Translations under genes and position numbers: made by a program | Shown here: one piece after another, positions 1-64,000 of the stretch | Numbering within the stretch: position 1 is the stretch's first letter | Layout: each line of letters begins with the position of its first letter | Assembly: GCA_963664405.1 (NCBI GenBank) | Contig: OY761158.1 | Span: forward strand, 6,432,001 to 6,496,000 | Reading direction: 5' to 3' | From: Thermoanaerobaculia bacterium | Lineage (GTDB): Bacteria; Acidobacteriota; Thermoanaerobaculia; Multivoradales; Multivoraceae | DNA: 64,000 nt | The notes under the pieces: generated by a model | The model's input: the letters and a program-made list of their open reading frames with translations, nothing else | What the model was told of the DNA's origin: nothing | The model's database searches: none

Positions 1-1377
1 AAGATTGCGTGGCATCCGCCTCATATGCGTACCCGCTATGAGCACTGGGTAGAGGGTTTGAACCAGGATTGGTGTGTCAGCCGCCAGCGCTACTCAGGGG
101 TTCCATTTCCCATTTGGTATCCGCTCGACGACCAGGGCGCTCCGGATTACGAACACCCGCTGGTGGCGGCCGGGGAAAGTCTGCCTCTCGATCCTCTCTC
201 CGAGCCGCCGCCCGGTTATAGCGAGGCCCAGCGAGATCAGCCCGGAGGATTCAGTGGCGACCCGGACGTCATGGACACGTGGGCAACCTCTTCACTCACG
301 CCGCAGATCATCAGCGGATGGCCGGACGATCCCGAGCGTCACGCTAAGCTCTTTCCGATGGACCTTCGCCCTCAGTCTCACGAGATCATCCGTACCTGGG
401 CTTTCTACACCATCGTCAAGGCGTGGATGCACGAGGGTCAGATCCCTTGGCGCCATGTCACCATCAGTGGCTGGGTAGTGGACCCCGATCGGAAGAAGAT
501 GTCGAAGTCCAAGGGGAATGTGCTCACCCCGGGGAAGATCTTCGAAGAGTACTCGGCGGACGCCTACCGTTATTGGGCGGCGCGCAACCGCTTCGGCACC
601 GACACCGTCTTCGATACCCAGGTAGTAAAGGTCGGCAAGCGACTCTCGGTGAAGCTCTTCAATGCCAGTCGCTTTGTGCTGATGCAGCTCGATCGCGTCG
701 GTGCCGACTACGCCAGAGTGCCGGTAGAGGACATCGCGTCACCCCTGGACCTCTCTTTCGTCAGCGAGCTGCGCACACTGGTGGCGCGTGCGAGCGAGGC
801 CTTCGAGAGCTTCGACTACGCCATGCCGCTACAGAGCTCCGAAGAGCTGTTTTGGCAGTTTTGTGACGATTTCCTCGAGTTGGTGAAAGTGCGCTCCTAC
901 AGCGAGGAGGACACTCCCGAGCGGCGGTCGGCCACAGCGACGCTCCACCTGGGTCTGGAGACCTTTATTCGGCTCTTCGCTCCCTTTCTTCCGTATGTGA
1001 CGGAAGAGATCTGGTCTTGGCGCTTCGCGCGCGGCGAGGGGCCTTCGGCCTCTGTGCACAGAGCCTCCTGGCCTTCGGTGGAGGAGACCGTGAGCGTGGT
1101 CGAGCCGGAGCAGCGAGAGAGCTTCGCCGTTGCCAGCGATCTGCTACGCCAGATCCGTGGAGCGAAAACTCGCGAGAAACGCAGCCTTCGCTGGCCGGTT
1201 GCTGCACTGCAGGTCAGCGGGCCCGAGGAGGCCCGAGCCGCGCTCGATCCGGTGCTCGACGACGTCTTGCGAGCCGGTGTTGCGGAGGAAGCTACGATCG
1301 AGATCGTCGATGGACCCGCCCCGGTCGAGGGCCGCTTTGCGGTAGAGGCCTCGCTGGCGGAGGAGCCGTCGTCATGA
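1..1377 (+). CDS. valS: Valyl-tRNA synthetase, 3' part (5' end outside window)
   Basis: KMSKS motif (KKMSKSKGN), DWCVSRQR and DVMDTWATSS motifs, anticodon-binding domain. Confidence 0.95.
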   Translation, partial: KIAWHPPHMRTRYEHWVEGLNQDWCVSRQRYSGVPFPIWYPLDDQGAPDYEHPLVAAGESLPLDPLSEPPPGYSEAQRDQPGGFSGDPDVMDTWATSSLTPQIISGWPDDPERHAKLFPMDLRPQSHEIIRTWAFYTIVKAWMHEGQIPWRHVTISGWVVDPDRKKMSKSKGNVLTPGKIFEEYSADAYRYWAARNRFGTDTVFDTQVVKVGKRLSVKLFNASRFVLMQLDRVGADYARVPVEDIASPLDLSFVSELRTLVARASEAFESFDYAMPLQSSEELFWQFCDDFLELVKVRSYSEEDTPERRSATATLHLGLETFIRLFAPFLPYVTEEIWSWRFARGEGPSASVHRASWPSVEETVSVVEPEQRESFAVASDLLRQIRGAKTREKRSLRWPVAALQVSGPEEARAALDPVLDDVLRAGVAEEATIEIVDGPAPVEGRFAVEASLAEEPSS

Positions 1378-2159
1378 CTGAGGGCACCATCCTCTTCGAC
1401 CTCGAAGACCGCGACGCTGGCTCGGTGGCGACCGTGACGATCGCCAACCCGGAGCGCCTCAATATTCTCAGCTCTCCTATCCTGGCGGAGCTCGAGAGTT
1501 GTTTGAAGAGGGTCGCTGAGGTCGAGGATCTGCGCGCAGTGGTGCTCCAGGGCGGGGGAGAGCGAGCGTTCATCGGCGGTGCGGATATTCGTGAGTTGGC
1601 GGTTCTCGAGCCTGATTCGGCACGGACATTCATCACTGCGGTCCATCGCGTGTGCACGGGCCTGCGCGAGCTTCCGGTGCCAGTGATCGCCAAGATTTCA
1701 GGTTATTGCCTCGGTGCCGGGCTCGAGGTGGCCGCTTCGTGTGATCTTCGGGTTGCAGCCGAGCACTCTCAGTTCGGGATGCCGGAGGTGCAGCTCGGAG
1801 TCCCTTCGGTGGTAGAAGCGGCTCTCTTGCCGCGTCTCATCGGCTGGGGTCGTACACGCGAGCTCGTCTTTGCCGGCCGGTCGTTCATGGCCACGGAAGT
1901 GGCCGGTTGGGGGCTCATCGAGAGGGTTGTCCCACGACGCGAGCTCGATGCCGCTGTCGAAGAGTGGGTAGGCTCGATTCTGCGCGCGGGTCCGAGAGCG
2001 ATCCGACTGCAGAAGGAGCTGATTCGAAAGTGGGAAGAGCTACCTCTCGACAAAGCTATCGAGGCCGGTATAGAGGTCTTCGGGCGCGCTTACGAAAGCG
2101 ACGAGCCGAGAGAGAGGGCGCAGCAGTTTCTCGACCAGCGGAAACGGCTCGAGGACTAG
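1374..2159 (+). CDS. Enoyl-CoA hydratase/isomerase (crotonase) family protein
   Basis: AFIGGADI, GYCLGAGLEVAASCDLR and FGMPEV motifs; ATGA overlap with valS stop places the start at 1374. Confidence 0.9.
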   Translation: MTEGTILFDLEDRDAGSVATVTIANPERLNILSSPILAELESCLKRVAEVEDLRAVVLQGGGERAFIGGADIRELAVLEPDSARTFITAVHRVCTGLRELPVPVIAKISGYCLGAGLEVAASCDLRVAAEHSQFGMPEVQLGVPSVVEAALLPRLIGWGRTRELVFAGRSFMATEVAGWGLIERVVPRRELDAAVEEWVGSILRAGPRAIRLQKELIRKWEELPLDKAIEAGIEVFGRAYESDEPRERAQQFLDQRKRLED

Positions 2160-2195
2160 ACCAGCCGGTTCTGGCAGTCCGCCGAGATCTGGCTC

Positions 2196-3350
2196 TCAAG
2201 CTGGTGCGAGCTCTGTTTCCGCCAAGCGAGCCCAGTAGCGGGCCCCCAGGGTGAGGATGCCGTCGTTGAAGTCGTAGCGGGGGTGATGGACCATCGGGCC
2301 GGGGCCGGCGCCGAGCAGGACGTAGGCACCGGGGCACTCCTGAAGCATGAAGGCGAAGTCTTCAGACCCCATCGTGGGCTTGACGTCGAGATCGACCCTC
2401 TCTTCTCCGACCAGGCCCGAAGCCACCGCGCCGGCAATCTCGATTCCGTCCGCTGTATTGACGGTGGGTGGATAGCCGCGTGTGTATTCGAGCTCCGCCC
2501 TGGCGCCGTAGGCCTCGGCGGTTCCCTCGACCATCGTCTTCATCGTCGATTCGAGCAGGGTCTGCACTTTGGGTGTGAAGGAGCGGGTGCAACCGCGAAT
2601 CGTGACGACCTCGGGGATCACGTTCCATGTGTTCCCGGCGTTGATCTGAGTGACGGAAAGGACAGCTCTCGAGATCGGATCGACGCGCCGAGACACGACG
2701 CTTTGTAGGCCGGTCACGATTTGCGCCGCGACAACGATCGGGTCGATGCCGGCATGGGGGAAAGCGGCGTGAGTACCCCGTCCTTCTACTGTGATCTCGA
2801 ACTTGTCGAAGGCGGCCATGATCGCCCCCTCGCGCATGCTGAAGCTGCCCTCGCTGAAGCCGGGGAAGTTGTGTAGGCCGTAGACGCGGTCTACCGGAAA
2901 ACGCTCGAAGAGGCCATCTTCGATCATCACTTTGCCGCCGCCCTCGTTCTCCTCGGCGGGCTGGAAAATGAGGTGGACTGTGCCGTCGAATCGGCGGGTC
3001 TCCGCGAGGAAACGCGCAGCGCCGAGCAGCATGACAGTGTGTCCGTCATGGCCACAGGCGTGCATCTTTCCGTCGCTTTGGGAGCGGTATGGAAGGTCGT
3101 TCAGCTCATGAATCGGTAGAGCGTCCATATCCGCTCGCAGGCCGACGGCTCGCGCGGAGGTGCCGTGCCGAAGAGTGCCGACTACGCCGGTGCCGGCGAG
3201 CCCGCGAGTGACTTCGACGCCGAAGGATTCGAGGCGTTCGGCCACCAGGTTGCTGGTGCGTTCTTCTTCGAAGGCGAGCTCTGGATGGCGATGAAAGTCG
3301 TGTCGCCAGGCAACGAGCTCTTCGTAGATGTCGTCGAAAAAGTCGGTCAT
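2196..3350 (-). CDS. M20 family amidohydrolase (hippurate hydrolase-like)
   Basis: RHDFHRHPELAFEE, LRADMDALP, MHACGHDGH, FQPAEE, GSEDF; start MTDFF overlaps the upstream stop. Confidence 0.93.
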   Translation of the reverse strand: MTDFFDDIYEELVAWRHDFHRHPELAFEEERTSNLVAERLESFGVEVTRGLAGTGVVGTLRHGTSARAVGLRADMDALPIHELNDLPYRSQSDGKMHACGHDGHTVMLLGAARFLAETRRFDGTVHLIFQPAEENEGGGKVMIEDGLFERFPVDRVYGLHNFPGFSEGSFSMREGAIMAAFDKFEITVEGRGTHAAFPHAGIDPIVVAAQIVTGLQSVVSRRVDPISRAVLSVTQINAGNTWNVIPEVVTIRGCTRSFTPKVQTLLESTMKTMVEGTAEAYGARAELEYTRGYPPTVNTADGIEIAGAVASGLVGEERVDLDVKPTMGSEDFAFMLQECPGAYVLLGAGPGPMVHHPRYDFNDGILTLGARYWARLAETELAPA

Positions 3351-4162
3351 CGGTCTCGCCCCTCTAGGGAATTGAGTGACCAGTCGTAGTCGAAGTAACG
3401 CAGTCGAAGCCCCTCCGTTTCGACCAACGCGGCAGCGATCTCCTCTTCGGCGTAGAGGGCTATGAAGGCCGGAATGGTCTCTGCCCGGGGGCTCCAGCCG
3501 GCCATCGTGAAGTCCTCTGCGTACCAGTCGAAGTAGGCTGAGAGATTGAGGACGTCTTTCTCCATCCGCACGTTCTGGGGGTCGCGCAGAAAGACTCGGG
3601 TCCGCGCTTCTATCTGCTCTTCGAGCTTCTCTCCGTCGAAGGCCCAAGGTGGCAGAGCGGCGCAGGAAGTCGAAGCGCAGTTGACTACGAAGTGAACTCT
3701 CGGGTCTTTGAAGAAGGGTCGGAGCAGGTTGTGCTCGATACCGTCGAGAGTGAGGTCGTAGCCTCCGACTCTATGTGTAGCCTTATCCCAGACGCCGCTG
3801 ATCTGTCGGATCGAGGTGACTTCAGGGTGGTCGAGGATCGAGGCCACGGTCAGGGCATTGTAGGCGTTGAGGAGAAGGGCCTCGAGATGGGACGGTGCCA
3901 ACTGCTCGAGGTCGGCGTTTGCGATTGCGGCCAGATAGAGATCGAGAGTGGTGCGATGCTCTCCCAGGTAGGAGTAGTCGATCCTGCCGTCACGCACGGC
4001 TGCTCTCAACAAGTCATCCCAGAGATGGTTGTCGAAACCCTGAGTGCCGTCGCTGAGAGACGCGAGGACCCGCTCGGCGATGTCGCCCGCCGCGGGACGG
4101 CTCTCCGGAGCTCCGCAGCCCAGGAGAGCGGCGAGGGTCGCGGCAGCGAGGATTTGTCGCAT
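3347..4162 (-). CDS. DUF547 domain lipoprotein
   Basis: Lipobox LLGC; LNAYNA, LDGIEH, DPRVHFVVNCASTSC and YDWSLN motifs. Confidence 0.85.
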   Translation of the reverse strand: MRQILAAATLAALLGCGAPESRPAAGDIAERVLASLSDGTQGFDNHLWDDLLRAAVRDGRIDYSYLGEHRTTLDLYLAAIANADLEQLAPSHLEALLLNAYNALTVASILDHPEVTSIRQISGVWDKATHRVGGYDLTLDGIEHNLLRPFFKDPRVHFVVNCASTSCAALPPWAFDGEKLEEQIEARTRVFLRDPQNVRMEKDVLNLSAYFDWYAEDFTMAGWSPRAETIPAFIALYAEEEIAAALVETEGLRLRYFDYDWSLNSLEGRDR

Positions 4163-4186
4163 AGCGCTCGGCTGGCCTGGATAGGC

Positions 4187-4633
4187 CTAGCGATTTTCGC
4201 TCGAAGCCGTCTCCACTACCGGGCCTGCGTCGTCTTCGTGCTCTGTTTCGAGTTGCAGGGCTACCGAGTTCATGCAGTATCGTAGCCCGGTTGGCGCCGG
4301 ACCGTCGGGGAATACATGTCCGAGATGGGCGTCGCAAGCAGCGCAGAGAACTTCAGTGCGCGCCATGCCGAACTTGCGGTCCTCGTGGGTCACGACCGCG
4401 TCTTCGTCAACCGGCTTGAAGAAGCTGGGCCAGCCGCTTCCGGAGTCGAACTTGGTCTCGGACTCGAAGAGTCTCTCCCCGCAACAAGCGCACGCGTAAG
4501 TGCCTGGCTCCTTGCTGTCGTGGTAGCGCCCGCTGAAGGCCCGCTCGGTCCCTCCGAGAAAACAGACTTCGAACTGATCGTCGGGAAGAAGGTTCTTCCA
4601 TTCTTCGGCGCTTCGTTTTTTGTCTTTGGCCAT
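4187..4633 (-). CDS. msrB: Peptide methionine sulfoxide reductase MsrB
   Basis: [33 protein letters not shown]. Confidence 0.96.
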
Positions 4634-4655
4634 ACCTGTCTCTGTCCCTTCTTAG

Positions 4656-5087
4656 TCAGTGGTCATCGTCTGTGACCTTGCCGCGGAGTTGCTTGGTCTG
4701 GCTGCGTCGTTCCTTGCCCTCGAGTCTCTTTCTCTTTTGTGAGCGAGGAACGCGCGTGGGGCGTCGAGGCTTGGGTATTTCGGCGGCTCGTTCGAGGAGA
4801 GCCTGTAGGCGTTGACGGGCGTCTTGGCGATTGCGCTCGCGGGTGCGGTGCCGGCGGGCCTCGATGCGTAGGATGCCGTCTGCGCCAAAGCGCCGGCCGG
4901 CTATTTGCTGGAGTCGCGCCGCGACCTCAGCCGGCAATTCCGCTGCTTCGACATCGAAGCGGAGCTGCACGGCGGTCGCGACTTTGTTGACATTCTGGCC
5001 GCCGGGACCCGAGGCCCGAACGAAGTCCTCCTGGATGTAGCGCTCGAGAGCTCCGAGATCGGGGGCCGCTGGATCCGTGTCAGGCAA
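4656..5087 (-). CDS. arfB: Alternative ribosome-rescue peptidyl-tRNA hydrolase ArfB
   Basis: GPGGQNVNKV motif and basic C-terminal tail (RRPTRVPRSQKRKRL). Confidence 0.93.
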   Translation of the reverse strand: MPDTDPAAPDLGALERYIQEDFVRASGPGGQNVNKVATAVQLRFDVEAAELPAEVAARLQQIAGRRFGADGILRIEARRHRTRERNRQDARQRLQALLERAAEIPKPRRPTRVPRSQKRKRLEGKERRSQTKQLRGKVTDDDH

Positions 5088-5110
5088 TGGTGACTTCCCG
5101 ACCCCCGGGC

Positions 5111-7636
5111 TCAGTGGTACTCGCCGGAGAGCGGCACGATGTCGTCAGGGTTGTCGCCATGAAAAAGAAGACGACCCTTGTTCAGGCTGGCATCGCGCAG
5201 AGTAAATGCGAGGACCTGTCCGAGGTCATCGACCGGCTCGATTTGAATCGAATCGAGGACCTCTGGAGGCAGATCCTCGAGATCGGCTTCGTTGGCGCGC
5301 GGGAGAAGGATATTTGTAATCCCGGCACGAACCGCACCGAGGATCTTCTCTTTGACCCCGCCGATCGGAAGTACCCGCCCACTCAGGGTTATCTCGCCGG
5401 TCATCGCGACGTCATGACGGGCCGGGCGCCCCGAGACAGCAGAGACCAGCGCCGTTGCGATCGTGACACCCGCTGAGGGTCCGTCCTTGGGGATAGCTCC
5501 AGCCGGCACGTGCACATGAAGATCCTGTTGGAAGCCGGACGGCTCGATGTGAAGCGCCTCGGCATGAGCGCGCGCGTAGCTCCACGCAGCTCGGGCCGAC
5601 TCTTTCATGATGTCACCGAGCTGTCCGGTGAGTATGAGCTCGCCCTTGCCTGGCATGGTGGAGACTTCGACAAACATGATGTCGCCACCAACCGGAGTGT
5701 AGAACATGCCGGTCGCGACACCGACCTGGTCTCGCGCGGCGGCGGTCTCGGGGTGAACACGGGGTCGGCCAAGGATCTCGGCTAGATCTTTCGATCCGAT
5801 GGCTACGAATCGCTCCTCTCCGGTTGCAATCTTGAGAGCGGCCTTCCTTGCTAGCCGCCCGATCTCACGCTCCAGCTGGCGGACGCCGGCTTCTCGGGTG
5901 TACCGAGAGATGAGCTCGCTGAGTGCAGAGTCATGGATCTCGATCTGGTCCGCCGTTAGCCCGTTCTCTTCCAGCTGGCGCGGGGCCAGATACTGACGGG
6001 CAATGGCCAGCTTCTCCTGCTCGGTGTAGCCAGAGAACTCGACCGTCTCCATGCGATCCAGTAGAGCAGCCGGAATGTCCTGGACGAAGTTGGCCGTGGC
6101 GATGAAGAGAACCTCACTCAGATCGAAAGGGACGCCCAGGTAGTGGTCGGTGAAGCTGTGGTTCTGAGCCGGATCGAGTACTTCGAGCAGAGCACTCGCG
6201 GGATTGCCCTGGTACGAGACGGCAAGTTTGTCGACTTCGTCGAGGAGGAAGACGGGGTTCTTGGTTCCGGCTTGCTTGAGGCCCTGGATGATGCGTCCGG
6301 GCATCGCCGCCACGTAGGTCCGCCGATGACCGCGAATGTCAGCCTCGTCACGGGCGCCGCCGAGCGAGATACGGTGATATTCACGTCCGGTTGCTCGCGC
6401 GATCGACTCTGCAATCGAAGTCTTGCCGACGCCTGGGGGGCCCACGAAAAGGAGGATAGGGCTCTTGCGCCGCGACTTCTCGGCGATGAGCCCGCTTTCT
6501 TCTTCGCTCTTGTCCGGCGCGGCTTCGTCGGTGTCCGCCGGCGCGACTTCGTCGGTCTCACCCGCCGCGACTTCGTCGATTTCCTCGGTAGCCTCTTTGG
6601 CTCGCTGGAGTTGACGGACCGCGAGGAACTCGAGGATCCTGTCTTTGGTGTCGGCAAGTCCGTAGTGATCCCGCTCGAGAACCGCAGCTGCGTGCTCGAG
6701 GTCGATCTGCTCTTCGGTGCGGGTGTTCCAAGGCAGCTCCGCGATGGTTTCGAGATAGGTCCGGATGACCTGCGACTCCATCGCCTCACGACCCATGCGA
6801 CTCAGGCGAGTGAGCTCGCGGTCGACTTCCTTTCTCACCGCGTGCGGAAGATCCAGGGCGTTCAGTTTGTCTTGGAGCTCCTGAGTGTCTTCAGTACCTT
6901 CAGCCTCACCGAGCTCTTGCTGCACCGCTTTGAGCTGCTCACGGAGAAAGATCTCTCGCTGTCGATCCCCGATCTCTTCCTGAACCCTCGACTTGATCTG
7001 ATCCTGGGCTTCGAGCACGATGATCTGTCGCTGCACGTGTGTGAGGACCAATCTGAGACGCTTCTCGATGTCCATCGTTTCGAGGATCTCTTGACGCTGC
7101 GAGGCGTCGAGCTCCAGGTAGCCGGCGACCAGATCGCTGAAGCGAGCCGGCTGCGAGACGCTCTTCAGAACCTGCTCGACCGCTTCCTTTGGAAGGCCCG
7201 AGCGTTCACCGAGCTCGGCGGCTCGCTGCCGAAGCTCTCGGTCGAGAGCGACGAAGGCGGGGTCGTCGACCGCGCTGGGTAAGAGCTCGTCTGCCTCGAC
7301 GACGGTCGCGACGATCATGCCGTCGCGCTCCTCGTAGCGAACTCCATTGGCGCGGCGCACGCCGGTAATGAGGAGCTGGGTACCGGCGAGGCCACGCTGG
7401 TGCTGGTCGATTCGAGAGATCGTTCCCGTCGTGTACAGATCGTCCGCACCTACGTCGTCGCGGTTCTCCTTTTGCGTGACAGTGAAGATCAGCTGCTCGG
7501 AGTCGTTGTGGGCCTGTTCGATGGCTCGAAGGCTCTTCGGGCGGCCGGCAAGGATGGGCAGGGTGACGCCTGGGAAGACGACGAGCTCGCGCAGCGGTAG
7601 GACCGGCAGATGCCGTGGCTCTTTCTTTTCACTCAT
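5111..7636 (-). CDS. lon: ATP-dependent Lon protease
   Basis: LON N-domain ([14 protein letters not shown]), Walker [16 protein letters not shown], catalytic PKDGPSAG and GGVKEK. Confidence 0.97.
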
Positions 7637-7762
7637 GTCGAGGGCTCACTTCCTGGTGTGGGTCGTGACTTCATAGCGCCGAGCGCGGGAGGTCCGCCGG
7701 GGCGCTGTGCTTGTAGTCCTGAGAACCGTGAAGGGAGTCGAACTATTCCCGGGAGATTCAAG

Positions 7763-7791
7763 ACCTTAGGACTTCTTACTAAGGTATTATA
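7763..7791 (-). promoter_or_regulatory. Putative lon -10 box (TATAAT) with adjacent 7-9-7 inverted repeat (operator candidate)
   Basis: TATAAT on the minus strand at 7786-7791, immediately followed by ACCTTAG-N9-CTAAGGT at 7763-7785. Confidence 0.45.
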
Positions 7792-7990
7792 TGGCAATAG
7801 TCCGCTCAAGCCTAGGGCTGGAGAAGCTCGTCGTCGGGAAGTTCCTGGCGTCTCGGCTCAGGGCTTCGTCGGCTCCTGTTTCGACCTGTGCGCGCGCTGT
7901 GTTCTCGGCGGCTGTCGTTTTCTGTGGCCTTGCTTTGGGCTCCTTGCGTGATGCTTTCATGTGTGTCATCTTGCCTCCAAGGAGCCTCAC

Positions 7991-9679
7991 ATTCCCCACC
8001 TCGAAGGCAATCTTCTCGGGCTCAAAGCCGCGCAGCGAAAGACTCTCGAGCGGACCTTCAGGCGCCGTGTGCCGGCCGACGAGGTCGTCACTCAGGAGCT
8101 GGCGCGCCACCTCTGCGAGATCTCCCGAGAGCTCGGGCGGCAGGTCGGCGTTTTGCTTTCTAGAGATGGGAGCGTTCGGCAAGTGGTGGTCGGTGACGCC
8201 GGCCAGCTCATGCTTCCGGATGTCGGCCGTCTGCGCGGTGGAGTCGGTCGCTTCCGCGGTCTGCGCCTCGTTCACACCCATCTTCGTGGCGAGCCGATCA
8301 CCGATGACGATCTCAATGACCTCGCCTTGCTGCGGCTCGATCTCGTAGCTGTCTTGCAGGCTGGCGCCGAGGGCCGGGTCGAAGGAGTCGAGGTCGCCCA
8401 TCTCGATCCGGGGGCGGTGGCCGCTGAACGCTCCCAGGACGGCGAGCTCTTCGTGCGAGTGGCCTCGAGTCAGGTGCCGGATCTCGACTTCGATTTCCAA
8501 GAGACGATGCGCGCGCTCGAGGCCGAGCTCGGAAGGGTCGCGTCCCAGGGCGTGGGCTCGGGCGGTGCCGAGCGAGCCCTGGTGCTAGGAGTGGCGCGCG
8601 AGGAAGAGACCTTTCTCGAGGCCCTTGACCTCGTCGCATCGACCGATGTCGAGGTTGCGGGTACGCTGCGGCACCGCCGCTCCCGCCTTCACCCTCGAAC
8701 CGTCGTGGGTCGCGGGAAGCTGGTCGAGATCGTTCTGGAAAGCATGCGCTGTGGCGCCTCGGTTGCGATTTTCGACATCGACCTGCGCCCGGCTCAGGCT
8801 AGAGGGTTCGAGGACGCCACCGGGCTCAAGGCGATCGATCGCACTCAGCTCATTCTCGATGTCTTTGCTCAGCGGGCCCGCAGTCGCGATGGCAAGCTGC
8901 AGGTCGAGCTCGCGCAGCTCAAATATGCGCTGCCGCGGTTGACGGAAAAGGATTCCGGTCTCTCTCGTCTCACCGGCGGCATCGGTGGCCGGGGGCCCGG
9001 TGAGACTGTCCTGGAAATCAGTCGCCGTCGCCTTCGCGACCGGGTTCGCAAGCTGGAGCGGCAGATCGATGGACTCTCGAAGCAGCGCGATGTGCGACGT
9101 CGCCGGCGGCGCAAGAGCGGTGTTCCCGTGCTCTCGCTGATCGGCTATACCAACGCCGGAAAGTCGAGTCTGCTCAATGCACTGACCGAGAGCAAGGTGG
9201 CGGCGGCCGACAAGCTCTTTGTGACTTTGGATCCAACCAGTCGGCGCCTCCGCTTCCCGCGTGAAGGCGAGGTGGTGATTACCGACACGGTCGGATTCAT
9301 CGCAGATCTACCTCCCGATCTGCTTAGCGCCTTTCGGGCGACTCTCGAAGAGCTCGCCGACGCGGACCTGCTGTTGCACGTGGCGGATGCCGCAGATCCT
9401 GGTTTGCCGCGCAAGATCGAAACGGTCGAGGCCCTGCTCGAGGAGTTGGATCTCGGTGAAATCCCGCGCCTCTTGGTGCTCAATAAGGCCGATCTCGTAG
9501 CCGAAGAGGAGATGGCCATGCTCGAGCGAGGGCTCGGCGGCGTGCCGACGAGCGCTCAGACTCGGCTGGGTATGGGTGAGCTCATTCGTAGCGCTGAGCA
9601 GCGGCTCGGAGGGCGTCGGCCCTTCGTTCGTACCCACGGCGAAGGCCTGGCTCTGGAAGTCGGCGCGCGCCACGAATAG
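7991..9679 (+). CDS. hflX: GTPase HflX, long form with N-terminal extension (start ATT 7991 or GTG 7961)
   Basis: [33 protein letters not shown]1 [17 protein letters not shown]. Confidence 0.95.
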
Positions 9680-9680
9680 A

Positions 9681-10166
9681 ATGGAAGCGATGACGCGCTC
9701 GCTGCAGGCCGGTATCTTCTGTTTGTTGGTCGCAGTTGTCGGCTCGAGTGCGGCCGAGGATTCGAGCGCTGGTTTCGCCCCGGAGACCTGGGAACAGGGT
9801 GCGGAGGGACTCTTCGGCGCGATCCGTACTCTCGAAGAGGGGGATCACACGGTTCCGATGGTGGTGTATTTCTACACCGATTGGTGTGGCTACTGCCGGC
9901 AATTCGAGCGCGAGCTCCTCGGCAAAGAGAAGGTGAGGGGTTACTTCGAGGATCTTCTCGCGGTGCGGATCAACCCGGAGAAGGGTGACCAGGAGCGCCA
10001 GGTCGCCGAGTATTACGGCGTCAACGGCTATCCGGCATTTTTCGTTCACAGCAGTCGTTCCCGAACTCTCTCCAGGGTAGAACGAATGGTGGTCGAGAAT
10101 GGGCAGCCACGCCTGAAGTCCGAAGACGAGTTCCTGCGCGCTGTGGCCGAGGCGGCCGCTCGCTAG
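9681..10166 (+). CDS. Exported thioredoxin-family protein
   Basis: Signal peptide, WCGYC active site, cis-Pro motif GYP. Confidence 0.85.
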   Translation: MEAMTRSLQAGIFCLLVAVVGSSAAEDSSAGFAPETWEQGAEGLFGAIRTLEEGDHTVPMVVYFYTDWCGYCRQFERELLGKEKVRGYFEDLLAVRINPEKGDQERQVAEYYGVNGYPAFFVHSSRSRTLSRVERMVVENGQPRLKSEDEFLRAVAEAAAR

Positions 10167-10351
10167 TGTCCTGTACCAGTAGTTCGTCACATAACTCGCT
10201 GGCCCTTTTGCGTCCTGCCGTCGTTGCACCTCCTCGAAATATACCCAATATGACTTCGTCGGCGCGCCTTGGCAGCCCACAAAATGACTGCGCGATTTAT
10301 GCAACGAACCACTGATACAGGACACTAACGTCGCGATGCATTAGCGGGGCG

Positions 10352-11200
10352 ATGACCGGACCGTTGATCTCTGCCGCGGAGCTGTCGGCCTATGAAGGTG
10401 ATCTACGCCTGATCGATGTGCGTGGGCAGGGCAGAGATGCCTACGGGGAAGGACACCTGGTGGGGGCGATCTTCGCCAGTCCCGATGAAGATCTCGCGGC
10501 TCCAGTCGAAGATGCTGCCGCCGGCGGTCGACATCCTCTGCCGTCGCTCGAGGCATGGGCCGCGACCCTGGGCCGATGGCGGGTATCTCCCTCGACCTTC
10601 GTCGTCGCCTATGACGATGCCGGCGGCGCTCATGCCGCCTGTCGCGCCTGGTGGATGATTCGCGCGATCGGGCATCGCGAGGTCGCGGTGCTCGATGGCG
10701 GGCTCGAGGCGGCTCGCCATGCCGGTCTCGAGGTCTCGACCGATGACGTGTCTGTGTCTCCGCTTGGCCCGCACCCGCTCCCGGAGAGCGGGAACTGGGC
10801 TCTTCCCACTTTGGGTATCGAAGAGGTGGAAGAGCATCGCCTCGATGTGGACAAGTGTCTGATCGACGTGCGAGCCGCGCCGCGATTCCGTGGCGAGGAG
10901 GACACCTTCGAGCCCATCGCCGGCCACATTCCAGGCGCCAGAAACCTTCCCTATCCTCAGAATCTGGGCGCGGACGGGTGCTTCCTGCCCCGAGAGGAGC
11001 TGCGCAGTCTCTATGAGGGGCTGCTCGATGGTTGTGCCGCCGACGTCGCGGCGGTCTACTGTGGCTCGGGTGTCACCGCCTGCCACACCCTTCTCGCGCT
11101 GGAGCAGGCAGGGCTCGAGGGGGCGAGTCTCTACGTCGGCTCGTGGAGTGAGTGGTCGAGAAGCGGCCGGCCGAAAGGCCGAGTGCTGCGCAGTTCATGA
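10352..11200 (+). CDS. Tandem-rhodanese sulfurtransferase (SseA/MST-like)
   Basis: GRHPLP, LDGG, GHIPGA, active-site YCGSGVTAC, LYVGSWSEW. Confidence 0.93.
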   Translation: MTGPLISAAELSAYEGDLRLIDVRGQGRDAYGEGHLVGAIFASPDEDLAAPVEDAAAGGRHPLPSLEAWAATLGRWRVSPSTFVVAYDDAGGAHAACRAWWMIRAIGHREVAVLDGGLEAARHAGLEVSTDDVSVSPLGPHPLPESGNWALPTLGIEEVEEHRLDVDKCLIDVRAAPRFRGEEDTFEPIAGHIPGARNLPYPQNLGADGCFLPREELRSLYEGLLDGCAADVAAVYCGSGVTACHTLLALEQAGLEGASLYVGSWSEWSRSGRPKGRVLRSS

Positions 11201-11201
11201 G

Positions 11202-11235
11202 AAAAAAAACGGCCGACCCCGAAGGGCCGGCCGTT
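11202..11235 (-). terminator. Intrinsic terminator for groESL (possibly bidirectional)
   Basis: GC-rich hairpin AACGGCCGACCC-CGAA-GGGCCGGCCGTT next to an 8-nt A run (U tract on minus strand). Confidence 0.8.
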
Positions 11236-11275
11236 AAACCGATGAGATCAAATCTCAGAGAGCTGGAAGGCTGGA

Positions 11276-12979
<1,704 letters not shown>

Positions 12980-13267
12980 CTACCCGACGATGGCGAGGAC
13001 TTCGTCCTCACGCAGAACGACGTAGTCTTCGCCTTCGACCTTGATGTCGCTTCCGGAATACTTGCCGACGAGCACTTTGTCGCCGACGCTGACATCCATT
13101 GCCTGGCGGGTGCCGTCTTCGTTGAGCTTGCCGGGGCCGACCGCGACAACCTCAGCTTCTTGCGGCTTCTCTTTGGCGGTATCGGGAATGATGATGCCGC
13201 CGCTTAGCTGCTCCTCTTCGTCGAGGCGCTTGATCAGAATGCGGTCTTGAAGTGGACGAATGTTCAC
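12980..13267 (-). CDS. groES: Co-chaperonin GroES
   Basis: IRPLQDR, GGIIIPDTAKEKP; GTG start with upstream AGGAG. Confidence 0.97.
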   Translation of the reverse strand: MNIRPLQDRILIKRLDEEEQLSGGIIIPDTAKEKPQEAEVVAVGPGKLNEDGTRQAMDVSVGDKVLVGKYSGSDIKVEGEDYVVLREDEVLAIVG

Positions 13268-13325
13268 TACTTCACTCCTTGTTGTTGTTGATTCCAACGG
13301 ACTGAGGTCAGGGGGCAGGAGGTGC

Positions 13326-13386
13326 CTTACCAGCACTCCTCTCCGATGAGTGCTGGTAAGTGTAGCTTCTGGGCGCCGCATGTCAA
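13326..13386 (-). promoter_or_regulatory. groESL sigma70-type promoter with CIRCE (HrcA operator)
   Basis: Minus strand TTGACA (13381-13386), 16 nt, TACACT (13359-13364); CCAGCACTC-N9-GAGTGCTGG at 13330-13356, extended to a perfect 13-bp inverted repeat. Confidence 0.88.
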
Positions 13387-13460
13387 GGCCGAAAGTGGGT
13401 GTCGCCTGCGAGTAGGATAGTGGGGCCGCGGCAATCGCGGTGATGGCGCGGAGGTTGTGC

Positions 13461-14501
13461 GTGTTACCGGTACCTCTATTCTTCAGTCCGGCCAACGCGG
13501 AGAGTTGGAGCTACAGTCCGAATGCTGGCGACCTGTTCGTTGCCGCGCGAAGTTGGGCGTCTCGCCATCGGATCTCGCCGTCGGCTGCGGACTCGGTGCA
13601 CACCCTACTTCTTCTTGTCGATCTGCAGAAGGACTTCTGTCTCCCGCAAGGCTCTCTCTATGTCGGCGGCAGGAGCGGCAGAGGGGCAGTGGAGGACAAT
13701 CAGCGCTTGTGCTCGTTTGTCTACCGCAATCTCGCCGATATCAGCGAGACCCTCAGCACGCTCGATAGTCATCTGCCTCATCAGATCTTTTTCCCGTCGT
13801 TCTGGCTCGACGAGGCGGGCGAGCCGGTGCCGGCTCATACGATCGTGAGCGTCCGGGATGTGCGCGAGGGAAAGTTCAGGCCTCGCGAAGAGCTCGCCGC
13901 GTGGCTCGCCGGCGGCGACGAGGGATGGCTGCGGCGCCAGGCGCAGGCCTACTGCGATGAGCTCGAGGCCAGGGGGCGCTACTCGCTCTATCTGTGGCCT
14001 CCTCATTGTCTCGTAGGCAGCGCCGGGCACGGCTTTGCCGGTGTCGTCGAGGAGGCGCGTCTGTTTCATGCCTATGCGCGAGGGGCGGAGGCCGGGCTCG
14101 TGTTCAAAGGGTTGAGTCCGCTGACCGAGCATTATTCCGTGCTGGGGCCGGAGATTCTGCTCGCCCACGACGGGAGTGCTCTCGCCGAGGCGGAGGGAGG
14201 TGTGCTCGACCGTCTTCTTGCTGCCGACCGCTTGGTGGTGGCGGGCCAGGCATCGAGTCACTGTGTCAAGAGCACTCTCGAAGACCTTTTGGCCGCGATA
14301 GAGGAGAGGGGCTCAGCCCTGGCGAGGCGCGTCTACCTTCTGGAGGACTGTATGTCGGCGGTCGTGGTGCCGTCACCGACGGCGGGGGCGGAGCCCCTCG
14401 CCGACTTCAGTGAGCAGGCCGAGGGAGTGCTCGACAGGTGTCGGCAGGCCGGGATGCACGTGGTAGCTTCCACCGATCCTATGGACGCCTGGCCGCAATG
14501 A
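13461..14501 (+). CDS. Nicotinamidase/isochorismatase-family cysteine hydrolase
   Basis: LLVDLQKDFC, TLDSH, WPPHC, GQASSHCV; GGAGG 6 nt before GTG 13461. Confidence 0.85.
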   Translation: MLPVPLFFSPANAESWSYSPNAGDLFVAARSWASRHRISPSAADSVHTLLLLVDLQKDFCLPQGSLYVGGRSGRGAVEDNQRLCSFVYRNLADISETLSTLDSHLPHQIFFPSFWLDEAGEPVPAHTIVSVRDVREGKFRPREELAAWLAGGDEGWLRRQAQAYCDELEARGRYSLYLWPPHCLVGSAGHGFAGVVEEARLFHAYARGAEAGLVFKGLSPLTEHYSVLGPEILLAHDGSALAEAEGGVLDRLLAADRLVVAGQASSHCVKSTLEDLLAAIEERGSALARRVYLLEDCMSAVVVPSPTAGAEPLADFSEQAEGVLDRCRQAGMHVVASTDPMDAWPQ

Positions 14502-15472
14502 AGCTCAGCGAGATCCTGGCTGAATTGCCCGTCACCGAGGCGCCTCGGGTGGCCTCTGCTCTTGCGCTGATGCGTCGGCAGGCCTTGGCCTCAGCGAGAC
14601 TCCAAGGCCGCGTCGAGGCTCTTCTCAAGGAAGACAGCTCGCCGGTGACGGTGGTCGATCTATTGCATCAGACTCAGGTGCAACAGCTACTTCGACGGGA
14701 GTTCCCCGTCGATGCTCTTCTCTGTGAGGAGCCGCGCTCGCTCCAGGAGCGCGTCTTGGGCGAGGCCGTGGCACTGTCGAGGGAAGAGTACGGGATCGAG
14801 CTCGAAGCCGAGATTGCCGAGCTGCCATCGGCGGGGGAGAGGGTGTGGATCCTCGACCCGATCGACGGTACCAAAGGGTTTGTCGCTGGACGCTACTTCG
14901 CGATCGCGCTGGGCTACTTCCTCGGCTCAGCGCCCTATTTTGGTGCTATGGCAGTTCCCGCGAGTGGGAGCACGGACGCGTTGGCCATCGATCGCAGTCT
15001 GGCCTTCTCGGTATCCGGCGTCGGCGCCTATGTGTGCGGCCTCGATGATCCCGATGAGGGTGGGTGGGAGGTGCTGCGTTTGAAGGAGTCTTCTCAGGCC
15101 GGCCCGATTCGCGTCGCGGTTTCGCTGGCGCATGGCGGTCCGTTGAGCGACCGCGTTCGGGGGAGCTCCGAGCTGGAGGTCGTGGCTCTCGACAGCCAGG
15201 CGAAGTATCTGGCGGTAGCGACAGGCGAGATCGACGCCTACGTTCGGGCAGCGAGGGATGACGGTCAGTCGGATGTGATCTGGGATCATATGCCGGGCGC
15301 GCTGGTGGCAGCCGGCGCAGGCTGCACGGTCCACCACTTCGATGGTGACGACGTCACGTTCGTCGCAGCCGAGACAGTGGCCTTCCGCGGGGGCGTGGTG
15401 TGCTCTCGTGATCGGGTCGACGGCAGTGTCTCGCGTGCGCTCAGGGGCCTGGTCGCTCCCTCGGGAGCCTGA
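14498..15472 (+). CDS. 3'(2'),5'-bisphosphate nucleotidase, HAL2/CysQ-like inositol monophosphatase family
   Basis: KEDSSPVTVVD, CEE, WILDPIDGTKGF, DSQAKY, IWDH. Confidence 0.85.
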   Translation: MKLSEILAELPVTEAPRVASALALMRRQALASARLQGRVEALLKEDSSPVTVVDLLHQTQVQQLLRREFPVDALLCEEPRSLQERVLGEAVALSREEYGIELEAEIAELPSAGERVWILDPIDGTKGFVAGRYFAIALGYFLGSAPYFGAMAVPASGSTDALAIDRSLAFSVSGVGAYVCGLDDPDEGGWEVLRLKESSQAGPIRVAVSLAHGGPLSDRVRGSSELEVVALDSQAKYLAVATGEIDAYVRAARDDGQSDVIWDHMPGALVAAGAGCTVHHFDGDDVTFVAAETVAFRGGVVCSRDRVDGSVSRALRGLVAPSGA

Positions 15473-15702
15473 GGATCGATCGAGGGTGGCTGCCTCCCTG
15501 GCTGGCGTAGGCATTGTGTTCGCAGTATACGGGCGCGAGACTAATATTGTGGACCCTATTATATGTTGATCAAAGTATCAGATTTATCTGATGCCCGGGA
15601 ATTAATGTCCTACTCCCCCTGTTGCTGAGTCTGATTGGGGCCGAGAGAGATGAATGGCCCAACCAGCGAAGAATCAGCACAACTGCAACAGGAGGAATGG
15701 AA

Positions 15703-16152
15703 ATGACAGGAACACATCTCGTACGCAGGCAGCCTCGGGATCTCGAGCACTTCGGCAGCCTCTTTGACCGCGTCTTCAGGGAATCCGCTCTCTCCGGCTG
15801 GGGAGACACTGCCTCTGAGGGTCTCGCGTCCTGGTCGCCGGCTGTGGACGTTTTCGAGGACGACGGGGCATACACCTTTCGCGCCGATCTTCCCGGCCTC
15901 GACAAGAAGGACGTCAATGTGAGCTTCGAGGACAATGTCCTCACCCTCGCTGGAGAGCGGCACTTCGAGGAGAAGGAGGACCAGGGTCAGTATCGTCGCT
16001 TGGAGCGACGCTACGGCAAGTTCACACGCTCTTTCTCACTTCCCGGGCAGATTGAATCATCGAAGGTCGATGCTTCCTTCACGGATGGCGTTCTCGCGGT
16101 GCGAGTACCGAAGACGGAGGCCGCCAAGGCACGCAAGATCAAGATCCAGTAA
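15703..16152 (+). CDS. Hsp20/alpha-crystallin small heat-shock protein
   Basis: WSPAVDV, DLPG, ERRYGKFTRSFSLP, ASFTDGVL, C-terminal IKI; GGAGG at 15691. Confidence 0.93.
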   Translation: MTGTHLVRRQPRDLEHFGSLFDRVFRESALSGWGDTASEGLASWSPAVDVFEDDGAYTFRADLPGLDKKDVNVSFEDNVLTLAGERHFEEKEDQGQYRRLERRYGKFTRSFSLPGQIESSKVDASFTDGVLAVRVPKTEAAKARKIKIQ

Positions 16153-16178
16153 TTGGCGGCAAACGCCGTTCCAATCGA

Positions 16179-16212
16179 GGCCCTGCCTTTCTCGAGGCAG
16201 GGCCCTTTTTTT
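16179..16212 (+). terminator. Intrinsic terminator after hsp20
   Basis: GGCCCTGCCT-loop-AGGCAGGGCC followed by a T run. Confidence 0.85.
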
Positions 16213-16280
16213 GGGTTTGTCGAGCTTGGGCAATTGATGAAGCTCCGAATACGGCGCCGCAAAGCTAGAATAGGTCCGCC

Positions 16281-18338
<2,058 letters not shown>

Positions 18339-18343
18339 TCGGC

Positions 18344-18587
18344 CTAGACCAGCGTTTCCGAAGTTCGAGTCGCATAGCTCGAGGTCATTCTGTTCGCTGG
18401 CTAGGAGCCTGCGAAGCAGGCGAGTAGTTCTCAGGCGGGGATGGGCCGGAGAACGGGCCGCAGGTCCGTTTTCCGGGGCGAGGCGCGCCGACGCAGGCAT
18501 ATTGGGAATCTGTCGAGGAGGTGCAACGCTGCCAGCGGGCAGAAGGGGCCGAGATAAGTGGCGCGAACTTTGGAAACGCTGGTCTAG
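18344..18587. mobile_element. CTAG-flanked palindromic MITE-like element, copy 1 (244 bp including both CTAG)
   Basis: Ends CTAGACCAGCGTTTCC...GGAAACGCTGGTCTAG; close homologue at 29667-29922; no transposase. Confidence 0.85.
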
Positions 18588-19903
18588 TTGCCGCCGATGT
18601 AGCCGAGGCTGCGGAGCTGGTCGGTGTCCTCGGGGCTGAGCTCGCCGTGACGTTGCTCGAACTTCGGAAGCTCCTTGTACCAGTCGGAGAGGATACGGCC
18701 GAGCGAAGGGCGCTGCTCCACCGGGGGTTTCTCGAGAGGACTGAGCTCCGCGGCGTCGTTGGTCAGATCGTAGTAGCGAAGCTTGCGACTGCTGAAGTCG
18801 TAGATGGCCTTGAGCTCCTGGGTCTGGGCGCTGATCGCGAGAGGGTGGTTGTAGGTCGAGCGCCCCTTCTTGGTCAGCGCCGTCGCGCGCTCTCCGACCG
18901 AATATCGCAACGGGGCTCGATCCTCGCCCGGTGTCGACCAAGAGCTCGAAAGACTGTGCCCCGAGGCCTCTTCCAGGGGCGGCAGGCCCAACACGTCGAG
19001 GATGGTCGGAGCTACGTCGACGATCGAGGCTGGAGTTGTGATGCGACGACCCTGCGGAATGCCGGGGCCCTTGATGATCAGAGGGATCCTGAGGTTTGGC
19101 CAGTGGGTGTTCTTGCCGTGCCCCCAGTAACCGTGCTCGCCGAAACTCTCGCCATGGTCGCTGAGGAATACGACCACGGTGTTGTCCATATCGAGGTGCT
19201 TGGCTACTCCCTCCAGTAGACGGCCGATCCAGTCATCGGTGAAAGCGACCTCGCTGGCATACCTCCATCGTTTCTCCCAACCGCGCTGTCGCTCTTCTTT
19301 GGGCGGCCGTTCTTTGGCGTGGGGCTTCTTGAGATCAAAGGGGCTGTGCGGCTCGCTGTAGTGAACCCACAGCAGCACGGGCTTGGAGGCGTCCTGCTTC
19401 GCGAGCCAGCGGAGTGCCACTCCGGTTACCGTCTTGGCGTCACGCTCGACCGCTCCGAAGGCGTTGCGCTCGAGGTTGAACTCTTCGTCGAATATCTCGA
19501 AGCCACGCCCCACACCGGAAAGTCGATCTCTCAGAGTCCAGTTGGTGACGAAGGCGCCTGTCGCGTAGCCTCGCTCCGCCAACACTACCGGCAGCACCTC
19601 GACGTCCTGGCGCATCCGCACGCCGTTGCGACGAGCTCCATGACTCGGCGGGTGTAGCGAAGAGAAGAGGGACGCGAAGGAGGGGCCAGTCTTCCCGATC
19701 ACACTGAGAGTGTCGGCGAAGAGAACGCCCTCGTCGCCGATGGCGTCAATATTCGGGCTGATGTCTTCGCTGTATCCGTAGCAGCCGAGAAAGTCAGCTC
19801 GTAGCGTGTCGACTGTCACCAGTAGGAGGTGAGGCTCCTCGGCGGCGACTCCGTCGGCGAAGAACACGGAGATGGCAAGCGAGACAAGAAATAGGCTCCG
19901 CAT
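18584..19903 (-). CDS. Exported sulfatase-like hydrolase (alkaline phosphatase superfamily)
   Basis: Signal peptide, VTVDTLRAD, HYSEPHSP, SDHGE, C-terminal LRSLGY; lacks canonical CxPxR. Confidence 0.85.
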   Translation of the reverse strand: MRSLFLVSLAISVFFADGVAAEEPHLLLVTVDTLRADFLGCYGYSEDISPNIDAIGDEGVLFADTLSVIGKTGPSFASLFSSLHPPSHGARRNGVRMRQDVEVLPVVLAERGYATGAFVTNWTLRDRLSGVGRGFEIFDEEFNLERNAFGAVERDAKTVTGVALRWLAKQDASKPVLLWVHYSEPHSPFDLKKPHAKERPPKEERQRGWEKRWRYASEVAFTDDWIGRLLEGVAKHLDMDNTVVVFLSDHGESFGEHGYWGHGKNTHWPNLRIPLIIKGPGIPQGRRITTPASIVDVAPTILDVLGLPPLEEASGHSLSSSWSTPGEDRAPLRYSVGERATALTKKGRSTYNHPLAISAQTQELKAIYDFSSRKLRYYDLTNDAAELSPLEKPPVEQRPSLGRILSDWYKELPKFEQRHGELSPEDTDQLRSLGYIGGN

Positions 19904-19908
19904 GGCGC

Positions 19909-20862
19909 TCACGCTTTCGACAGAGTCGCACCGAGAGCTTGCGCCTCTTCGACCGTATCGATGTCCCTGGCGATGGAGAGGGCATTCTTCAGAGGCAGGT
20001 AGGTTCGGCGCTGTGGATGACGCTTGCGGTGCCGGCGCCTGACGAACATCTGTCGTAACGCGTCTTCCAGCTCTTCCCGCGTGATGACACCTCGTCGCAG
20101 CCGGTCCGCGGCCCTGACGCCACTTCGCACGACGTCCCAGGTGAGAGTGGGTAGACGCCCCGAGGTGATGTGGAGAAAGTCCTGTCGCACCAGGCTCCAA
20201 AGGACGTGGCGCAGGATGTAGGAGCGTCGATATCGGATCGGCCGGTTCCGCGTGCTATAGGCGAGGTCGAAAAGGCGATAGAGGAAGGCGAGTCGCAGGC
20301 TCGTAGGGTCGACGATGGCGAGGTGCCCGGGAAGGATGCTGCAAGCGGTCTTTCCGGGCTCCGGAACGACGCGGTAGCGCGGCTTCCAGTCGGAGGCGCC
20401 CAGGTTTCCGGTGCCCTCAGTCAAGATCAAGGGGAACCAGAGGTCCAAAGGCACCGCGCTCCAGTAGTCGTCGAGAAGCTCACTGAGCTCGCCCAAGTCG
20501 GGAAGGACGTCGCAGGTGATGAAGGCCACGTGCTGCCCGGGGCATTCGTTTATCACCGTTTCGAGTGCGATCTGGATGTTTTCGCCGAAGCTACGGTCGG
20601 TGTCGATGAGGCGCAGAGGGTTCTCGGCGCGACTGTAGACGGGCGCCGGCCCCGCGACATAAATCGGGCCGAAGGCGCCGCAGCTCTCGAGCCGCTCGAC
20701 CAGGTTGTCGATGAGGTAACGGCCCGCAAGCATTATATCGATCCCCTTGCACCCCGACAGCGGGTGTTTGTCGCGCCCCTGTGGGGGCAGCGACGCTGGT
20801 GTTTTGTCGCTTCCGCCGAGGATAATCAGCGGGATTGCTTGGCGAGAAGGAGAGCCCGACAC
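19909..20862 (-). CDS. Nucleotidyltransferase-like (MobA/NTP_transf fold) protein
   Basis: N-terminal IILGG...KG motif, ITCDVL, C-terminal DIDT; resemblance only. Confidence 0.55.
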   Translation of the reverse strand: MSGSPSRQAIPLIILGGSDKTPASLPPQGRDKHPLSGCKGIDIMLAGRYLIDNLVERLESCGAFGPIYVAGPAPVYSRAENPLRLIDTDRSFGENIQIALETVINECPGQHVAFITCDVLPDLGELSELLDDYWSAVPLDLWFPLILTEGTGNLGASDWKPRYRVVPEPGKTACSILPGHLAIVDPTSLRLAFLYRLFDLAYSTRNRPIRYRRSYILRHVLWSLVRQDFLHITSGRLPTLTWDVVRSGVRAADRLRRGVITREELEDALRQMFVRRRHRKRHPQRRTYLPLKNALSIARDIDTVEEAQALGATLSKA

Positions 20863-20994
20863 GGGTATAGTGCTCCGCGCGTGAACATAGCGTCATGTTC
20901 CGCCCGGTGCAACAACTTCTCTGTGCCGGGTCGCGGATTTCTCGGTGGAGCTCGGCTGCTAAGCTCGGCTCGAGCTGTGGAATCCCGAGAGTAG

Positions 20995-22128
20995 GTGCGG
21001 TCGCTGTCTATTCGTTCGATAACGAGCACCGCCGAGCTGAAGCTGGCGTCTGCCGATTGGTCGGAGGAGCCCTGCCTCGGCCTGGATACCGAGTTTGTTC
21101 GTACGCGCACCTTCTACGCGCGCCTCGGCCTGGTGCAGATCGCATCGAGCAGCGGCGTGTATCTACTCGATACTGTCGCAGTAGAGGACATCTCGTCGCT
21201 CGATGGGGTGCTTCAAGTACCGACAACCGAGAGGATTCTCCACTCTTGCGGCGAGGATCTGGGGATCTTCATACAGTGTTTCGGTCACTTGCCGAAATCG
21301 GTCTTCGACACCCAGATCGCGGCAGCATTGGTTGGCCTGGGCTTCTCTCTGAGCTACCAGAATCTCGTCGAGCGCGAGCTGGGAGTGCGATTGGAGAAGG
21401 AAGAGACTCGCTCGAACTGGACTCGTCGTCCCCTATCGTCGGCCCAGCTCGAATACGCGGCGAAGGACGTCGAGCATCTACTTGCACTTCACGATCTCCT
21501 GAGTGAGCGCTTGAGTGAGCTTGGTCGCGACGCTTGGGCCGCTGAGGAGTTCGGGCGCCTCTTGGAGCCCGAGCGCTATTCAGTCGAGCCGGCTGATGCG
21601 TGGCGCCGAGTCAAGGGGGCGGGCACTCTCGACTCTAAAGGCTTGGCGACTCTTCAATTGCTGGCCGAGTGGCGTGAAGAGGAGGCCAAACGTCGCGATC
21701 TGGCTCGCCCCTTTGTCGTTCGAGACCGAGCGCTTATGGCTCTGGCTCAGCGCCGCCCGCAGCGCATGGACCAGCTGCGACAGGTTTCCGAGTTGGAGGC
21801 GCCGGATCGCCGGCGGCATGCCCGGGCGCTCTTGGACCGCATTGAGGCTGCGAGCCGGATCGCGGTCGGTGATCTTCCTCGGCGTGAGCGTCGGCCGCCG
21901 CGGGTTCCCGGTATGACCGACCTGGTCAAGGGACTGCAGGAGCTCGTGGCCGGTATTGGTAAGGACATGGCCGTTGCCCCAGAGCTGCTCGCCCAACGGC
22001 GGGTACTCGTTCGTCTGGTGCAGGATTATCTCGGTCTCCGCTCGCGGGAGCTCCCGAAGGAGCTTCTCGGATGGAGACGCGAGGTTGTAGGGCTGCCTTG
22101 CCTTTCCTATCTCGACTCTCACTCCTAA
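20995..22128 (+). CDS. rnd: Ribonuclease D
   Basis: LDTEF, FDTQIAA, NWTRRPLS, YAAKDV exonuclease motifs plus HRDC domain. Confidence 0.93.
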   Translation: MRSLSIRSITSTAELKLASADWSEEPCLGLDTEFVRTRTFYARLGLVQIASSSGVYLLDTVAVEDISSLDGVLQVPTTERILHSCGEDLGIFIQCFGHLPKSVFDTQIAAALVGLGFSLSYQNLVERELGVRLEKEETRSNWTRRPLSSAQLEYAAKDVEHLLALHDLLSERLSELGRDAWAAEEFGRLLEPERYSVEPADAWRRVKGAGTLDSKGLATLQLLAEWREEEAKRRDLARPFVVRDRALMALAQRRPQRMDQLRQVSELEAPDRRRHARALLDRIEAASRIAVGDLPRRERRPPRVPGMTDLVKGLQELVAGIGKDMAVAPELLAQRRVLVRLVQDYLGLRSRELPKELLGWRREVVGLPCLSYLDSHS

Positions 22129-22234
22129 GAGGTCGTCGCGAGTCGCTGAGCGGACCGGGCTGGCCCGATGCTTGCAAAAAGGCCAGAAGGACAGAGTGTT
22201 GGGGCGACCGTAAATGGCCTGTTACGAACGAGCT

Positions 22235-23623
22235 ATGCCAAATTGGCGCACGTGGGGCGTGGTTTCCGTCGCCTGCATGGCCGTCCTAGTCTGTTCGTCC
22301 CTCCATGCTTCGGACGCTGAGATCGCTCGATTGCTTCAGGAAGCGGGTCTGCGACCCGTCGAGCCACCCAGTGCCGCCGAGGATGTCGCGCTGCCGGATT
22401 TGAGTGGCGCAGTCGTCTCACTCTCCGAGTTTTCAGGCTCTTGGCTCCTTTTGACCTTCTGGGCGACGTGGTGCGGTCCCTGCGTCCACGAGATGCCGAG
22501 TCTCGAGGCGCTGCACCGGGAGTTGAGCGGGGAGGGCTTTCTTGTCGTCGGTGTTTCTGTTGACTCGCCAGGTGCTCCTGTTGGGGAGTTTGCCGAGCGG
22601 CATCAGCTCAGCTTTCCGCTGCTTTTGGATCAGGGCAAGACCGCAGCGCAGCTCTACCATGCCAGCAGCATTCCGTTGAGCTACCTGATCGATCCCGCGG
22701 GGCGAATCGTCGGTGTGTCCTTGGGCGCTCGCGACTGGCGTCGCGATCAAGGGCTCCTCGAGGCGGTGATGGAGGCGGGAGCGAGCCGCTCCGTTGAGTT
22801 GGCCTGGTCGCGACGGGCGGTCCCGGTAGCGTTGCCTGTTTCCCTGGTTCCGCCGACGGCGGAGGTTGCCCTAGGCAAAGCGTCGCCGCAAGTGGGCGAG
22901 ACTTTCCCTCTCGATATTCGAGTTCGCTGGGATGGCGATCTGGAGGACTACATTCTCAAGCCGCCGAAGGTTTTGCTGCCGGACGGCGTCGAGCAGGTCT
23001 CGCTCTCCGGCTCCTCGTCGAGCGAGACGGGTGCGCAGATCGTTACTTACCGAGCCGTGCTTCGAGGACTCGAAGCGGGCGATTACGCTCTGGGTCCAGT
23101 CGAGCTGCGCTACACGCCTCGTTTCGAGCAGAGTCCGGTGAGCGCTCGCGTAGAGGGCCCGCGAGTGCAGGTCCTTGCTCCAGCCTCGCCTTTTTCCGGA
23201 GTTGGACTTGTGATGACGGGCGCGCTTGGAGCCGTGGTGCTGGTGGCGCTGGTCCTCATCAGACGGCGCCGGCGCGGCGGTGATAACGAGAGTCCAGTCG
23301 ATGAGCTCACCCAACTGCAGGGCGTTCTCGATGGAGCAAAGCGCTCGCGCATGGACGGCGACGCCGCCTCCTGCGTCGAGTCCCTGCTCGAGGTGTGCTC
23401 GACCCTGGGTGAGGAAGACGAGACCTCGGAGGCACTGAGCGCTCAGCTTAGGGAACTGTTGGAGCGGGTTCGTTTCGGAGGCGCTCGCCCCGCAGTCTCC
23501 GAGCTCGACAGATTGGAGCGCCAGGTGGAGCTACGGGTGCGATCGTTGAGCCCCCATCCCGAGGACAAGAGGCTGGAGCGAGTTCGCTATGTCGCCGATG
23601 AGGCTGAGCTTTCGGGTCGTTAA
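22235..23623 (+). CDS. TlpA-family redoxin fused to a BatD-like domain and C-terminal TM helix
   Basis: Signal peptide, FWATWCGPCVHEMP, Ig-like segment (GDYALGPVELRY), TM helix followed by RRRRR. Confidence 0.78.
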   Translation: MPNWRTWGVVSVACMAVLVCSSLHASDAEIARLLQEAGLRPVEPPSAAEDVALPDLSGAVVSLSEFSGSWLLLTFWATWCGPCVHEMPSLEALHRELSGEGFLVVGVSVDSPGAPVGEFAERHQLSFPLLLDQGKTAAQLYHASSIPLSYLIDPAGRIVGVSLGARDWRRDQGLLEAVMEAGASRSVELAWSRRAVPVALPVSLVPPTAEVALGKASPQVGETFPLDIRVRWDGDLEDYILKPPKVLLPDGVEQVSLSGSSSSETGAQIVTYRAVLRGLEAGDYALGPVELRYTPRFEQSPVSARVEGPRVQVLAPASPFSGVGLVMTGALGAVVLVALVLIRRRRRGGDNESPVDELTQLQGVLDGAKRSRMDGDAASCVESLLEVCSTLGEEDETSEALSAQLRELLERVRFGGARPAVSELDRLERQVELRVRSLSPHPEDKRLERVRYVADEAELSGR

Positions 23624-23652
23624 TTTCGCAGAGTGAACAGAGGGAGAGTGTA

Positions 23653-24642
23653 ATGAGTATGGTGGCCGAAGACCTCCAGGTCGAGATTGAAGAACAGAGC
23701 AAAGTGCTCGGTCGCGTCCGCGACGAAGTTGGCAAAGTAGTGGTGGGCCAGACCGAGATGATAGATCGGCTGCTCCTCGGCCTCATCGCTGACGGTCATA
23801 TGCTGATCGAGGGCGTCCCTGGCCTCGCCAAGACCACGGCGATCAAGGCCCTGGCCGATAGCGTCAATGCCGACTTCGCCAGAATTCAGTTTACCCCTGA
23901 CCTGTTGCCGGCCGATCTAATCGGCACCCAGATCTACCGTCCGGGGGAACGCCGCTTCGAGGTCAAGCAGGGCCCGGTGTTCACTAATCTTCTGCTCGCC
24001 GACGAGATCAATCGAGCCCCCGCAAAGGTCCAGAGTGCACTGCTGGAGGCGATGCAGGAGCGGCAGGTCACGATCGGCGACCAGACCTTGGAGCTCCCCG
24101 ATCCATTCCTGGTTCTCGCCACCCAGAATCCGATCGAGCACGAAGGCACCTATCCGCTACCGGAGGCCCAGGTTGACCGCTTCATGCTCAAGGTAAGGGT
24201 CGGCTACCCCAACAAAGTCGAGGAAAAGGAGATCATGCGGCGGATGGCGGCACGCCACGTCCCCGAGATCTCGAAGGTGGTGACGCCTGAGCAGATCCGG
24301 AGGATTCGCGACGTGGCCGACCAGGTGTACCTGGACGCCAAGGTCGAGGACTACATCGTCGATGTCGTCTTCGCTACCCGTGAGCCTGCTGCGTATCGGC
24401 TCGATCGTCTCGAGAAGCTGATCGAGTACGGCGCTTCTCCACGAGCAACGATCTTCTTGGCGCAGGCCGCCAAGGTCTACGCCTTCATGTCCGGGCGCCC
24501 TTACGTGACGCCGCAGGACGTGAAGACGATTGGCGCGGACGTTCTTCGGCACCGGCTGCTGATCTCTTACGAGGCCGAGGCCCAGGACTTGAGCTCCGAC
24601 GACCTCGTGCAAGAGATCTTCAACACCATCGACGTGCCGTGA
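23653..24642 (+). CDS. moxR: MoxR family AAA+ ATPase
   Basis: EGVPGLAKT, RIQFTPDLLPAD, DEINRAPAKVQSALLEAMQE, YPLPEAQVDRF. Confidence 0.96.
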   Translation: MSMVAEDLQVEIEEQSKVLGRVRDEVGKVVVGQTEMIDRLLLGLIADGHMLIEGVPGLAKTTAIKALADSVNADFARIQFTPDLLPADLIGTQIYRPGERRFEVKQGPVFTNLLLADEINRAPAKVQSALLEAMQERQVTIGDQTLELPDPFLVLATQNPIEHEGTYPLPEAQVDRFMLKVRVGYPNKVEEKEIMRRMAARHVPEISKVVTPEQIRRIRDVADQVYLDAKVEDYIVDVVFATREPAAYRLDRLEKLIEYGASPRATIFLAQAAKVYAFMSGRPYVTPQDVKTIGADVLRHRLLISYEAEAQDLSSDDLVQEIFNTIDVP

Positions 24643-25577
24643 CGGCAATGTGGACGCGTGCCCCAGAACCGGAGCCGAGCGTCTCGACGACGCTTCCGCC
24701 GGAGCTCTTCGCCAAGATCAAGGCGATCCAGATTCGCACTCAGCGACTGGTGACCGACGTCCTGGCAGGGGAGTACGAGAGTGCCTTCAAGGGGCGAGGG
24801 ATGGAGTTCGAAGAAGTGAGGGAGTATCAGCCGGGAGACGACGTCCGTCACATCGATTGGAACGTCACCGCGCGCATGGACCGTCCTTTCGTGAAGGAGC
24901 ATCGTGAGGAGCGAGAGCTGACCGTGATGCTGCTCGTCGACGTCAGCTCGTCCGGCCACTTCGGGACCGCGGAGAAGCTCAAGAGCGAGGTGACGGCGGA
25001 AGTGGCTGCGATCCTCGCCTACACCGCGATCAAGAGCAACGACCGAGTGGGCCTGATTGTATTTTCGGACCACATCGAGCTGTTCATACCTCCTAAGAAG
25101 GGCCGCGGTCACGTTTGGCGCGTGATTCGGGAGATCCTGAATTTTCGTCCCAGCCGTCGTCGCACCGATCTCGAGGGAGCGCTCGAGTACCTCGGCAAAG
25201 TCGCTCCGCGGCGTGTCGTGGCCTTCCTGCTCTCGGACTTTCTCGACGAAGGTTTCTCCGACCAGCTGCGGGTCGCCGCCAAGCGCCACGACCTGACAGC
25301 TGTCTCTGTCGCCGACAGGCGAGAGTCGGAGCTGACGCGAGTCGGTCTTATCGAACTGCAAGACGCCGAGACCGGAGAGATCCTGTTGGTGGACACCTAC
25401 GATCGTCGCCTGACCGGAGACTTCAGCGCGTTGGCCAAGGCCGACCGCCAGCGCCGCAGCGAGTTGTTTCGCTCCTGTGGCATGGGGGAGATCGACGTTT
25501 GGACGGACGAGCCCTACATCGACGCGATCGTGCGCTACTTCCGCGCCAGGGAGAGCCGGAGGTCGAGATGGAACTGA
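24639..25577 (+). CDS. DUF58 domain protein
   Basis: GMEFEEVREYQPGDDVRHIDWNVTAR, DVSSS, LSDF. Confidence 0.93.
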   Translation: MTAMWTRAPEPEPSVSTTLPPELFAKIKAIQIRTQRLVTDVLAGEYESAFKGRGMEFEEVREYQPGDDVRHIDWNVTARMDRPFVKEHREERELTVMLLVDVSSSGHFGTAEKLKSEVTAEVAAILAYTAIKSNDRVGLIVFSDHIELFIPPKKGRGHVWRVIREILNFRPSRRRTDLEGALEYLGKVAPRRVVAFLLSDFLDEGFSDQLRVAAKRHDLTAVSVADRRESELTRVGLIELQDAETGEILLVDTYDRRLTGDFSALAKADRQRRSELFRSCGMGEIDVWTDEPYIDAIVRYFRARESRRSRWN

Positions 25578-26542
25578 GGGAGCCACCCAGAGTCGAGACG
25601 CCGGTGCGTCGAGGCCTTCTTCCTCTCGCTTTATTGGCAAATGTTGCTCTGGGGGTCGCATTGGCCTTTGCGCTTTGGTCCGGTGCTCCCGGGTCCGGCG
25701 GGCAAGACGCCGAGCGTCTCCGCGAGGTGGCTGGAAAGCTCAAAGCCGCGGGCGTGCTCGACGAGTCGGCGAGCCTCTACGCCGAATACCTCGCCGTGGC
25801 CGATGTCAGTGACGAGAGCAAGGGAAAGATCGCCTTCAGTCTCGGTGTGGGTTTTTTCGATCGTGGGCTCTGGGGCGAGGCTCTGCGCTGGTTTTACGAG
25901 GCGGAGGAGTGGGGCGCTGGCAGTCTCGAAGGCGAGCTGGGGCGCAAGATCGTTGCCTCTCTCGAGCGGCTTGGACAGTCCAGGGCGGCGAGTGCCGCTT
26001 TGGATGCGCGCACTCGCCTTGGCGACTCCTTGGAAGTCGCCCGATCGGCGGAGGATCCGGTGGTCGCGACGATCGGCGACGAGCCGATATACCGCTCGCA
26101 AGTGGAAAGCGCGATGGCGGCGCTGCCGCCGCAAGCTGCGCAACAGATGCTCGGTCTCGAGGCCAGGCAGCAGTTTCTTCAGAGCTACGTTGCCGAAGAG
26201 CTGATCTGGCGCAAGGCCAAGAAGCTCGGTTACGACTCGGACCCAGAGGTGCGAAGTCTGCTGACCTCGTCGGTGAAGCAGCTGGTCGTCGGCAAGTTCC
26301 TGGAGCGAGAAGTGCTGGAGGAGCTGTCTGTCGACGAGGTCGACCTCAGGGCTTACTTTGCCGCCAACGCGGAGCGCTATTCAAGCGGCGAAGACGAAGA
26401 GGATCCCGGCTTCGAAGAGGCTCGGCCGGTGGTGGAGCGAGATTATCGCTTGGAAAAATTTCAGGCCGCCTACGAGGAGCTCGTAAAGGCGGAGTTGAGC
26501 GCCGCGAGGGTCGAGCTTCATGTCGAGAGGATGGGAGGCTAG
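25568..26542 (+). CDS. Membrane-anchored TPR protein with SurA/PrsA-like chaperone domain
   Basis: N-terminal TM helix, TPR-like helices, DPVVATIG...AKKLGYD...LRAYF pattern; no clear parvulin core. Confidence 0.6.
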   Translation: MELREPPRVETPVRRGLLPLALLANVALGVALAFALWSGAPGSGGQDAERLREVAGKLKAAGVLDESASLYAEYLAVADVSDESKGKIAFSLGVGFFDRGLWGEALRWFYEAEEWGAGSLEGELGRKIVASLERLGQSRAASAALDARTRLGDSLEVARSAEDPVVATIGDEPIYRSQVESAMAALPPQAAQQMLGLEARQQFLQSYVAEELIWRKAKKLGYDSDPEVRSLLTSSVKQLVVGKFLEREVLEELSVDEVDLRAYFAANAERYSSGEDEEDPGFEEARPVVERDYRLEKFQAAYEELVKAELSAARVELHVERMGG

Positions 26543-26546
26543 ACCG

Positions 26547-27569
26547 GTGTCCGGGCTTCGAATCGGGTCTGCCAGGGCCGCCCTCGCGCCGATCGCGCTG
26601 GGTGTCCTGCTCGGAGCCTGTCGCGAGGCGCCGGTTGCGTTGATCGAAGAGAAGAGGCCCCCAGTAGAGGCGACTGCCGCTGTGGACCGAGCCGTAGCTA
26701 CCACCGGCGACCTTCTTCTCTTCACCGTGATCGTCGACTACGACTCGGGGTACGAGGTCGAAGTTCCGGAGGCCGCCGCAGAGATCGAGGGCTTCCGGGT
26801 CGTCGACCTGAGCCGCGAGGCGCCGCTCGAGGACGGAGGGCGGACGCTCGAGACACGCTCCTATCAACTGCGCGCCGATCTGGTTGGGTCCTACATTTTG
26901 CCCTCGATCGAAGTGCGCTATCGGCGCCGAAGCGAGGACGGAGATGAGGGGCCCCAAGAAGCGTGGCAATCGGTCGAGACCTCGCGCATCTTTGTCGAGG
27001 TCGAGTCGGTGTTGCCGTTGGACGGCGAGAGCACCGACATCAGGGATATCAAGCCTCTCCGCGAGGTAGCAGGCCCGCGGCGTTGGCCTTGGGTCGTCGG
27101 CTTAGCGGCGGCTGTTCTCATCCTTGGTGCGCTGGGGGCCTGGTGGCTTCGTCGACGCCGGCGAGGCTTCAGCGAGCCGCTAGTGCCACCGCATGACGTC
27201 GCCTTCGAGGCACTTCGCGCTTTGCGCGCGACCGACTTCGAGGACGAGACGGCGGTCCGTGAGTTCTACTTCCGCATCTCGGAGGTGTTGCGCGCCTATG
27301 TCGAGGGTCGCTTTCGACTCAACGCGACCGACCTCACGACGGAGGAGATCCTGGCCGCAACCGAGGGGCTCAGTTTGGCTGTCGAGGACGAAGAGCAGCT
27401 GCATGCTTTTCTCCAGGCCTCCGATCAGGTGAAGTTCGCTGCCCATCGCCCGAGCGAAGGTGAGATCGAGACCGCGTTCGAGCGGGCGCTGAGCTTTGTC
27501 GAGCGAACCGTGCCGCGCGAAGAAGAAGCCGAGGACACCGACGCTGGGAGCGAGGAGCTGGCGGCATGA
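26547..27569 (+). CDS. Bat-operon membrane lipoprotein (BatD/DUF4381-like)
   Basis: Lipobox LLGAC, DIRDIKP, TM helix, LTTEE, DQVKFA. Confidence 0.75.
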   Translation: MSGLRIGSARAALAPIALGVLLGACREAPVALIEEKRPPVEATAAVDRAVATTGDLLLFTVIVDYDSGYEVEVPEAAAEIEGFRVVDLSREAPLEDGGRTLETRSYQLRADLVGSYILPSIEVRYRRRSEDGDEGPQEAWQSVETSRIFVEVESVLPLDGESTDIRDIKPLREVAGPRRWPWVVGLAAAVLILGALGAWWLRRRRRGFSEPLVPPHDVAFEALRALRATDFEDETAVREFYFRISEVLRAYVEGRFRLNATDLTTEEILAATEGLSLAVEDEEQLHAFLQASDQVKFAAHRPSEGEIETAFERALSFVERTVPREEEAEDTDAGSEELAA

Positions 27570-28591
27570 GCTTCGCTGACGCTTGGCTATTCTGGATTCT
27601 CGTCCCGGTGGCCGTGCTCTGGGGCGTCGTGTGGCTACTGCTACCGTCCTGGCGCCGGCGTCGCGGAAGCGAGGCGGCAGTCCGTTTCTCTACTCTGTCG
27701 CAGCTGCGTCGGCTTCGCCCGTCCTTCAGCCTCGTTCTGCGTCGGGTGATCCAAGGTCTGCGCATAATCACTGTAGCTTTGTTGGTGATGGCGATGGCTC
27801 GGCCTCAGACCGGAAGAAAGCTGACTCAGATCTCGAGTGAGGGAATCGACATCGTCTTGGTTCTGGATACCTCCGGAAGCATGCAGGCGCTCGATTTGGA
27901 CAGCGACCGCCCCATCCAGCGGCGGCGCAATCGGCTGGAGGTGGCGAAGGCGGTCGTACGCACCTTCGTCGAGAAGCGAGAGAGCGATCAGATCGGACTG
28001 GTCGTATTCGGCGAGGAAGCCTTCACTCAATGCCCTTTGACTCTCGATCACGGCATCCTGGTGAGTTTTCTCGAGCAGATCGAGCTCGGTATCGCCGGCG
28101 ATCGGACGGCGATCGGCTCTGCGATCGGAACCGCGGTCAAGCGACTCCGAGATTCCGGTGGGAAGTCGAAGGTCATTATTCTCTTGACCGACGGGCGGAA
28201 TAACGCCGGCACTTTGAATCCGAGCACTGCAGCCGAGATAGCGCGAACCCTCGGAGTGAAGATCTATGCGGTTGCGGCGGGCACTCGTGGCAAGGCTCCT
28301 TTCCTTGTCGACTCTCTCTTCGGCCAGCGTGTCGTTCATCAGGATGTGGAGATCGACGAGGAACAGTTGCGGGAGCTGGCCGAGACCACCGGAGGGGCCT
28401 ACTATCGCGCGGAGGATCTCGACGCCCTTGTTCGCATCTACGAGGAGATCGACCAGCTGGAGCGCCGAGAGATCGAGACCAGTTCCTATATGGAGTATGA
28501 CGAACACTTTCCTTGGTTTGTCTTTCCAGCGCTCTCTCTTCTCTTTCTCGAAGTCGTGTTGCTCGGTACCCGCTTCCGGAAGCTGCCATGA
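27566..28591 (+). CDS. batA: BatA VWA domain protein
   Basis: ARPQ, MIDAS DTSGS, QCPLTLDH, TAIGSAI, LLTDG. Confidence 0.9.
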   Translation: MSFADAWLFWILVPVAVLWGVVWLLLPSWRRRRGSEAAVRFSTLSQLRRLRPSFSLVLRRVIQGLRIITVALLVMAMARPQTGRKLTQISSEGIDIVLVLDTSGSMQALDLDSDRPIQRRRNRLEVAKAVVRTFVEKRESDQIGLVVFGEEAFTQCPLTLDHGILVSFLEQIELGIAGDRTAIGSAIGTAVKRLRDSGGKSKVIILLTDGRNNAGTLNPSTAAEIARTLGVKIYAVAAGTRGKAPFLVDSLFGQRVVHQDVEIDEEQLRELAETTGGAYYRAEDLDALVRIYEEIDQLERREIETSSYMEYDEHFPWFVFPALSLLFLEVVLLGTRFRKLP

Positions 28592-29670
28592 AGCGGAAAT
28601 TCATCTATCGGAGCTCGATGCTCGCTCTCTCTTCGTTCTTGACCGGCTGCGACGCCAAGGTGGGCAACACCCAGGCGCTATGGTTGCTTTGGCTGGTGCC
28701 GCTGCTCTTCGCTGTCTATGTCTTCGATCATCGAACGCGGGCTCGACTGCTGCGCCGCTTCGCTTCGATCAAGCTGCTGCCGCGACTAACCCAGGGGGTG
28801 AGCCGTGGACGCCAGTACCTCAAGGCCGGTCTTGTCTTAGTCGCGCTCCTTGCGATGGTGGTTGCGCTGGCGGAGATCAAGTACGGCTTCACTTGGGAGG
28901 AGTTGCAGAGACGTGGAGTCGACATCGTGGTCGCTATCGACGTCTCCGACAGCATGCTGGTGGAGGACGCTGGTGGTGCCGGCTCGCTCAGTCGGTTGGA
29001 GCGCGCGAAGCGAGAGATCACCGATCTTCTCCGGCTCATGGAAGGAGATCGGGTCGGGTTGGTGGCCTTCGCCGGTACCGCGTTCTTGCAGTGTCCGTTG
29101 ACCCTGGACTACGGAGCGGCGGAGATTTTTCTCAGCGCTATCGATACGGACCTGATTCCGGTCAAGGGGACCAACCTCGCTCAGGCTCTCGATGCATCGC
29201 TTGCCGCCTTCAAGGGGTCGGCGCAAGATGCCAAGGCGGTGATCCTGATTACCGATGGAGAGGACCATTCGGGGCGTGCGCTCGAGGTCGCGGCGAAGGC
29301 GCAGGAGCAAGGTGTGCGTGTGTTCACGATTGGCATCGGGCGCGATGAAGGTGCGCCCATCCCCGCTGCCGGCGGTGGCTTCCGGCGCGATCGTGGTGGC
29401 GAGATCGTTCTCAGCCGTCTGGATGAGCCGACTTTGCAGAAGATCGCGCTCGACACCGGCGGCCGCTACGTCCGGTCTGTGACCGGGGACGTCGACTTGG
29501 AGCAGATCTATTTCCATGGCATCAAAGCGACTCTCGAGGATCAGGAGCTACAGTCTGAGCGGCGGCAGCGCTGGGAAGACCGTTTTCAATGGTTTCTGGC
29601 GGCTGCGCTGCTCGCGTTGATGGTCGAGCCGTTGATCGCGGAGAGAGTGAGGGTTGCCGCAGATGGCTAG
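28588..29670 (+). CDS. batB: BatB VWA domain protein
   Basis: DVSDSM, SRLERAK, CPLTLDY, ITDGEDH, SRLDE, RFQWFL. Confidence 0.9.
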   Translation: MKRKFIYRSSMLALSSFLTGCDAKVGNTQALWLLWLVPLLFAVYVFDHRTRARLLRRFASIKLLPRLTQGVSRGRQYLKAGLVLVALLAMVVALAEIKYGFTWEELQRRGVDIVVAIDVSDSMLVEDAGGAGSLSRLERAKREITDLLRLMEGDRVGLVAFAGTAFLQCPLTLDYGAAEIFLSAIDTDLIPVKGTNLAQALDASLAAFKGSAQDAKAVILITDGEDHSGRALEVAAKAQEQGVRVFTIGIGRDEGAPIPAAGGGFRRDRGGEIVLSRLDEPTLQKIALDTGGRYVRSVTGDVDLEQIYFHGIKATLEDQELQSERRQRWEDRFQWFLAAALLALMVEPLIAERVRVAADG

Positions 29671-30916
29671 ACCAGCGTTTCCAAAGTTCGGGCTGCATAG
29701 CTCGAGCTCATTCTGTTCGCTGGCTAGGAGCCTGCAAGGCAGGCGAGTAGTTCTCAGGCGGGGATGGGCCGGAGAACGGGCCGCAGGTCCGTTTTCCGGG
29801 GCGAGGCGCGCCGACGCAGGCATATTGGGCAATATTCGAGGAGCGCGGGGGCGCCCAGCCAACGCCGCCAGCGGGCAGAAGGGGCCGAGATATGTGCGCA
29901 AACTTTGGAAACGCTGGTCTAGAACGGTCCTTTTCATCGTGTTCATGTTGACGGTCGTTTCGGTCGCTGGAGTCGCGGCGCAGACTGAGGGCGAAGACGT
30001 AGAACGTTTGTTGGAGGAGACTCTCGACCGGCCCGAGGGGAAAGCTCCCGAGCGCTATCGCAGCCCCAAAGACGCCTGGGACGAGGGCGCCTGGGATCAA
30101 GCGCTACAGGGCTTCCTCGACATGGAGGTCGTCAAGCCGGAGAGCTCAGCGCTGCAGATGAACATTGGAGCCACCCACTACCGCCTCGGAGACTTCGATG
30201 CCGCGACGCTCAGCTTCGCCGCGGCGGCGGCAAACGGGGACGAGGGAGCGAAGGCCGAGGCCTACTACAACCTCGGGAACGTAGCCTTTCGGCAGGGGCA
30301 GCTGGAGGAGGCGATCGCCCATTTTCAACGCAGTCTCGAGCTCGACCCGGACGACGAAGATGCCAAGTTCAATCTGGAGTTCGTCCGCAATGAGATCCGT
30401 CGTCGTCACGAAGAGGCCTCCAAGCGAGAGCAAGAGCAACAAGAGCGACAGCAGCAGGGAGAGGAAGAGCAGCAGCAGGACAGCTCTTCCGAGCAGGAGG
30501 ACTCGGGTGAGTCCGAGGGGAGTCAGGAGCAGCAAGAAGGAGGCGGCGGTGAAGGCCAGGACCGCGACCAGGACGGCTTGCCCGACGAAGTAGAAGAACA
30601 GGGGCAGAACCCGACCGATCCGGACCAGCCAGACACTGATCAAGATGGTCTCACCGACGGCGAGGAGGATCTCAATCGCAACGGAGCCGTCGATCCTGGA
30701 GAGACGGACCCGAACTTGGCAGACTCCGATGGAGACGGGATCTCTGACGCCGAAGAGAGGATGGCCGAGGGCGCCGCCGCCGGAGCTGAAGAGGAGGTTG
30801 AGGGTCGGGAGATGACGCCGGCGGAGGCCGAGCGCTATCTCCAGGCGCTCGAGGAGGGCCGGCCCCAGCGTCAGGTACCTGCAGGTCGTCGAGGCCGAGT
30901 GGAGAAGGATTGGTGA
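29663..30916 (+). CDS. batC: BatC-like TPR protein with Q/E-rich linker and DxDxDG repeats; N-terminus contains an in-frame MITE
   Basis: TPR motifs (YYNLGN, DAKFNLE), terminal EKDW; removing the MITE gives signal peptide MARTVLFIVFMLTVVSVAGVAA. Confidence 0.82.
   Translation: MARPAFPKFGLHSSSSFCSLARSLQGRRVVLRRGWAGERAAGPFSGARRADAGILGNIRGARGRPANAASGQKGPRYVRKLWKRWSRTVLFIVFMLTVVSVAGVAAQTEGEDVERLLEETLDRPEGKAPERYRSPKDAWDEGAWDQALQGFLDMEVVKPESSALQMNIGATHYRLGDFDAATLSFAAAAANGDEGAKAEAYYNLGNVAFRQGQLEEAIAHFQRSLELDPDDEDAKFNLEFVRNEIRRRHEEASKREQEQQERQQQGEEEQQQDSSSEQEDSGESEGSQEQQEGGGGEGQDRDQDGLPDEVEEQGQNPTDPDQPDTDQDGLTDGEEDLNRNGAVDPGETDPNLADSDGDGISDAEERMAEGAAAGAEEEVEGREMTPAEAERYLQALEEGRPQRQVPAGRRGRVEKDW
29667..29922. 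mobile_element. CTAG-flanked palindromic MITE-like element, copy 2 (256 bp including both CTAG)
   Basis: Same termini as 18344-18587; CTAG duplicated at both ends. Confidence 0.88.
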
Positions 30917-30920
30917 GCCG

Positions 30921-32672
30921 GTGACGTGGTTGCGACCACCTCGGGCAGCGTCACTGTTGTGTGCTCTTGGGTTGAGCTCATTCGGCGCTGAGGCCGGATT
31001 CTCTCAGGGCCTGACGGTCACTCTCGAACCTCCGGAAATTACGATCGAAGATCACGCCGTGTTGTCGGTAACTGTGCAGGGCGCCGGTGCCGAGGAGCCC
31101 ACGATGCCTCCACTGCCGGATTTTGAATCGCGCTACATCGGGCAGTCCTCCAGGCTCGAGTGGATCAACGGTCGAGGTAGCCGCCAGGTGACCTATCGCT
31201 GGCGGATCATCCCGCGCGCGGTGGGTGAGTTCACCATCGGCTCAGCGCGTGTGAGCATCCGTGGCGAGGTTCACGAGAGCCTTCCTTTGCCGGTGCGCGT
31301 GCTTCCGGCCGCGAGCCGGCCGAGCGACCCCCGCGGGGTCTTCGTTACCGCATCGGTCTCCAATTCGAGGCCTTACGTTGGCGAGCAGATCCTCTATACC
31401 TGGCGCTTCTACTATGCCGTGAACGTACACCAACCGCGACTCGAGCCGCTGGTGTTCGAGCCTTTCCTGGTCGAGGATCTGGGAGAGGTACGCCAGTACT
31501 CGACCACCTACGGAGGTACGCAGTACAAGGTCTCGGAACTGCGCAAGGCGCTCTTCGCCCAGCAGGTCGGGGTCCACACCCTGCCTTCTTCCCGCCTCGA
31601 TGTGGCGGTCGTCGTGCCCGCGGGGCGGCGTCGCAACAGGAGCCCCTTCGACGACTTCTTTACCCGCGTGCAGACCGAGACCAAGGCGCTGAGAACCGAC
31701 CCGATCGAGATCGATGTGCAGCCACTGCCCGCTGCGCCGCCGGATTTCTCGGGGCTGGTCGGGAGCTTCGAGGTTGCTATGGCGTTGTCGAAGACCGAGC
31801 TCGAGGTCGGGGACTCTCTAACTCAGAAGGTGACAGTCCAAGGTAGTGGGAACGTTCAAATGTTCGGTGAGTCGCCGCTCGCTGACCCCATAGGATTCAA
31901 GGTCTATGAGGATCAGCCGGTGGGGTCGATCGTTCGTACCGGGAACGAGCTGCGAGGATCGAAGACCTGGAGTCGTGCCCTTGTTCCTCTCGCGGCTGGG
32001 TCGGCGGTGGTTCCCGAGGTGAGGCTGGTCTACTTCGACCCCTCCAAAGACGCTTTTGTTGCGGCGACGGCGGCGAGTGTTGCGCTCGATGTCCTGCCTG
32101 GGAGTCTCCAGGAGGACCTGCGTTTAACCGAGTCTCTCGCTCCGAGTACCGGCAAAGTCGCGGTGCGAATACTCGCCGATGACATTCTTCCCATCTACCG
32201 GGGTCTCGAGGTCGTGCGACCCAAGCGGCTCGCCAAGCTCGGCGGTGGGGTCACGCTCTTCCTGCCGCCGCTGATGTTCTCGCTCATCTTTTCGCTGCGT
32301 CGCCGCGAAGAGCGCTTTCGTGCCGATCTCGGCTTGCGGCGTAGCCGAGGAGCCCAACGGACTGCGCTGAGGGCGATCCGCGAAGCCGAGCGAGAGGGTG
32401 ACTCGGCGGCCGACTACTCGCGGATTCTGAAGGCCTATATTGGTGACAAGACGGAGGCCGAGGGCAGGGCACTGACAGCGGGTGAGTGTGCAGAGAGGCT
32501 GCGGGGTCGAGGTGTCGAGGATTCGCTCGTCGCCAAGGTGGAGCGATCGCTCCTCGAAGCCGAGATCGCCGACTATGCAGGTGGAGCCGTGCCGTCGAGT
32601 GGACTCGACTCAGCGAGTGCCAAGAAGCTCCTCGGCACACTCGAGCGCCAATTGCGGCGGAGCGCGCAATGA
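30921..32672 (+). CDS. batD: BatD family protein
   Basis: Repeated Ig-like units (YVGEQ, FSGLVGSF, GSGN, FKVY), C-terminal TM helix, operon position. Confidence 0.85.
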   Translation: MTWLRPPRAASLLCALGLSSFGAEAGFSQGLTVTLEPPEITIEDHAVLSVTVQGAGAEEPTMPPLPDFESRYIGQSSRLEWINGRGSRQVTYRWRIIPRAVGEFTIGSARVSIRGEVHESLPLPVRVLPAASRPSDPRGVFVTASVSNSRPYVGEQILYTWRFYYAVNVHQPRLEPLVFEPFLVEDLGEVRQYSTTYGGTQYKVSELRKALFAQQVGVHTLPSSRLDVAVVVPAGRRRNRSPFDDFFTRVQTETKALRTDPIEIDVQPLPAAPPDFSGLVGSFEVAMALSKTELEVGDSLTQKVTVQGSGNVQMFGESPLADPIGFKVYEDQPVGSIVRTGNELRGSKTWSRALVPLAAGSAVVPEVRLVYFDPSKDAFVAATAASVALDVLPGSLQEDLRLTESLAPSTGKVAVRILADDILPIYRGLEVVRPKRLAKLGGGVTLFLPPLMFSLIFSLRRREERFRADLGLRRSRGAQRTALRAIREAEREGDSAADYSRILKAYIGDKTEAEGRALTAGECAERLRGRGVEDSLVAKVERSLLEAEIADYAGGAVPSSGLDSASAKKLLGTLERQLRRSAQ

Positions 32673-33451
32673 GCGCTCTTCTGCTCGTCGCGGCCTTGGC
32701 TGCCGGCCTGGCAGCGGAGATTCCTGGCGCGGATCTGGAGATTGTCAGTGCTGAGAGTCCTCTGGATCCGGGCGAGATCTTCGTCGCCGCCAACACCGCC
32801 TACGGTGACGCTGACTATGATGCGGCGGTCGCCGGCTACAAGAGCTTGCTGGAGCAAGGCTGGGACCGGCCCGAGCTTCACTACAATCTCGGCAACGCCT
32901 ACCTGAGGAGGGGCGAGCTAGGGGGAGCCATCTCGTCGTATCGGAGGGCCGAGTCAGGGCTGCCAAGGGACCAGGACGTCCAAGCAAATCTCGACTTTGC
33001 GAGGAAGAGCTCTCTCGATGCCTTGGCCCCGCCCGAGCCCACGCCGCTGTTGCGGACTCTTTTGTTCTGGCATTACGCGCTGAGTCGAGCCGAGCTCTGG
33101 CGCGTCGTCATCGTGCTGAATCTCGCTCTATGGCTGATTCTTAGTTTGCGACTCTTTCGGCGGAGCTCGGAGTTGCTCCGCTGGGCTTCTGTTCTTCTAG
33201 CCCTGGGCCTCGTTGCATCTGCGTCCTCGCTTGCCGTGCGCACCTTCTCCCCCCGCAGGGTTGCCGTGGTCTTGCCGCAAGAAGTCGAGGTCTACTCCGG
33301 TATGAGGGTTGATGGCGTGGTACGTTTTAAGCTCCACAGTGGCAGCGAGGTGCGAGTCGAGGAGAGCGCCGAGAATTGGTTCCGGGTGGGCCTGCCGGAC
33401 GGGCAGCAAGGTTGGATCGAGGCCGAGTTCGTAGAAGTAGTCGAGTTATGA
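32669..33451 (+). CDS. batE: BatE TPR + SH3 protein
   Basis: ANTAY, LHYNLGNAY, two TM helices, LHSG...GWI SH3 domain. Confidence 0.88.
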   Translation: MSALLLVAALAAGLAAEIPGADLEIVSAESPLDPGEIFVAANTAYGDADYDAAVAGYKSLLEQGWDRPELHYNLGNAYLRRGELGGAISSYRRAESGLPRDQDVQANLDFARKSSLDALAPPEPTPLLRTLLFWHYALSRAELWRVVIVLNLALWLILSLRLFRRSSELLRWASVLLALGLVASASSLAVRTFSPRRVAVVLPQEVEVYSGMRVDGVVRFKLHSGSEVRVEESAENWFRVGLPDGQQGWIEAEFVEVVEL

Positions 33452-34734
33452 CGATCTCCACCGCGCCCCGGAGAGTGCCTTTTTCGCGCCGCGCCGCGGA
33501 CCTCGAAAGTGCTCCGATAAGCTGGCTTATGGCGCAAGCCTTGGAAGTGCCGGGTCTGCTCTCCCTTGCCGCAGGTTTCGTCGATCAAGAGACACTACCG
33601 GCCGCGGAGATGGTGGAGATCGCCGCCGCCGTACTCGGCGACGAGAAGAGCGGTCGCGACGCGCTGCAGTACGGAACGACGGCCGGCGATCCCGAGCTGC
33701 GCCGAGTATTGCTCGATCGATTGGCGTCTGATCGATCGCCGATCTGGAGTCAGGTCGGTATCGAAGACGTCGTCTTGACCAGCGGCTCTCAGCAGCTTCT
33801 TTACTTATTGGCCGAAGTGCTGCTCGAGGACGGCGACATCGTGCTGGTGGAGGACCCTTCGTACTTCGTGTTCATGGCGGCGCTCGAGAGCCTTTCGACC
33901 CGGCTGGTCGGAGTCGAGTGCGACGCCGATGGAGTGCGTCCTGAGGCACTCGACCGCTGCCTCGAAGAGCTGCATCGCCGGGGTGACCTCGGGCGGGTCA
34001 AATTGGTCTACCTCATGACCTACTTCCAGAACCCGACCGGCGCCAGTTTGAGTGCCGAGCGGGGCCCTCGAGTGCTCCAGGTGATGCGAGACTGGCAGGA
34101 GCGGGGCCTCGAAGCACTGGTGCTCGAAGATGCCGCCTACCGAGACTTGTGCTTCCCGGGCGAAGCCGAGGTGCCGCCACTTTTCGAGGGGCAGGATGCG
34201 AACGAGACCGTCTGCTATGCGGGGTCGTTTTCGAAGTCGCTCGCTCCGGGGTTGCGTCTGGGCTATGGAATTGTGCCTACGGAGCTAGCCGAAACGCTGG
34301 TGAGGCTGAAGAGTCACCATGACTTCGGTACCGGAAACTTGAGTCAGCAGCTGGTGCTGAAGGCGTTGCAGACGGGCATGATCGACAGCCATGTCGAGAA
34401 GATGCGTCGTCGTTATCTGGGCAAATGCGAGCTCCTATTCGAGGTGTTGAGAGCGGAGCTCGGTGATGCGATCGAGCTCGAGATGCCACGAGGAGGCCTC
34501 TACCTGTGGGGGCGCCTTCCAGAGGGGCTGGACACAGGTCTCCAGAGCCGTGTTTTCGCGCGCGCGCTCGAAGAGAAGGTGCTCTATGTGCCCGGCGAGA
34601 TCTGCTGCGTGAACGAAGCCTCGCCTGACGACCCGACTTGTCGCTCCATGCGACTCTGCTACGGCTATCCCCCAGACGAGGAGCTGGCGGAGGCCGGCCG
34701 CCGGCTTGCTCGCGCGATCGCCTCCGTCGTCTGA
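33448..34734 (+). CDS. PLP-dependent class I/II aminotransferase (LysN-like)
   Basis: LQYG, TSGSQQ, FQNPTG, EDAAY, GSFSKSLAPGLRLG. Confidence 0.9.
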   Translation: MTISTAPRRVPFSRRAADLESAPISWLMAQALEVPGLLSLAAGFVDQETLPAAEMVEIAAAVLGDEKSGRDALQYGTTAGDPELRRVLLDRLASDRSPIWSQVGIEDVVLTSGSQQLLYLLAEVLLEDGDIVLVEDPSYFVFMAALESLSTRLVGVECDADGVRPEALDRCLEELHRRGDLGRVKLVYLMTYFQNPTGASLSAERGPRVLQVMRDWQERGLEALVLEDAAYRDLCFPGEAEVPPLFEGQDANETVCYAGSFSKSLAPGLRLGYGIVPTELAETLVRLKSHHDFGTGNLSQQLVLKALQTGMIDSHVEKMRRRYLGKCELLFEVLRAELGDAIELEMPRGGLYLWGRLPEGLDTGLQSRVFARALEEKVLYVPGEICCVNEASPDDPTCRSMRLCYGYPPDEELAEAGRRLARAIASVV

Positions 34735-34814
34735 TAACTTCCGCCTCGGCGTGGATAGAGCCGGCGCCTTAGACGCCTGGCAAGCAGGCATTGCCACGCG
34801 ATGAGGAGAGGATC

Positions 34815-35687
34815 ATGAAAGAGAAGGTTGCGTTCGTAGGGCTGGGGGTCATGGGATACCCGATGGCGGGGCACCTGATGGGCGCCGGCTATGAAGTAAC
34901 GGTGTTCAATCGAACCGGCTCGAGGGCGGAAGCGTGGGTCGCGGACCACGGTGGAAATTCCGCTCCCACACCGGCCGAAGCGAGCGAAGGTGCCCAGATC
35001 GTCTTTGTCTGCGTGGGAAATGATGACGATGTGCGGCAGGTGACCCTCGGCGAAGGGGGCGCTCTCTCGGCGATTGCGAGCGGCTCCCTTTTGGTCGACC
35101 ACACGACGGCTTCTGCGGCGATTGCGCGGGAGCTCCACGCAGCGGCCAAGAGTCGAGGCTGTGGCTTTCTCGATGCACCGATCTCCGGCGGCCAGGCGGG
35201 CGCCGAGAACGGTGTGTTGACCGTCATGGTGGGCGGGGATCAGGCTGACTTCGACCGCGCGGCCGCGGCCATCGACTGCTATGCGAAGAGAGTTGCGCTG
35301 CTCGGTGGCCCTGGCTCCGGGCAGCTGACCAAGATGGTCAATCAGATTTGTATCGCAGGGTTGGTCGAAGGCCTGGCCGAGGGGCTGCACTTCGCCCAGG
35401 CGGCCGGGCTCGATCCCCTGGCAGTCGTCGACACCATCTCCAAAGGTGCGGCCCAGTCCTGGCAGATGGAGAACCGCCACAAGACCATGGTGGAGGACCA
35501 CTATGAGCACGGATTCGCAGTGGAGTGGATGCGGAAGGATCTGGGGATGGCGCTCGAGGAGGCGAGGCGCAACAAAGTTTCTCTTCCGGTAACCGCCCTG
35601 GTCGATCAGCTGTACTCCGAGGTGGAGAGTCTGGGCGGCCGGCGTTGGGACACCTCTAGCTTGCTTCGTCGTTTGCAGAAGGGCTGA
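34815..35687 (+). CDS. 3-hydroxyisobutyrate dehydrogenase-family NAD(P)-dependent oxidoreductase
   Basis: FVGLGVMGYPMA, DAPISGG, KMVNQ, KDL. Confidence 0.92.
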   Translation: MKEKVAFVGLGVMGYPMAGHLMGAGYEVTVFNRTGSRAEAWVADHGGNSAPTPAEASEGAQIVFVCVGNDDDVRQVTLGEGGALSAIASGSLLVDHTTASAAIARELHAAAKSRGCGFLDAPISGGQAGAENGVLTVMVGGDQADFDRAAAAIDCYAKRVALLGGPGSGQLTKMVNQICIAGLVEGLAEGLHFAQAAGLDPLAVVDTISKGAAQSWQMENRHKTMVEDHYEHGFAVEWMRKDLGMALEEARRNKVSLPVTALVDQLYSEVESLGGRRWDTSSLLRRLQKG

Positions 35688-35705
35688 GGTCCGAGGAAGG
35701 TCGCG

Positions 35706-36971
35706 GTGCGGGTCTATTTCAGCAACCTCGGTTGCAAGCTGAATCAGGCGGAGGTGGACGCCCTGGCTCGGCGCTTTTCTGCGCGTGGGCATGATGTGGT
35801 GGGACGTCTGGAAGAGGCCGATCTCCATGTCGTCAACTCCTGTACGGTGACCCATCTCGCAGCGCGGGACTCCCGGAAGGTGGCGCGGCGGGGAGCGCGG
35901 GTGCGGCCAGGGTTGAGAACGGTACTGACGGGCTGTTTCGCAACCCACGAGTCGGCGGTCGCGCAGGCTCTCGAGGGCGTCGACCTAGTGGTGCCGAACA
36001 CCGATAAGGATCGACTAGTGGAGCTGGTTCGAGAAGCCTTTCCGGAGTGGCGAGATGGAGTCGAAGAGGCGAGTGGGGTTCCAGTCTCCTACGTGCCGCT
36101 CGCCTTCGGCCCAACCCGAGGGCTGGTGAAGATCGAAGACGGCTGCAATATGCACTGCGCGTTCTGCATCATCCCCACCACGCGTGGCCGCCAGCGCAGC
36201 CGACCTCGCAGCGAGGTGGTCGAGGAAGTCCGGGCGATGGAGGCTACCGGCTATCGAGAGATCGTTGTTACCGGAGTGCAGATCTCGTCCTATCGAGACG
36301 GTAGCGCGGGGCTCTGCGAGTTGGTCGAGAGTCTTCTCGAGGCCACTTCGAGCTGCCGTTTTCGCCTCACGTCGATTGCACCTTGGCAGTTCGATCCGGC
36401 GCTGCTCCCCCTACTTTCGGAGCCGCGAATCTGTCGCCATGTTCATCTTTCGCTGCAGAGCGGTAGTGACACGGTTCTGCGACGAATGCATCGCCCGTAC
36501 ACAGCCGAAGGCTTTGCAGATCTCGTCGGCCGTTTGCGCGAAGCGGTCCCCGGCGTTGCGGTGACGTCGGACGTCATCGTGGGCTTTCCGGGCGAGAGCG
36601 AAGACGAGTTCGAGGACAGCCTGGAGTTCGTCGATGGGCTTGGGCTGGCGCGTACCCATGCCTTCACCTTTTCGACGCGGCCCGGGACCGAGGCAGCTGA
36701 GCTGCCCGATCAGGTTCCGGTGCCCGAAAAGAAGGCTCGGATGGCGCGCCTTCTCGGAGTCGCCGCCGCGGGCGAGTCCCACTTTCGCAACCGCAACCTG
36801 GGCGGCGAAGTCTCTGTTCTGTGGGAGGACCAACGCGAAGGCCGATGGTCGGGGATGACCGACAACTATCTGCGGGTCTTTGCCGACAGCGAGGAAGACC
36901 TCGGCGGCACGCTTGCTCCGGCGACCCTGGTGGCTACGACTGCCGGCGGAGTTCTCGGGTCGCTCACATAG
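35706..36971 (+). CDS. mtaB: tRNA t6A37 methylthiotransferase MtaB
   Basis: LGCKLNQAE, NSCTVT, radical SAM CxxxCxxC (CNMHCAFC) followed by IIPTTRG. Confidence 0.88.
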   Translation: MRVYFSNLGCKLNQAEVDALARRFSARGHDVVGRLEEADLHVVNSCTVTHLAARDSRKVARRGARVRPGLRTVLTGCFATHESAVAQALEGVDLVVPNTDKDRLVELVREAFPEWRDGVEEASGVPVSYVPLAFGPTRGLVKIEDGCNMHCAFCIIPTTRGRQRSRPRSEVVEEVRAMEATGYREIVVTGVQISSYRDGSAGLCELVESLLEATSSCRFRLTSIAPWQFDPALLPLLSEPRICRHVHLSLQSGSDTVLRRMHRPYTAEGFADLVGRLREAVPGVAVTSDVIVGFPGESEDEFEDSLEFVDGLGLARTHAFTFSTRPGTEAAELPDQVPVPEKKARMARLLGVAAAGESHFRNRNLGGEVSVLWEDQREGRWSGMTDNYLRVFADSEEDLGGTLAPATLVATTAGGVLGSLT

Positions 36972-37773
36972 CCGTTGTCGAGAAGCCGGCGTCGACGTAG
37001 TGGATCTCCCCCGTAACGCCGCTGGAGAGATCTGAGAGCAGATATACCGCGGCTCTGCCAACGTCGTCGATATCGACGTTGCGCCGCAGCGGAGCCCGCT
37101 CGGCCGCCTGAGCCATCATCCCGCGAAGACCCGAGACTCCGGAGGCGGCGAGGGTCTTTATCGCTCCAGCAGAGATCGCGTTGACGCGGATCTCCTGCTC
37201 GCCGAGGTCGAGGGCGAGGTAGCGCACAGAGGCTTCGAGAGCCGCTTTGGCAATTCCCATCACGTTGTAGTTGGGAAGAGACTTGACAGAGCCGTAGTAG
37301 GTGAGCGCGAGGACGCTGCCGCCGTCACTCATCAATTTCTCCGCGCGGCGAGTGAGGGCGAGAAGAGAGTAGGCGCTGATCTCCATCGACTTGAGGAAGC
37401 CCTCTCGGGAAGTATCCACCGTGCGTCCGGCCAGGTCGTCGCGCTCGGCCCAGGCGACAGAATGGACGAGGAAGTCGAGCTTTCCCCAGGACGAGTGCAG
37501 CGCCGCAAAGGTGTCGTCGAGCTCTTGCGGGCGTGTGACGTCGAGGGGCACAACGAGCTCGGAGCCGATTTCAGCGGCCAGAGGGCGGACCCGGCGCTCC
37601 AAAGCCTCGCCCTGGAAGGTGAAGGCGAGCTCCGCCCCCTGGAGATGGGCCTGGCGGGCGATGCCCCAAGCGATGGAGCGGTGATTGGCCACCCCAACTA
37701 TCAGTCCCTTCTTTCCCGCCAAGAGGCCGGTTGCGGCTCCCTGAGCCTCCGTTGAAGCTTCGCTCGAGGTCAT
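36964..37773 (-). CDS. fabI: Enoyl-ACP reductase FabI
   Basis: GVANHRSIAWGIA, YNVMGIAKAALE, GAIKTLA. Confidence 0.95.
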   Translation of the reverse strand: MTSSEASTEAQGAATGLLAGKKGLIVGVANHRSIAWGIARQAHLQGAELAFTFQGEALERRVRPLAAEIGSELVVPLDVTRPQELDDTFAALHSSWGKLDFLVHSVAWAERDDLAGRTVDTSREGFLKSMEISAYSLLALTRRAEKLMSDGGSVLALTYYGSVKSLPNYNVMGIAKAALEASVRYLALDLGEQEIRVNAISAGAIKTLAASGVSGLRGMMAQAAERAPLRRNVDIDDVGRAAVYLLSDLSSGVTGEIHYVDAGFSTTAM

Positions 37774-37792
37774 CGTACCTACTTTCCGAGAG

Positions 37793-39556
37793 TTAGAGCC
37801 CAGTAGCCCGAACCACTTCTTCGAAGGTCGTGGTGCCGTCTGCGAGGCGTTGCAAGGCGGACTGGCGCAGAGTTCGCATCCCGTTCTTGACCACTTCACG
37901 CTTGATGCGTCTAGCGTCGGTGCCTTCTTGGATCAGGTGCTTGACGGCATCGTCGACCGCCATGATCTCGAAGATGCCGACCCGGCCGAGATACCCCGTT
38001 CCACGGCAGTCGTGGCAGCCTTCGCCTTCGAAGACCTGCACTTTCTTGCCAGGAGGGACTGCCAGATGAAGGGACTGCACTTCCTCGGGAGACAAGAAGC
38101 GCTCGGTCTTGCAGCGCTCGCAAATCTTTCTTGCCAGTCTCTGTGCCATGGCCCCGATCAAGGTGGAGCTGATCAAAAAGGGCTCGACGCCGAGATCAAT
38201 TAGCCGAGAGATCGAGGATGCGGCGTCGTTGGTGTGAAGAGTCGAGAAGACGAGATGGCCGGTGAGAGCGGCTTGAGTCGCATACTGGGCGGTCTCGGCG
38301 TCACGAATCTCACCAATCATGATCACGTCGGGGTCCTGGCGAAGAACGTGACGAAGAGCCTCGGCAAAGCTCACTCCGACTTTGGTTTGAACCGAGGTCT
38401 GATTGAAGTCCTCGCAGACCATTTCCACCGGGTCCTCGATCGTGGTGACGTTGATCTCGCGGGTGGTGATGGTTCGCAGCGCGGAGTAAAGCGTTGTCGT
38501 CTTCCCCGAGCCAGTAGGGCCTGTGATCAGAATGATGCCGTGGGGGCGCCTGATGAAGTCGTTGAAGACGGCCATCTCTTCCGGATAGAAGCCCAGCGCC
38601 GGCAACTCCATCTGAAAAGTGTCGGGGTCGAAGATTCTCATTACCAGCTTTTCGCCAAAGGCGACCGGGAGGGTCGAGACTCTCAGCTCGATTTCTTGTT
38701 CGCGGCGCTGAGTCTTCACTCGCCCGTCTTGAGGTCGACGCTTCTCCGCGATGTCGAGGCGCGAAAGGGTTTTGATCCGGCTGACGATGGCGCGGTGGAC
38801 GAGACGGGGAATGGTTTGGACGTCGTGGAGGACGCCGTCGATCCTGAAGCGCACGAGCGAGACTTCGCGTTTGGGCTCGACATGAATGTCACTGGCCCTG
38901 GTGTCGAAGGCGTGCTGGAGCATGAATTCGACGGCGTTGATGATGTGCGCGTCACTCGACTCGATCTCCGCCTCGCTCTTCATGCGCACGAGCTGCTCGA
39001 GATTACCGAGGTCGATCTCTCCGGTAAGATCTGCCGCTGCCTGCTTGACGGAGTGGCGTAGACCGTAGAACTCGGTGAGAGCGCGGAGGATGTCGGGCTC
39101 CGAGGCCACCACGATGTCGATGTCTCGACCCGAGATGCGCCGAAAATTGTCCAGGCCTTCGATGTCGTAGGGGTTGGCGCACGCGAGCTTCAGCTTGCCG
39201 TCGATCATGCTCAGCGGCACCATGCGATGGCGGCGAGCGAAGGGGCGTGAGACTTCCGACTCCATGAGGTCGGCACTGAGGGCCAGGGGGTCGAGATGGA
39301 CATGCTCCAGGCCGGCGTCTCTGGCGAGAGTTTCGGCTACGAGGTTCTCGTCGACAGTAGCGCCCGGGTGCTTCTCGCTGCTGAGGTTGAGCCGTGAGAC
39401 CAGCTCGTAGGCGGGCGAGTGCTGCTCATAAGCCCTCGCTTGAACCCCGGAAGGGAGAAGGCGGGCTTCCTCGCGAAGGAGGCTGGCTTGAGCGCCTGTG
39501 ATCTCTCCCTGGCGCTCGAGCACAGAAGCCACGAGATCTGGAGTCAAGCTGGGCAT
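37793..39556 (-). CDS. GspE/PilB family secretion ATPase
   Basis: ASDIHVEP, AEKRRPQDG, GPTGSGKTT, LRQDPD, tetracysteine motif. Confidence 0.93.
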   Translation of the reverse strand: MPSLTPDLVASVLERQGEITGAQASLLREEARLLPSGVQARAYEQHSPAYELVSRLNLSSEKHPGATVDENLVAETLARDAGLEHVHLDPLALSADLMESEVSRPFARRHRMVPLSMIDGKLKLACANPYDIEGLDNFRRISGRDIDIVVASEPDILRALTEFYGLRHSVKQAAADLTGEIDLGNLEQLVRMKSEAEIESSDAHIINAVEFMLQHAFDTRASDIHVEPKREVSLVRFRIDGVLHDVQTIPRLVHRAIVSRIKTLSRLDIAEKRRPQDGRVKTQRREQEIELRVSTLPVAFGEKLVMRIFDPDTFQMELPALGFYPEEMAVFNDFIRRPHGIILITGPTGSGKTTTLYSALRTITTREINVTTIEDPVEMVCEDFNQTSVQTKVGVSFAEALRHVLRQDPDVIMIGEIRDAETAQYATQAALTGHLVFSTLHTNDAASSISRLIDLGVEPFLISSTLIGAMAQRLARKICERCKTERFLSPEEVQSLHLAVPPGKKVQVFEGEGCHDCRGTGYLGRVGIFEIMAVDDAVKHLIQEGTDARRIKREVVKNGMRTLRQSALQRLADGTTTFEEVVRATGL

Positions 39557-39737
39557 GGTTCTGGGCGCATAACGCTATGCATTCGTGGGCCGAAACAGCA
39601 TTTTAGCTTATATCGATCAGTTCATTCAGCTCGATAGCCCGGCATTGGGACGAAGAGGGGGAGTGTTATCATGAAGATCGACCGCCGCCGCCGGGCTTTA
39701 GGCGCCTTCCCCAAGTTCGATCCCATAGGGAAAAGAC

Positions 39738-40883
39738 ATGTTGCATTCGGTTCGAGCCGGCTACTGCCATTCCCTGATCGCTATTCTCGCGCTCCTCGGC
39801 GCCGCCGTCGTCGTGGCTGAGGCGCCAGAGCGTCAGATGAGCGAGCTGGTGCTGCCGGAGGGGTTTTCGATCAGCGTCTATGCCGAGGGTGTCGACAACG
39901 CTCGTTCGATGGCCCAAGGCCCAGAGGGGGTCGTGTTCGTCGGCACTGACGCTATGACGTCAAGCGCGAGGCGCGCCGGCAAGGTCTATGCGGTCGTCGA
40001 CAGTGACGGTGACGCCAAGGTAGATCAGGTCCTTACCGTCGCCGAGGGTCTGAGGATGCCCAGCGGTGTGGCGTGGCGGGAGGGCTCTCTCTATGTTGCC
40101 GCGATCAGCCGTATTCTTCGCTACGACGATCTCGCATCGCGGCTCGAGAACCCCCCGGAGCCAGTGGTGCTGAGTGCCACCTTTCCGAGCGCTGGACATC
40201 ACGGTTGGAAGTTCATTCGATTCGGTCCCGACGGCAAGCTCTACGTGCCGGTCGGCGCGCCCTGCAACATCTGCGAGGTCGAGGATCCTTACGCCGCGAT
40301 TCTCCGTCTCGAGCCGGATGGGACGGGTCTGGAGGTGTTTGCTCGCGGGATCCGCAACACGGTGGGCTTCGATTGGCATCCCGAGACGGGAGCGCTGTGG
40401 TTTACTGAGAATGGGCGAGACATGATGGGCGATGACGTTCCGCCCGACGAGCTCAACCGCGCGGCCGAGTCTGGTATGCACTTCGGCTATCCCTTTTGTC
40501 ATGGCGACGGTGTTCCCGATCCCAAGTTCGGCAGTGAGGAAGGGTGTCGCGAACAGACGCCACCGGCTCTAAAACTAGACCCGCATGTCGGCGCGGTCGG
40601 GATGCGATTCCTCAGCGGCGATCGGTGGCCGGAGGAATACCGTGGCCAGATCATCCTTGCGGAGCATGGCTCCTGGAATCGCTCTGAGAAGAGCGGGTAC
40701 CGGTTGATGCATGTGCGCGTGGAAGGTACGGAAGCCACGAGTTACGAGGCCTTCGTTGAAGGTTGGCTGCAAGGTGGAAAGGCCTGGGGCCGGCCTGTGG
40801 ACGTGCTAGAGCTCGAGGATGGCTCCCTGCTTGTCTCGGACGACATGCAGGGAGTGCTGTACAGAATTCGCTACGAGGGATGA
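39738..40883 (+). CDS. PQQ-dependent sugar/sorbosone dehydrogenase family protein
   Basis: Signal peptide, HHGWK, GAPCN, GIRNTVG, HGSWNR, GRPVD. Confidence 0.9.
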   Translation: MLHSVRAGYCHSLIAILALLGAAVVVAEAPERQMSELVLPEGFSISVYAEGVDNARSMAQGPEGVVFVGTDAMTSSARRAGKVYAVVDSDGDAKVDQVLTVAEGLRMPSGVAWREGSLYVAAISRILRYDDLASRLENPPEPVVLSATFPSAGHHGWKFIRFGPDGKLYVPVGAPCNICEVEDPYAAILRLEPDGTGLEVFARGIRNTVGFDWHPETGALWFTENGRDMMGDDVPPDELNRAAESGMHFGYPFCHGDGVPDPKFGSEEGCREQTPPALKLDPHVGAVGMRFLSGDRWPEEYRGQIILAEHGSWNRSEKSGYRLMHVRVEGTEATSYEAFVEGWLQGGKAWGRPVDVLELEDGSLLVSDDMQGVLYRIRYEG

Positions 40884-40899
40884 CGGAGATGGGCTGCCG

Positions 40900-42054
40900 A
40901 TGAGCTCGCGAGCTTCTCATCTGAGTCGGGTACGGCGCCTGGTCGTCAAGGTCGGTTCTCGTGTCATCGCTCCTGGCGGTGTTCTCGATGACCAGGCTCT
41001 GGACGGTTTATGTGATCAGTTACTCGCCGTACGCAGGCGCGGGATCGATGTAGTTCTGGTGAGCTCGGGCGCGGTGGCGGCGGGTCGAGAGCAGCTCGGG
41101 CTAAAGGAGCGACCCCGCACCATTCCTCTCAAGCAAGCGGCCGCGGCCGCTGGTCAGATCGCCCTGCTGCGCTCTTACGCCGGGCGCCTCGTGCCGGCGG
41201 GGCAGCAGGTGGCGCAGCTTCTGCTCACGGCGGACGACGTTTCGGATCGACGTCGGTTCACTAATGCGCGCAATACCGTATCGACCCTTCTCGGAATGGG
41301 TGTGGTGCCGATCGTGAACGAGAACGATACGGTGGCGGTGGAAGAGATCAAGCTCGGCGACAACGATCGCCTGTCGGCGTTGGTGACCAACTTGGTCGAA
41401 GCGCAGCTGCTGGTCTTGCTGACGGATGTCGACGGTTTCTATAACGCGGACCCTCGCAGGGTTCCGGGGGCGAAGCGTTACGGATTCATCGCCGAACTGA
41501 CTCGCGAGCATGTGCAAGAGGCTGGGCCGACGACGAGCGAAGTCGGTCTTGGTGGCATGGTGACCAAGCTCGAGGCGGCACGGCAGGCGACACTGTCGGG
41601 CTCTTCTACGGTAATTGCCTCGGGCGGGGAAGAGCGGGTGCTCGAGCGCATTCTCGACGGTGAGGAGATCGGCACCTGGATCGCGTCGCGTCGTGCCATT
41701 GGCGCTCGCAAGCATTGGATCGCATACTCGAGCGAGCTTGCAGGGGCGGTCGTGGTCGACGATGGGGCTCTAGGGGCCCTTCGAGATCGCGGCAAGAGTC
41801 TGTTGCCGTCGGGCATCGTCGACGTTCGTGGCGAGTTCGACCGTGGAGCGACGATACGGGTCCTCGCCCTGGACGGTAGCGAGATCGGTCGTGGGCAGGC
41901 GGCTTATTCCGCGGCGGACCTTCAGCGCCTCGCGGGGTGTCAAAGCTCCGAGATCGAGGCAGTGCTCGGTTATAAGTACTTCGACGAGGCGGTGCGGCGG
42001 GACGACTTCGTGCTCACCACTGATCACAATCTGATGGAGGTTGGGGAGCGATGA
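40900..42054 (+). CDS. proB: Glutamate 5-kinase
   Basis: VVKVGS, VSSGAVAAG, NEND, GDNDRLS, GGMVTK, PUA domain. Confidence 0.96.
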   Translation: MSSRASHLSRVRRLVVKVGSRVIAPGGVLDDQALDGLCDQLLAVRRRGIDVVLVSSGAVAAGREQLGLKERPRTIPLKQAAAAAGQIALLRSYAGRLVPAGQQVAQLLLTADDVSDRRRFTNARNTVSTLLGMGVVPIVNENDTVAVEEIKLGDNDRLSALVTNLVEAQLLVLLTDVDGFYNADPRRVPGAKRYGFIAELTREHVQEAGPTTSEVGLGGMVTKLEAARQATLSGSSTVIASGGEERVLERILDGEEIGTWIASRRAIGARKHWIAYSSELAGAVVVDDGALGALRDRGKSLLPSGIVDVRGEFDRGATIRVLALDGSEIGRGQAAYSAADLQRLAGCQSSEIEAVLGYKYFDEAVRRDDFVLTTDHNLMEVGER

Positions 42055-43343
42055 CGGCGCCGGCAACAACCGAGAGCTCGACCGATCTAGCCCTCTCTCT
42101 GAGCCGAATAGCCGAGGCTGCTCGGCGTGCGAGCCGAAGCCTCGCGGCGGCCCCCTGCAATCAAAAGGACCAAGCCCTGCGGCGGATGGCGGAGGCCTTG
42201 AGGGATAGTCGTAGCGCCCTTCAGGAGGAGAATGCAAAAGATCTCGAATCCGCCCGGGAGGGGGGACTCGTCGGTGCAATGCTCGAGCGACTAGCACTCT
42301 CGGACAAGGTTCTCGATCGCATGGCGGAGGGTCTCGAAGAGGTGGCGGATATGCCGGACCCGGTGGGCTCCATCTCCGAGCTGCGGGCACGCCCGAATGG
42401 GATGAAGGTGGGGAAGATGCGCATTCCCCTGGGAGTCGTGGGCTTTATTTACGAATCGCGGCCCAATGTGACTGCGGATGCGGCAGGTCTCTGTCTCAAG
42501 TCCGGCAACGCGGTGATCTTGCGAGGCGGCTCAGAGGCCATTTGTTCGAATCGCGCCATCGCGGAACAGCTGGTCGCCGGCATTGCTTCGGCGGGGATCG
42601 ATGCGGACGCAGTTCAGCTGGTGAAGACCGTGGACCGTGGTGCGGTGCACGCCATGCTGCAACTCGACGATCTCATCGATCTGGTGATTCCGAGAGGGGG
42701 CGAAGGCCTCATTCGTTTTGTTGTAGAGAACACGCGGATACCTGTAATCAAGCACTACAAGGGCGTATGTCACACCTATGTGGACCGAGACGCCGAGCCC
42801 CAGATGGCAACCGAACTGGTGGTGAATGGCAAAGTGCAGCGAGTCTCAGTGTGCAACTCGACAGAGACGCTCCTCATTCACTCGGAGTGCGCGCCCTCTC
42901 TATTGCCCGAGATCGGGGCAGCTCTGGTCGAGGAGGGAGTAGAGATCCGTGCCTGCGAGGAGAGCTCGGTCCTTCTTGGCGGAGTGTCGCACGTAGCCGC
43001 CAGCGAGGGCGACTTCGGCACTGAGTTTCTCGACAAGATCCTGGCGGTGCGGGTGGTGAAGTCACTGACTGCGGCAGTCGCACACATCCAAGCTCACGGT
43101 ACTGACCACACTGAGACCATCGTTACCGAAAGTTATCCACGCGCGATGCGTTTTTTGCGTGAGGTGAACTCGTCGACCGTACTGGTCAACGCCTCGACGA
43201 GGTTCTCCGACGGTTACGAGCTCGGTCTCGGCGCCGAGATCGGCGTCAGCACGACCAAGATCCACGCTTTCGGTCCGATGGGAGTCGAGGGCCTCACCAC
43301 CGAGAAGTTCATCGTTCTCGGTGAAGGCCAGCTCCGGCACTGA
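42051..43343 (+). CDS. proA: Gamma-glutamyl phosphate reductase
   Basis: YESRPNVT, IPRGG, VCNSTETLL, NASTRFSDG, GAEIG. Confidence 0.96.
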   Translation: MTAPATTESSTDLALSLSRIAEAARRASRSLAAAPCNQKDQALRRMAEALRDSRSALQEENAKDLESAREGGLVGAMLERLALSDKVLDRMAEGLEEVADMPDPVGSISELRARPNGMKVGKMRIPLGVVGFIYESRPNVTADAAGLCLKSGNAVILRGGSEAICSNRAIAEQLVAGIASAGIDADAVQLVKTVDRGAVHAMLQLDDLIDLVIPRGGEGLIRFVVENTRIPVIKHYKGVCHTYVDRDAEPQMATELVVNGKVQRVSVCNSTETLLIHSECAPSLLPEIGAALVEEGVEIRACEESSVLLGGVSHVAASEGDFGTEFLDKILAVRVVKSLTAAVAHIQAHGTDHTETIVTESYPRAMRFLREVNSSTVLVNASTRFSDGYELGLGAEIGVSTTKIHAFGPMGVEGLTTEKFIVLGEGQLRH

Positions 43344-43392
43344 CCCTGAAGACCCCGAGGCAGGGAGGAAGGCTCGGACCGTCAGGTTGAAG

Positions 43393-43824
43393 CTAGCGAG
43401 GAGGGCGACCCAGCACTTTCTGGGCCGAGAGGCGGAGGAATGGACCGCGGAGGAAGTCGGGCATGCGACAGTGGCGGCGGGTTTTGCGATCGACCCAGAT
43501 GTGGCGAGAATTGCCGGTGACGAGAAGGTCGTCGCCACGCTTGACCTCGTAGCCGAATTGCACGGCGCGAGAGGCAGCCCAGTCAACCCAGGAGCGGACA
43601 GTCACGCAGTCTCCGTAGCGAGCGCCGTCGCGGTAGGTCAGCTCGAGACCCGATACGACCAGGAAGAAGCCCGCTTCCTCGATCAGAGCGTAGGGCTGTC
43701 CACCTTCTGCGCACAGGCGAGTCCTCGCAAGCTCGAACCAGATCGGATAGACGGCGTGGTGGACGCCCATCTGATCGGTCTCGGCATAACGGACCTCGAC
43801 CTCGATGTCGACGCTCGGCTTCAA
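43393..43824 (-). CDS. Acyl-CoA thioesterase (YbgC/4HBT family)
   Basis: VRYAETDQMG-HH...WFELAR hot-dog motif. Confidence 0.88.
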   Translation of the reverse strand: MKPSVDIEVEVRYAETDQMGVHHAVYPIWFELARTRLCAEGGQPYALIEEAGFFLVVSGLELTYRDGARYGDCVTVRSWVDWAASRAVQFGYEVKRGDDLLVTGNSRHIWVDRKTRRHCRMPDFLRGPFLRLSAQKVLGRPPR

Positions 43825-44531
43825 TGGTGCTTCCTCGAGTAGTGAAGGATGGTGCTGATGATCTTGATCCCAGCGAGAACGGTACCCCGAATGGTACCTG
43901 TGATCTTCGACACTCCGACCCGCCGACGATAGCTCACCGGAACCTCGAGGACTCGTAGGCCTCCCCGCAGGGCCTTGACCTGCATCTCCGCAGTCCAGCC
44001 GAAGTCAGGATCAGCCATGTGTAAAGCCTGCAGGCTGTCCCAGCGGATGGCTCGAAAGGGTCCCAGGTCGGTGAACTTGTGTCCGTAGAGCGCGCGGATG
44101 AGCAGCGTGGCCAGGATGTTCCCGATCCGCGCTTGAGGAAGGAGGGCTCCCGGCTCTCTTTCGCCGAGGATGCGCGAGCCGATCACAAGGTCGCACAGGC
44201 CCCTTTCGATGGGCTCGACGAGGGTCGGTAGCTCCTCGGGGTGGTCTGAGTAGTCTGCGTCAACGAACACCACGATCTCGGGCGGATCCTTTCGAGCGAG
44301 CTCGGCGATACCGACAAGGCAGGCGCTGCCATAGCCCTGCCTGGCGGCGTTGACGACATCGGCTCCGCTATCTCGAGCGACCTCTGCTGTGCGGTCGGTC
44401 GAGTTGTTGTCGGCTACCACGACGCGACGGGCTCGAGTTGCAGCGAGTGCCTTCAGCACCAGTGGCAGGGAAGCCTCCTCGTTGAAGGCCGGTATGACGA
44501 CATCGATGATGGCGGTCTCGGGAGACGACAC
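43821..44531 (-). CDS. Glycosyltransferase family 2
   Basis: VVIPAFNEE, DNNSTD, DAD, TDLGPFRAI, GWTAEMQ. Confidence 0.92.
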   Translation of the reverse strand: MSSPETAIIDVVIPAFNEEASLPLVLKALAATRARRVVVADNNSTDRTAEVARDSGADVVNAARQGYGSACLVGIAELARKDPPEIVVFVDADYSDHPEELPTLVEPIERGLCDLVIGSRILGEREPGALLPQARIGNILATLLIRALYGHKFTDLGPFRAIRWDSLQALHMADPDFGWTAEMQVKALRGGLRVLEVPVSYRRRVGVSKITGTIRGTVLAGIKIISTILHYSRKHH

Positions 44532-44657
44532 GTCTCTAATTGTATCGGCGCCCTAGATGAAGATCGGAGCCCTGTCGCGGAGCGTGGTAAACTGCGGCCC
44601 CTTCCGCGCCCACCTCCGCGGCAACATCTCCACTTCTCAGACCAAAGGACTCATCCC

Positions 44658-45941
44658 GTGCCTTCCGCCGCGAGCTACCGTGCACGCTCTATAAAGGGCA
44701 TGAGGGACCTGCTGCCGCCAGATACAGCGGTGTGGGCCCAAGTCGAGGCAACCGCGAGGCGGGTCTTCGGCCGCTATGGCTTCGACGAGATCCGCACCCC
44801 GATCGTCGAGGAGACGGATCTCTTCGTTCGAGGCGTAGGAGAGGCGACCGACATCGTCGGCAAGGAGATGTATTCCTTCGTCGACAAGAGAGGAAGGAAC
44901 CTCAGCCTCCGCCCGGAGAGTACGGCGCCGGTGGCGAGGGCCTTCGCCCAGCACGGGCTGCGCGAGCGACCACAGCCTGTTCGACTTTTCTATATCGGCC
45001 CTCAGTTCCGCTACGAGCGCCCCCAGAAAGGTCGCTACCGCCAGTTCCACCAGATCGGTGCCGAGGTCCTCGGGGATCCCGGCCCCTGGAGTGATGCGGA
45101 AGTCGTTGTGATGCTGATGACATTCCTGCACGAGCTTGGCTTTAGAGATGCGCGCGCCCTCGTTAACACTGTGGGTGATGGCGAGAGTCGGGCCCGCTAT
45201 CGTGAGCAGCTGTTGGAGTACCTAGAGCCGAAAGCGGAGCAGCTAGGGGAGGACAGCCGCAGGCGCCTCCGCAGCAACCCATTGCGAATTCTCGACACCA
45301 AGGTCGCCAGCGAGCGCGAGCTCCTTCAAGGAGCACCTCGCCTGAAGGACTGCCTGAGCGAGGAAAGCCAGGCGCACTTCAGCGAGTTTCTACGCGGCCT
45401 CGACGCCTGCGAGGTCAGTTACGAGGTTGCAGATCATTTGGTTCGCGGCCTCGACTACTACACTCGCACGGTCTTCGAGATCGTTTCTCCGGCCCTCGGA
45501 GCTCAGGACGCTCTGGTCGGAGGCGGCCGCTACGACGGCTTGGTGGAAGAGGTCGGTGGGCCGCCGACGCCCGGGATCGGCTTTGCGATAGGTCTCGACC
45601 GCTTGATTGAGATCCTTCCCGGTGGTGAGCTCTCTGCGGACCAGGAGCCCAGCTTCTTGGTTGTGCCGATGGGAGACGTTGCCAGTGTCGAGGCCCTTCG
45701 TCTCTGCGAGGAGCTTCGTTCCCTGGGCCTGCGCGTGACCGCTGAGCTCGCTGCGCGATCGGCGCGCACAGCGCTGCGCCGTGCCGACCGGATGGGCGTT
45801 CACTATGTCGTTTTTCTAGGTGAGGATGAGCTCGCGAGCTCCGAGGTCTCGATCAAGAACTTTCGTTCGGGAAAGCAGTTGCGGCTGAGTCGGCAGGCTC
45901 TGGAAGAAGGGCTGAAGGAATTGCTCGAAGGCGGAGAATAA
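44658..45941 (+). CDS. hisS: Histidyl-tRNA synthetase
   Basis: LRPESTA, FRYERPQKGRYRQF, LVRGLDYY, GGGRYD. Confidence 0.97.
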   Translation: MPSAASYRARSIKGMRDLLPPDTAVWAQVEATARRVFGRYGFDEIRTPIVEETDLFVRGVGEATDIVGKEMYSFVDKRGRNLSLRPESTAPVARAFAQHGLRERPQPVRLFYIGPQFRYERPQKGRYRQFHQIGAEVLGDPGPWSDAEVVVMLMTFLHELGFRDARALVNTVGDGESRARYREQLLEYLEPKAEQLGEDSRRRLRSNPLRILDTKVASERELLQGAPRLKDCLSEESQAHFSEFLRGLDACEVSYEVADHLVRGLDYYTRTVFEIVSPALGAQDALVGGGRYDGLVEEVGGPPTPGIGFAIGLDRLIEILPGGELSADQEPSFLVVPMGDVASVEALRLCEELRSLGLRVTAELAARSARTALRRADRMGVHYVVFLGEDELASSEVSIKNFRSGKQLRLSRQALEEGLKELLEGGE

Positions 45942-45944
45942 GTG

Positions 45945-47708
45945 ATGAAACGACGTGGAGCAGGAACCATTAGCGTAGACGACGTGGGCTCCCGCGTGCG
46001 CCTCCAAGCGTGGGTTCGTCGCCGCCGCGACCACGGCGGGGTCCTCTTTCTGGATCTCCGAGATCGTAGTGGTGTTGCCCAGGTCGTGGTTCGTCCCGAG
46101 GAGCAGCCGGAGGTGGCGGCCGCCCTGCAGCCGGTACGCAACGAGTGGGTTGTTGAAATCGAGGGAGAGGTGAAGCGGCGCTCTCCCGAGGCGGTGAATA
46201 CGAAGATCCCGACCGGCGAGCTGGAGGTGATCGCGGACCGCGGCGTCGTCCTTGCTCGCTGCGCAGCGATGCCCTTTGCCCTCGAGGGGCCGGTCGAAGC
46301 GAGTGAGGAGACCCGCCTGCGTTTTCGCTTCCTGGACCTGCGTCGGGAGGAGCTCGCTCGTAATCTTCGGCTTCGTCACCAAGTGGTGATGGAGTCCCTC
46401 AAGTTCTTCGATGAGAATGACTTTCTCCACGTCGAGACGCCGATTCTCACCCGCTCGACTCCGGAAGGGGCAAGAGACTACCTGGTTCCGAGTCGCGTGC
46501 ATCGGGGCAGCTTCTTCGCTCTGCCTCAGTCGCCGCAGCTTTTCAAGCAGATCCTCATGGTTGCCGGCGTCGAACGCTACGTCCAGCTCTGTCGCTGTTT
46601 TCGCGACGAGGATCTGAGGGCCGATCGCCAGCCCGAGTTCTCCCAGCTCGATGTCGAGATGTCGTTTGTCGATCGAGAAGAGGTAATGGGCCTGATCGAG
46701 GACCTCACTCGTCGCATCTTTCCGCTGGTCGACATCGCGCCCTCGACTCCCTACCCGCGCATGACCTACGAAGAAGTGATGCGCAAGTACGGCATCGATC
46801 GACCTGATCTGCGCAGCCCGTTGGAGATCGTCGACCTTTCAGAGGTGCTGGGCGAGTGCGTCTTTCGCGTCTTTCGCGAGCAGGTCTCCGAGGGTGGAAG
46901 GGTTCGCGGCATAAGAGTGCCTGGAGCGGCCTCGGCGAGTCGTCGCGAGGTCGAGGATTGGGCTGAGCTGGCGCGGAGCGAAGGAGTGGCGGGAGTGTTG
47001 ACTCTTCGTCGTCGCGACGGTGAGCTGAGCTTCCAGGTCAAAGATAGTCTGACCCGAGGAGAGCTCGATGCCGCGGCTGAGCAGCTCGCTCTCGAGGAGG
47101 GCGACCTGGCGCTGCTGGTTGCTGCGCCGGCGGAACGCGCAAGTGCCGCCCTCGGTGCTCTGCGGGTACCGCTGGCTCGCCACGCCGGGGTGTTTGAAGA
47201 GGGAGAGTCTCGGCTTCTCTGGGTGACGGATTTTCCTGTCGTCGACTGGAACGCCGATGAAGGTCGATGGAACGCGGTTCATCACCCCTTCACCCATCCC
47301 CATCCTGAGGATATGGAGCTATTGGACAGCGATCCGGGTGCGGTTCGGTCGCTCGCCTACGACCTGGTTCTAAACGGGACCGAAGTCGCGGGTGGGTCGA
47401 TCCGTATTCATGATCCGGAGCTGCAGAGGAAGATGTTCGGACTGCTGGGGATTTCCGCGACAGAGGCAGAGGAGCGTTTCGGTTTCCTCCTCGAAGCTCT
47501 ACGCTACGGGGCGCCTCCCCACGGCGGCATCGCGGTAGGGCTCGATCGACTGCTAATGCTGATGGCTGGCGCCTCTAGTATCCGTGAAGTCATCGCCTTT
47601 CCGAAGACCGCCTCGGCGGTCTGCTTGATGACCGATGCGCCTTCGGGTGTGGACTCGGAGAAGCTCAGCGAGCTCGGGATCCGAGTGCCGCCACGGCAGA
47701 CGAGTTGA
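45945..47708 (+). CDS. aspS: Aspartyl-tRNA synthetase (RRDHGG suggests non-discriminating type)
   Basis: DLRDRSG, ALPQSPQ, FRDEDLRADRQPEF, GAPPHGG. Confidence 0.97.
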   Translation: MKRRGAGTISVDDVGSRVRLQAWVRRRRDHGGVLFLDLRDRSGVAQVVVRPEEQPEVAAALQPVRNEWVVEIEGEVKRRSPEAVNTKIPTGELEVIADRGVVLARCAAMPFALEGPVEASEETRLRFRFLDLRREELARNLRLRHQVVMESLKFFDENDFLHVETPILTRSTPEGARDYLVPSRVHRGSFFALPQSPQLFKQILMVAGVERYVQLCRCFRDEDLRADRQPEFSQLDVEMSFVDREEVMGLIEDLTRRIFPLVDIAPSTPYPRMTYEEVMRKYGIDRPDLRSPLEIVDLSEVLGECVFRVFREQVSEGGRVRGIRVPGAASASRREVEDWAELARSEGVAGVLTLRRRDGELSFQVKDSLTRGELDAAAEQLALEEGDLALLVAAPAERASAALGALRVPLARHAGVFEEGESRLLWVTDFPVVDWNADEGRWNAVHHPFTHPHPEDMELLDSDPGAVRSLAYDLVLNGTEVAGGSIRIHDPELQRKMFGLLGISATEAEERFGFLLEALRYGAPPHGGIAVGLDRLLMLMAGASSIREVIAFPKTASAVCLMTDAPSGVDSEKLSELGIRVPPRQTS

Positions 47709-48829
47709 CGGTAGCTGGATCCCCCGCCGTGTCTGATCTCCGCCGCTTGGTCCTCCACACTGGCAGCCACGAATGCCCCGTCGTCGTCGGAGCTGGGGCT
47801 CTTCGAGAGGTCGCCGAGGAGTTGGTGGAGTGGTCAAGGGGGCGAACTGTTTTCGTGCTCTCCTCTCCTCCCCTGCGGGAGCTTCAGGCACACCTGATCG
47901 AGAGTCTGGCGATCGAGGCCGCCGCCGTCAGATCGATCTGGGTTCCGGATGGGGAGTCAGCGAAGACCCTTCAGGTGGCGGGGGAGGTGTGGAGCGAGAT
48001 GCTGCGCCAGGGCGGCAAGCGGGACAGCCGTTTGATCGCCATCGGAGGCGGCACGGTCGGTGATCTGGGCGGGTTCGTGGCCGCCTGCTTCCTTCGCGGT
48101 ATCGAGGTGGTACAGGTGCCCACTACGCTGCTTGCACAAGTCGACGCGTCGGTCGGTGGCAAGACGGCGGTCGACCTTCCGGAGGGAAAGAACACGGTTG
48201 GCGCCTTTCACGATCCGACTTTGGTGGTCTCCGACACCGAGGTGCTTCGCACTCTCGATCGTGGCGAAATTCGTTCAGGGCTGGTCGAGGTGATCAAGAT
48301 GGCGGCCCTGCTCGATCCCGAGCAGCTCGATAGGGTCGAGGATAAGCTCGATCTACTGCTCGCAGGTGATGCGAAAGCCTTGGCGCCCGTAGTTGCCGAT
48401 GCGGTTGCTACCAAGATTAGGGTCGTCGAAGAGGACCCCTTCGAACGGGACCAGCGGCGTCTGCTCAACTTCGGTCATACACTGGGGCACGCGCTGGAGG
48501 CGGCCCTGGGCTATGAGGGCCTCCGCCACGGAGAAGCGGTGGCTTACGGCATCCTCTTCGCCATGCGCCTTGCCAGGAGGCGGAGTCTTCCGGAGGCGGA
48601 CGAAGCTCGTATTCGATCTTTGCTTGCCAGACTGGAAGTGCCTCCCCTGCCCGAGGTGGACCCCAGCGCCGTGCTCTTGGCCATGCAGCGCGACAAGAAG
48701 GCGCGTGAGGGTAGGCTTGCCTGGGTCCTTCCGACCCGAATAGGCGGTGCCGAGATCGTCGAGGACTTGTCGCCGTCGGAGGTAGAGACCGAGCTGCGAG
48801 TCTTCCTCGACACCCCCCAGCCGGTCTGA
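47705..48829 (+). CDS. aroB: 3-dehydroquinate synthase
   Basis: DGESAK, GGGTVGDLGGF, VPTTLLAQVDASVGGK, LNFGHTLGHA, HGEAV. Confidence 0.95.
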   Translation: MTVAGSPAVSDLRRLVLHTGSHECPVVVGAGALREVAEELVEWSRGRTVFVLSSPPLRELQAHLIESLAIEAAAVRSIWVPDGESAKTLQVAGEVWSEMLRQGGKRDSRLIAIGGGTVGDLGGFVAACFLRGIEVVQVPTTLLAQVDASVGGKTAVDLPEGKNTVGAFHDPTLVVSDTEVLRTLDRGEIRSGLVEVIKMAALLDPEQLDRVEDKLDLLLAGDAKALAPVVADAVATKIRVVEEDPFERDQRRLLNFGHTLGHALEAALGYEGLRHGEAVAYGILFAMRLARRRSLPEADEARIRSLLARLEVPPLPEVDPSAVLLAMQRDKKAREGRLAWVLPTRIGGAEIVEDLSPSEVETELRVFLDTPQPV

Positions 48830-48918
48830 GCCCAGGCGCTCGGCTTTCCAGGATATAGAATCCTGTCTATAATAGAGGCCTCACTGCTCCGGCCGCTCGC
48901 CTGGAAGGCACCCCGGCA

Positions 48919-50676
48919 ATGCTCAATTTTCTGCGCCGAATCCGCCAACTCCGGCTGAGGAATCTCCTCCTCGTCTTCCTTATGACTTATGGATGCCTGT
49001 CACTGGTGATCTCGGCTCTGACGAACGTTCGCCAGAACGGGCAGTTGGTCGAGACGCTGGAGCAGATCAGCCTGACTCATCGGGTCGAGGCGCTGTCGCG
49101 TCAGCTGGGTGGCGAGGTGAGCTCCGGCCAGCAGCTCCTTCAGCAGCTGGCGGATACTCTGCTGTCCATACCGTCCAGCGGAGTTTCCTCCGGCGTGCGG
49201 GATCGGTGGGTTGACGAGTATCTGCGGACCTTCGCTGAAAAGAACCAGCTCCTCCGCTACGTTCGAGTAGCCCTGGTGGAGCAGGGGCGAGAGTTTGGTC
49301 CAAGCGCCCTGCCGGCCGAAGTCGAAGAGGTCATGTCAGAGGCTATCTCCGACGCCGTTTTGCAAGGGAGTGGAGGAACGCGCTTTGTTCTCCTCGCCGA
49401 GACCAAACAGCCGGCGGTTGTCATTACCGAGGTAGGAAGTCTTCGTGGCGCTCAACAGGCGGGGGTGGTCCTCACCGCTCTGGTGCCGCTCGATTTCCCG
49501 CCCGAAGGCCAGACGATGACCTTCTTGGTCGATTCCGAAGGCGCCGTACTCTGGGCGGAGGACCCCGACCCGGCTTACCTCGAGGCGCTCGGTGAGTCGA
49601 CTCTGATCGCGGACTTTGTCAATCACCCCTCAGTTTTCGTTTCTGAGTACTGGCAGGAGATCGGGGACTTGCGCCAGCGAGTGATCGCCCAGGTCAGCCC
49701 GATTGCGCGACTGGGTTGGGGCGTTGTCGTGCAGCAGCCCAAGTCGACTGCGTTCGGTGTCGCCAGGCAGGTGGTCAATTCGACCCTGGTCTCGGCGCTG
49801 TTGATGCTGGTGCTCGCTTTAGTGTTCGCGGTCGGAGCAAGTCAGGTCGTGAGTAGCCCGATTCAACGCCTAGCCGAGAGAAGCTCCGAGATCGCCGCCG
49901 GCAACTTCGGGGGGCGCGTACCCCCGGGGGGGCTCAGTCGCGAGCTGGTCAATCTTGCCGATAGTTTCAACGTCATGAGTGGTCATGTCGAGAAGTCGGT
50001 TGAACGCCTCCGCCGGGCAGCCGAGGAGAATCACGAGCTCTTTCTGGGCTCGATTCGAGCCATTCTGGCAGCCGTAGAAGCGAAGGAGCCCTACACGCGA
50101 GGTCACTCTGAGCGAGTTGCTGCATTCAGTCAGGCGATCGCCCGCCATCTTGAAAGTGATGCCGAGTTTCAGGAGCAGGTCTGGGTGGCCGGGCTGCTCC
50201 ACGATGTCGGCAAGATCGGTATCGACGACCGGATCCTCAAGAAGGGTAACGCCCTCACCGAGGAAGAGTTCGAGGAGATCAAGCGCCACCCGATTATCGG
50301 TGAAGAGATCATGGCGTCGATCGACCGTCTCAGCTATAGCCTGCCGGCCATTCGCTGGCACCACGAGAAGTGGAACGGTCGTGGCTATCCGGATGGTCTG
50401 CGCCGTGAAGCCATTCCCTTGATGGCTCGTATTGTCAGCGTTGCCGACTCGTTCGACGCAATGACCACGCAGCGGGTCTACCAAGAGGCGATGTCGCCTC
50501 AGGAGGCCGTGAGCTGGATCCGAAAGCAGAACGGGATCGCATTCGACGCCAGGGTCGTCGAAGCATTCCTCAAGGCCTACCTCAAGGAGGAGGTCAAGGC
50601 GGTCGACTCGAGCCCGATCGTGGCGGCACCCGAGGAGCCGATCGCGCTTGCGGTCGGGGACAGCGTCTACACCTAG
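48919..50676 (+). CDS. Membrane sensor (Cache-like + HAMP) HD-GYP phosphodiesterase
   Basis: Two TM segments, HAMP, YTRGHSERV, LHDVGK, HHEKWNGRGYP. Confidence 0.92.
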   Translation: MLNFLRRIRQLRLRNLLLVFLMTYGCLSLVISALTNVRQNGQLVETLEQISLTHRVEALSRQLGGEVSSGQQLLQQLADTLLSIPSSGVSSGVRDRWVDEYLRTFAEKNQLLRYVRVALVEQGREFGPSALPAEVEEVMSEAISDAVLQGSGGTRFVLLAETKQPAVVITEVGSLRGAQQAGVVLTALVPLDFPPEGQTMTFLVDSEGAVLWAEDPDPAYLEALGESTLIADFVNHPSVFVSEYWQEIGDLRQRVIAQVSPIARLGWGVVVQQPKSTAFGVARQVVNSTLVSALLMLVLALVFAVGASQVVSSPIQRLAERSSEIAAGNFGGRVPPGGLSRELVNLADSFNVMSGHVEKSVERLRRAAEENHELFLGSIRAILAAVEAKEPYTRGHSERVAAFSQAIARHLESDAEFQEQVWVAGLLHDVGKIGIDDRILKKGNALTEEEFEEIKRHPIIGEEIMASIDRLSYSLPAIRWHHEKWNGRGYPDGLRREAIPLMARIVSVADSFDAMTTQRVYQEAMSPQEAVSWIRKQNGIAFDARVVEAFLKAYLKEEVKAVDSSPIVAAPEEPIALAVGDSVYT

Positions 50677-50684
50677 CGCCGGTA

Positions 50685-51638
50685 GTGACCGAATCGAGCG
50701 CAGATAGCGATCCCGAGAGCAGCGCCAAGGCGGGGCTCTGGGCCAAGCTCAGGCTCGGCTTGAGCAGGACCCGCGGCCAGCTGGTCGATCGGATCGGTGC
50801 GGCGGTCGAGGGAAGGGGAGTTAGTGATGAGGAGGCTCTCGAGGCTCTCGAGGAAGCCCTCATTGCCGCCGACCTTGGTGTCGATACCTCTCTCGAGCTC
50901 ATCGAGCGGGTGCGAGGCGGGCTGCGGCCCGGGGAGATCGGAGACAGCTTCCGCCTCAGAGAGATGCTTCTGGACGAGATCTCTGTGCTTCTCCTAGATG
51001 CTCCACCGCTCCAGCAGGTGACGAACAGCCCGGTGGTGAGCCTCTTGGTGGGCGTGAACGGCGTGGGAAAGACCACCACCATCGCCAAGCTGGCCAAGCT
51101 CTCGGTCGACCGAGGGGAGAGAGTGCTGATCGCCGCAGCGGACACTTTTCGAGCGGCTGCGATCGAGCAGCTGATGGTATGGGGAGAGCGTCTAGGGGTG
51201 GCGGTCGTCAGACAACAGCAGGGCGGCGACCCGGCGGCAGTGGTCTTCGATGCCCTTCAGGCCGCGCGCGCGCGTGGTATCGACCACCTGATTGTCGACA
51301 CCGCGGGGCGGCTTCATACCAAGAAGAATCTGATGGAAGAGTTGGCGAAAATCGGCCGTATCGTTTCTCGGGAAGGGGATGGTTTCGTTCGCCGCACTCT
51401 CCTGGTACTCGACGCAACGGGCGGTCACAATGCTCTCCAGCAGGCCAAAGACTTCAATGCGACTGTCGCCATCGACGGAGTGGTCCTGACCAAGCTGGAT
51501 GGGACCGCCAAAGGCGGCATTGTCGTAGCTCTCGCGCGCGAGCTGCGCCTGCCGGTGGCGTTTCTCGGAGTGGGTGAGGGCGCCGACGATCTGGTCCCCT
51601 TTCTACCCCGGGATTACGCAAGGGCTTTGTTGGGGTAA
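50685..51638 (+). CDS. ftsY: SRP receptor FtsY
   Basis: GVNGVGKTTT, DTFRAAA, DTAGR, TKLDGTAKGG. Confidence 0.97.
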   Translation: MTESSADSDPESSAKAGLWAKLRLGLSRTRGQLVDRIGAAVEGRGVSDEEALEALEEALIAADLGVDTSLELIERVRGGLRPGEIGDSFRLREMLLDEISVLLLDAPPLQQVTNSPVVSLLVGVNGVGKTTTIAKLAKLSVDRGERVLIAAADTFRAAAIEQLMVWGERLGVAVVRQQQGGDPAAVVFDALQAARARGIDHLIVDTAGRLHTKKNLMEELAKIGRIVSREGDGFVRRTLLVLDATGGHNALQQAKDFNATVAIDGVVLTKLDGTAKGGIVVALARELRLPVAFLGVGEGADDLVPFLPRDYARALLG

Positions 51639-51660
51639 GGACCCACTCTGATGTTTTCCA

Positions 51661-51789
51661 GCTGGTTCCTTCTCATTCGGCTCAGTCGCTAAAGTCCTGC
51701 TAGTTCAAGGACTTGCTTTCCTTCTGGTTCCTGCTGGTTCGTGGAGCGGGGTCTCATTCTTCTCAGTCTGTTAGATGGCTGTTAGATGG
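51661..51789. repeat. att-like arm region
   Basis: Tandem 11-bp repeat CTGTTAGATGG (51768-51778, 51779-51789), inverted repeat AAGTCCT-N9-AGGACTT (51692-51714), TCTCATTCnnCTCAGTC twice, CTGGTTC three times. Confidence 0.6.
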
Positions 51790-52756
51790 AATCGCCCACG
51801 ACACGCAGGCCACGGCTCGCAACCTTGGCCTCACGATGGAGACGGCCGATCGTTTGGTCGAGATTGCTCATCGCCGTCTCCGAAGTTTTCTGGAAGAGGT
51901 GTCCGTAGCGATCCATGGTGATCGAGATGGAGGCGTGTCCGAGCTGTGCACTGACGTACTTCGGGGACTCCCCCTGGTCGATCAACAGCGATGCATAGGT
52001 GTGGCGCAATGCGTGGAGGCCAATGGAGGATCGGAGCCCGGCGCGCTCCCGGATCGCGCTGAACTTCCGTCTGTACCATTTGTCGGGATAAGTAGGAGTG
52101 CCTGTACGGGTGTGAAAGACGAAGTCGCTAGAGAGCCCCGGCGATGCCTCACGGTGGCGCTCTAGGGCGCCTAGGACGTTCTGAGGAAGGTCTACGACCC
52201 GGGCTGATTTGTCGGTCTTCGGCGTCGTTACTACGCCCTGATACACGGATCGGCGAATGGTGAGACGGGCACCAGCGAAGTCTTGCCATTGGAGGCCAAA
52301 GATTTCGCCGCGCCGCAGGCCGGCGAAGAGGCCTAGGTGGATGACAGCGCTCTCCTCGGCCGAGTCAGTCACAGCCTCAAGAATGTCTACTATGTCGGAG
52401 TGCTCGAGGAAGTCGGCCTCGCTGCGCTCAATGCGGATTCGCTTCTCGCCGGCAAGCGGATCGCTCGTCATGTAGTGCTGCTTGCGGGCCCAGGCGAAGA
52501 TCGAATTCAGGAGCGTGAAAATATTATTGTGCGTCTTCTTCGAGAGCTCGCCGGCGGCTATCCTGTTAGCCATTGTCTTTCGCCAACTCTGAACGGCTCC
52601 ATCTAGGCTGTCGGAGCGGTACTCCCCGAAGGCCGGGATCAGCTGCCTCATCACTATCGACCGGTAAGACTTCGCCGTGGATAGCTTCATCTCAGCGCCC
52701 ATCTTCAGACGAACTTCGAGCTCGTCCGTGAGCCACTTGTCCAGGAGGTCTGACAT
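51782..52756 (-). CDS. Tyrosine recombinase/integrase, probably lacking its N-terminal arm-binding domain
   Basis: GLRRGE (R), PKT (K), HALRH, LGH and RY catalytic residues. Confidence 0.92.
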   Translation of the reverse strand: MSDLLDKWLTDELEVRLKMGAEMKLSTAKSYRSIVMRQLIPAFGEYRSDSLDGAVQSWRKTMANRIAAGELSKKTHNNIFTLLNSIFAWARKQHYMTSDPLAGEKRIRIERSEADFLEHSDIVDILEAVTDSAEESAVIHLGLFAGLRRGEIFGLQWQDFAGARLTIRRSVYQGVVTTPKTDKSARVVDLPQNVLGALERHREASPGLSSDFVFHTRTGTPTYPDKWYRRKFSAIRERAGLRSSIGLHALRHTYASLLIDQGESPKYVSAQLGHASISITMDRYGHLFQKTSETAMSNLDQTIGRLHREAKVASRGLRVVGDSI

Positions 52757-52875
52757 GAGCAGCGGCTTGACCTTGCGGAAGGTCCTGGTGCGCGTAGCAG
52801 GTAGGATGGATCAACCCATCGCTCGGCACCCAGCTCGACGAGGGTAGAGGTGGGGATTTCAAAGGGGGCTCCGCC

Positions 52876-53289
52876 ATGACCGGTCTCATTCGCGCGTTCA
52901 TCAGATTCAACAAGGGCCTGCTCAAGATGCCCGTTCCCTGGCAGTTGTGGCTCCTGTTGATGGTAGGCATCAACCTGATCGTGCCGCTCTTCTTCCTGGA
53001 CCGTCTAGAGGCGTGGGTGGTCATAGGCGCCGTTCTGCTCAGCATGATGCTGATGACGGCGTTGACAGGACTGGTCGGATTCACACGGCTTCTTGGGCTG
53101 GGACACGTCTTCTGGATTCCGCTCGTTGTCTTTCTGTGGACACGGCTCGAGCAGATTCCAGCCGAGGGCGTCTTCGGCTTGTGGATCCGAGCTCTGATCG
53201 CCATCAATGTCCTCTCGTTGGTCATCGACACGGTCGATGTCATTCGCTACATTGCCGGCGACCGGGAAGAGACGGTCCAGGGGCTCTAG
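52876..53289 (+). CDS. Hypothetical membrane protein (about 4 TM helices)
   Basis: Hydrophobic 137-aa ORF with GC-rich third positions; contains TRLLGLGH. Confidence 0.7.
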   Translation: MTGLIRAFIRFNKGLLKMPVPWQLWLLLMVGINLIVPLFFLDRLEAWVVIGAVLLSMMLMTALTGLVGFTRLLGLGHVFWIPLVVFLWTRLEQIPAEGVFGLWIRALIAINVLSLVIDTVDVIRYIAGDREETVQGL

Positions 53290-53459
53290 TTATCGGAGTA
53301 ATTACGTGTTACCGGCGACGAAGAAGCGCGGGATCTTGGCTTTCTAGCCGCGGTTTTCGGGGCGGCGCCCGACGGCGTGAGCGACGACGGCGACGGTGTC
53401 GGGTCTCTGTAAGTGGGTGTAGATGATGAAAGTCGATGGGGTCAGCGTTGCAGATACAG

Positions 53460-53605
53460 GAGAACCAGGCTCCGGTGCGCTCCCTGTCGGAACATAACGT
53501 TGGCACGGTTGAGGCTGATGGCCTCCACCTTGATGCGAACCTCGCCCTCGCCCGGCTCCGTGAGAGGCAAGTCCTCGATCTTGAGCACGTCGGCGCTTCC
53601 TGTTT
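53460..53605 (-). pseudogene. N-terminal fragment of an MDR-family (quinone oxidoreductase/alcohol dehydrogenase) gene
   Basis: Minus strand reads KTGSADVLKIEDLPLTEPGEGEVRIKVEAISLNRANVMFRQG, cut at its 5' side by the element at 53606; no start codon. Confidence 0.7.
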
Positions 53606-54083
53606 TGAGAGTGAGCACGGTAATCGATGGGAATAAGGGCCATTCTGAGCACGGTGGGTGAGGGAAGGGGTGTTTGGTCCCTCAAGTAGTGTGCTCAAAA
53701 CTAGGTCCGGCGGCATCATCCCCGCCGAAGGCGGGGCGTCCGGGCCTGACGCGCAGTCCATACTTGTTCTTTTCGCTGATCACGCTGAACGAGGGCTGAC
53801 ACGCAGCGATGGCACGAACGGCACGCTATCTGATGGGCGATCGAGGCAGTTCGCCCAGCTTCCATCGCGCCTGGGCCCTGGTTGCGCCCTCAGATACCTT
53901 GAACGGAACCCCCATTCCCACCAGACAAGGTGATCGGGTTTCCTCGAATCGCCATCAAATACCGTGAACAAGGCCGTCTGAGGCAACTGGCAGCGAAACG
54001 CAGCTTCGGCTAAGTCCTTCAAAAGGCTACACGACCATCACTTATCGTGATCGGACCGCCATCGATTACCGTGCTCACTCTCA
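53606..54083. mobile_element. TG...CA non-autonomous element, copy A (478 bp, diverged)
   Basis: 25-bp TIR TGAGAGTGAGCACGGTAATCGATGG...CCATCGATTACCGTGCTCACTCTCA; no flanking duplication. Confidence 0.9.
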
Positions 54084-55016
54084 CCTGCTCGGGCCCACCC
54101 GTAGCGCCCAGCGCTTCCGCGGTCGTCCGGGGCCCCCTGGAGGGAACGTACCCTTCTCCAGGAGCTTAGCCTCGAGGCGTCCGCCTGTCGCCTCCATAAT
54201 CTCGTTGTGGTAGCTCTTCAGGCGTCGGATGATGTCTCGGTCACGGTCGCCCTCTCTGTCGCGGAAGAGCGACATTAGGGCCTCGTGGGGCACCTCGGAT
54301 ACAGTCCGTGCAGCGCCACAGCGTGCGATGAGGAAACAGAGGTAGTCCCAGCCGATCGGGCGATCCATGAAGAGTTTGAGGAGTTCGAGCGGGACAATCA
54401 GGCGGTTGGAGGTATCCGAGAGGTACTTCCAGAAGTCAGCCGAAAGGATCACCCCGTAGGGGTGTGAATCGGGCAACACCAATTGCCCAGCCTTCTCACT
54501 CTTGAGCTGTTTGCTCGTCGGTAGGCTGAAGCGCCGGACGATGAAGAGTTGTTCACCTTCGATACCCTCATCGAGCTCGGCTTGCGAGCGCCCAAACAAG
54601 AGGCGCACCGAGAGGCCCGAGATACCCTTGAAGCGTTGCCGGAAGAGCGCGAGCGTGCGACCGTCCTCGGAGAGGTTGAAGGTTTTGAGGAGCTCGCCGA
54701 CGCGCTGGAAGTGCACGATTGGCGAGCCCTGCTCGATCGCCAGGTGCTGAATCCCGGCGAGGACGAAGCGGTCGGCACCGAAAGGAAGCTCGTTGCCTTC
54801 GGTGGCTGTGTACGTAACGCGCAGCCACATATCGCCACCGAGGCGTAGTGTCCGCGTCAGTGAGCTCGAACCTGCTCTGCGCTTGGGAAGCCCTGCCATC
54901 GCCAGGGCCTTGGCGGTACGGATCGCTTCGATGCGCTGCTGCTCATCGAGTGCCTCGCGGATGGAGACCACCTTCTCGACACGCTCGAGGAGCGCCTTAT
55001 GCTTGCGCTCGTTCAT
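54081..55016 (-). CDS. repA: Plasmid replication initiator, RepA_C (IncW-like) family; stop codon supplied by the element TIR
   Basis: LPFG-x-x-R-FVL motif and downstream pattern resemble RepA_C; iterons directly upstream. Confidence 0.72.
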   Translation of the reverse strand: MNERKHKALLERVEKVVSIREALDEQQRIEAIRTAKALAMAGLPKRRAGSSSLTRTLRLGGDMWLRVTYTATEGNELPFGADRFVLAGIQHLAIEQGSPIVHFQRVGELLKTFNLSEDGRTLALFRQRFKGISGLSVRLLFGRSQAELDEGIEGEQLFIVRRFSLPTSKQLKSEKAGQLVLPDSHPYGVILSADFWKYLSDTSNRLIVPLELLKLFMDRPIGWDYLCFLIARCGAARTVSEVPHEALMSLFRDREGDRDRDIIRRLKSYHNEIMEATGGRLEAKLLEKGTFPPGGPGRPRKRWALRVGPSR

Positions 55017-55064
55017 GGGTTCCGGGCGACCGTAACACGGGCTGTGGAAAGCAGGAGTTTTCCA

Positions 55065-55157
55065 CGTGAACGAGAACGCGAAATCATCGCACCGGTTCGT
55101 GAATGAGGACGCGTAAATACGTGAATGAGGACGCGTTATTACGTGAATGAGGACGCG
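55065..55157. repeat. Iterons (plasmid origin)
   Basis: CGTGAATGAGGACGCG at 55098, 55120 and 55142 (22-bp period) plus degenerate CGTGAACGAGAACGCG at 55065; AT-richer tract follows. Confidence 0.85.
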
Positions 55158-55240
55158 AAATAGTCGGTAAGTACCTATGCCTTCAAGGGACTAGCGCGAG
55201 GGCAGTACCCTCAATATTCTTACAGTATCTACCTAAGCAG

Positions 55241-55395
55241 TAGTAGGGAGGCAGGCTGTGGAAATCTGACGATCTATGGAAAGCTCCCGCCCCAACATCA
55301 CCTCGAGCTCCAGCACCATTCTCGGGAGCTTCCCACAGCTCTTGGAAATCCCGCAGACGGGATTCCCACAGCTTCCACGGCCACGACGACTACTA
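55241..55395. other. Branched stem-loop structure beside the origin
   Basis: Outer GGCTGTGGAA/TTCCACGGCC and TAGTAG/CTACTA stems enclose AAGCTCCCG/CGGGAGCTT and AATCCCG/CGGGATT hairpins. Confidence 0.6.
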
Positions 55396-57580
55396 AAATA
55401 GAGTGGGTTTTCAAGAGAGCCTGAGCGGAGAACCCCCGAAACCGAGTGTTCGTTTCACCATTCGTTTCTTAGAAACGAACGGTTGCCGCGATGCGCGGAA
55501 GAGCGCGCAACCCTTACCAGGGCTTGCGCAGCTGGTTCCCCCCTGGTGTCGGGCTCGCGCCCGACTCCGCGTACCGCCTCTCATTTCCTATCGTCATGAG
55601 AGCTCCACTTCGCTATCGCTTCGTTTCGGGTCTCGCCTATGTCGTTATCACTCTTGGGCTCGACCTCGGTCCGCGGAGTCGGGCGCTGCGCTACCGGCGG
55701 CAAGAGCCGCCTCCCGACACCAGGGGGGTAAGAATTGCCTAGGCAAAGCCGAGGCATCCGAATCGAGCAAAGCTCGAGAAGAAGGTAAGGAGACGCAAGG
55801 CCGAGGCGTGCTGCCTGCCAAATAGCAGGCAGCGTGTTCCGAGAACACTCGGAAAGAAAAGAGAGAGGAACGAAAACGGTTACCCCAAGGTCTCCGTGAG
55901 ATCTCCAGAAAGTCGACTCCTGCTCACATCCCTCATGGTGGCAGACAGCCTCGCTCCGTCAAGGTCGAGGACTCTCTTGACCTCGCCTCGGACTGACTGC
56001 TCGGGGTTTTCCGGTATGTGAGCAGGTAGTCGAAGCTCACGCTAATCAGTAAGCAACAACAGACGTATGAGCGACAGCGAAATGAGTTATCTAGTGCGCA
56101 CACATTTAGACTTTGTGGAGAGCTGCTTTCTACACGAGACGGTCGACTGGAGAGAAGACTCCAGTGGTGTAACTTCGTATGTGGCGAGCAAGCCACTCGA
56201 GTACCGCGTGACCACATATGAGAACGAGAGTGGTGAGATTGAACACAAAGTAGAACGGAATCGGTGAGCTCAAGAAGAGCGTCCAAAGCGACGCTCTTCT
56301 TGCTGGAGACTCCGGAGGCAATAAGTTTCCCAACCACCCCCGTTTTCGTGCAGGAGGTGGCGGACGTCCGCCACCCTTCTTGACGAGAACGCCTCCGATG
56401 CGTCTGGCGGTTGTCCACAGCTTCGCGATTGGACTGCGACCCGTATACTGAAAAGCAAGAGAGATCTTTTTTCGGTTCTAACGACAGCACCTTCACCTCA
56501 CCAACTCGCCTGTCATAGCGTGTGCTGTCTCCGTTCTTCGAGCACACGGCCCTCCATACCCATAGAGGGCTGATGCCCTCGAAGAACAGACAGCCATGTT
56601 GGTGAAGCTCACCCCCTCAAAGAGGAGGAAAACCGAGGGGTAGAGCTCTGTAGCGCTAGTTAGCCGGCCCCTCTTGGCTCGCTCTGCTGCATGCGGGAGG
56701 TGCTGTCAGTGGAACTATTGAAATCACAACAGCACATCCTTGGAGAACGCTCGATTGCGGGGTACCCCCCGCGGCCGTTTGGTATTGCCCTTCCCGATCG
56801 GCGTCATCACCTTTTTGTTATTGGCGCGACAGGCCTTGGGAAGACAACATTTCTTCACGGTTCTTTGATCCAGGACTTGGCGACGCCGGGTGTTGGCGTG
56901 GCTTTCCTAGACCCTGACGGCACGGCAGCGGCTCAGCTCCTCGACTACATCCCACCGTCTCGCACGGGAGACGTCGTCTACTTCGACCCGGAAGACGCTG
57001 ACCACCCAATCGGCTTGAACCTGCTCGATACGCGCGGCGACGTCGATGAGCACCAGGTCGTCGGCGAAGCGGTGTCGATCTTTAAGCGCTTCTGGGGCGA
57101 CAGCTTCATGGCGCGCTCGGAAGACCTCCTTGCGAATACGCTTGCCGCCCTCGTTGAACATGGTGGCCAAACGCTTCTGGGTGCATTGCGGATGCTCACA
57201 GACGCCCCTTATCGGGAGCGCATACTCGCGAAGACGACCAACCCTGTCGTTTTGGGGTACTGGCGCGACGAGTTTGAGCACTACGACGCCCGCTATCGCG
57301 AACAGATGGCCGCGCCCATCCTCAACAAGCTCCGGCGCTTTGTCACCGACGCGCCCATGCGCAATATCGTTGGCCAGGTCAAGAGCGGTTTTGACATCGA
57401 GGCGCTGATGAACGAGGGCAAGATTCTCCTCGCGCGCCTACCGGTGAGAGTGAGCACGATAATCGATGGGAATGTTGGCCATTCTGAGCACGGTAGGTGA
57501 GGGAAGGGTGTTTGGTCCCTCAAGTAGTGTGCTCAAGACTAGGTCCGTCGGCATCATCCCCGCCGAAGGCGGGCCGTCGG

Positions 57581-58944
57581 GGATCCGTCCCGAATGCTGT
57601 GGAAATTGAGAATGGCGTAATCTCCTAGTGGTCAAACACATCGCCGGTTAGGGCGAACGGAGGATTACGCCATGGTGGAGAATATCAACGAGGAAGGGGA
57701 AGCTGCACGCTTCCGTCAGGACATTCGTTCGTTGTTACGCGAGCGTGTTCGTGCGGCGATCGAGATCACACTCGAGGAAGAGCTGTCCGAGGCGCTGGGC
57801 TGCAGCGCCTACGAGCGTTCAGGCGAGCGTGCGGGCTATCGCAACGGCAAGCAGCGTCGTCTGATCACGACGGCGTGTGGGTCGAAGGAACTGGACATTC
57901 CACGAGGACGGCTAGTCGGCGAGGATGGGGCCAGCGTAGAGTTTCGCAGTGCGATCGTGCCGCGTTACGCTCGTCGTACGCAGGAGGTCGATGACGCGAT
58001 CCTGGGTGCGTATCTGGCTGGCGCTAACAGCCGCCGGATCAAGAAGGCATTGGCTCCGCTGCTGGGTGAGGAGCACCTGTCCAAGAGCGCAGTTTCGCGT
58101 GTGGTGTCTCGGCTGAAGGAGCTTTTTGCTCGCTGGAGTGAGCGCGATCTGTCGGAGGAGTCCTACGTGCTTCTGTTTCTCGATGGCTTTCACCTGAAGG
58201 TCCGCTTGGCCCGTCGAGTGGTCTCGGTACCGGTGCTGGTGGTGCTGGGTGTGACTCCGGACGGCACCAAGGTGCTGGTGGCCTTACGTTTAGCCGCGAG
58301 CGAGGCCGCCGAGCACTGGAAGTGGCTGATCGAGGATCTGAAGGCCCGAGGTCTTCAGGCTCCGCGCTACCTGGTCACGGATGGCCACAAAGGGCTGGCC
58401 GCGGCGCTGAAGGCTTGGCCTGAGGTCAAAGTCCAGCGCTGCGTCCAACACAAGTGGGAGAATCTGAAGAAACACTGCCCGGTGCACGCACACGACGAGC
58501 TGCGGCGTGACTGGCACTCGATCGTACGAGCCGAGGACGCGGCACAGGCCCGCAAGGCCTACGCGGCGTTCGTCACCAAGTGGTCGCGACTAGTCCCGGC
58601 GGTGGCTCGCAGCCTTGAGGAGGCAGGGTTCCAGCTACTGACCTTCTACGAGCTCCCCAAATCGCTGTGGAGTTCGGTGCGCACGACCAACGCTCTGGAG
58701 AACCTGAACCGCGAGTTTCGTCGCCGCACTAAAACCCAGGGCTCCTTTGCCACCGAGGCTGCCGGCGTCACGCTCCTCTGGGGGCTCGTCGCCTTCGGGC
58801 AGATACACCTGCGAAGGATTAACGGCTACCGGGCGCTTCAGCTCCTGCTCGAGGTTGAGAGGGCCGCGTAAACGGTAGGATTTAGCAAAAGACGACTCGG
58901 AGGACTACGCCTGAACCCATTTCCACAAAAAACGGGACACATCC
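57581..58944 (+). mobile_element. IS256 family insertion sequence
   Basis: Imperfect TIR GGATCCGTCCCGAATGCTGTGGAAA / GGATGTGTCCCGTTTTTTGTGGAAA; 8-bp duplication GCCGTCGG. Confidence 0.93.
57672..58871 (+). CDS. IS256 (Mutator) family transposase
   Basis: YRNG, LFLDG, VTDG, QRCVQH, TTNALENLNREFRRR DDE motifs. Confidence 0.95.
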   Translation: MVENINEEGEAARFRQDIRSLLRERVRAAIEITLEEELSEALGCSAYERSGERAGYRNGKQRRLITTACGSKELDIPRGRLVGEDGASVEFRSAIVPRYARRTQEVDDAILGAYLAGANSRRIKKALAPLLGEEHLSKSAVSRVVSRLKELFARWSERDLSEESYVLLFLDGFHLKVRLARRVVSVPVLVVLGVTPDGTKVLVALRLAASEAAEHWKWLIEDLKARGLQAPRYLVTDGHKGLAAALKAWPEVKVQRCVQHKWENLKKHCPVHAHDELRRDWHSIVRAEDAAQARKAYAAFVTKWSRLVPAVARSLEEAGFQLLTFYELPKSLWSSVRTTNALENLNREFRRRTKTQGSFATEAAGVTLLWGLVAFGQIHLRRINGYRALQLLLEVERAA

Positions 58945-59879
58945 GCCGTCGGGGCCTGACGCGCAGTCCATACTTGTTCTTTCGCTGATCACGCTGAACG
59001 AGGGCTGACACGCAGCGATGGGATGAACGGCACGCTATCTGATGGGCGATCGAGGCGGTTCGCCGAGCTTCCATCGCGCTTGGGCCCCTGGTTGCGCCCT
59101 CAGATACCTTGAACGGAACACCCATTCCCACCAGACAACGTGATCGGGTTTCCTCGAATCGCCATCAAATACTGTGAACAAGACCGTCTGAGGCAAGTGG
59201 CAGCGAAACGCAGCTTCGGCTAAGTCCTTCAAAAGGCTACGCGACCATCACTTATCGTGATCGGACCGCCATCGATTATCGTGCTCACTCTCAACCGGCG
59301 AGCCTCGGCGAGAGCAACGCCGACCTCCTCGGCTCCATGCTCGTAACCAAGTTCTACCTCGCCGCACTGAAGCGTGGGCGTATGCTCGAAAACGAACGCC
59401 GCGACTTCTACCTCGTCCTCGATGAATTTCAGCGCTTCTCAACCGACACATTCGCCTCGATCGTGGCAGAGGCGAGAAAGCATCGGCTCAATTTGGCTCT
59501 CGCCGCACAGCACCTCGGCCAGACGTCAGACGCGGTGCGAGCCGCTGTCTTAGCGAACGTCGGCACCCTCATTTCCTTTGGTCTCGGCGCCGACGACGCA
59601 CGACGGCTTGAGCCCTACTTCCTTCCTTATTCACAAGAAACCCTTCGAGATCTCGGCCGTGGTGAGGTGGTGGTCAGACTCTTGGCGAACGCCGAAGCCG
59701 GACAGCCATTCCTCGCACGAACGACGCTTCCCGATCGAACGCACTATCACGGCCGCAGTGAGCTTGTTCGCCGTGAGTCACGGCGGCACCACGCGAGCGA
59801 TCGCCAGAAGGTGGAGAAGAAGCTCGCGAGTTGGTACAAGGCCAAGCAGTGAGAGGGTGGCCATGCAAAAGAAAACCGC

Positions 59880-60215
59880 CTAGGCCGAAGCCTGGCGGTT
59901 GAACTCTCTCGTGCGAATCGACGGAGGCCGGAGTCCCTCGAGTCGGCTAGCGATAGCGTCGTCGTCTCCATGACAGTCTAAAAGAATGCCGAGGAGGTGT
60001 GAGCGCCATTCGGTATCGTCGAAGTCGGTGGGTGTCGAGTACTGCTCCATAAGGCGGAATGCGCGCTCTCTGGTGTCATCAGTAAGGTCACCGAATGCTT
60101 CAGGAAAGTCTTCGTGAATGCTCCGAAGCAGCCCGATTGCGTTGCTGAGCCAGCTCCGTGCGCCCTCGAGCTCCATATAGACGAGGGCAATCTCCATTGC
60201 GAGTTGATGCGTCAC
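59880..60215 (-). CDS. Hypothetical protein
   Basis: Open frame with AAGGAG upstream of GTG 60215; no recognised motif. Confidence 0.5.
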   Translation of the reverse strand: MTHQLAMEIALVYMELEGARSWLSNAIGLLRSIHEDFPEAFGDLTDDTRERAFRLMEQYSTPTDFDDTEWRSHLLGILLDCHGDDDAIASRLEGLRPPSIRTREFNRQASA

Positions 60216-60365
60216 AACACTCTCCTTTCGTGGAAAAATCAGTGATGGAAGACCCCAGAACAACCTGAGATGCTCCTCACCGGCGTCCACGAAAGAAGGG
60301 TGCCGTGCGCCCGTTGAGTGACGTTAAGGAAAGAACTATAAGTAGTTGAATACTAAGAGTTTACG

Positions 60366-62090
60366 TTGATTTGTCAAGTATATCCTGCGCGCACCACAGC
60401 ATGGGTTCTGTGCTCTGTTTTGGCCTTGGTAGAAGGAGAGAGCCGCCCATTGCTAGCGCAAGAACCTGTTGGTCTACCGATCGCTGGTCGCTTCAATGAC
60501 AACGTGGAAATCCAGTGGAGTCGGCACACTCTAGAGGCAAGGGTGCGCACCGCCTTCGCGCCAAGCTCCCTCAAGACGCCAGAGGGCAAGGCTTATTGGT
60601 ACCTCTTTCACGAAGGTGACTATGTGGTGGCGTGGGAGTTCGACAGCGATCGCGGCGTGCGAATCACCCCGGGCGGAATGGTGCCCGAGGTGTTCATCCC
60701 ATCAACAAGATACCTTGACGTTCTCGCGAGCGAACCCATTCGCAAAGACCCCGCATATCTTAGGGATCTGAGAAACAAGCACGCGCGATTTGCGGAAGCA
60801 ACCACCGCCATTGCTTGCCTTGTACCAACACGCAAGATCGCAGCCTTCTATCCGCTTCCCTCCGAAACCTCAGGGGTGAAGAATCAGTCAAGCATCTTGT
60901 CCCTCAATAAGATGATGCCGGCATACGAAGAACGAAACGGCTGGTACCGAATTGACCTATTTGACGATTGGATACCCCCATCGGCGATCGAGGCGCGCCA
61001 ACCCTTCAAGGATCGCGGCCGAGACGCGTGTGAGCGACGACCCTCTAAACGCTCATATCGCTTCTCATCTTCAACAGCCTTCCACGCCGGCGCCTCGTCT
61101 CAGACTAGGGTCACAGGCTTTTCCGAGGTTGGCGAGACGGTGCAGACCATCACGACGGAAGTCCCAGGCGGCTGGTTTAGGGTAGAGGGTTTTTCTGGAA
61201 GGAAGGGCTGGTTCCGCGCCACCGATCTCGTGGCCAGTAATACCCCTCGGTCGGCTCCGCCGGTTGACCTCCCTCTCCCCCTATGGGGAAGCGTTACCGC
61301 GAGCGTCCTCAACGTCCGCGACGGGCCATCGGCGAACACAAAGGTAGTTCATACCCTTACGAAGGATTCCCGCGTTTTTCTGTTTGAGCGAGGGGGGGGT
61401 TGGTGGCGCATCACCAAGCTAAGCAGTCCAGGACGTGTTGGTTGGGTATCAGCCTCCCACATCGAGGTCCTCGGCCGGCCGCCGGATCCATGGCCGAACC
61501 CTCCATACTTCGCCACTTTTGATCACCCACTGTCGTCGCAGGGCTCCGGAGAGAGCCGCCAAGACGGTGTCGGCCCGAAAGCTCCGCCCTACCGCAGCGT
61601 CTACCATGAAGCCCTCCTTCCGCTCCTATTGCTCCCCTTTCTTGTCACCGCGACTCTTGTGCGTGGCCTCGAGCGCGACGCAGGAGACTATGGGGTGTGG
61701 CTTCTCTGGGTCTTCATCTTTACTTTCTTAATTGGCTTCATTCCCGCGCCGGAAGGCGTCTTGGTGGTCTTTGGCCTCTACGGGCTCTGTGCGATCTACT
61801 GGCTCTACGAGCTCTTTTTGTTGGTGCACTATTTGATGGTGCCGCACCCGCTCGAAGACGAGCTCAGGAGAGCGGTGGACAACCGCGCAGCGATTGACCT
61901 CGACAAGCTCGAGCGCATTGTGGCCGAGAGCATGGGAGATCTTCCTAAGCGGGGGTATAAACTGAAAAATAGAACTCGCCGCGTGCGTCGACTGATTGAG
62001 CTTCTGAGAGCTGAGCAGGAGCTTTTCCAAGAGCTTCTCGGCCGAGAGCGATTGTTGAACATACTCGAGAAGCTTGAACACTATGGCTAG
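60366..62090 (+). CDS. Multi-SH3 domain membrane protein
   Basis: Clear bacterial SH3 (LNVRDGPS...GWWRI...GWVSASHI), two weaker SH3-like repeats, 3-4 TM helices, helical C-terminus; start uncertain. Confidence 0.72.
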   Translation: MICQVYPARTTAWVLCSVLALVEGESRPLLAQEPVGLPIAGRFNDNVEIQWSRHTLEARVRTAFAPSSLKTPEGKAYWYLFHEGDYVVAWEFDSDRGVRITPGGMVPEVFIPSTRYLDVLASEPIRKDPAYLRDLRNKHARFAEATTAIACLVPTRKIAAFYPLPSETSGVKNQSSILSLNKMMPAYEERNGWYRIDLFDDWIPPSAIEARQPFKDRGRDACERRPSKRSYRFSSSTAFHAGASSQTRVTGFSEVGETVQTITTEVPGGWFRVEGFSGRKGWFRATDLVASNTPRSAPPVDLPLPLWGSVTASVLNVRDGPSANTKVVHTLTKDSRVFLFERGGGWWRITKLSSPGRVGWVSASHIEVLGRPPDPWPNPPYFATFDHPLSSQGSGESRQDGVGPKAPPYRSVYHEALLPLLLLPFLVTATLVRGLERDAGDYGVWLLWVFIFTFLIGFIPAPEGVLVVFGLYGLCAIYWLYELFLLVHYLMVPHPLEDELRRAVDNRAAIDLDKLERIVAESMGDLPKRGYKLKNRTRRVRRLIELLRAEQELFQELLGRERLLNILEKLEHYG

Positions 62091-62700
62091 CAAAAAGAAG
62101 GACGACCAAGAGAGAGAACTCGTCGATCCTGACGACGTACAGACGGCGGAAGAGGCTCTCGAAGCCACCCCAAAAAAACCACTCGTTCCCTCGATTCGCC
62201 GAGCTCGGCCGCCGGCGTTTCTGACGCGAATGACAAGGAAGCGCGTCGAGGCCGAGACGGAGTTTCTTGGGGCGTTAAAGGATCATGACGAAGCTGCCCT
62301 CGACTGGGCCCGCTCCCACAACGCGCTCAGCCCACAGAATCTTGGGAAGGTGAAGGCACTCGACGAAGAGCATCTCGACGAGGCGCTTGAGGAAACGAGC
62401 CAGCGCCGTGAGGTCAGAGCGGCTGAGCACCAGGTCAAGTTGGCGGAATTGGAGAGAAATCTCAGAGACGTAACCGAGCCTCCGAAACCGAAGCCTCACC
62501 GAAAAACGGAGGAAGAGAAGCTCCGAGAAGCAGTTAGGAAAGAGGGGGGGCGCGAGGATGCGCGTACAAGCATCTTGCGAGAGAAACGCATCAAGATATG
62601 CGGCGGCGAGGACCGTGATCCCGAGACCCATGAAGAAAAGCGGGCCTACGGAGCCGTCCAAGGCATCATGGATCGGATCTACAGAGAAGGACTCTCCTAG
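62083..62700 (+). CDS. Hypothetical charged, coiled-coil-like protein
   Basis: Overlaps the upstream stop; K/E/R-rich ORF. Confidence 0.65.
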   Translation: MASKKKDDQERELVDPDDVQTAEEALEATPKKPLVPSIRRARPPAFLTRMTRKRVEAETEFLGALKDHDEAALDWARSHNALSPQNLGKVKALDEEHLDEALEETSQRREVRAAEHQVKLAELERNLRDVTEPPKPKPHRKTEEEKLREAVRKEGGREDARTSILREKRIKICGGEDRDPETHEEKRAYGAVQGIMDRIYREGLS

Positions 62701-62706
62701 GCAACT

Positions 62707-64000
62707 ATGAAGAAGACGATCTTGCTTGGTACTCGCTCAGACGGCTCTCGGGTCGTCTTTCCGGAGCGTCTGCGACAGCGCCACTGTCAGGTAATCGGGG
62801 CTTGAGAGTGAGCACGATAATCGATGGGAATGTTGGCCATTCTGAGCACGGTAGGTGAGGGAAGGGTGTTTGGTCCCTCAAGTAGTGTGCTCAAGACTAG
62901 GTCCGTCGGCATCATCCCCGCCGAAGGCGGGCCGTCGGGGCCTGACGCGCAGTCCATACTTGTTCTTTCGCTGATCACGCTGAACGAGGGCTGACACGCA
63001 GCGATGGGATGAACGGCACGCTATCTGATGGGCGATCGAGGCGGTTCGCCGAGCTTCCATCGCGCTTGGGCCCCTGGTTGCGCCCTCAGATACCTTGAAC
63101 GGAACACCCATTCCCACCAGACAACGTGATCGGGTTTCCTCGAATCGCCATCAAATACTGTGAACAAGACCGTCTGAGGCAAGTGGCAGCGAAACGCAGC
63201 TTCGGCTAAGTCCTTCAAAAGGCTACGCGACCATCACTTATCGTGATCGGACCGCCATCGATTATCGTGCTCACTCTCAGCTCCGGGAAAAGGTAAATCG
63301 AAACTGCTCGAGCTGATGATCCGTAGAGACATCCTCAACGGCACCGGCACGCTCTTACTTGATCCCCACGGATCGCTGTACGACGACATTGTGCGCTGGG
63401 GAGCGGCCGCCGGTCTCATCCCAGAGATGGAGAATGTTCTCCTCTTCGAGCCCAGAGACGAAGACTTTCTCTTTGGCTTCAACCCCCTCAAACTCGACGG
63501 GCTGAGCCGCTCTCAAAGAGAAGACGCTCTTGCAGCGATGGTGCGCGCAATCGGGCAGCTCTGGGGACACGTGGATTTCACTAATACCCCAACGCTCAAC
63601 CGCGGCCTTCCGCTCATTGTCTACACCTTGTGGGCCAAAGGGCTCACCCTCCGTGAGGGTTCAGAGCTCTGTCAGCGCGGTGATCTGCAGCGCTGGGCTT
63701 CAACCGACCTTCCCGACGAGAGTTACCGGCAGGACTGGGAGTATCTGCACTCGCTCACGGATAAAGAGCTCCGCGACGAAATGCGGAGCACCTACAGCCG
63801 CTTCATACCTTTCCGGCAGAACTCGCTGGTGCGCGGCATGGTGACCCAGACCGCTCACTACCTCGACTTCAAGCGCGTGATGGACGACGGTGGTGTGGTA
63901 CTCATCAACCTCGCCAAACTCTCGGAGGACAACAAACGCATCCTCGGCGTGCTCATGATGAACGACATCTTCACCCGAGGACTGCAGCGCGAAGCCGACG
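62707..64000 (+). pseudogene. Second VirD4/TrwB-like ATPase, split within Walker A by element copy C (3' end beyond window)
   Basis: MKKTILLG...RHCQVIGA | PGKGKSKLLE...LLLDPHGSL...GFNPL; removing the insert and one GCT restores GAPGKGKS. Confidence 0.88.
62803..63279. mobile_element. TG...CA non-autonomous element, copy C (477 bp)
   Basis: Same TIRs as copy B and apparently identical interior; 3-bp flanking duplication GCT. Confidence 0.92.

Follow-up and report, generated by a model that had tools for sequence, protein, structure and literature searches.

The three repeats in the analysed window, a stretch of 64,000 nucleotides from a Thermoanaerobaculia bacterium (contig OY761158.1), are genuine: they represent a short mobile element that is not autonomous, a new MITE belonging to a named but uncategorised transposon family. 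Judged by sequence comparison, the closest named relative of its autonomous partner is Tn6049 of Cupriavidus metallidurans. The MITE probably derives from the Tn6049 family and would be mobilised in trans by a resident transposon, its pile-up in one island reflecting insertions that survived in dispensable DNA rather than targeting.

Repeat search and alignment confirmed the three same-strand copies of the original prediction (53606-54083, 57445-59293 and 62803-63279), and the genome-wide copy search agreed that the preceding core-gene stretch is free of them: none was found in positions 1-53605, and the nearest copy outside the window lies ~36 kb ahead of its start. The TG...CA ends, 25-bp terminal inverted repeats (TIRs) and subterminal repeats described earlier are all present. 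Copies 2 and 3 show zero differences across their common 477 bp and carry perfect TIRs (TGAGAGTGAGCACGATAATCGATGG). The TIRs of copy 1 are also perfect, with one substitution relative to TGAGAGTGAGCACGATAATCGATGG; this copy differs from copy 3 by 24 differences (~95% identity) and has two states in common with a 478-bp sub-lineage. Each MITE end bears two subterminal repeats that follow the pattern GAKCACGRTAAnnGATGG. The MITE appears to lack a transposase gene: the longest ORF within its 477 bp has 79 codons, and no Rfam match was obtained for it. Its short length, TIRs, target duplications, multiple copies and related autonomous element in the genome bear out its identification as a MITE.

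Table 1 Features of the MITE copies and the plasmid-like island in the window.
Feature	Position	Strand	Remarks
Tyrosine integrase	51785..52756	-	Left edge of low-GC island, directly after ftsY (50685-51635)
MITE copy 1	53606..54083	+	478 bp; most diverged, basal copy; no target duplication
repA-like ORF, 311 codons	54084..55016	-	3' end cut by copy 1
Four 22-bp direct repeats (iteron-like)	55065..55163	.	49 bp upstream of repA-like ORF
ATPase 1, N-terminal 251 codons	56691..57444	+	Walker-type FtsK/HerA/TraD-like
MITE copy 2, left part	57445..57582	+	Element positions 1-138; left duplication ACCGG at 57440-57444
Nested IS256-family insertion sequence	57583..58944	+	Start ambiguous, 57581-57583; length 1362-1364 bp
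IS256-family transposase of nested IS	57672-58871	.	Transposase_mut 2.2e-87; transpos_IS256 295.7 bits
MITE copy 2, right part	58945..59293	+	Element positions 129-477; right duplication ACCGG at 59294-59298
ATPase 1, C-terminal part (183 codons)	59294..59852	+	Weak TraG-D_C match; phrog_5156
ATPase 2, first 32 codons	62707..62802	+	Ends mid Walker A motif
MITE copy 3	62803..63279	+	477 bp, main type; duplication GCT at 62800-62802 and 63280-63282
ATPase 2, remainder	63283..64000	+	Continues 295 codons past window; restored ORF 567 codons

The middle copy measures 1849 bp because an IS256-family insertion sequence (IS) is nested inside it, bounded by an 8-10-bp duplication of MITE sequence, GCCGTCGG(GG). 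In all seven composite copies of the genome the IS occupies the identical position and orientation, and six of the seven are individually bordered by a target duplication of 5-7 bp; the composite has therefore travelled as one piece by means of the outer MITE ends. The IS would have inserted once into a MITE, and the 1849-bp composite would then have been mobilised at least six further times. This provides a worked example of a MITE with a whole IS as passenger, amplified to 7 of the IS's 11 genomic copies.

The island that received the three copies looks like a decaying, dispensable, small integrated plasmid-like element. As predicted, copy 1 caps the repA-like ORF, whose TGA stop is formed by the right end of the MITE; judged by its homologue in genome G061, ~16 codons have been lost. 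This ORF has no Pfam, PHROG or NCBIfam match, and in a language-model comparison RepA_C/RPA/TrfA/Rep3 clusters take all ten top ranks (0.95-0.96). The two ATPase disruptions described earlier were likewise recovered: copy 2, flanked by its ACCGG duplication, splits a 435-codon ORF into 251 and 183 codons, and copy 3, flanked by GCT, interrupts ATPase 2 within the codons for its Walker A motif (..V I G A / P G K G K S), its left end giving an in-frame TGA. Both ATPases have weak FtsK/DUF87/TraG-D_C/TraD matches and a phrog_5156 match, and a Replic_Relax gene follows them. Taken with the iterons and the Rep look-alikes, these matches make it plausible that the disrupted genes are replication and transfer genes, as had been proposed. 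The island has also been struck by IS256 and IS21, and it is rearranged beside copy 1, where the duplication is missing and a foreign gene fragment stands at the left flank. No att repeat could be identified for it.

Across the whole genome there are 15 MITE copies at 14 loci, 8 plain and 7 composite, and 13 of the 15 are mutually at least 99.4% identical. Of 19 loci, 16 show a target duplication (5 bp at nine, 6 bp at three, 7 bp at two, and 4 bp and 3 bp at one each), with 11 of the 14 MITE loci bearing one, and a paralogous empty site exists for one insertion (G000 2890800-2891687). The insertion sites share no target consensus, the orientation of the copies is not linked to replichore, and no AT-richness was found within 25-100 bp of the sites; GC within 2 kb of MITE sites is 0.606 vs 0.626. 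Target immunity is not apparent: three copies crowd into 10 kb, and a tandem pair has 1 bp between its members. Twelve of the 15 copies lie outside the island in varied DNA, where the genes and elements split include an IS21 istA, an IS110 transposase, a repeated element, a BREX-adjacent helicase-nuclease, pilQ and a CCP_MauG gene. A second genome contains one MITE copy, which interrupts a sigma-70 gene.

The search for an autonomous partner suggested with the original prediction led to an element of 3555-3559 bp (~3.56 kb) with related termini, of which the genome holds five intact copies, all in ordinary chromosomal DNA. A genome-wide terminus search allowing up to 6 mismatches returned only MITEs and these elements, plus one isolated 6-mismatch match. 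The five copies are 99.2-100% alike and keep four ORFs open in every case, namely orf1 (Zn-ribbon/HTH), an rve DDE transposase (rve, 37.7 bits), an AAA_22 (MuB/TniB-like) ATPase (AAA_22, 80.4 bits) and a 115-aa ORF. MITE positions 1-92 agree at 72% with positions 1-93 of the partner, and positions 427-477 at 86% with 3509-3559, a divergence of 14-28% between the ends of the MITE and those of the resident transposon. Among the four ORFs there were no Pfam hits to Mu-transpos_C, TniQ, TniB or IstB_IS21 at E <= 0.01. The best PDB sequence match of the ATPase, a weak one, is MuB (8xvb, E = 0.033), and fold comparison of the predicted orf1 structure (pLDDT 73) gave nothing above Z 4.1, a result compatible with distant kinship to a TniQ/TnsD-type target selector.

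The gene order of the partner is collinear with that of Tn6049 on pMOL30. Its transposase is 47.9% identical to Tn6049 TnpA (pMOL28, pMOL30 and pHS87a; 97% of query, E = 4e-126), its ATPase 55% (E = 6e-109) and its orf1 43% (E = 3e-37). Tn6049, found in C. metallidurans CH34 and also on the P. aeruginosa plasmid pHS87a, is likewise a multi-copy element of ~3.5 kb encoding a small Cys-rich/HTH protein, a ~480-aa rve transposase, a ~280-aa ATPase ('gspA') and a small ORF, although only about half of the residues are common to the two elements. A passage in PMC2864759 gives it 3.5 kb, 12 copies and 'gspA', and describes it as 'often associated with genomic islands'. For pHS87a, a passage in PMC4739549 reports a 4-bp duplication and 12-bp imperfect repeats as ends, which differ in sequence from those of the present element; we could not re-derive these 12-bp ends on pMOL30. 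The transposition module 'could not be categorized' according to a passage in PMC6210171, and a miniature derivative is not mentioned in passages from 5 of the 7 papers that name Tn6049. The present comparison gives the MITE a clear link to this family, and the conserved three-gene core, orf1-tnpA-ATPase, is kept across many phyla (72 and 74 of 79 loci, respectively).

TG...CA ends and variable duplication length are also features of IS481 and IS3, and the NCBI annotation calls the Tn6049 transposase an 'IS481 family transposase'. Among curated models, IS481 scored best for the partner transposase (123.4 bits), followed by IS3 (64.6 bits); the former score falls short of the IS481 cut-off of 224 bits (NF033577). 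IS481 elements have a single gene and span about 1-1.3 kb, whereas elements of the present family span 3.3-3.65 kb and also encode an ATPase and an upstream protein, both of them conserved. The order of an rve transposase and then an AAA_22-type P-loop ATPase is the arrangement of Mu, Tn552, Tn5053/Tn402, Tn7 and IS21, whose DDE transposase/AAA+ pairs include MuA/MuB, TniA/TniB/TniQ (Tn5053/Tn402), TnsB/TnsC (Tn7) and IstA/IstB (IS21). The arrays of ~20-bp sites with asymmetric spacing between the two ends resemble the architecture described for Tn7, Tn5053 and Tn552 (PMC8649781). As in the AAA+ transposons, 5 bp is the commonest duplication (9 of 16 duplicated loci), but the length varies from 3 to 7 bp, and a fixed 5-bp duplication of the Tn7/Tn5053-like type was accordingly rejected; the present element also differs from them in having no resolvase or TnsA.

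The original prediction had seen in these ends an affinity to IS21, and mobilisation of an IS21-derived MITE by IstA/IstB would fit the TG...CA ends, the repeated subterminal sites and the 4-8-bp-type duplications, features common to several families, as well as the several true IS21 copies (IstA and IstB) in this genome. Yet the terminus search found related ends on no genomic IS21 copy, and the transposase of the partner elements, which do have such ends, reaches 43.6 bits on the IS21 model (NF033546, cut-off 160) and has no Mu-transpos_C_2, unlike the true IstA genes of the genome. IstB_IS21 (PF01695) is also absent from the 12 Pfam hits of the ATPase at E <= 0.01, which leaves an IS21 origin extremely improbable. 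In its short, non-coding make-up, ends taken from a larger element, duplications, many near-identical copies and possible passengers, the element resembles MITEs that are moved in trans. Non-autonomous elements moved in this way include the TIMEs derived from Tn3 and the Acinetobacter MITEs that mobilise integrons; the present MITE differs from these in its parent family and in the completeness of its co-amplified passenger. A MITE of 439 bp is described in a passage of the literature.

These relationships suggest how the three window copies may have arisen. The left end (~125 bp) and right end (~55 bp) of the MITE would derive from a Tn6049-family transposon, whose transposase would recognise the 18-20-bp repeats at the MITE ends, move the MITE in trans and make staggered target cuts, mostly of 5 bp (range 3-7). 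The window copies would stem from three insertions, the older of which left the diverged copy while the other two belong to a recent burst, and all of which appear to have fallen in the same plasmid-like element with its integrase, RepA and iterons, two FtsK/TraD-like ATPases and Replic_Relax. Insertions would persist there at no cost, the island acting as a general sink for mobile DNA, and a dedicated preference for replication and transfer genes is not needed. Were placement uniform over 6.78 Mb, finding three of the 14 independent loci inside 9.2 kb would be improbable (p = 0.00175), which speaks against this interpretation; with an effective target of 1-0.64 Mb, p rises to 0.08-0.17, and nothing about the cluster would stand out if survival is largely confined to ~0.6-1 Mb of dispensable DNA. 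The varied sites outside the island, the locations of the autonomous copies, the general clustering of repeats and the lack of local AT-richness also favour survival in dispensable DNA. It does not predict, however, the difference between MITE and autonomous loci in mobile or defence-type DNA (9 of 14 vs 0 of 5, in our own categories; Fisher p = 0.03). The near-identity of the copies counts against it as well, since it leaves little time for selection against insertions in non-essential core genes.

The association of the MITE with mobile or accessory DNA is real: 7 of the 14 loci lie inside genes or elements of mobile DNA, or 9 of 14 on adding a defence island and an IS cluster. Tn7 favours conjugating plasmids through TnsE, and Tn5053-type elements hunt res sites; by analogy, the AAA_22 ATPase and/or orf1 could steer insertion to plasmid, integrative and conjugative element or IS DNA. 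The ATPase is of a type responsible for target selection in Mu, Tn7 and Tn5053, and the uniform-placement value, the mobile-DNA counts and the lower regional GC of MITE sites point the same way. Elsewhere, 15 of 29 family loci lie within ~3 kb of IS, integrase, defence or toxin-antitoxin genes, a count taken with no matched control and with several loci from the same genomes. Because of this count and the island association noted for Tn6049, a mild intrinsic bias towards mobile DNA may exist. Targeting as the explanation of the pile-up is nevertheless quite unlikely: the five autonomous copies use the same machinery in ordinary DNA, the sigma-70 insertion and the lack of target consensus, local AT bias or replichore-linked orientation argue against it, and no TniQ- or TnsE-like protein was detected, nor a significant fold match for orf1. 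Pfam hits to rep, relaxase or T4SS genes flank 0 of the 29 family loci in other genomes. With 9.4% of the genome being repeats, another repeat lies within 3 kb of 8 of 14 MITE loci and of 126 of 266 other repeat intervals (p = 0.32), so the association is no stronger than that of other repeats. The preference for rep/tra genes suggested in the original prediction finds no support in the flanks of the family loci, in the 12 copies elsewhere, in the sigma-70 insertion or in the composition of the island, and nothing indicates the targeting or domestication system that it envisaged.

That the island itself imported the founding MITE or shuttles it between hosts, and gathered further insertions as a multi-copy extrachromosomal element or in a previous host with active elements, is unlikely. 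In favour of this, copy 1 is the most basal in the genome, with two states also seen in the intermediate 478-bp sub-lineage; RepA and its iterons are found on the island together with an integrase and Replic_Relax; G061 has relatives of the repA-like gene; and elements evidently move between hosts. Copies 2 and 3, however, are of the young type and identical to chromosomal copies, and were therefore gained during a burst in this or a very close genome, when repA had already been cut by the older copy 1; the missing att repeat and the failure to find the MITE in 60 related genomes searched add to the objections. Selection for insertions that immobilise a costly element by knocking out its replication and transfer, also proposed originally, would account for all three hits inactivating or truncating rep/tra-type genes. 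Such genes make up ~43% of the island, though, and three random hits would all fall in them with p ~0.08; a single hit would suffice, and the IS256 and IS21 hits and the rearrangement at copy 1 resemble neutral decay, which makes domestication very improbable. Survival of insertions in dispensable DNA is thus the reading that we prefer.

A MITE, its parent transposon and a decaying island are routine mobile-element biology. It is rather doubtful that Tn6049-type transposons have an in-built bias for mobile or newly arrived DNA through the AAA_22 ATPase and the Zn-ribbon/HTH protein, with their MITEs inactivating plasmids, integrative elements and other ISs one after another; if such a bias were true, the family would rank beside Tn7-TnsE and the res hunters among transposons that prey on mobile elements. 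In G061 the MITE is 100% identical and the transposon 99.7% identical to those described here, with unrelated flanks, and these elements therefore give evidence of recent exchange between the two genomes.

Three copies of a 477-478-bp non-autonomous element (MITE) lie in the window, each with perfect 25-bp inverted ends that begin with TG and close with CA. Repeat search, the raw sequence and alignment bear out the coordinates, shared orientation and ends given in the original prediction, whose anatomy of the copies was accurate. Copies 2 and 3 have no differences across their common 477 bp in the alignment, and copy 1 carries 24 differences (BLAST/alignment). Copy 2 reaches its length because an IS256-family IS inserted within it; an 8-10-bp duplication derived from the MITE is found on both sides of this IS, and its transposase matches Transposase_mut (E = 2.2e-87) and the IS256 model (295.7 bits, cut-off 150). 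The effects described for the reading frames also hold: the stop of a minus-strand 311-codon repA-like ORF is a TGA formed by the right end of copy 1, the 435-codon ORF of ATPase 1 is interrupted by copy 2, and copy 3 separates the A codon from the P codon in the Walker A motif G-A-P-G-K-G-K-S of the 567-codon ORF of ATPase 2.

Features of the MITE copies, their surroundings and the autonomous partner (window positions unless a genome or locus is named; G000 is the genome holding the window, G061 a second genome with MITE and transposon copies)
Feature	Position	Size or strand	Details
MITE copy 1	53606-54083	478 bp; same strand as copies 2 and 3	repeat search, raw sequence, alignment
MITE copy 2	57445-59293	1849 bp; same strand as copies 1 and 3	nested IS256-family IS; duplication ACCGG
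Nested IS256-family IS in copy 2	57581/57583-58944		transposase at 57672-58871
MITE copy 3	62803-63279	477 bp; same strand as copies 1 and 2	3-bp duplication GCT
Left flank of copy 1	53440-53605	minus	looks, by eye, like the N-terminal beginning of an unrelated gene of oxidoreductase type
Four iteron-like direct repeats	55065-55163	22 bp each	CGTGAATGAGGACGCG and a variable part of 6 nt; 49 bp from the repA-like ORF, on its upstream side
Inverted repeat pair	55557-55576 and 55667-55686	20 nt	slightly beyond the iteron-like repeats
Tandem MITE pair	G000:C1:3800330-3802657 (L010 7001-9328)		outside the window; plain and composite MITE, head to tail
MITE of G061	G061:C5:1369812-1370288 (L126 7813-8289)		interrupts a sigma-70 gene between regions 2 and 3; duplication CGTGG
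Partner orf1		212 aa	invariant Cys residues and HTH; HTH_23 E = 2.6e-5
Partner transposase		474/484 aa	rve 37.7 bits
Partner ATPase		281 aa	AAA_22 80.4 bits
Partner orf4		115 aa	no family match

The genome holding the window is a single 6.78-Mb contig of 62.6% GC, on which the window occupies 6432001-6496000. Mapping the element across it by BLAST and a terminus search located 15 MITE copies distributed over 14 loci; eight are plain (477-478 bp) and seven are composites of 1849 bp that include the nested IS. IS256 occupies an identical MITE position and relative orientation in all seven composites, and six of them are bounded at the outer MITE ends by a separate 5-7-bp duplication; the composite has thus moved as a unit at least six times. 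The seventh, which has no duplication, is the composite half of the tandem pair. Composites account for 7 of the 11 full copies of the nested IS256 in this genome. Over 19 loci (14 MITE, 5 autonomous), the target duplication measures 5 bp at nine, 6 bp at three, 7 bp at two, and 4 bp and 3 bp at one each, and is absent at copy 1, the pilQ copy and the tandem pair; its length is truly variable. An uninterrupted paralogous target (G000:C1:2890800-2891687) exists for the MITE-bearing stretch 6396003-6397372, whose MITE at 6396423 sits within a short repeated sequence with at least four other copies, one of them continuous. In the tandem pair, 1 bp separates the right end of one MITE from the left end of the other and the outer flanks carry no duplication. 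The arrangement is reminiscent of the abutted-end junctions that IS dimers and circles form during transposition of the IS3, IS21 and IS30 types, and it argues against target immunity. No RNA family was matched by the MITE in Rfam at E <= 1.

The same terminus search returned five 3555-3559-bp elements, two lone ends and one isolated match with six mismatches. The five elements, 99.2-100% identical and with four open frames retained, provide the autonomous partner with related ends that had been anticipated. Their ends differ from the MITE terminus at two positions on the right and five on the left, and each end holds two 18-20-bp repeats whose spacing is unequal between ends. Similarity is found between MITE 1-92 and partner 1-93 (72% identity), MITE 105-133 and partner 109-139 (77%), and MITE 427-477 and partner 3509-3559 (86%), and the alignment gave no match to the partner in the ~290-bp MITE interior; the MITE thus consists of the left and right ends of a relative of the partner. 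The ends had been likened to those of the IS21 family. Scored against the NCBI curated IS models, the transposase reaches 123.4 bits with IS481 (cut-off 224), 64.6 with IS3 and 43.6 with IS21 (cut-off 160), and the ATPase has no IstB_IS21 match in Pfam, so the IS21 assignment fails. The family guess was wrong yet close in spirit, since a DDE transposase partnered by an ATPase characterises both kinds. The genome does contain many true IS21 copies, in which IstA has Mu-transpos_C_2 and IstB is also present; one IS21-type element of ~3.39 kb has at least eight near-identical copies there and is 100% identical in G061.

The name Tn6049 was reached through a plasmid search. A translated search of the plasmid collection with the transposase gave 26 records, of which 24 cover at least 80% of the transposase and 19 belong to Cupriavidus. 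The copies on pMOL28, pMOL30 and Pseudomonas aeruginosa pHS87a share 47.9% identity with it. Gene order on pMOL30 is that of the partner, with a 181-aa ‘transposase’ (43% identity to orf1), a 479-aa ‘IS481 family transposase’, a 277-aa ‘AAA family ATPase’ (55% identity) and a small hypothetical protein. A repeat search did not recover the Tn6049 ends on pMOL30. Passages naming Tn6049 describe a 3.5-kb element with 12 copies in CH34, all holding the ‘gspA’ ATPase gene, and ‘often associated with genomic islands’ (PMC2864759), and a copy with a 4-bp duplication on pHS87a (PMC4739549). The MITE is a real, recently active derivative of a Tn6049-type transposon, and we know of no earlier description of a Tn6049-family MITE among a limited set of literature passages naming Tn6049.

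This family is large. At least 7,997 transposase relatives were found at E <= 0.001 among the 8,000 candidates scored, and at least 453 stretches in one-genome-per-species contigs encode one. The best 79 of these loci (L036 left out) come from many phyla; 72 of them have orf1 and 74 the ATPase, with most absences at contig ends and two fully flanked loci without an ATPase match, and orf4 is present in 11, every one from the closer clade. Several relatives have ends of the type TGAG[AC]G.G.TC.C. The orf1 alignment (n = 30; L001 675-1313 and 29 homologues) contains 21 invariant columns, including C-x-C ... CC-x4-C with the HTH after it; this protein may serve as a regulator, a DNA-binding subunit or a target selector. 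Compared with the PDB, the AlphaFold model of orf1 (pLDDT 73) gave nothing at E <= 0.001 in Foldseek and a best Z of 4.1 in a wide VIA-align search; there is no significant fold match, and these searches brought out no TniQ-like relation.

The three copies in the window lie on an island at ~52-66 kb, where GC falls to 0.57-0.60. A tyrosine integrase directly after ftsY is followed by an unknown ORF, a short fragment of an unrelated gene, MITE copy 1, the repA-like ORF, the four iterons, ATPase 1, an SH3-domain protein, ATPase 2, a Replic_Relax protein (66.8 bits) and an IS21. ATPase 1 has weak FtsK/DUF87, TraG-D_C and TraD matches, and its two halves match phrog_5156 (E = 5.6e-22 and 4.7e-16). 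Every profile library searched left the repA-like ORF unrecognised; its putative label comes from the iterons and from language-model look-alikes in RepA_C/RPA/TrfA clusters (0.95-0.96; ten best in one clan). Homologues in G061 share 61-72% protein identity, and by comparison with one of them ~16 codons are missing beyond the MITE break. Reading of repA through copy 1 was rejected: a 409-codon ORF does result when the flanks are joined in silico, but its left 98 codons are not repA. With a left flank that is not repA and no duplication, DNA beside copy 1 must have been deleted or rearranged. In G061:C4 a repA homologue is in two pieces in permuted order (L125 9233-9643 and 14361-14848), the C-terminal part 5 kb upstream of the N-terminal one, indicating that the G061 element was rearranged as well. 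No direct repeat longer than 13 bp joins the integrase end to the following 150 kb as an att site, and no tRNA occurs in 45000-64000. The island is a small integrated plasmid-like or mobilisable element, already decayed.

The clustering on this island had been attributed to a preference for plasmid/ICE DNA or to selection for disabling the element's mobility, possibly an undescribed targeting or domestication system; the other reading is that insertions accumulate in dispensable DNA. Under uniform placement, three of 14 loci within 9.2 kb is improbable (p = 0.00175), but p becomes 0.17-0.08 if insertions persist chiefly in ~0.64-1 Mb of dispensable DNA, and with rep/tra genes making up ~43% of the island, three hits all in such genes have p ~0.08. 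Other repeats of the genome cluster alike, 126 of 266 intervals lying no more than 3 kb from another repeat (random expectation 33%), and the MITE (8/14) is not above this rate (p = 0.32). Repeats with a length of 400 bp or more and at least 90% identity make up 9.4% of the genome, with 283 intervals besides the MITE family. By our reading half of the MITE loci (7/14) lie inside mobile elements, namely the island (3), an IS21 istA, an IS110 transposase, a repeated element beside IS200 and group II introns, and a second island with integrase, NikA and AbiE; two further loci are a defence-type helicase-nuclease gene beside BREX and an IS cluster. Against these stand five loci in ordinary chromosomal DNA (pilQ, a CCP_MauG protein, a glycosyltransferase cluster, near ddl, and between a Meth_synt_2 gene and an esterase gene), the sole MITE of G061 in its sigma-70 gene, and all five autonomous copies, which occupy ordinary DNA (DUF3604, an SPFH-HTH gene, two 3′ gene ends and one intergenic site). 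The resulting contrast in mobile or defence DNA, 9/14 MITE loci versus 0/5 autonomous (Fisher p = 0.03, with small numbers and our own categories), is unpredicted by accumulation.

In favour of targeting, GC within 2 kb of MITE sites is 0.606, below the genome mean of 0.626. Against it, GC within 25 bp and 100 bp of insertion sites is not below that mean, and the flanks revealed no target consensus. The turning points of cumulative GC skew lie near 2.74 Mb and 6.76 Mb. One replichore has orientations 3+/4- and the other 8+/5-, hence no replication-strand bias. Around 29 family loci in other genomes (147 of 184 flanking ORFs scanned, 37 under 125 aa being dropped), 15 have IS, integrase, restriction/defence or toxin-antitoxin matches, a count with no matched control and with several loci from the same genomes, and none of the 29 has a replication, relaxase or T4SS match. 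Support for targeting or domestication does not go beyond an overall association with dispensable and mobile DNA, one that is common to the genome's other repeats.

Flank-to-MITE junctions of all three copies occur in contigs of four public runs from two studies, one of which runs may be the assembly source. These contigs contain no empty-site joint across any of the three copies; as contigs drop rare variants, this says nothing on polymorphism, and their depth figures are unusable as copy number and hence give no test of a multi-copy plasmid state. In one contig (run X10), position 56847 in ATPase 1 is followed directly by position 63386 in ATPase 2, with 6.5 kb omitted, and variant contigs at higher depth span 55.5-56.8 kb. 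Related island forms seem to be present in the same communities.

Copy 1 and two 478-bp copies (G000 1311925 and 3800330) share an extra G at 62 and A at 242, and the latter two differ from the main 477-bp type at only three positions. Copy 1 is basal among MITE copies, and the order probably ran from a copy-1-like form through the 478-bp type to the 477-bp type and then the 477-bp type with IS256. With copies 2 and 3 of the young type, this makes three separate island events, one old and two from a recent burst. The MITE was not found among 60 related genomes searched. In G061 the MITE copy is 100% identical and the transposon 99.7% identical, with flanks that do not match the window's genome; the elements thus pass between hosts. 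An NhaA gene adjoining the G061 MITE locus is interrupted by an IS21.
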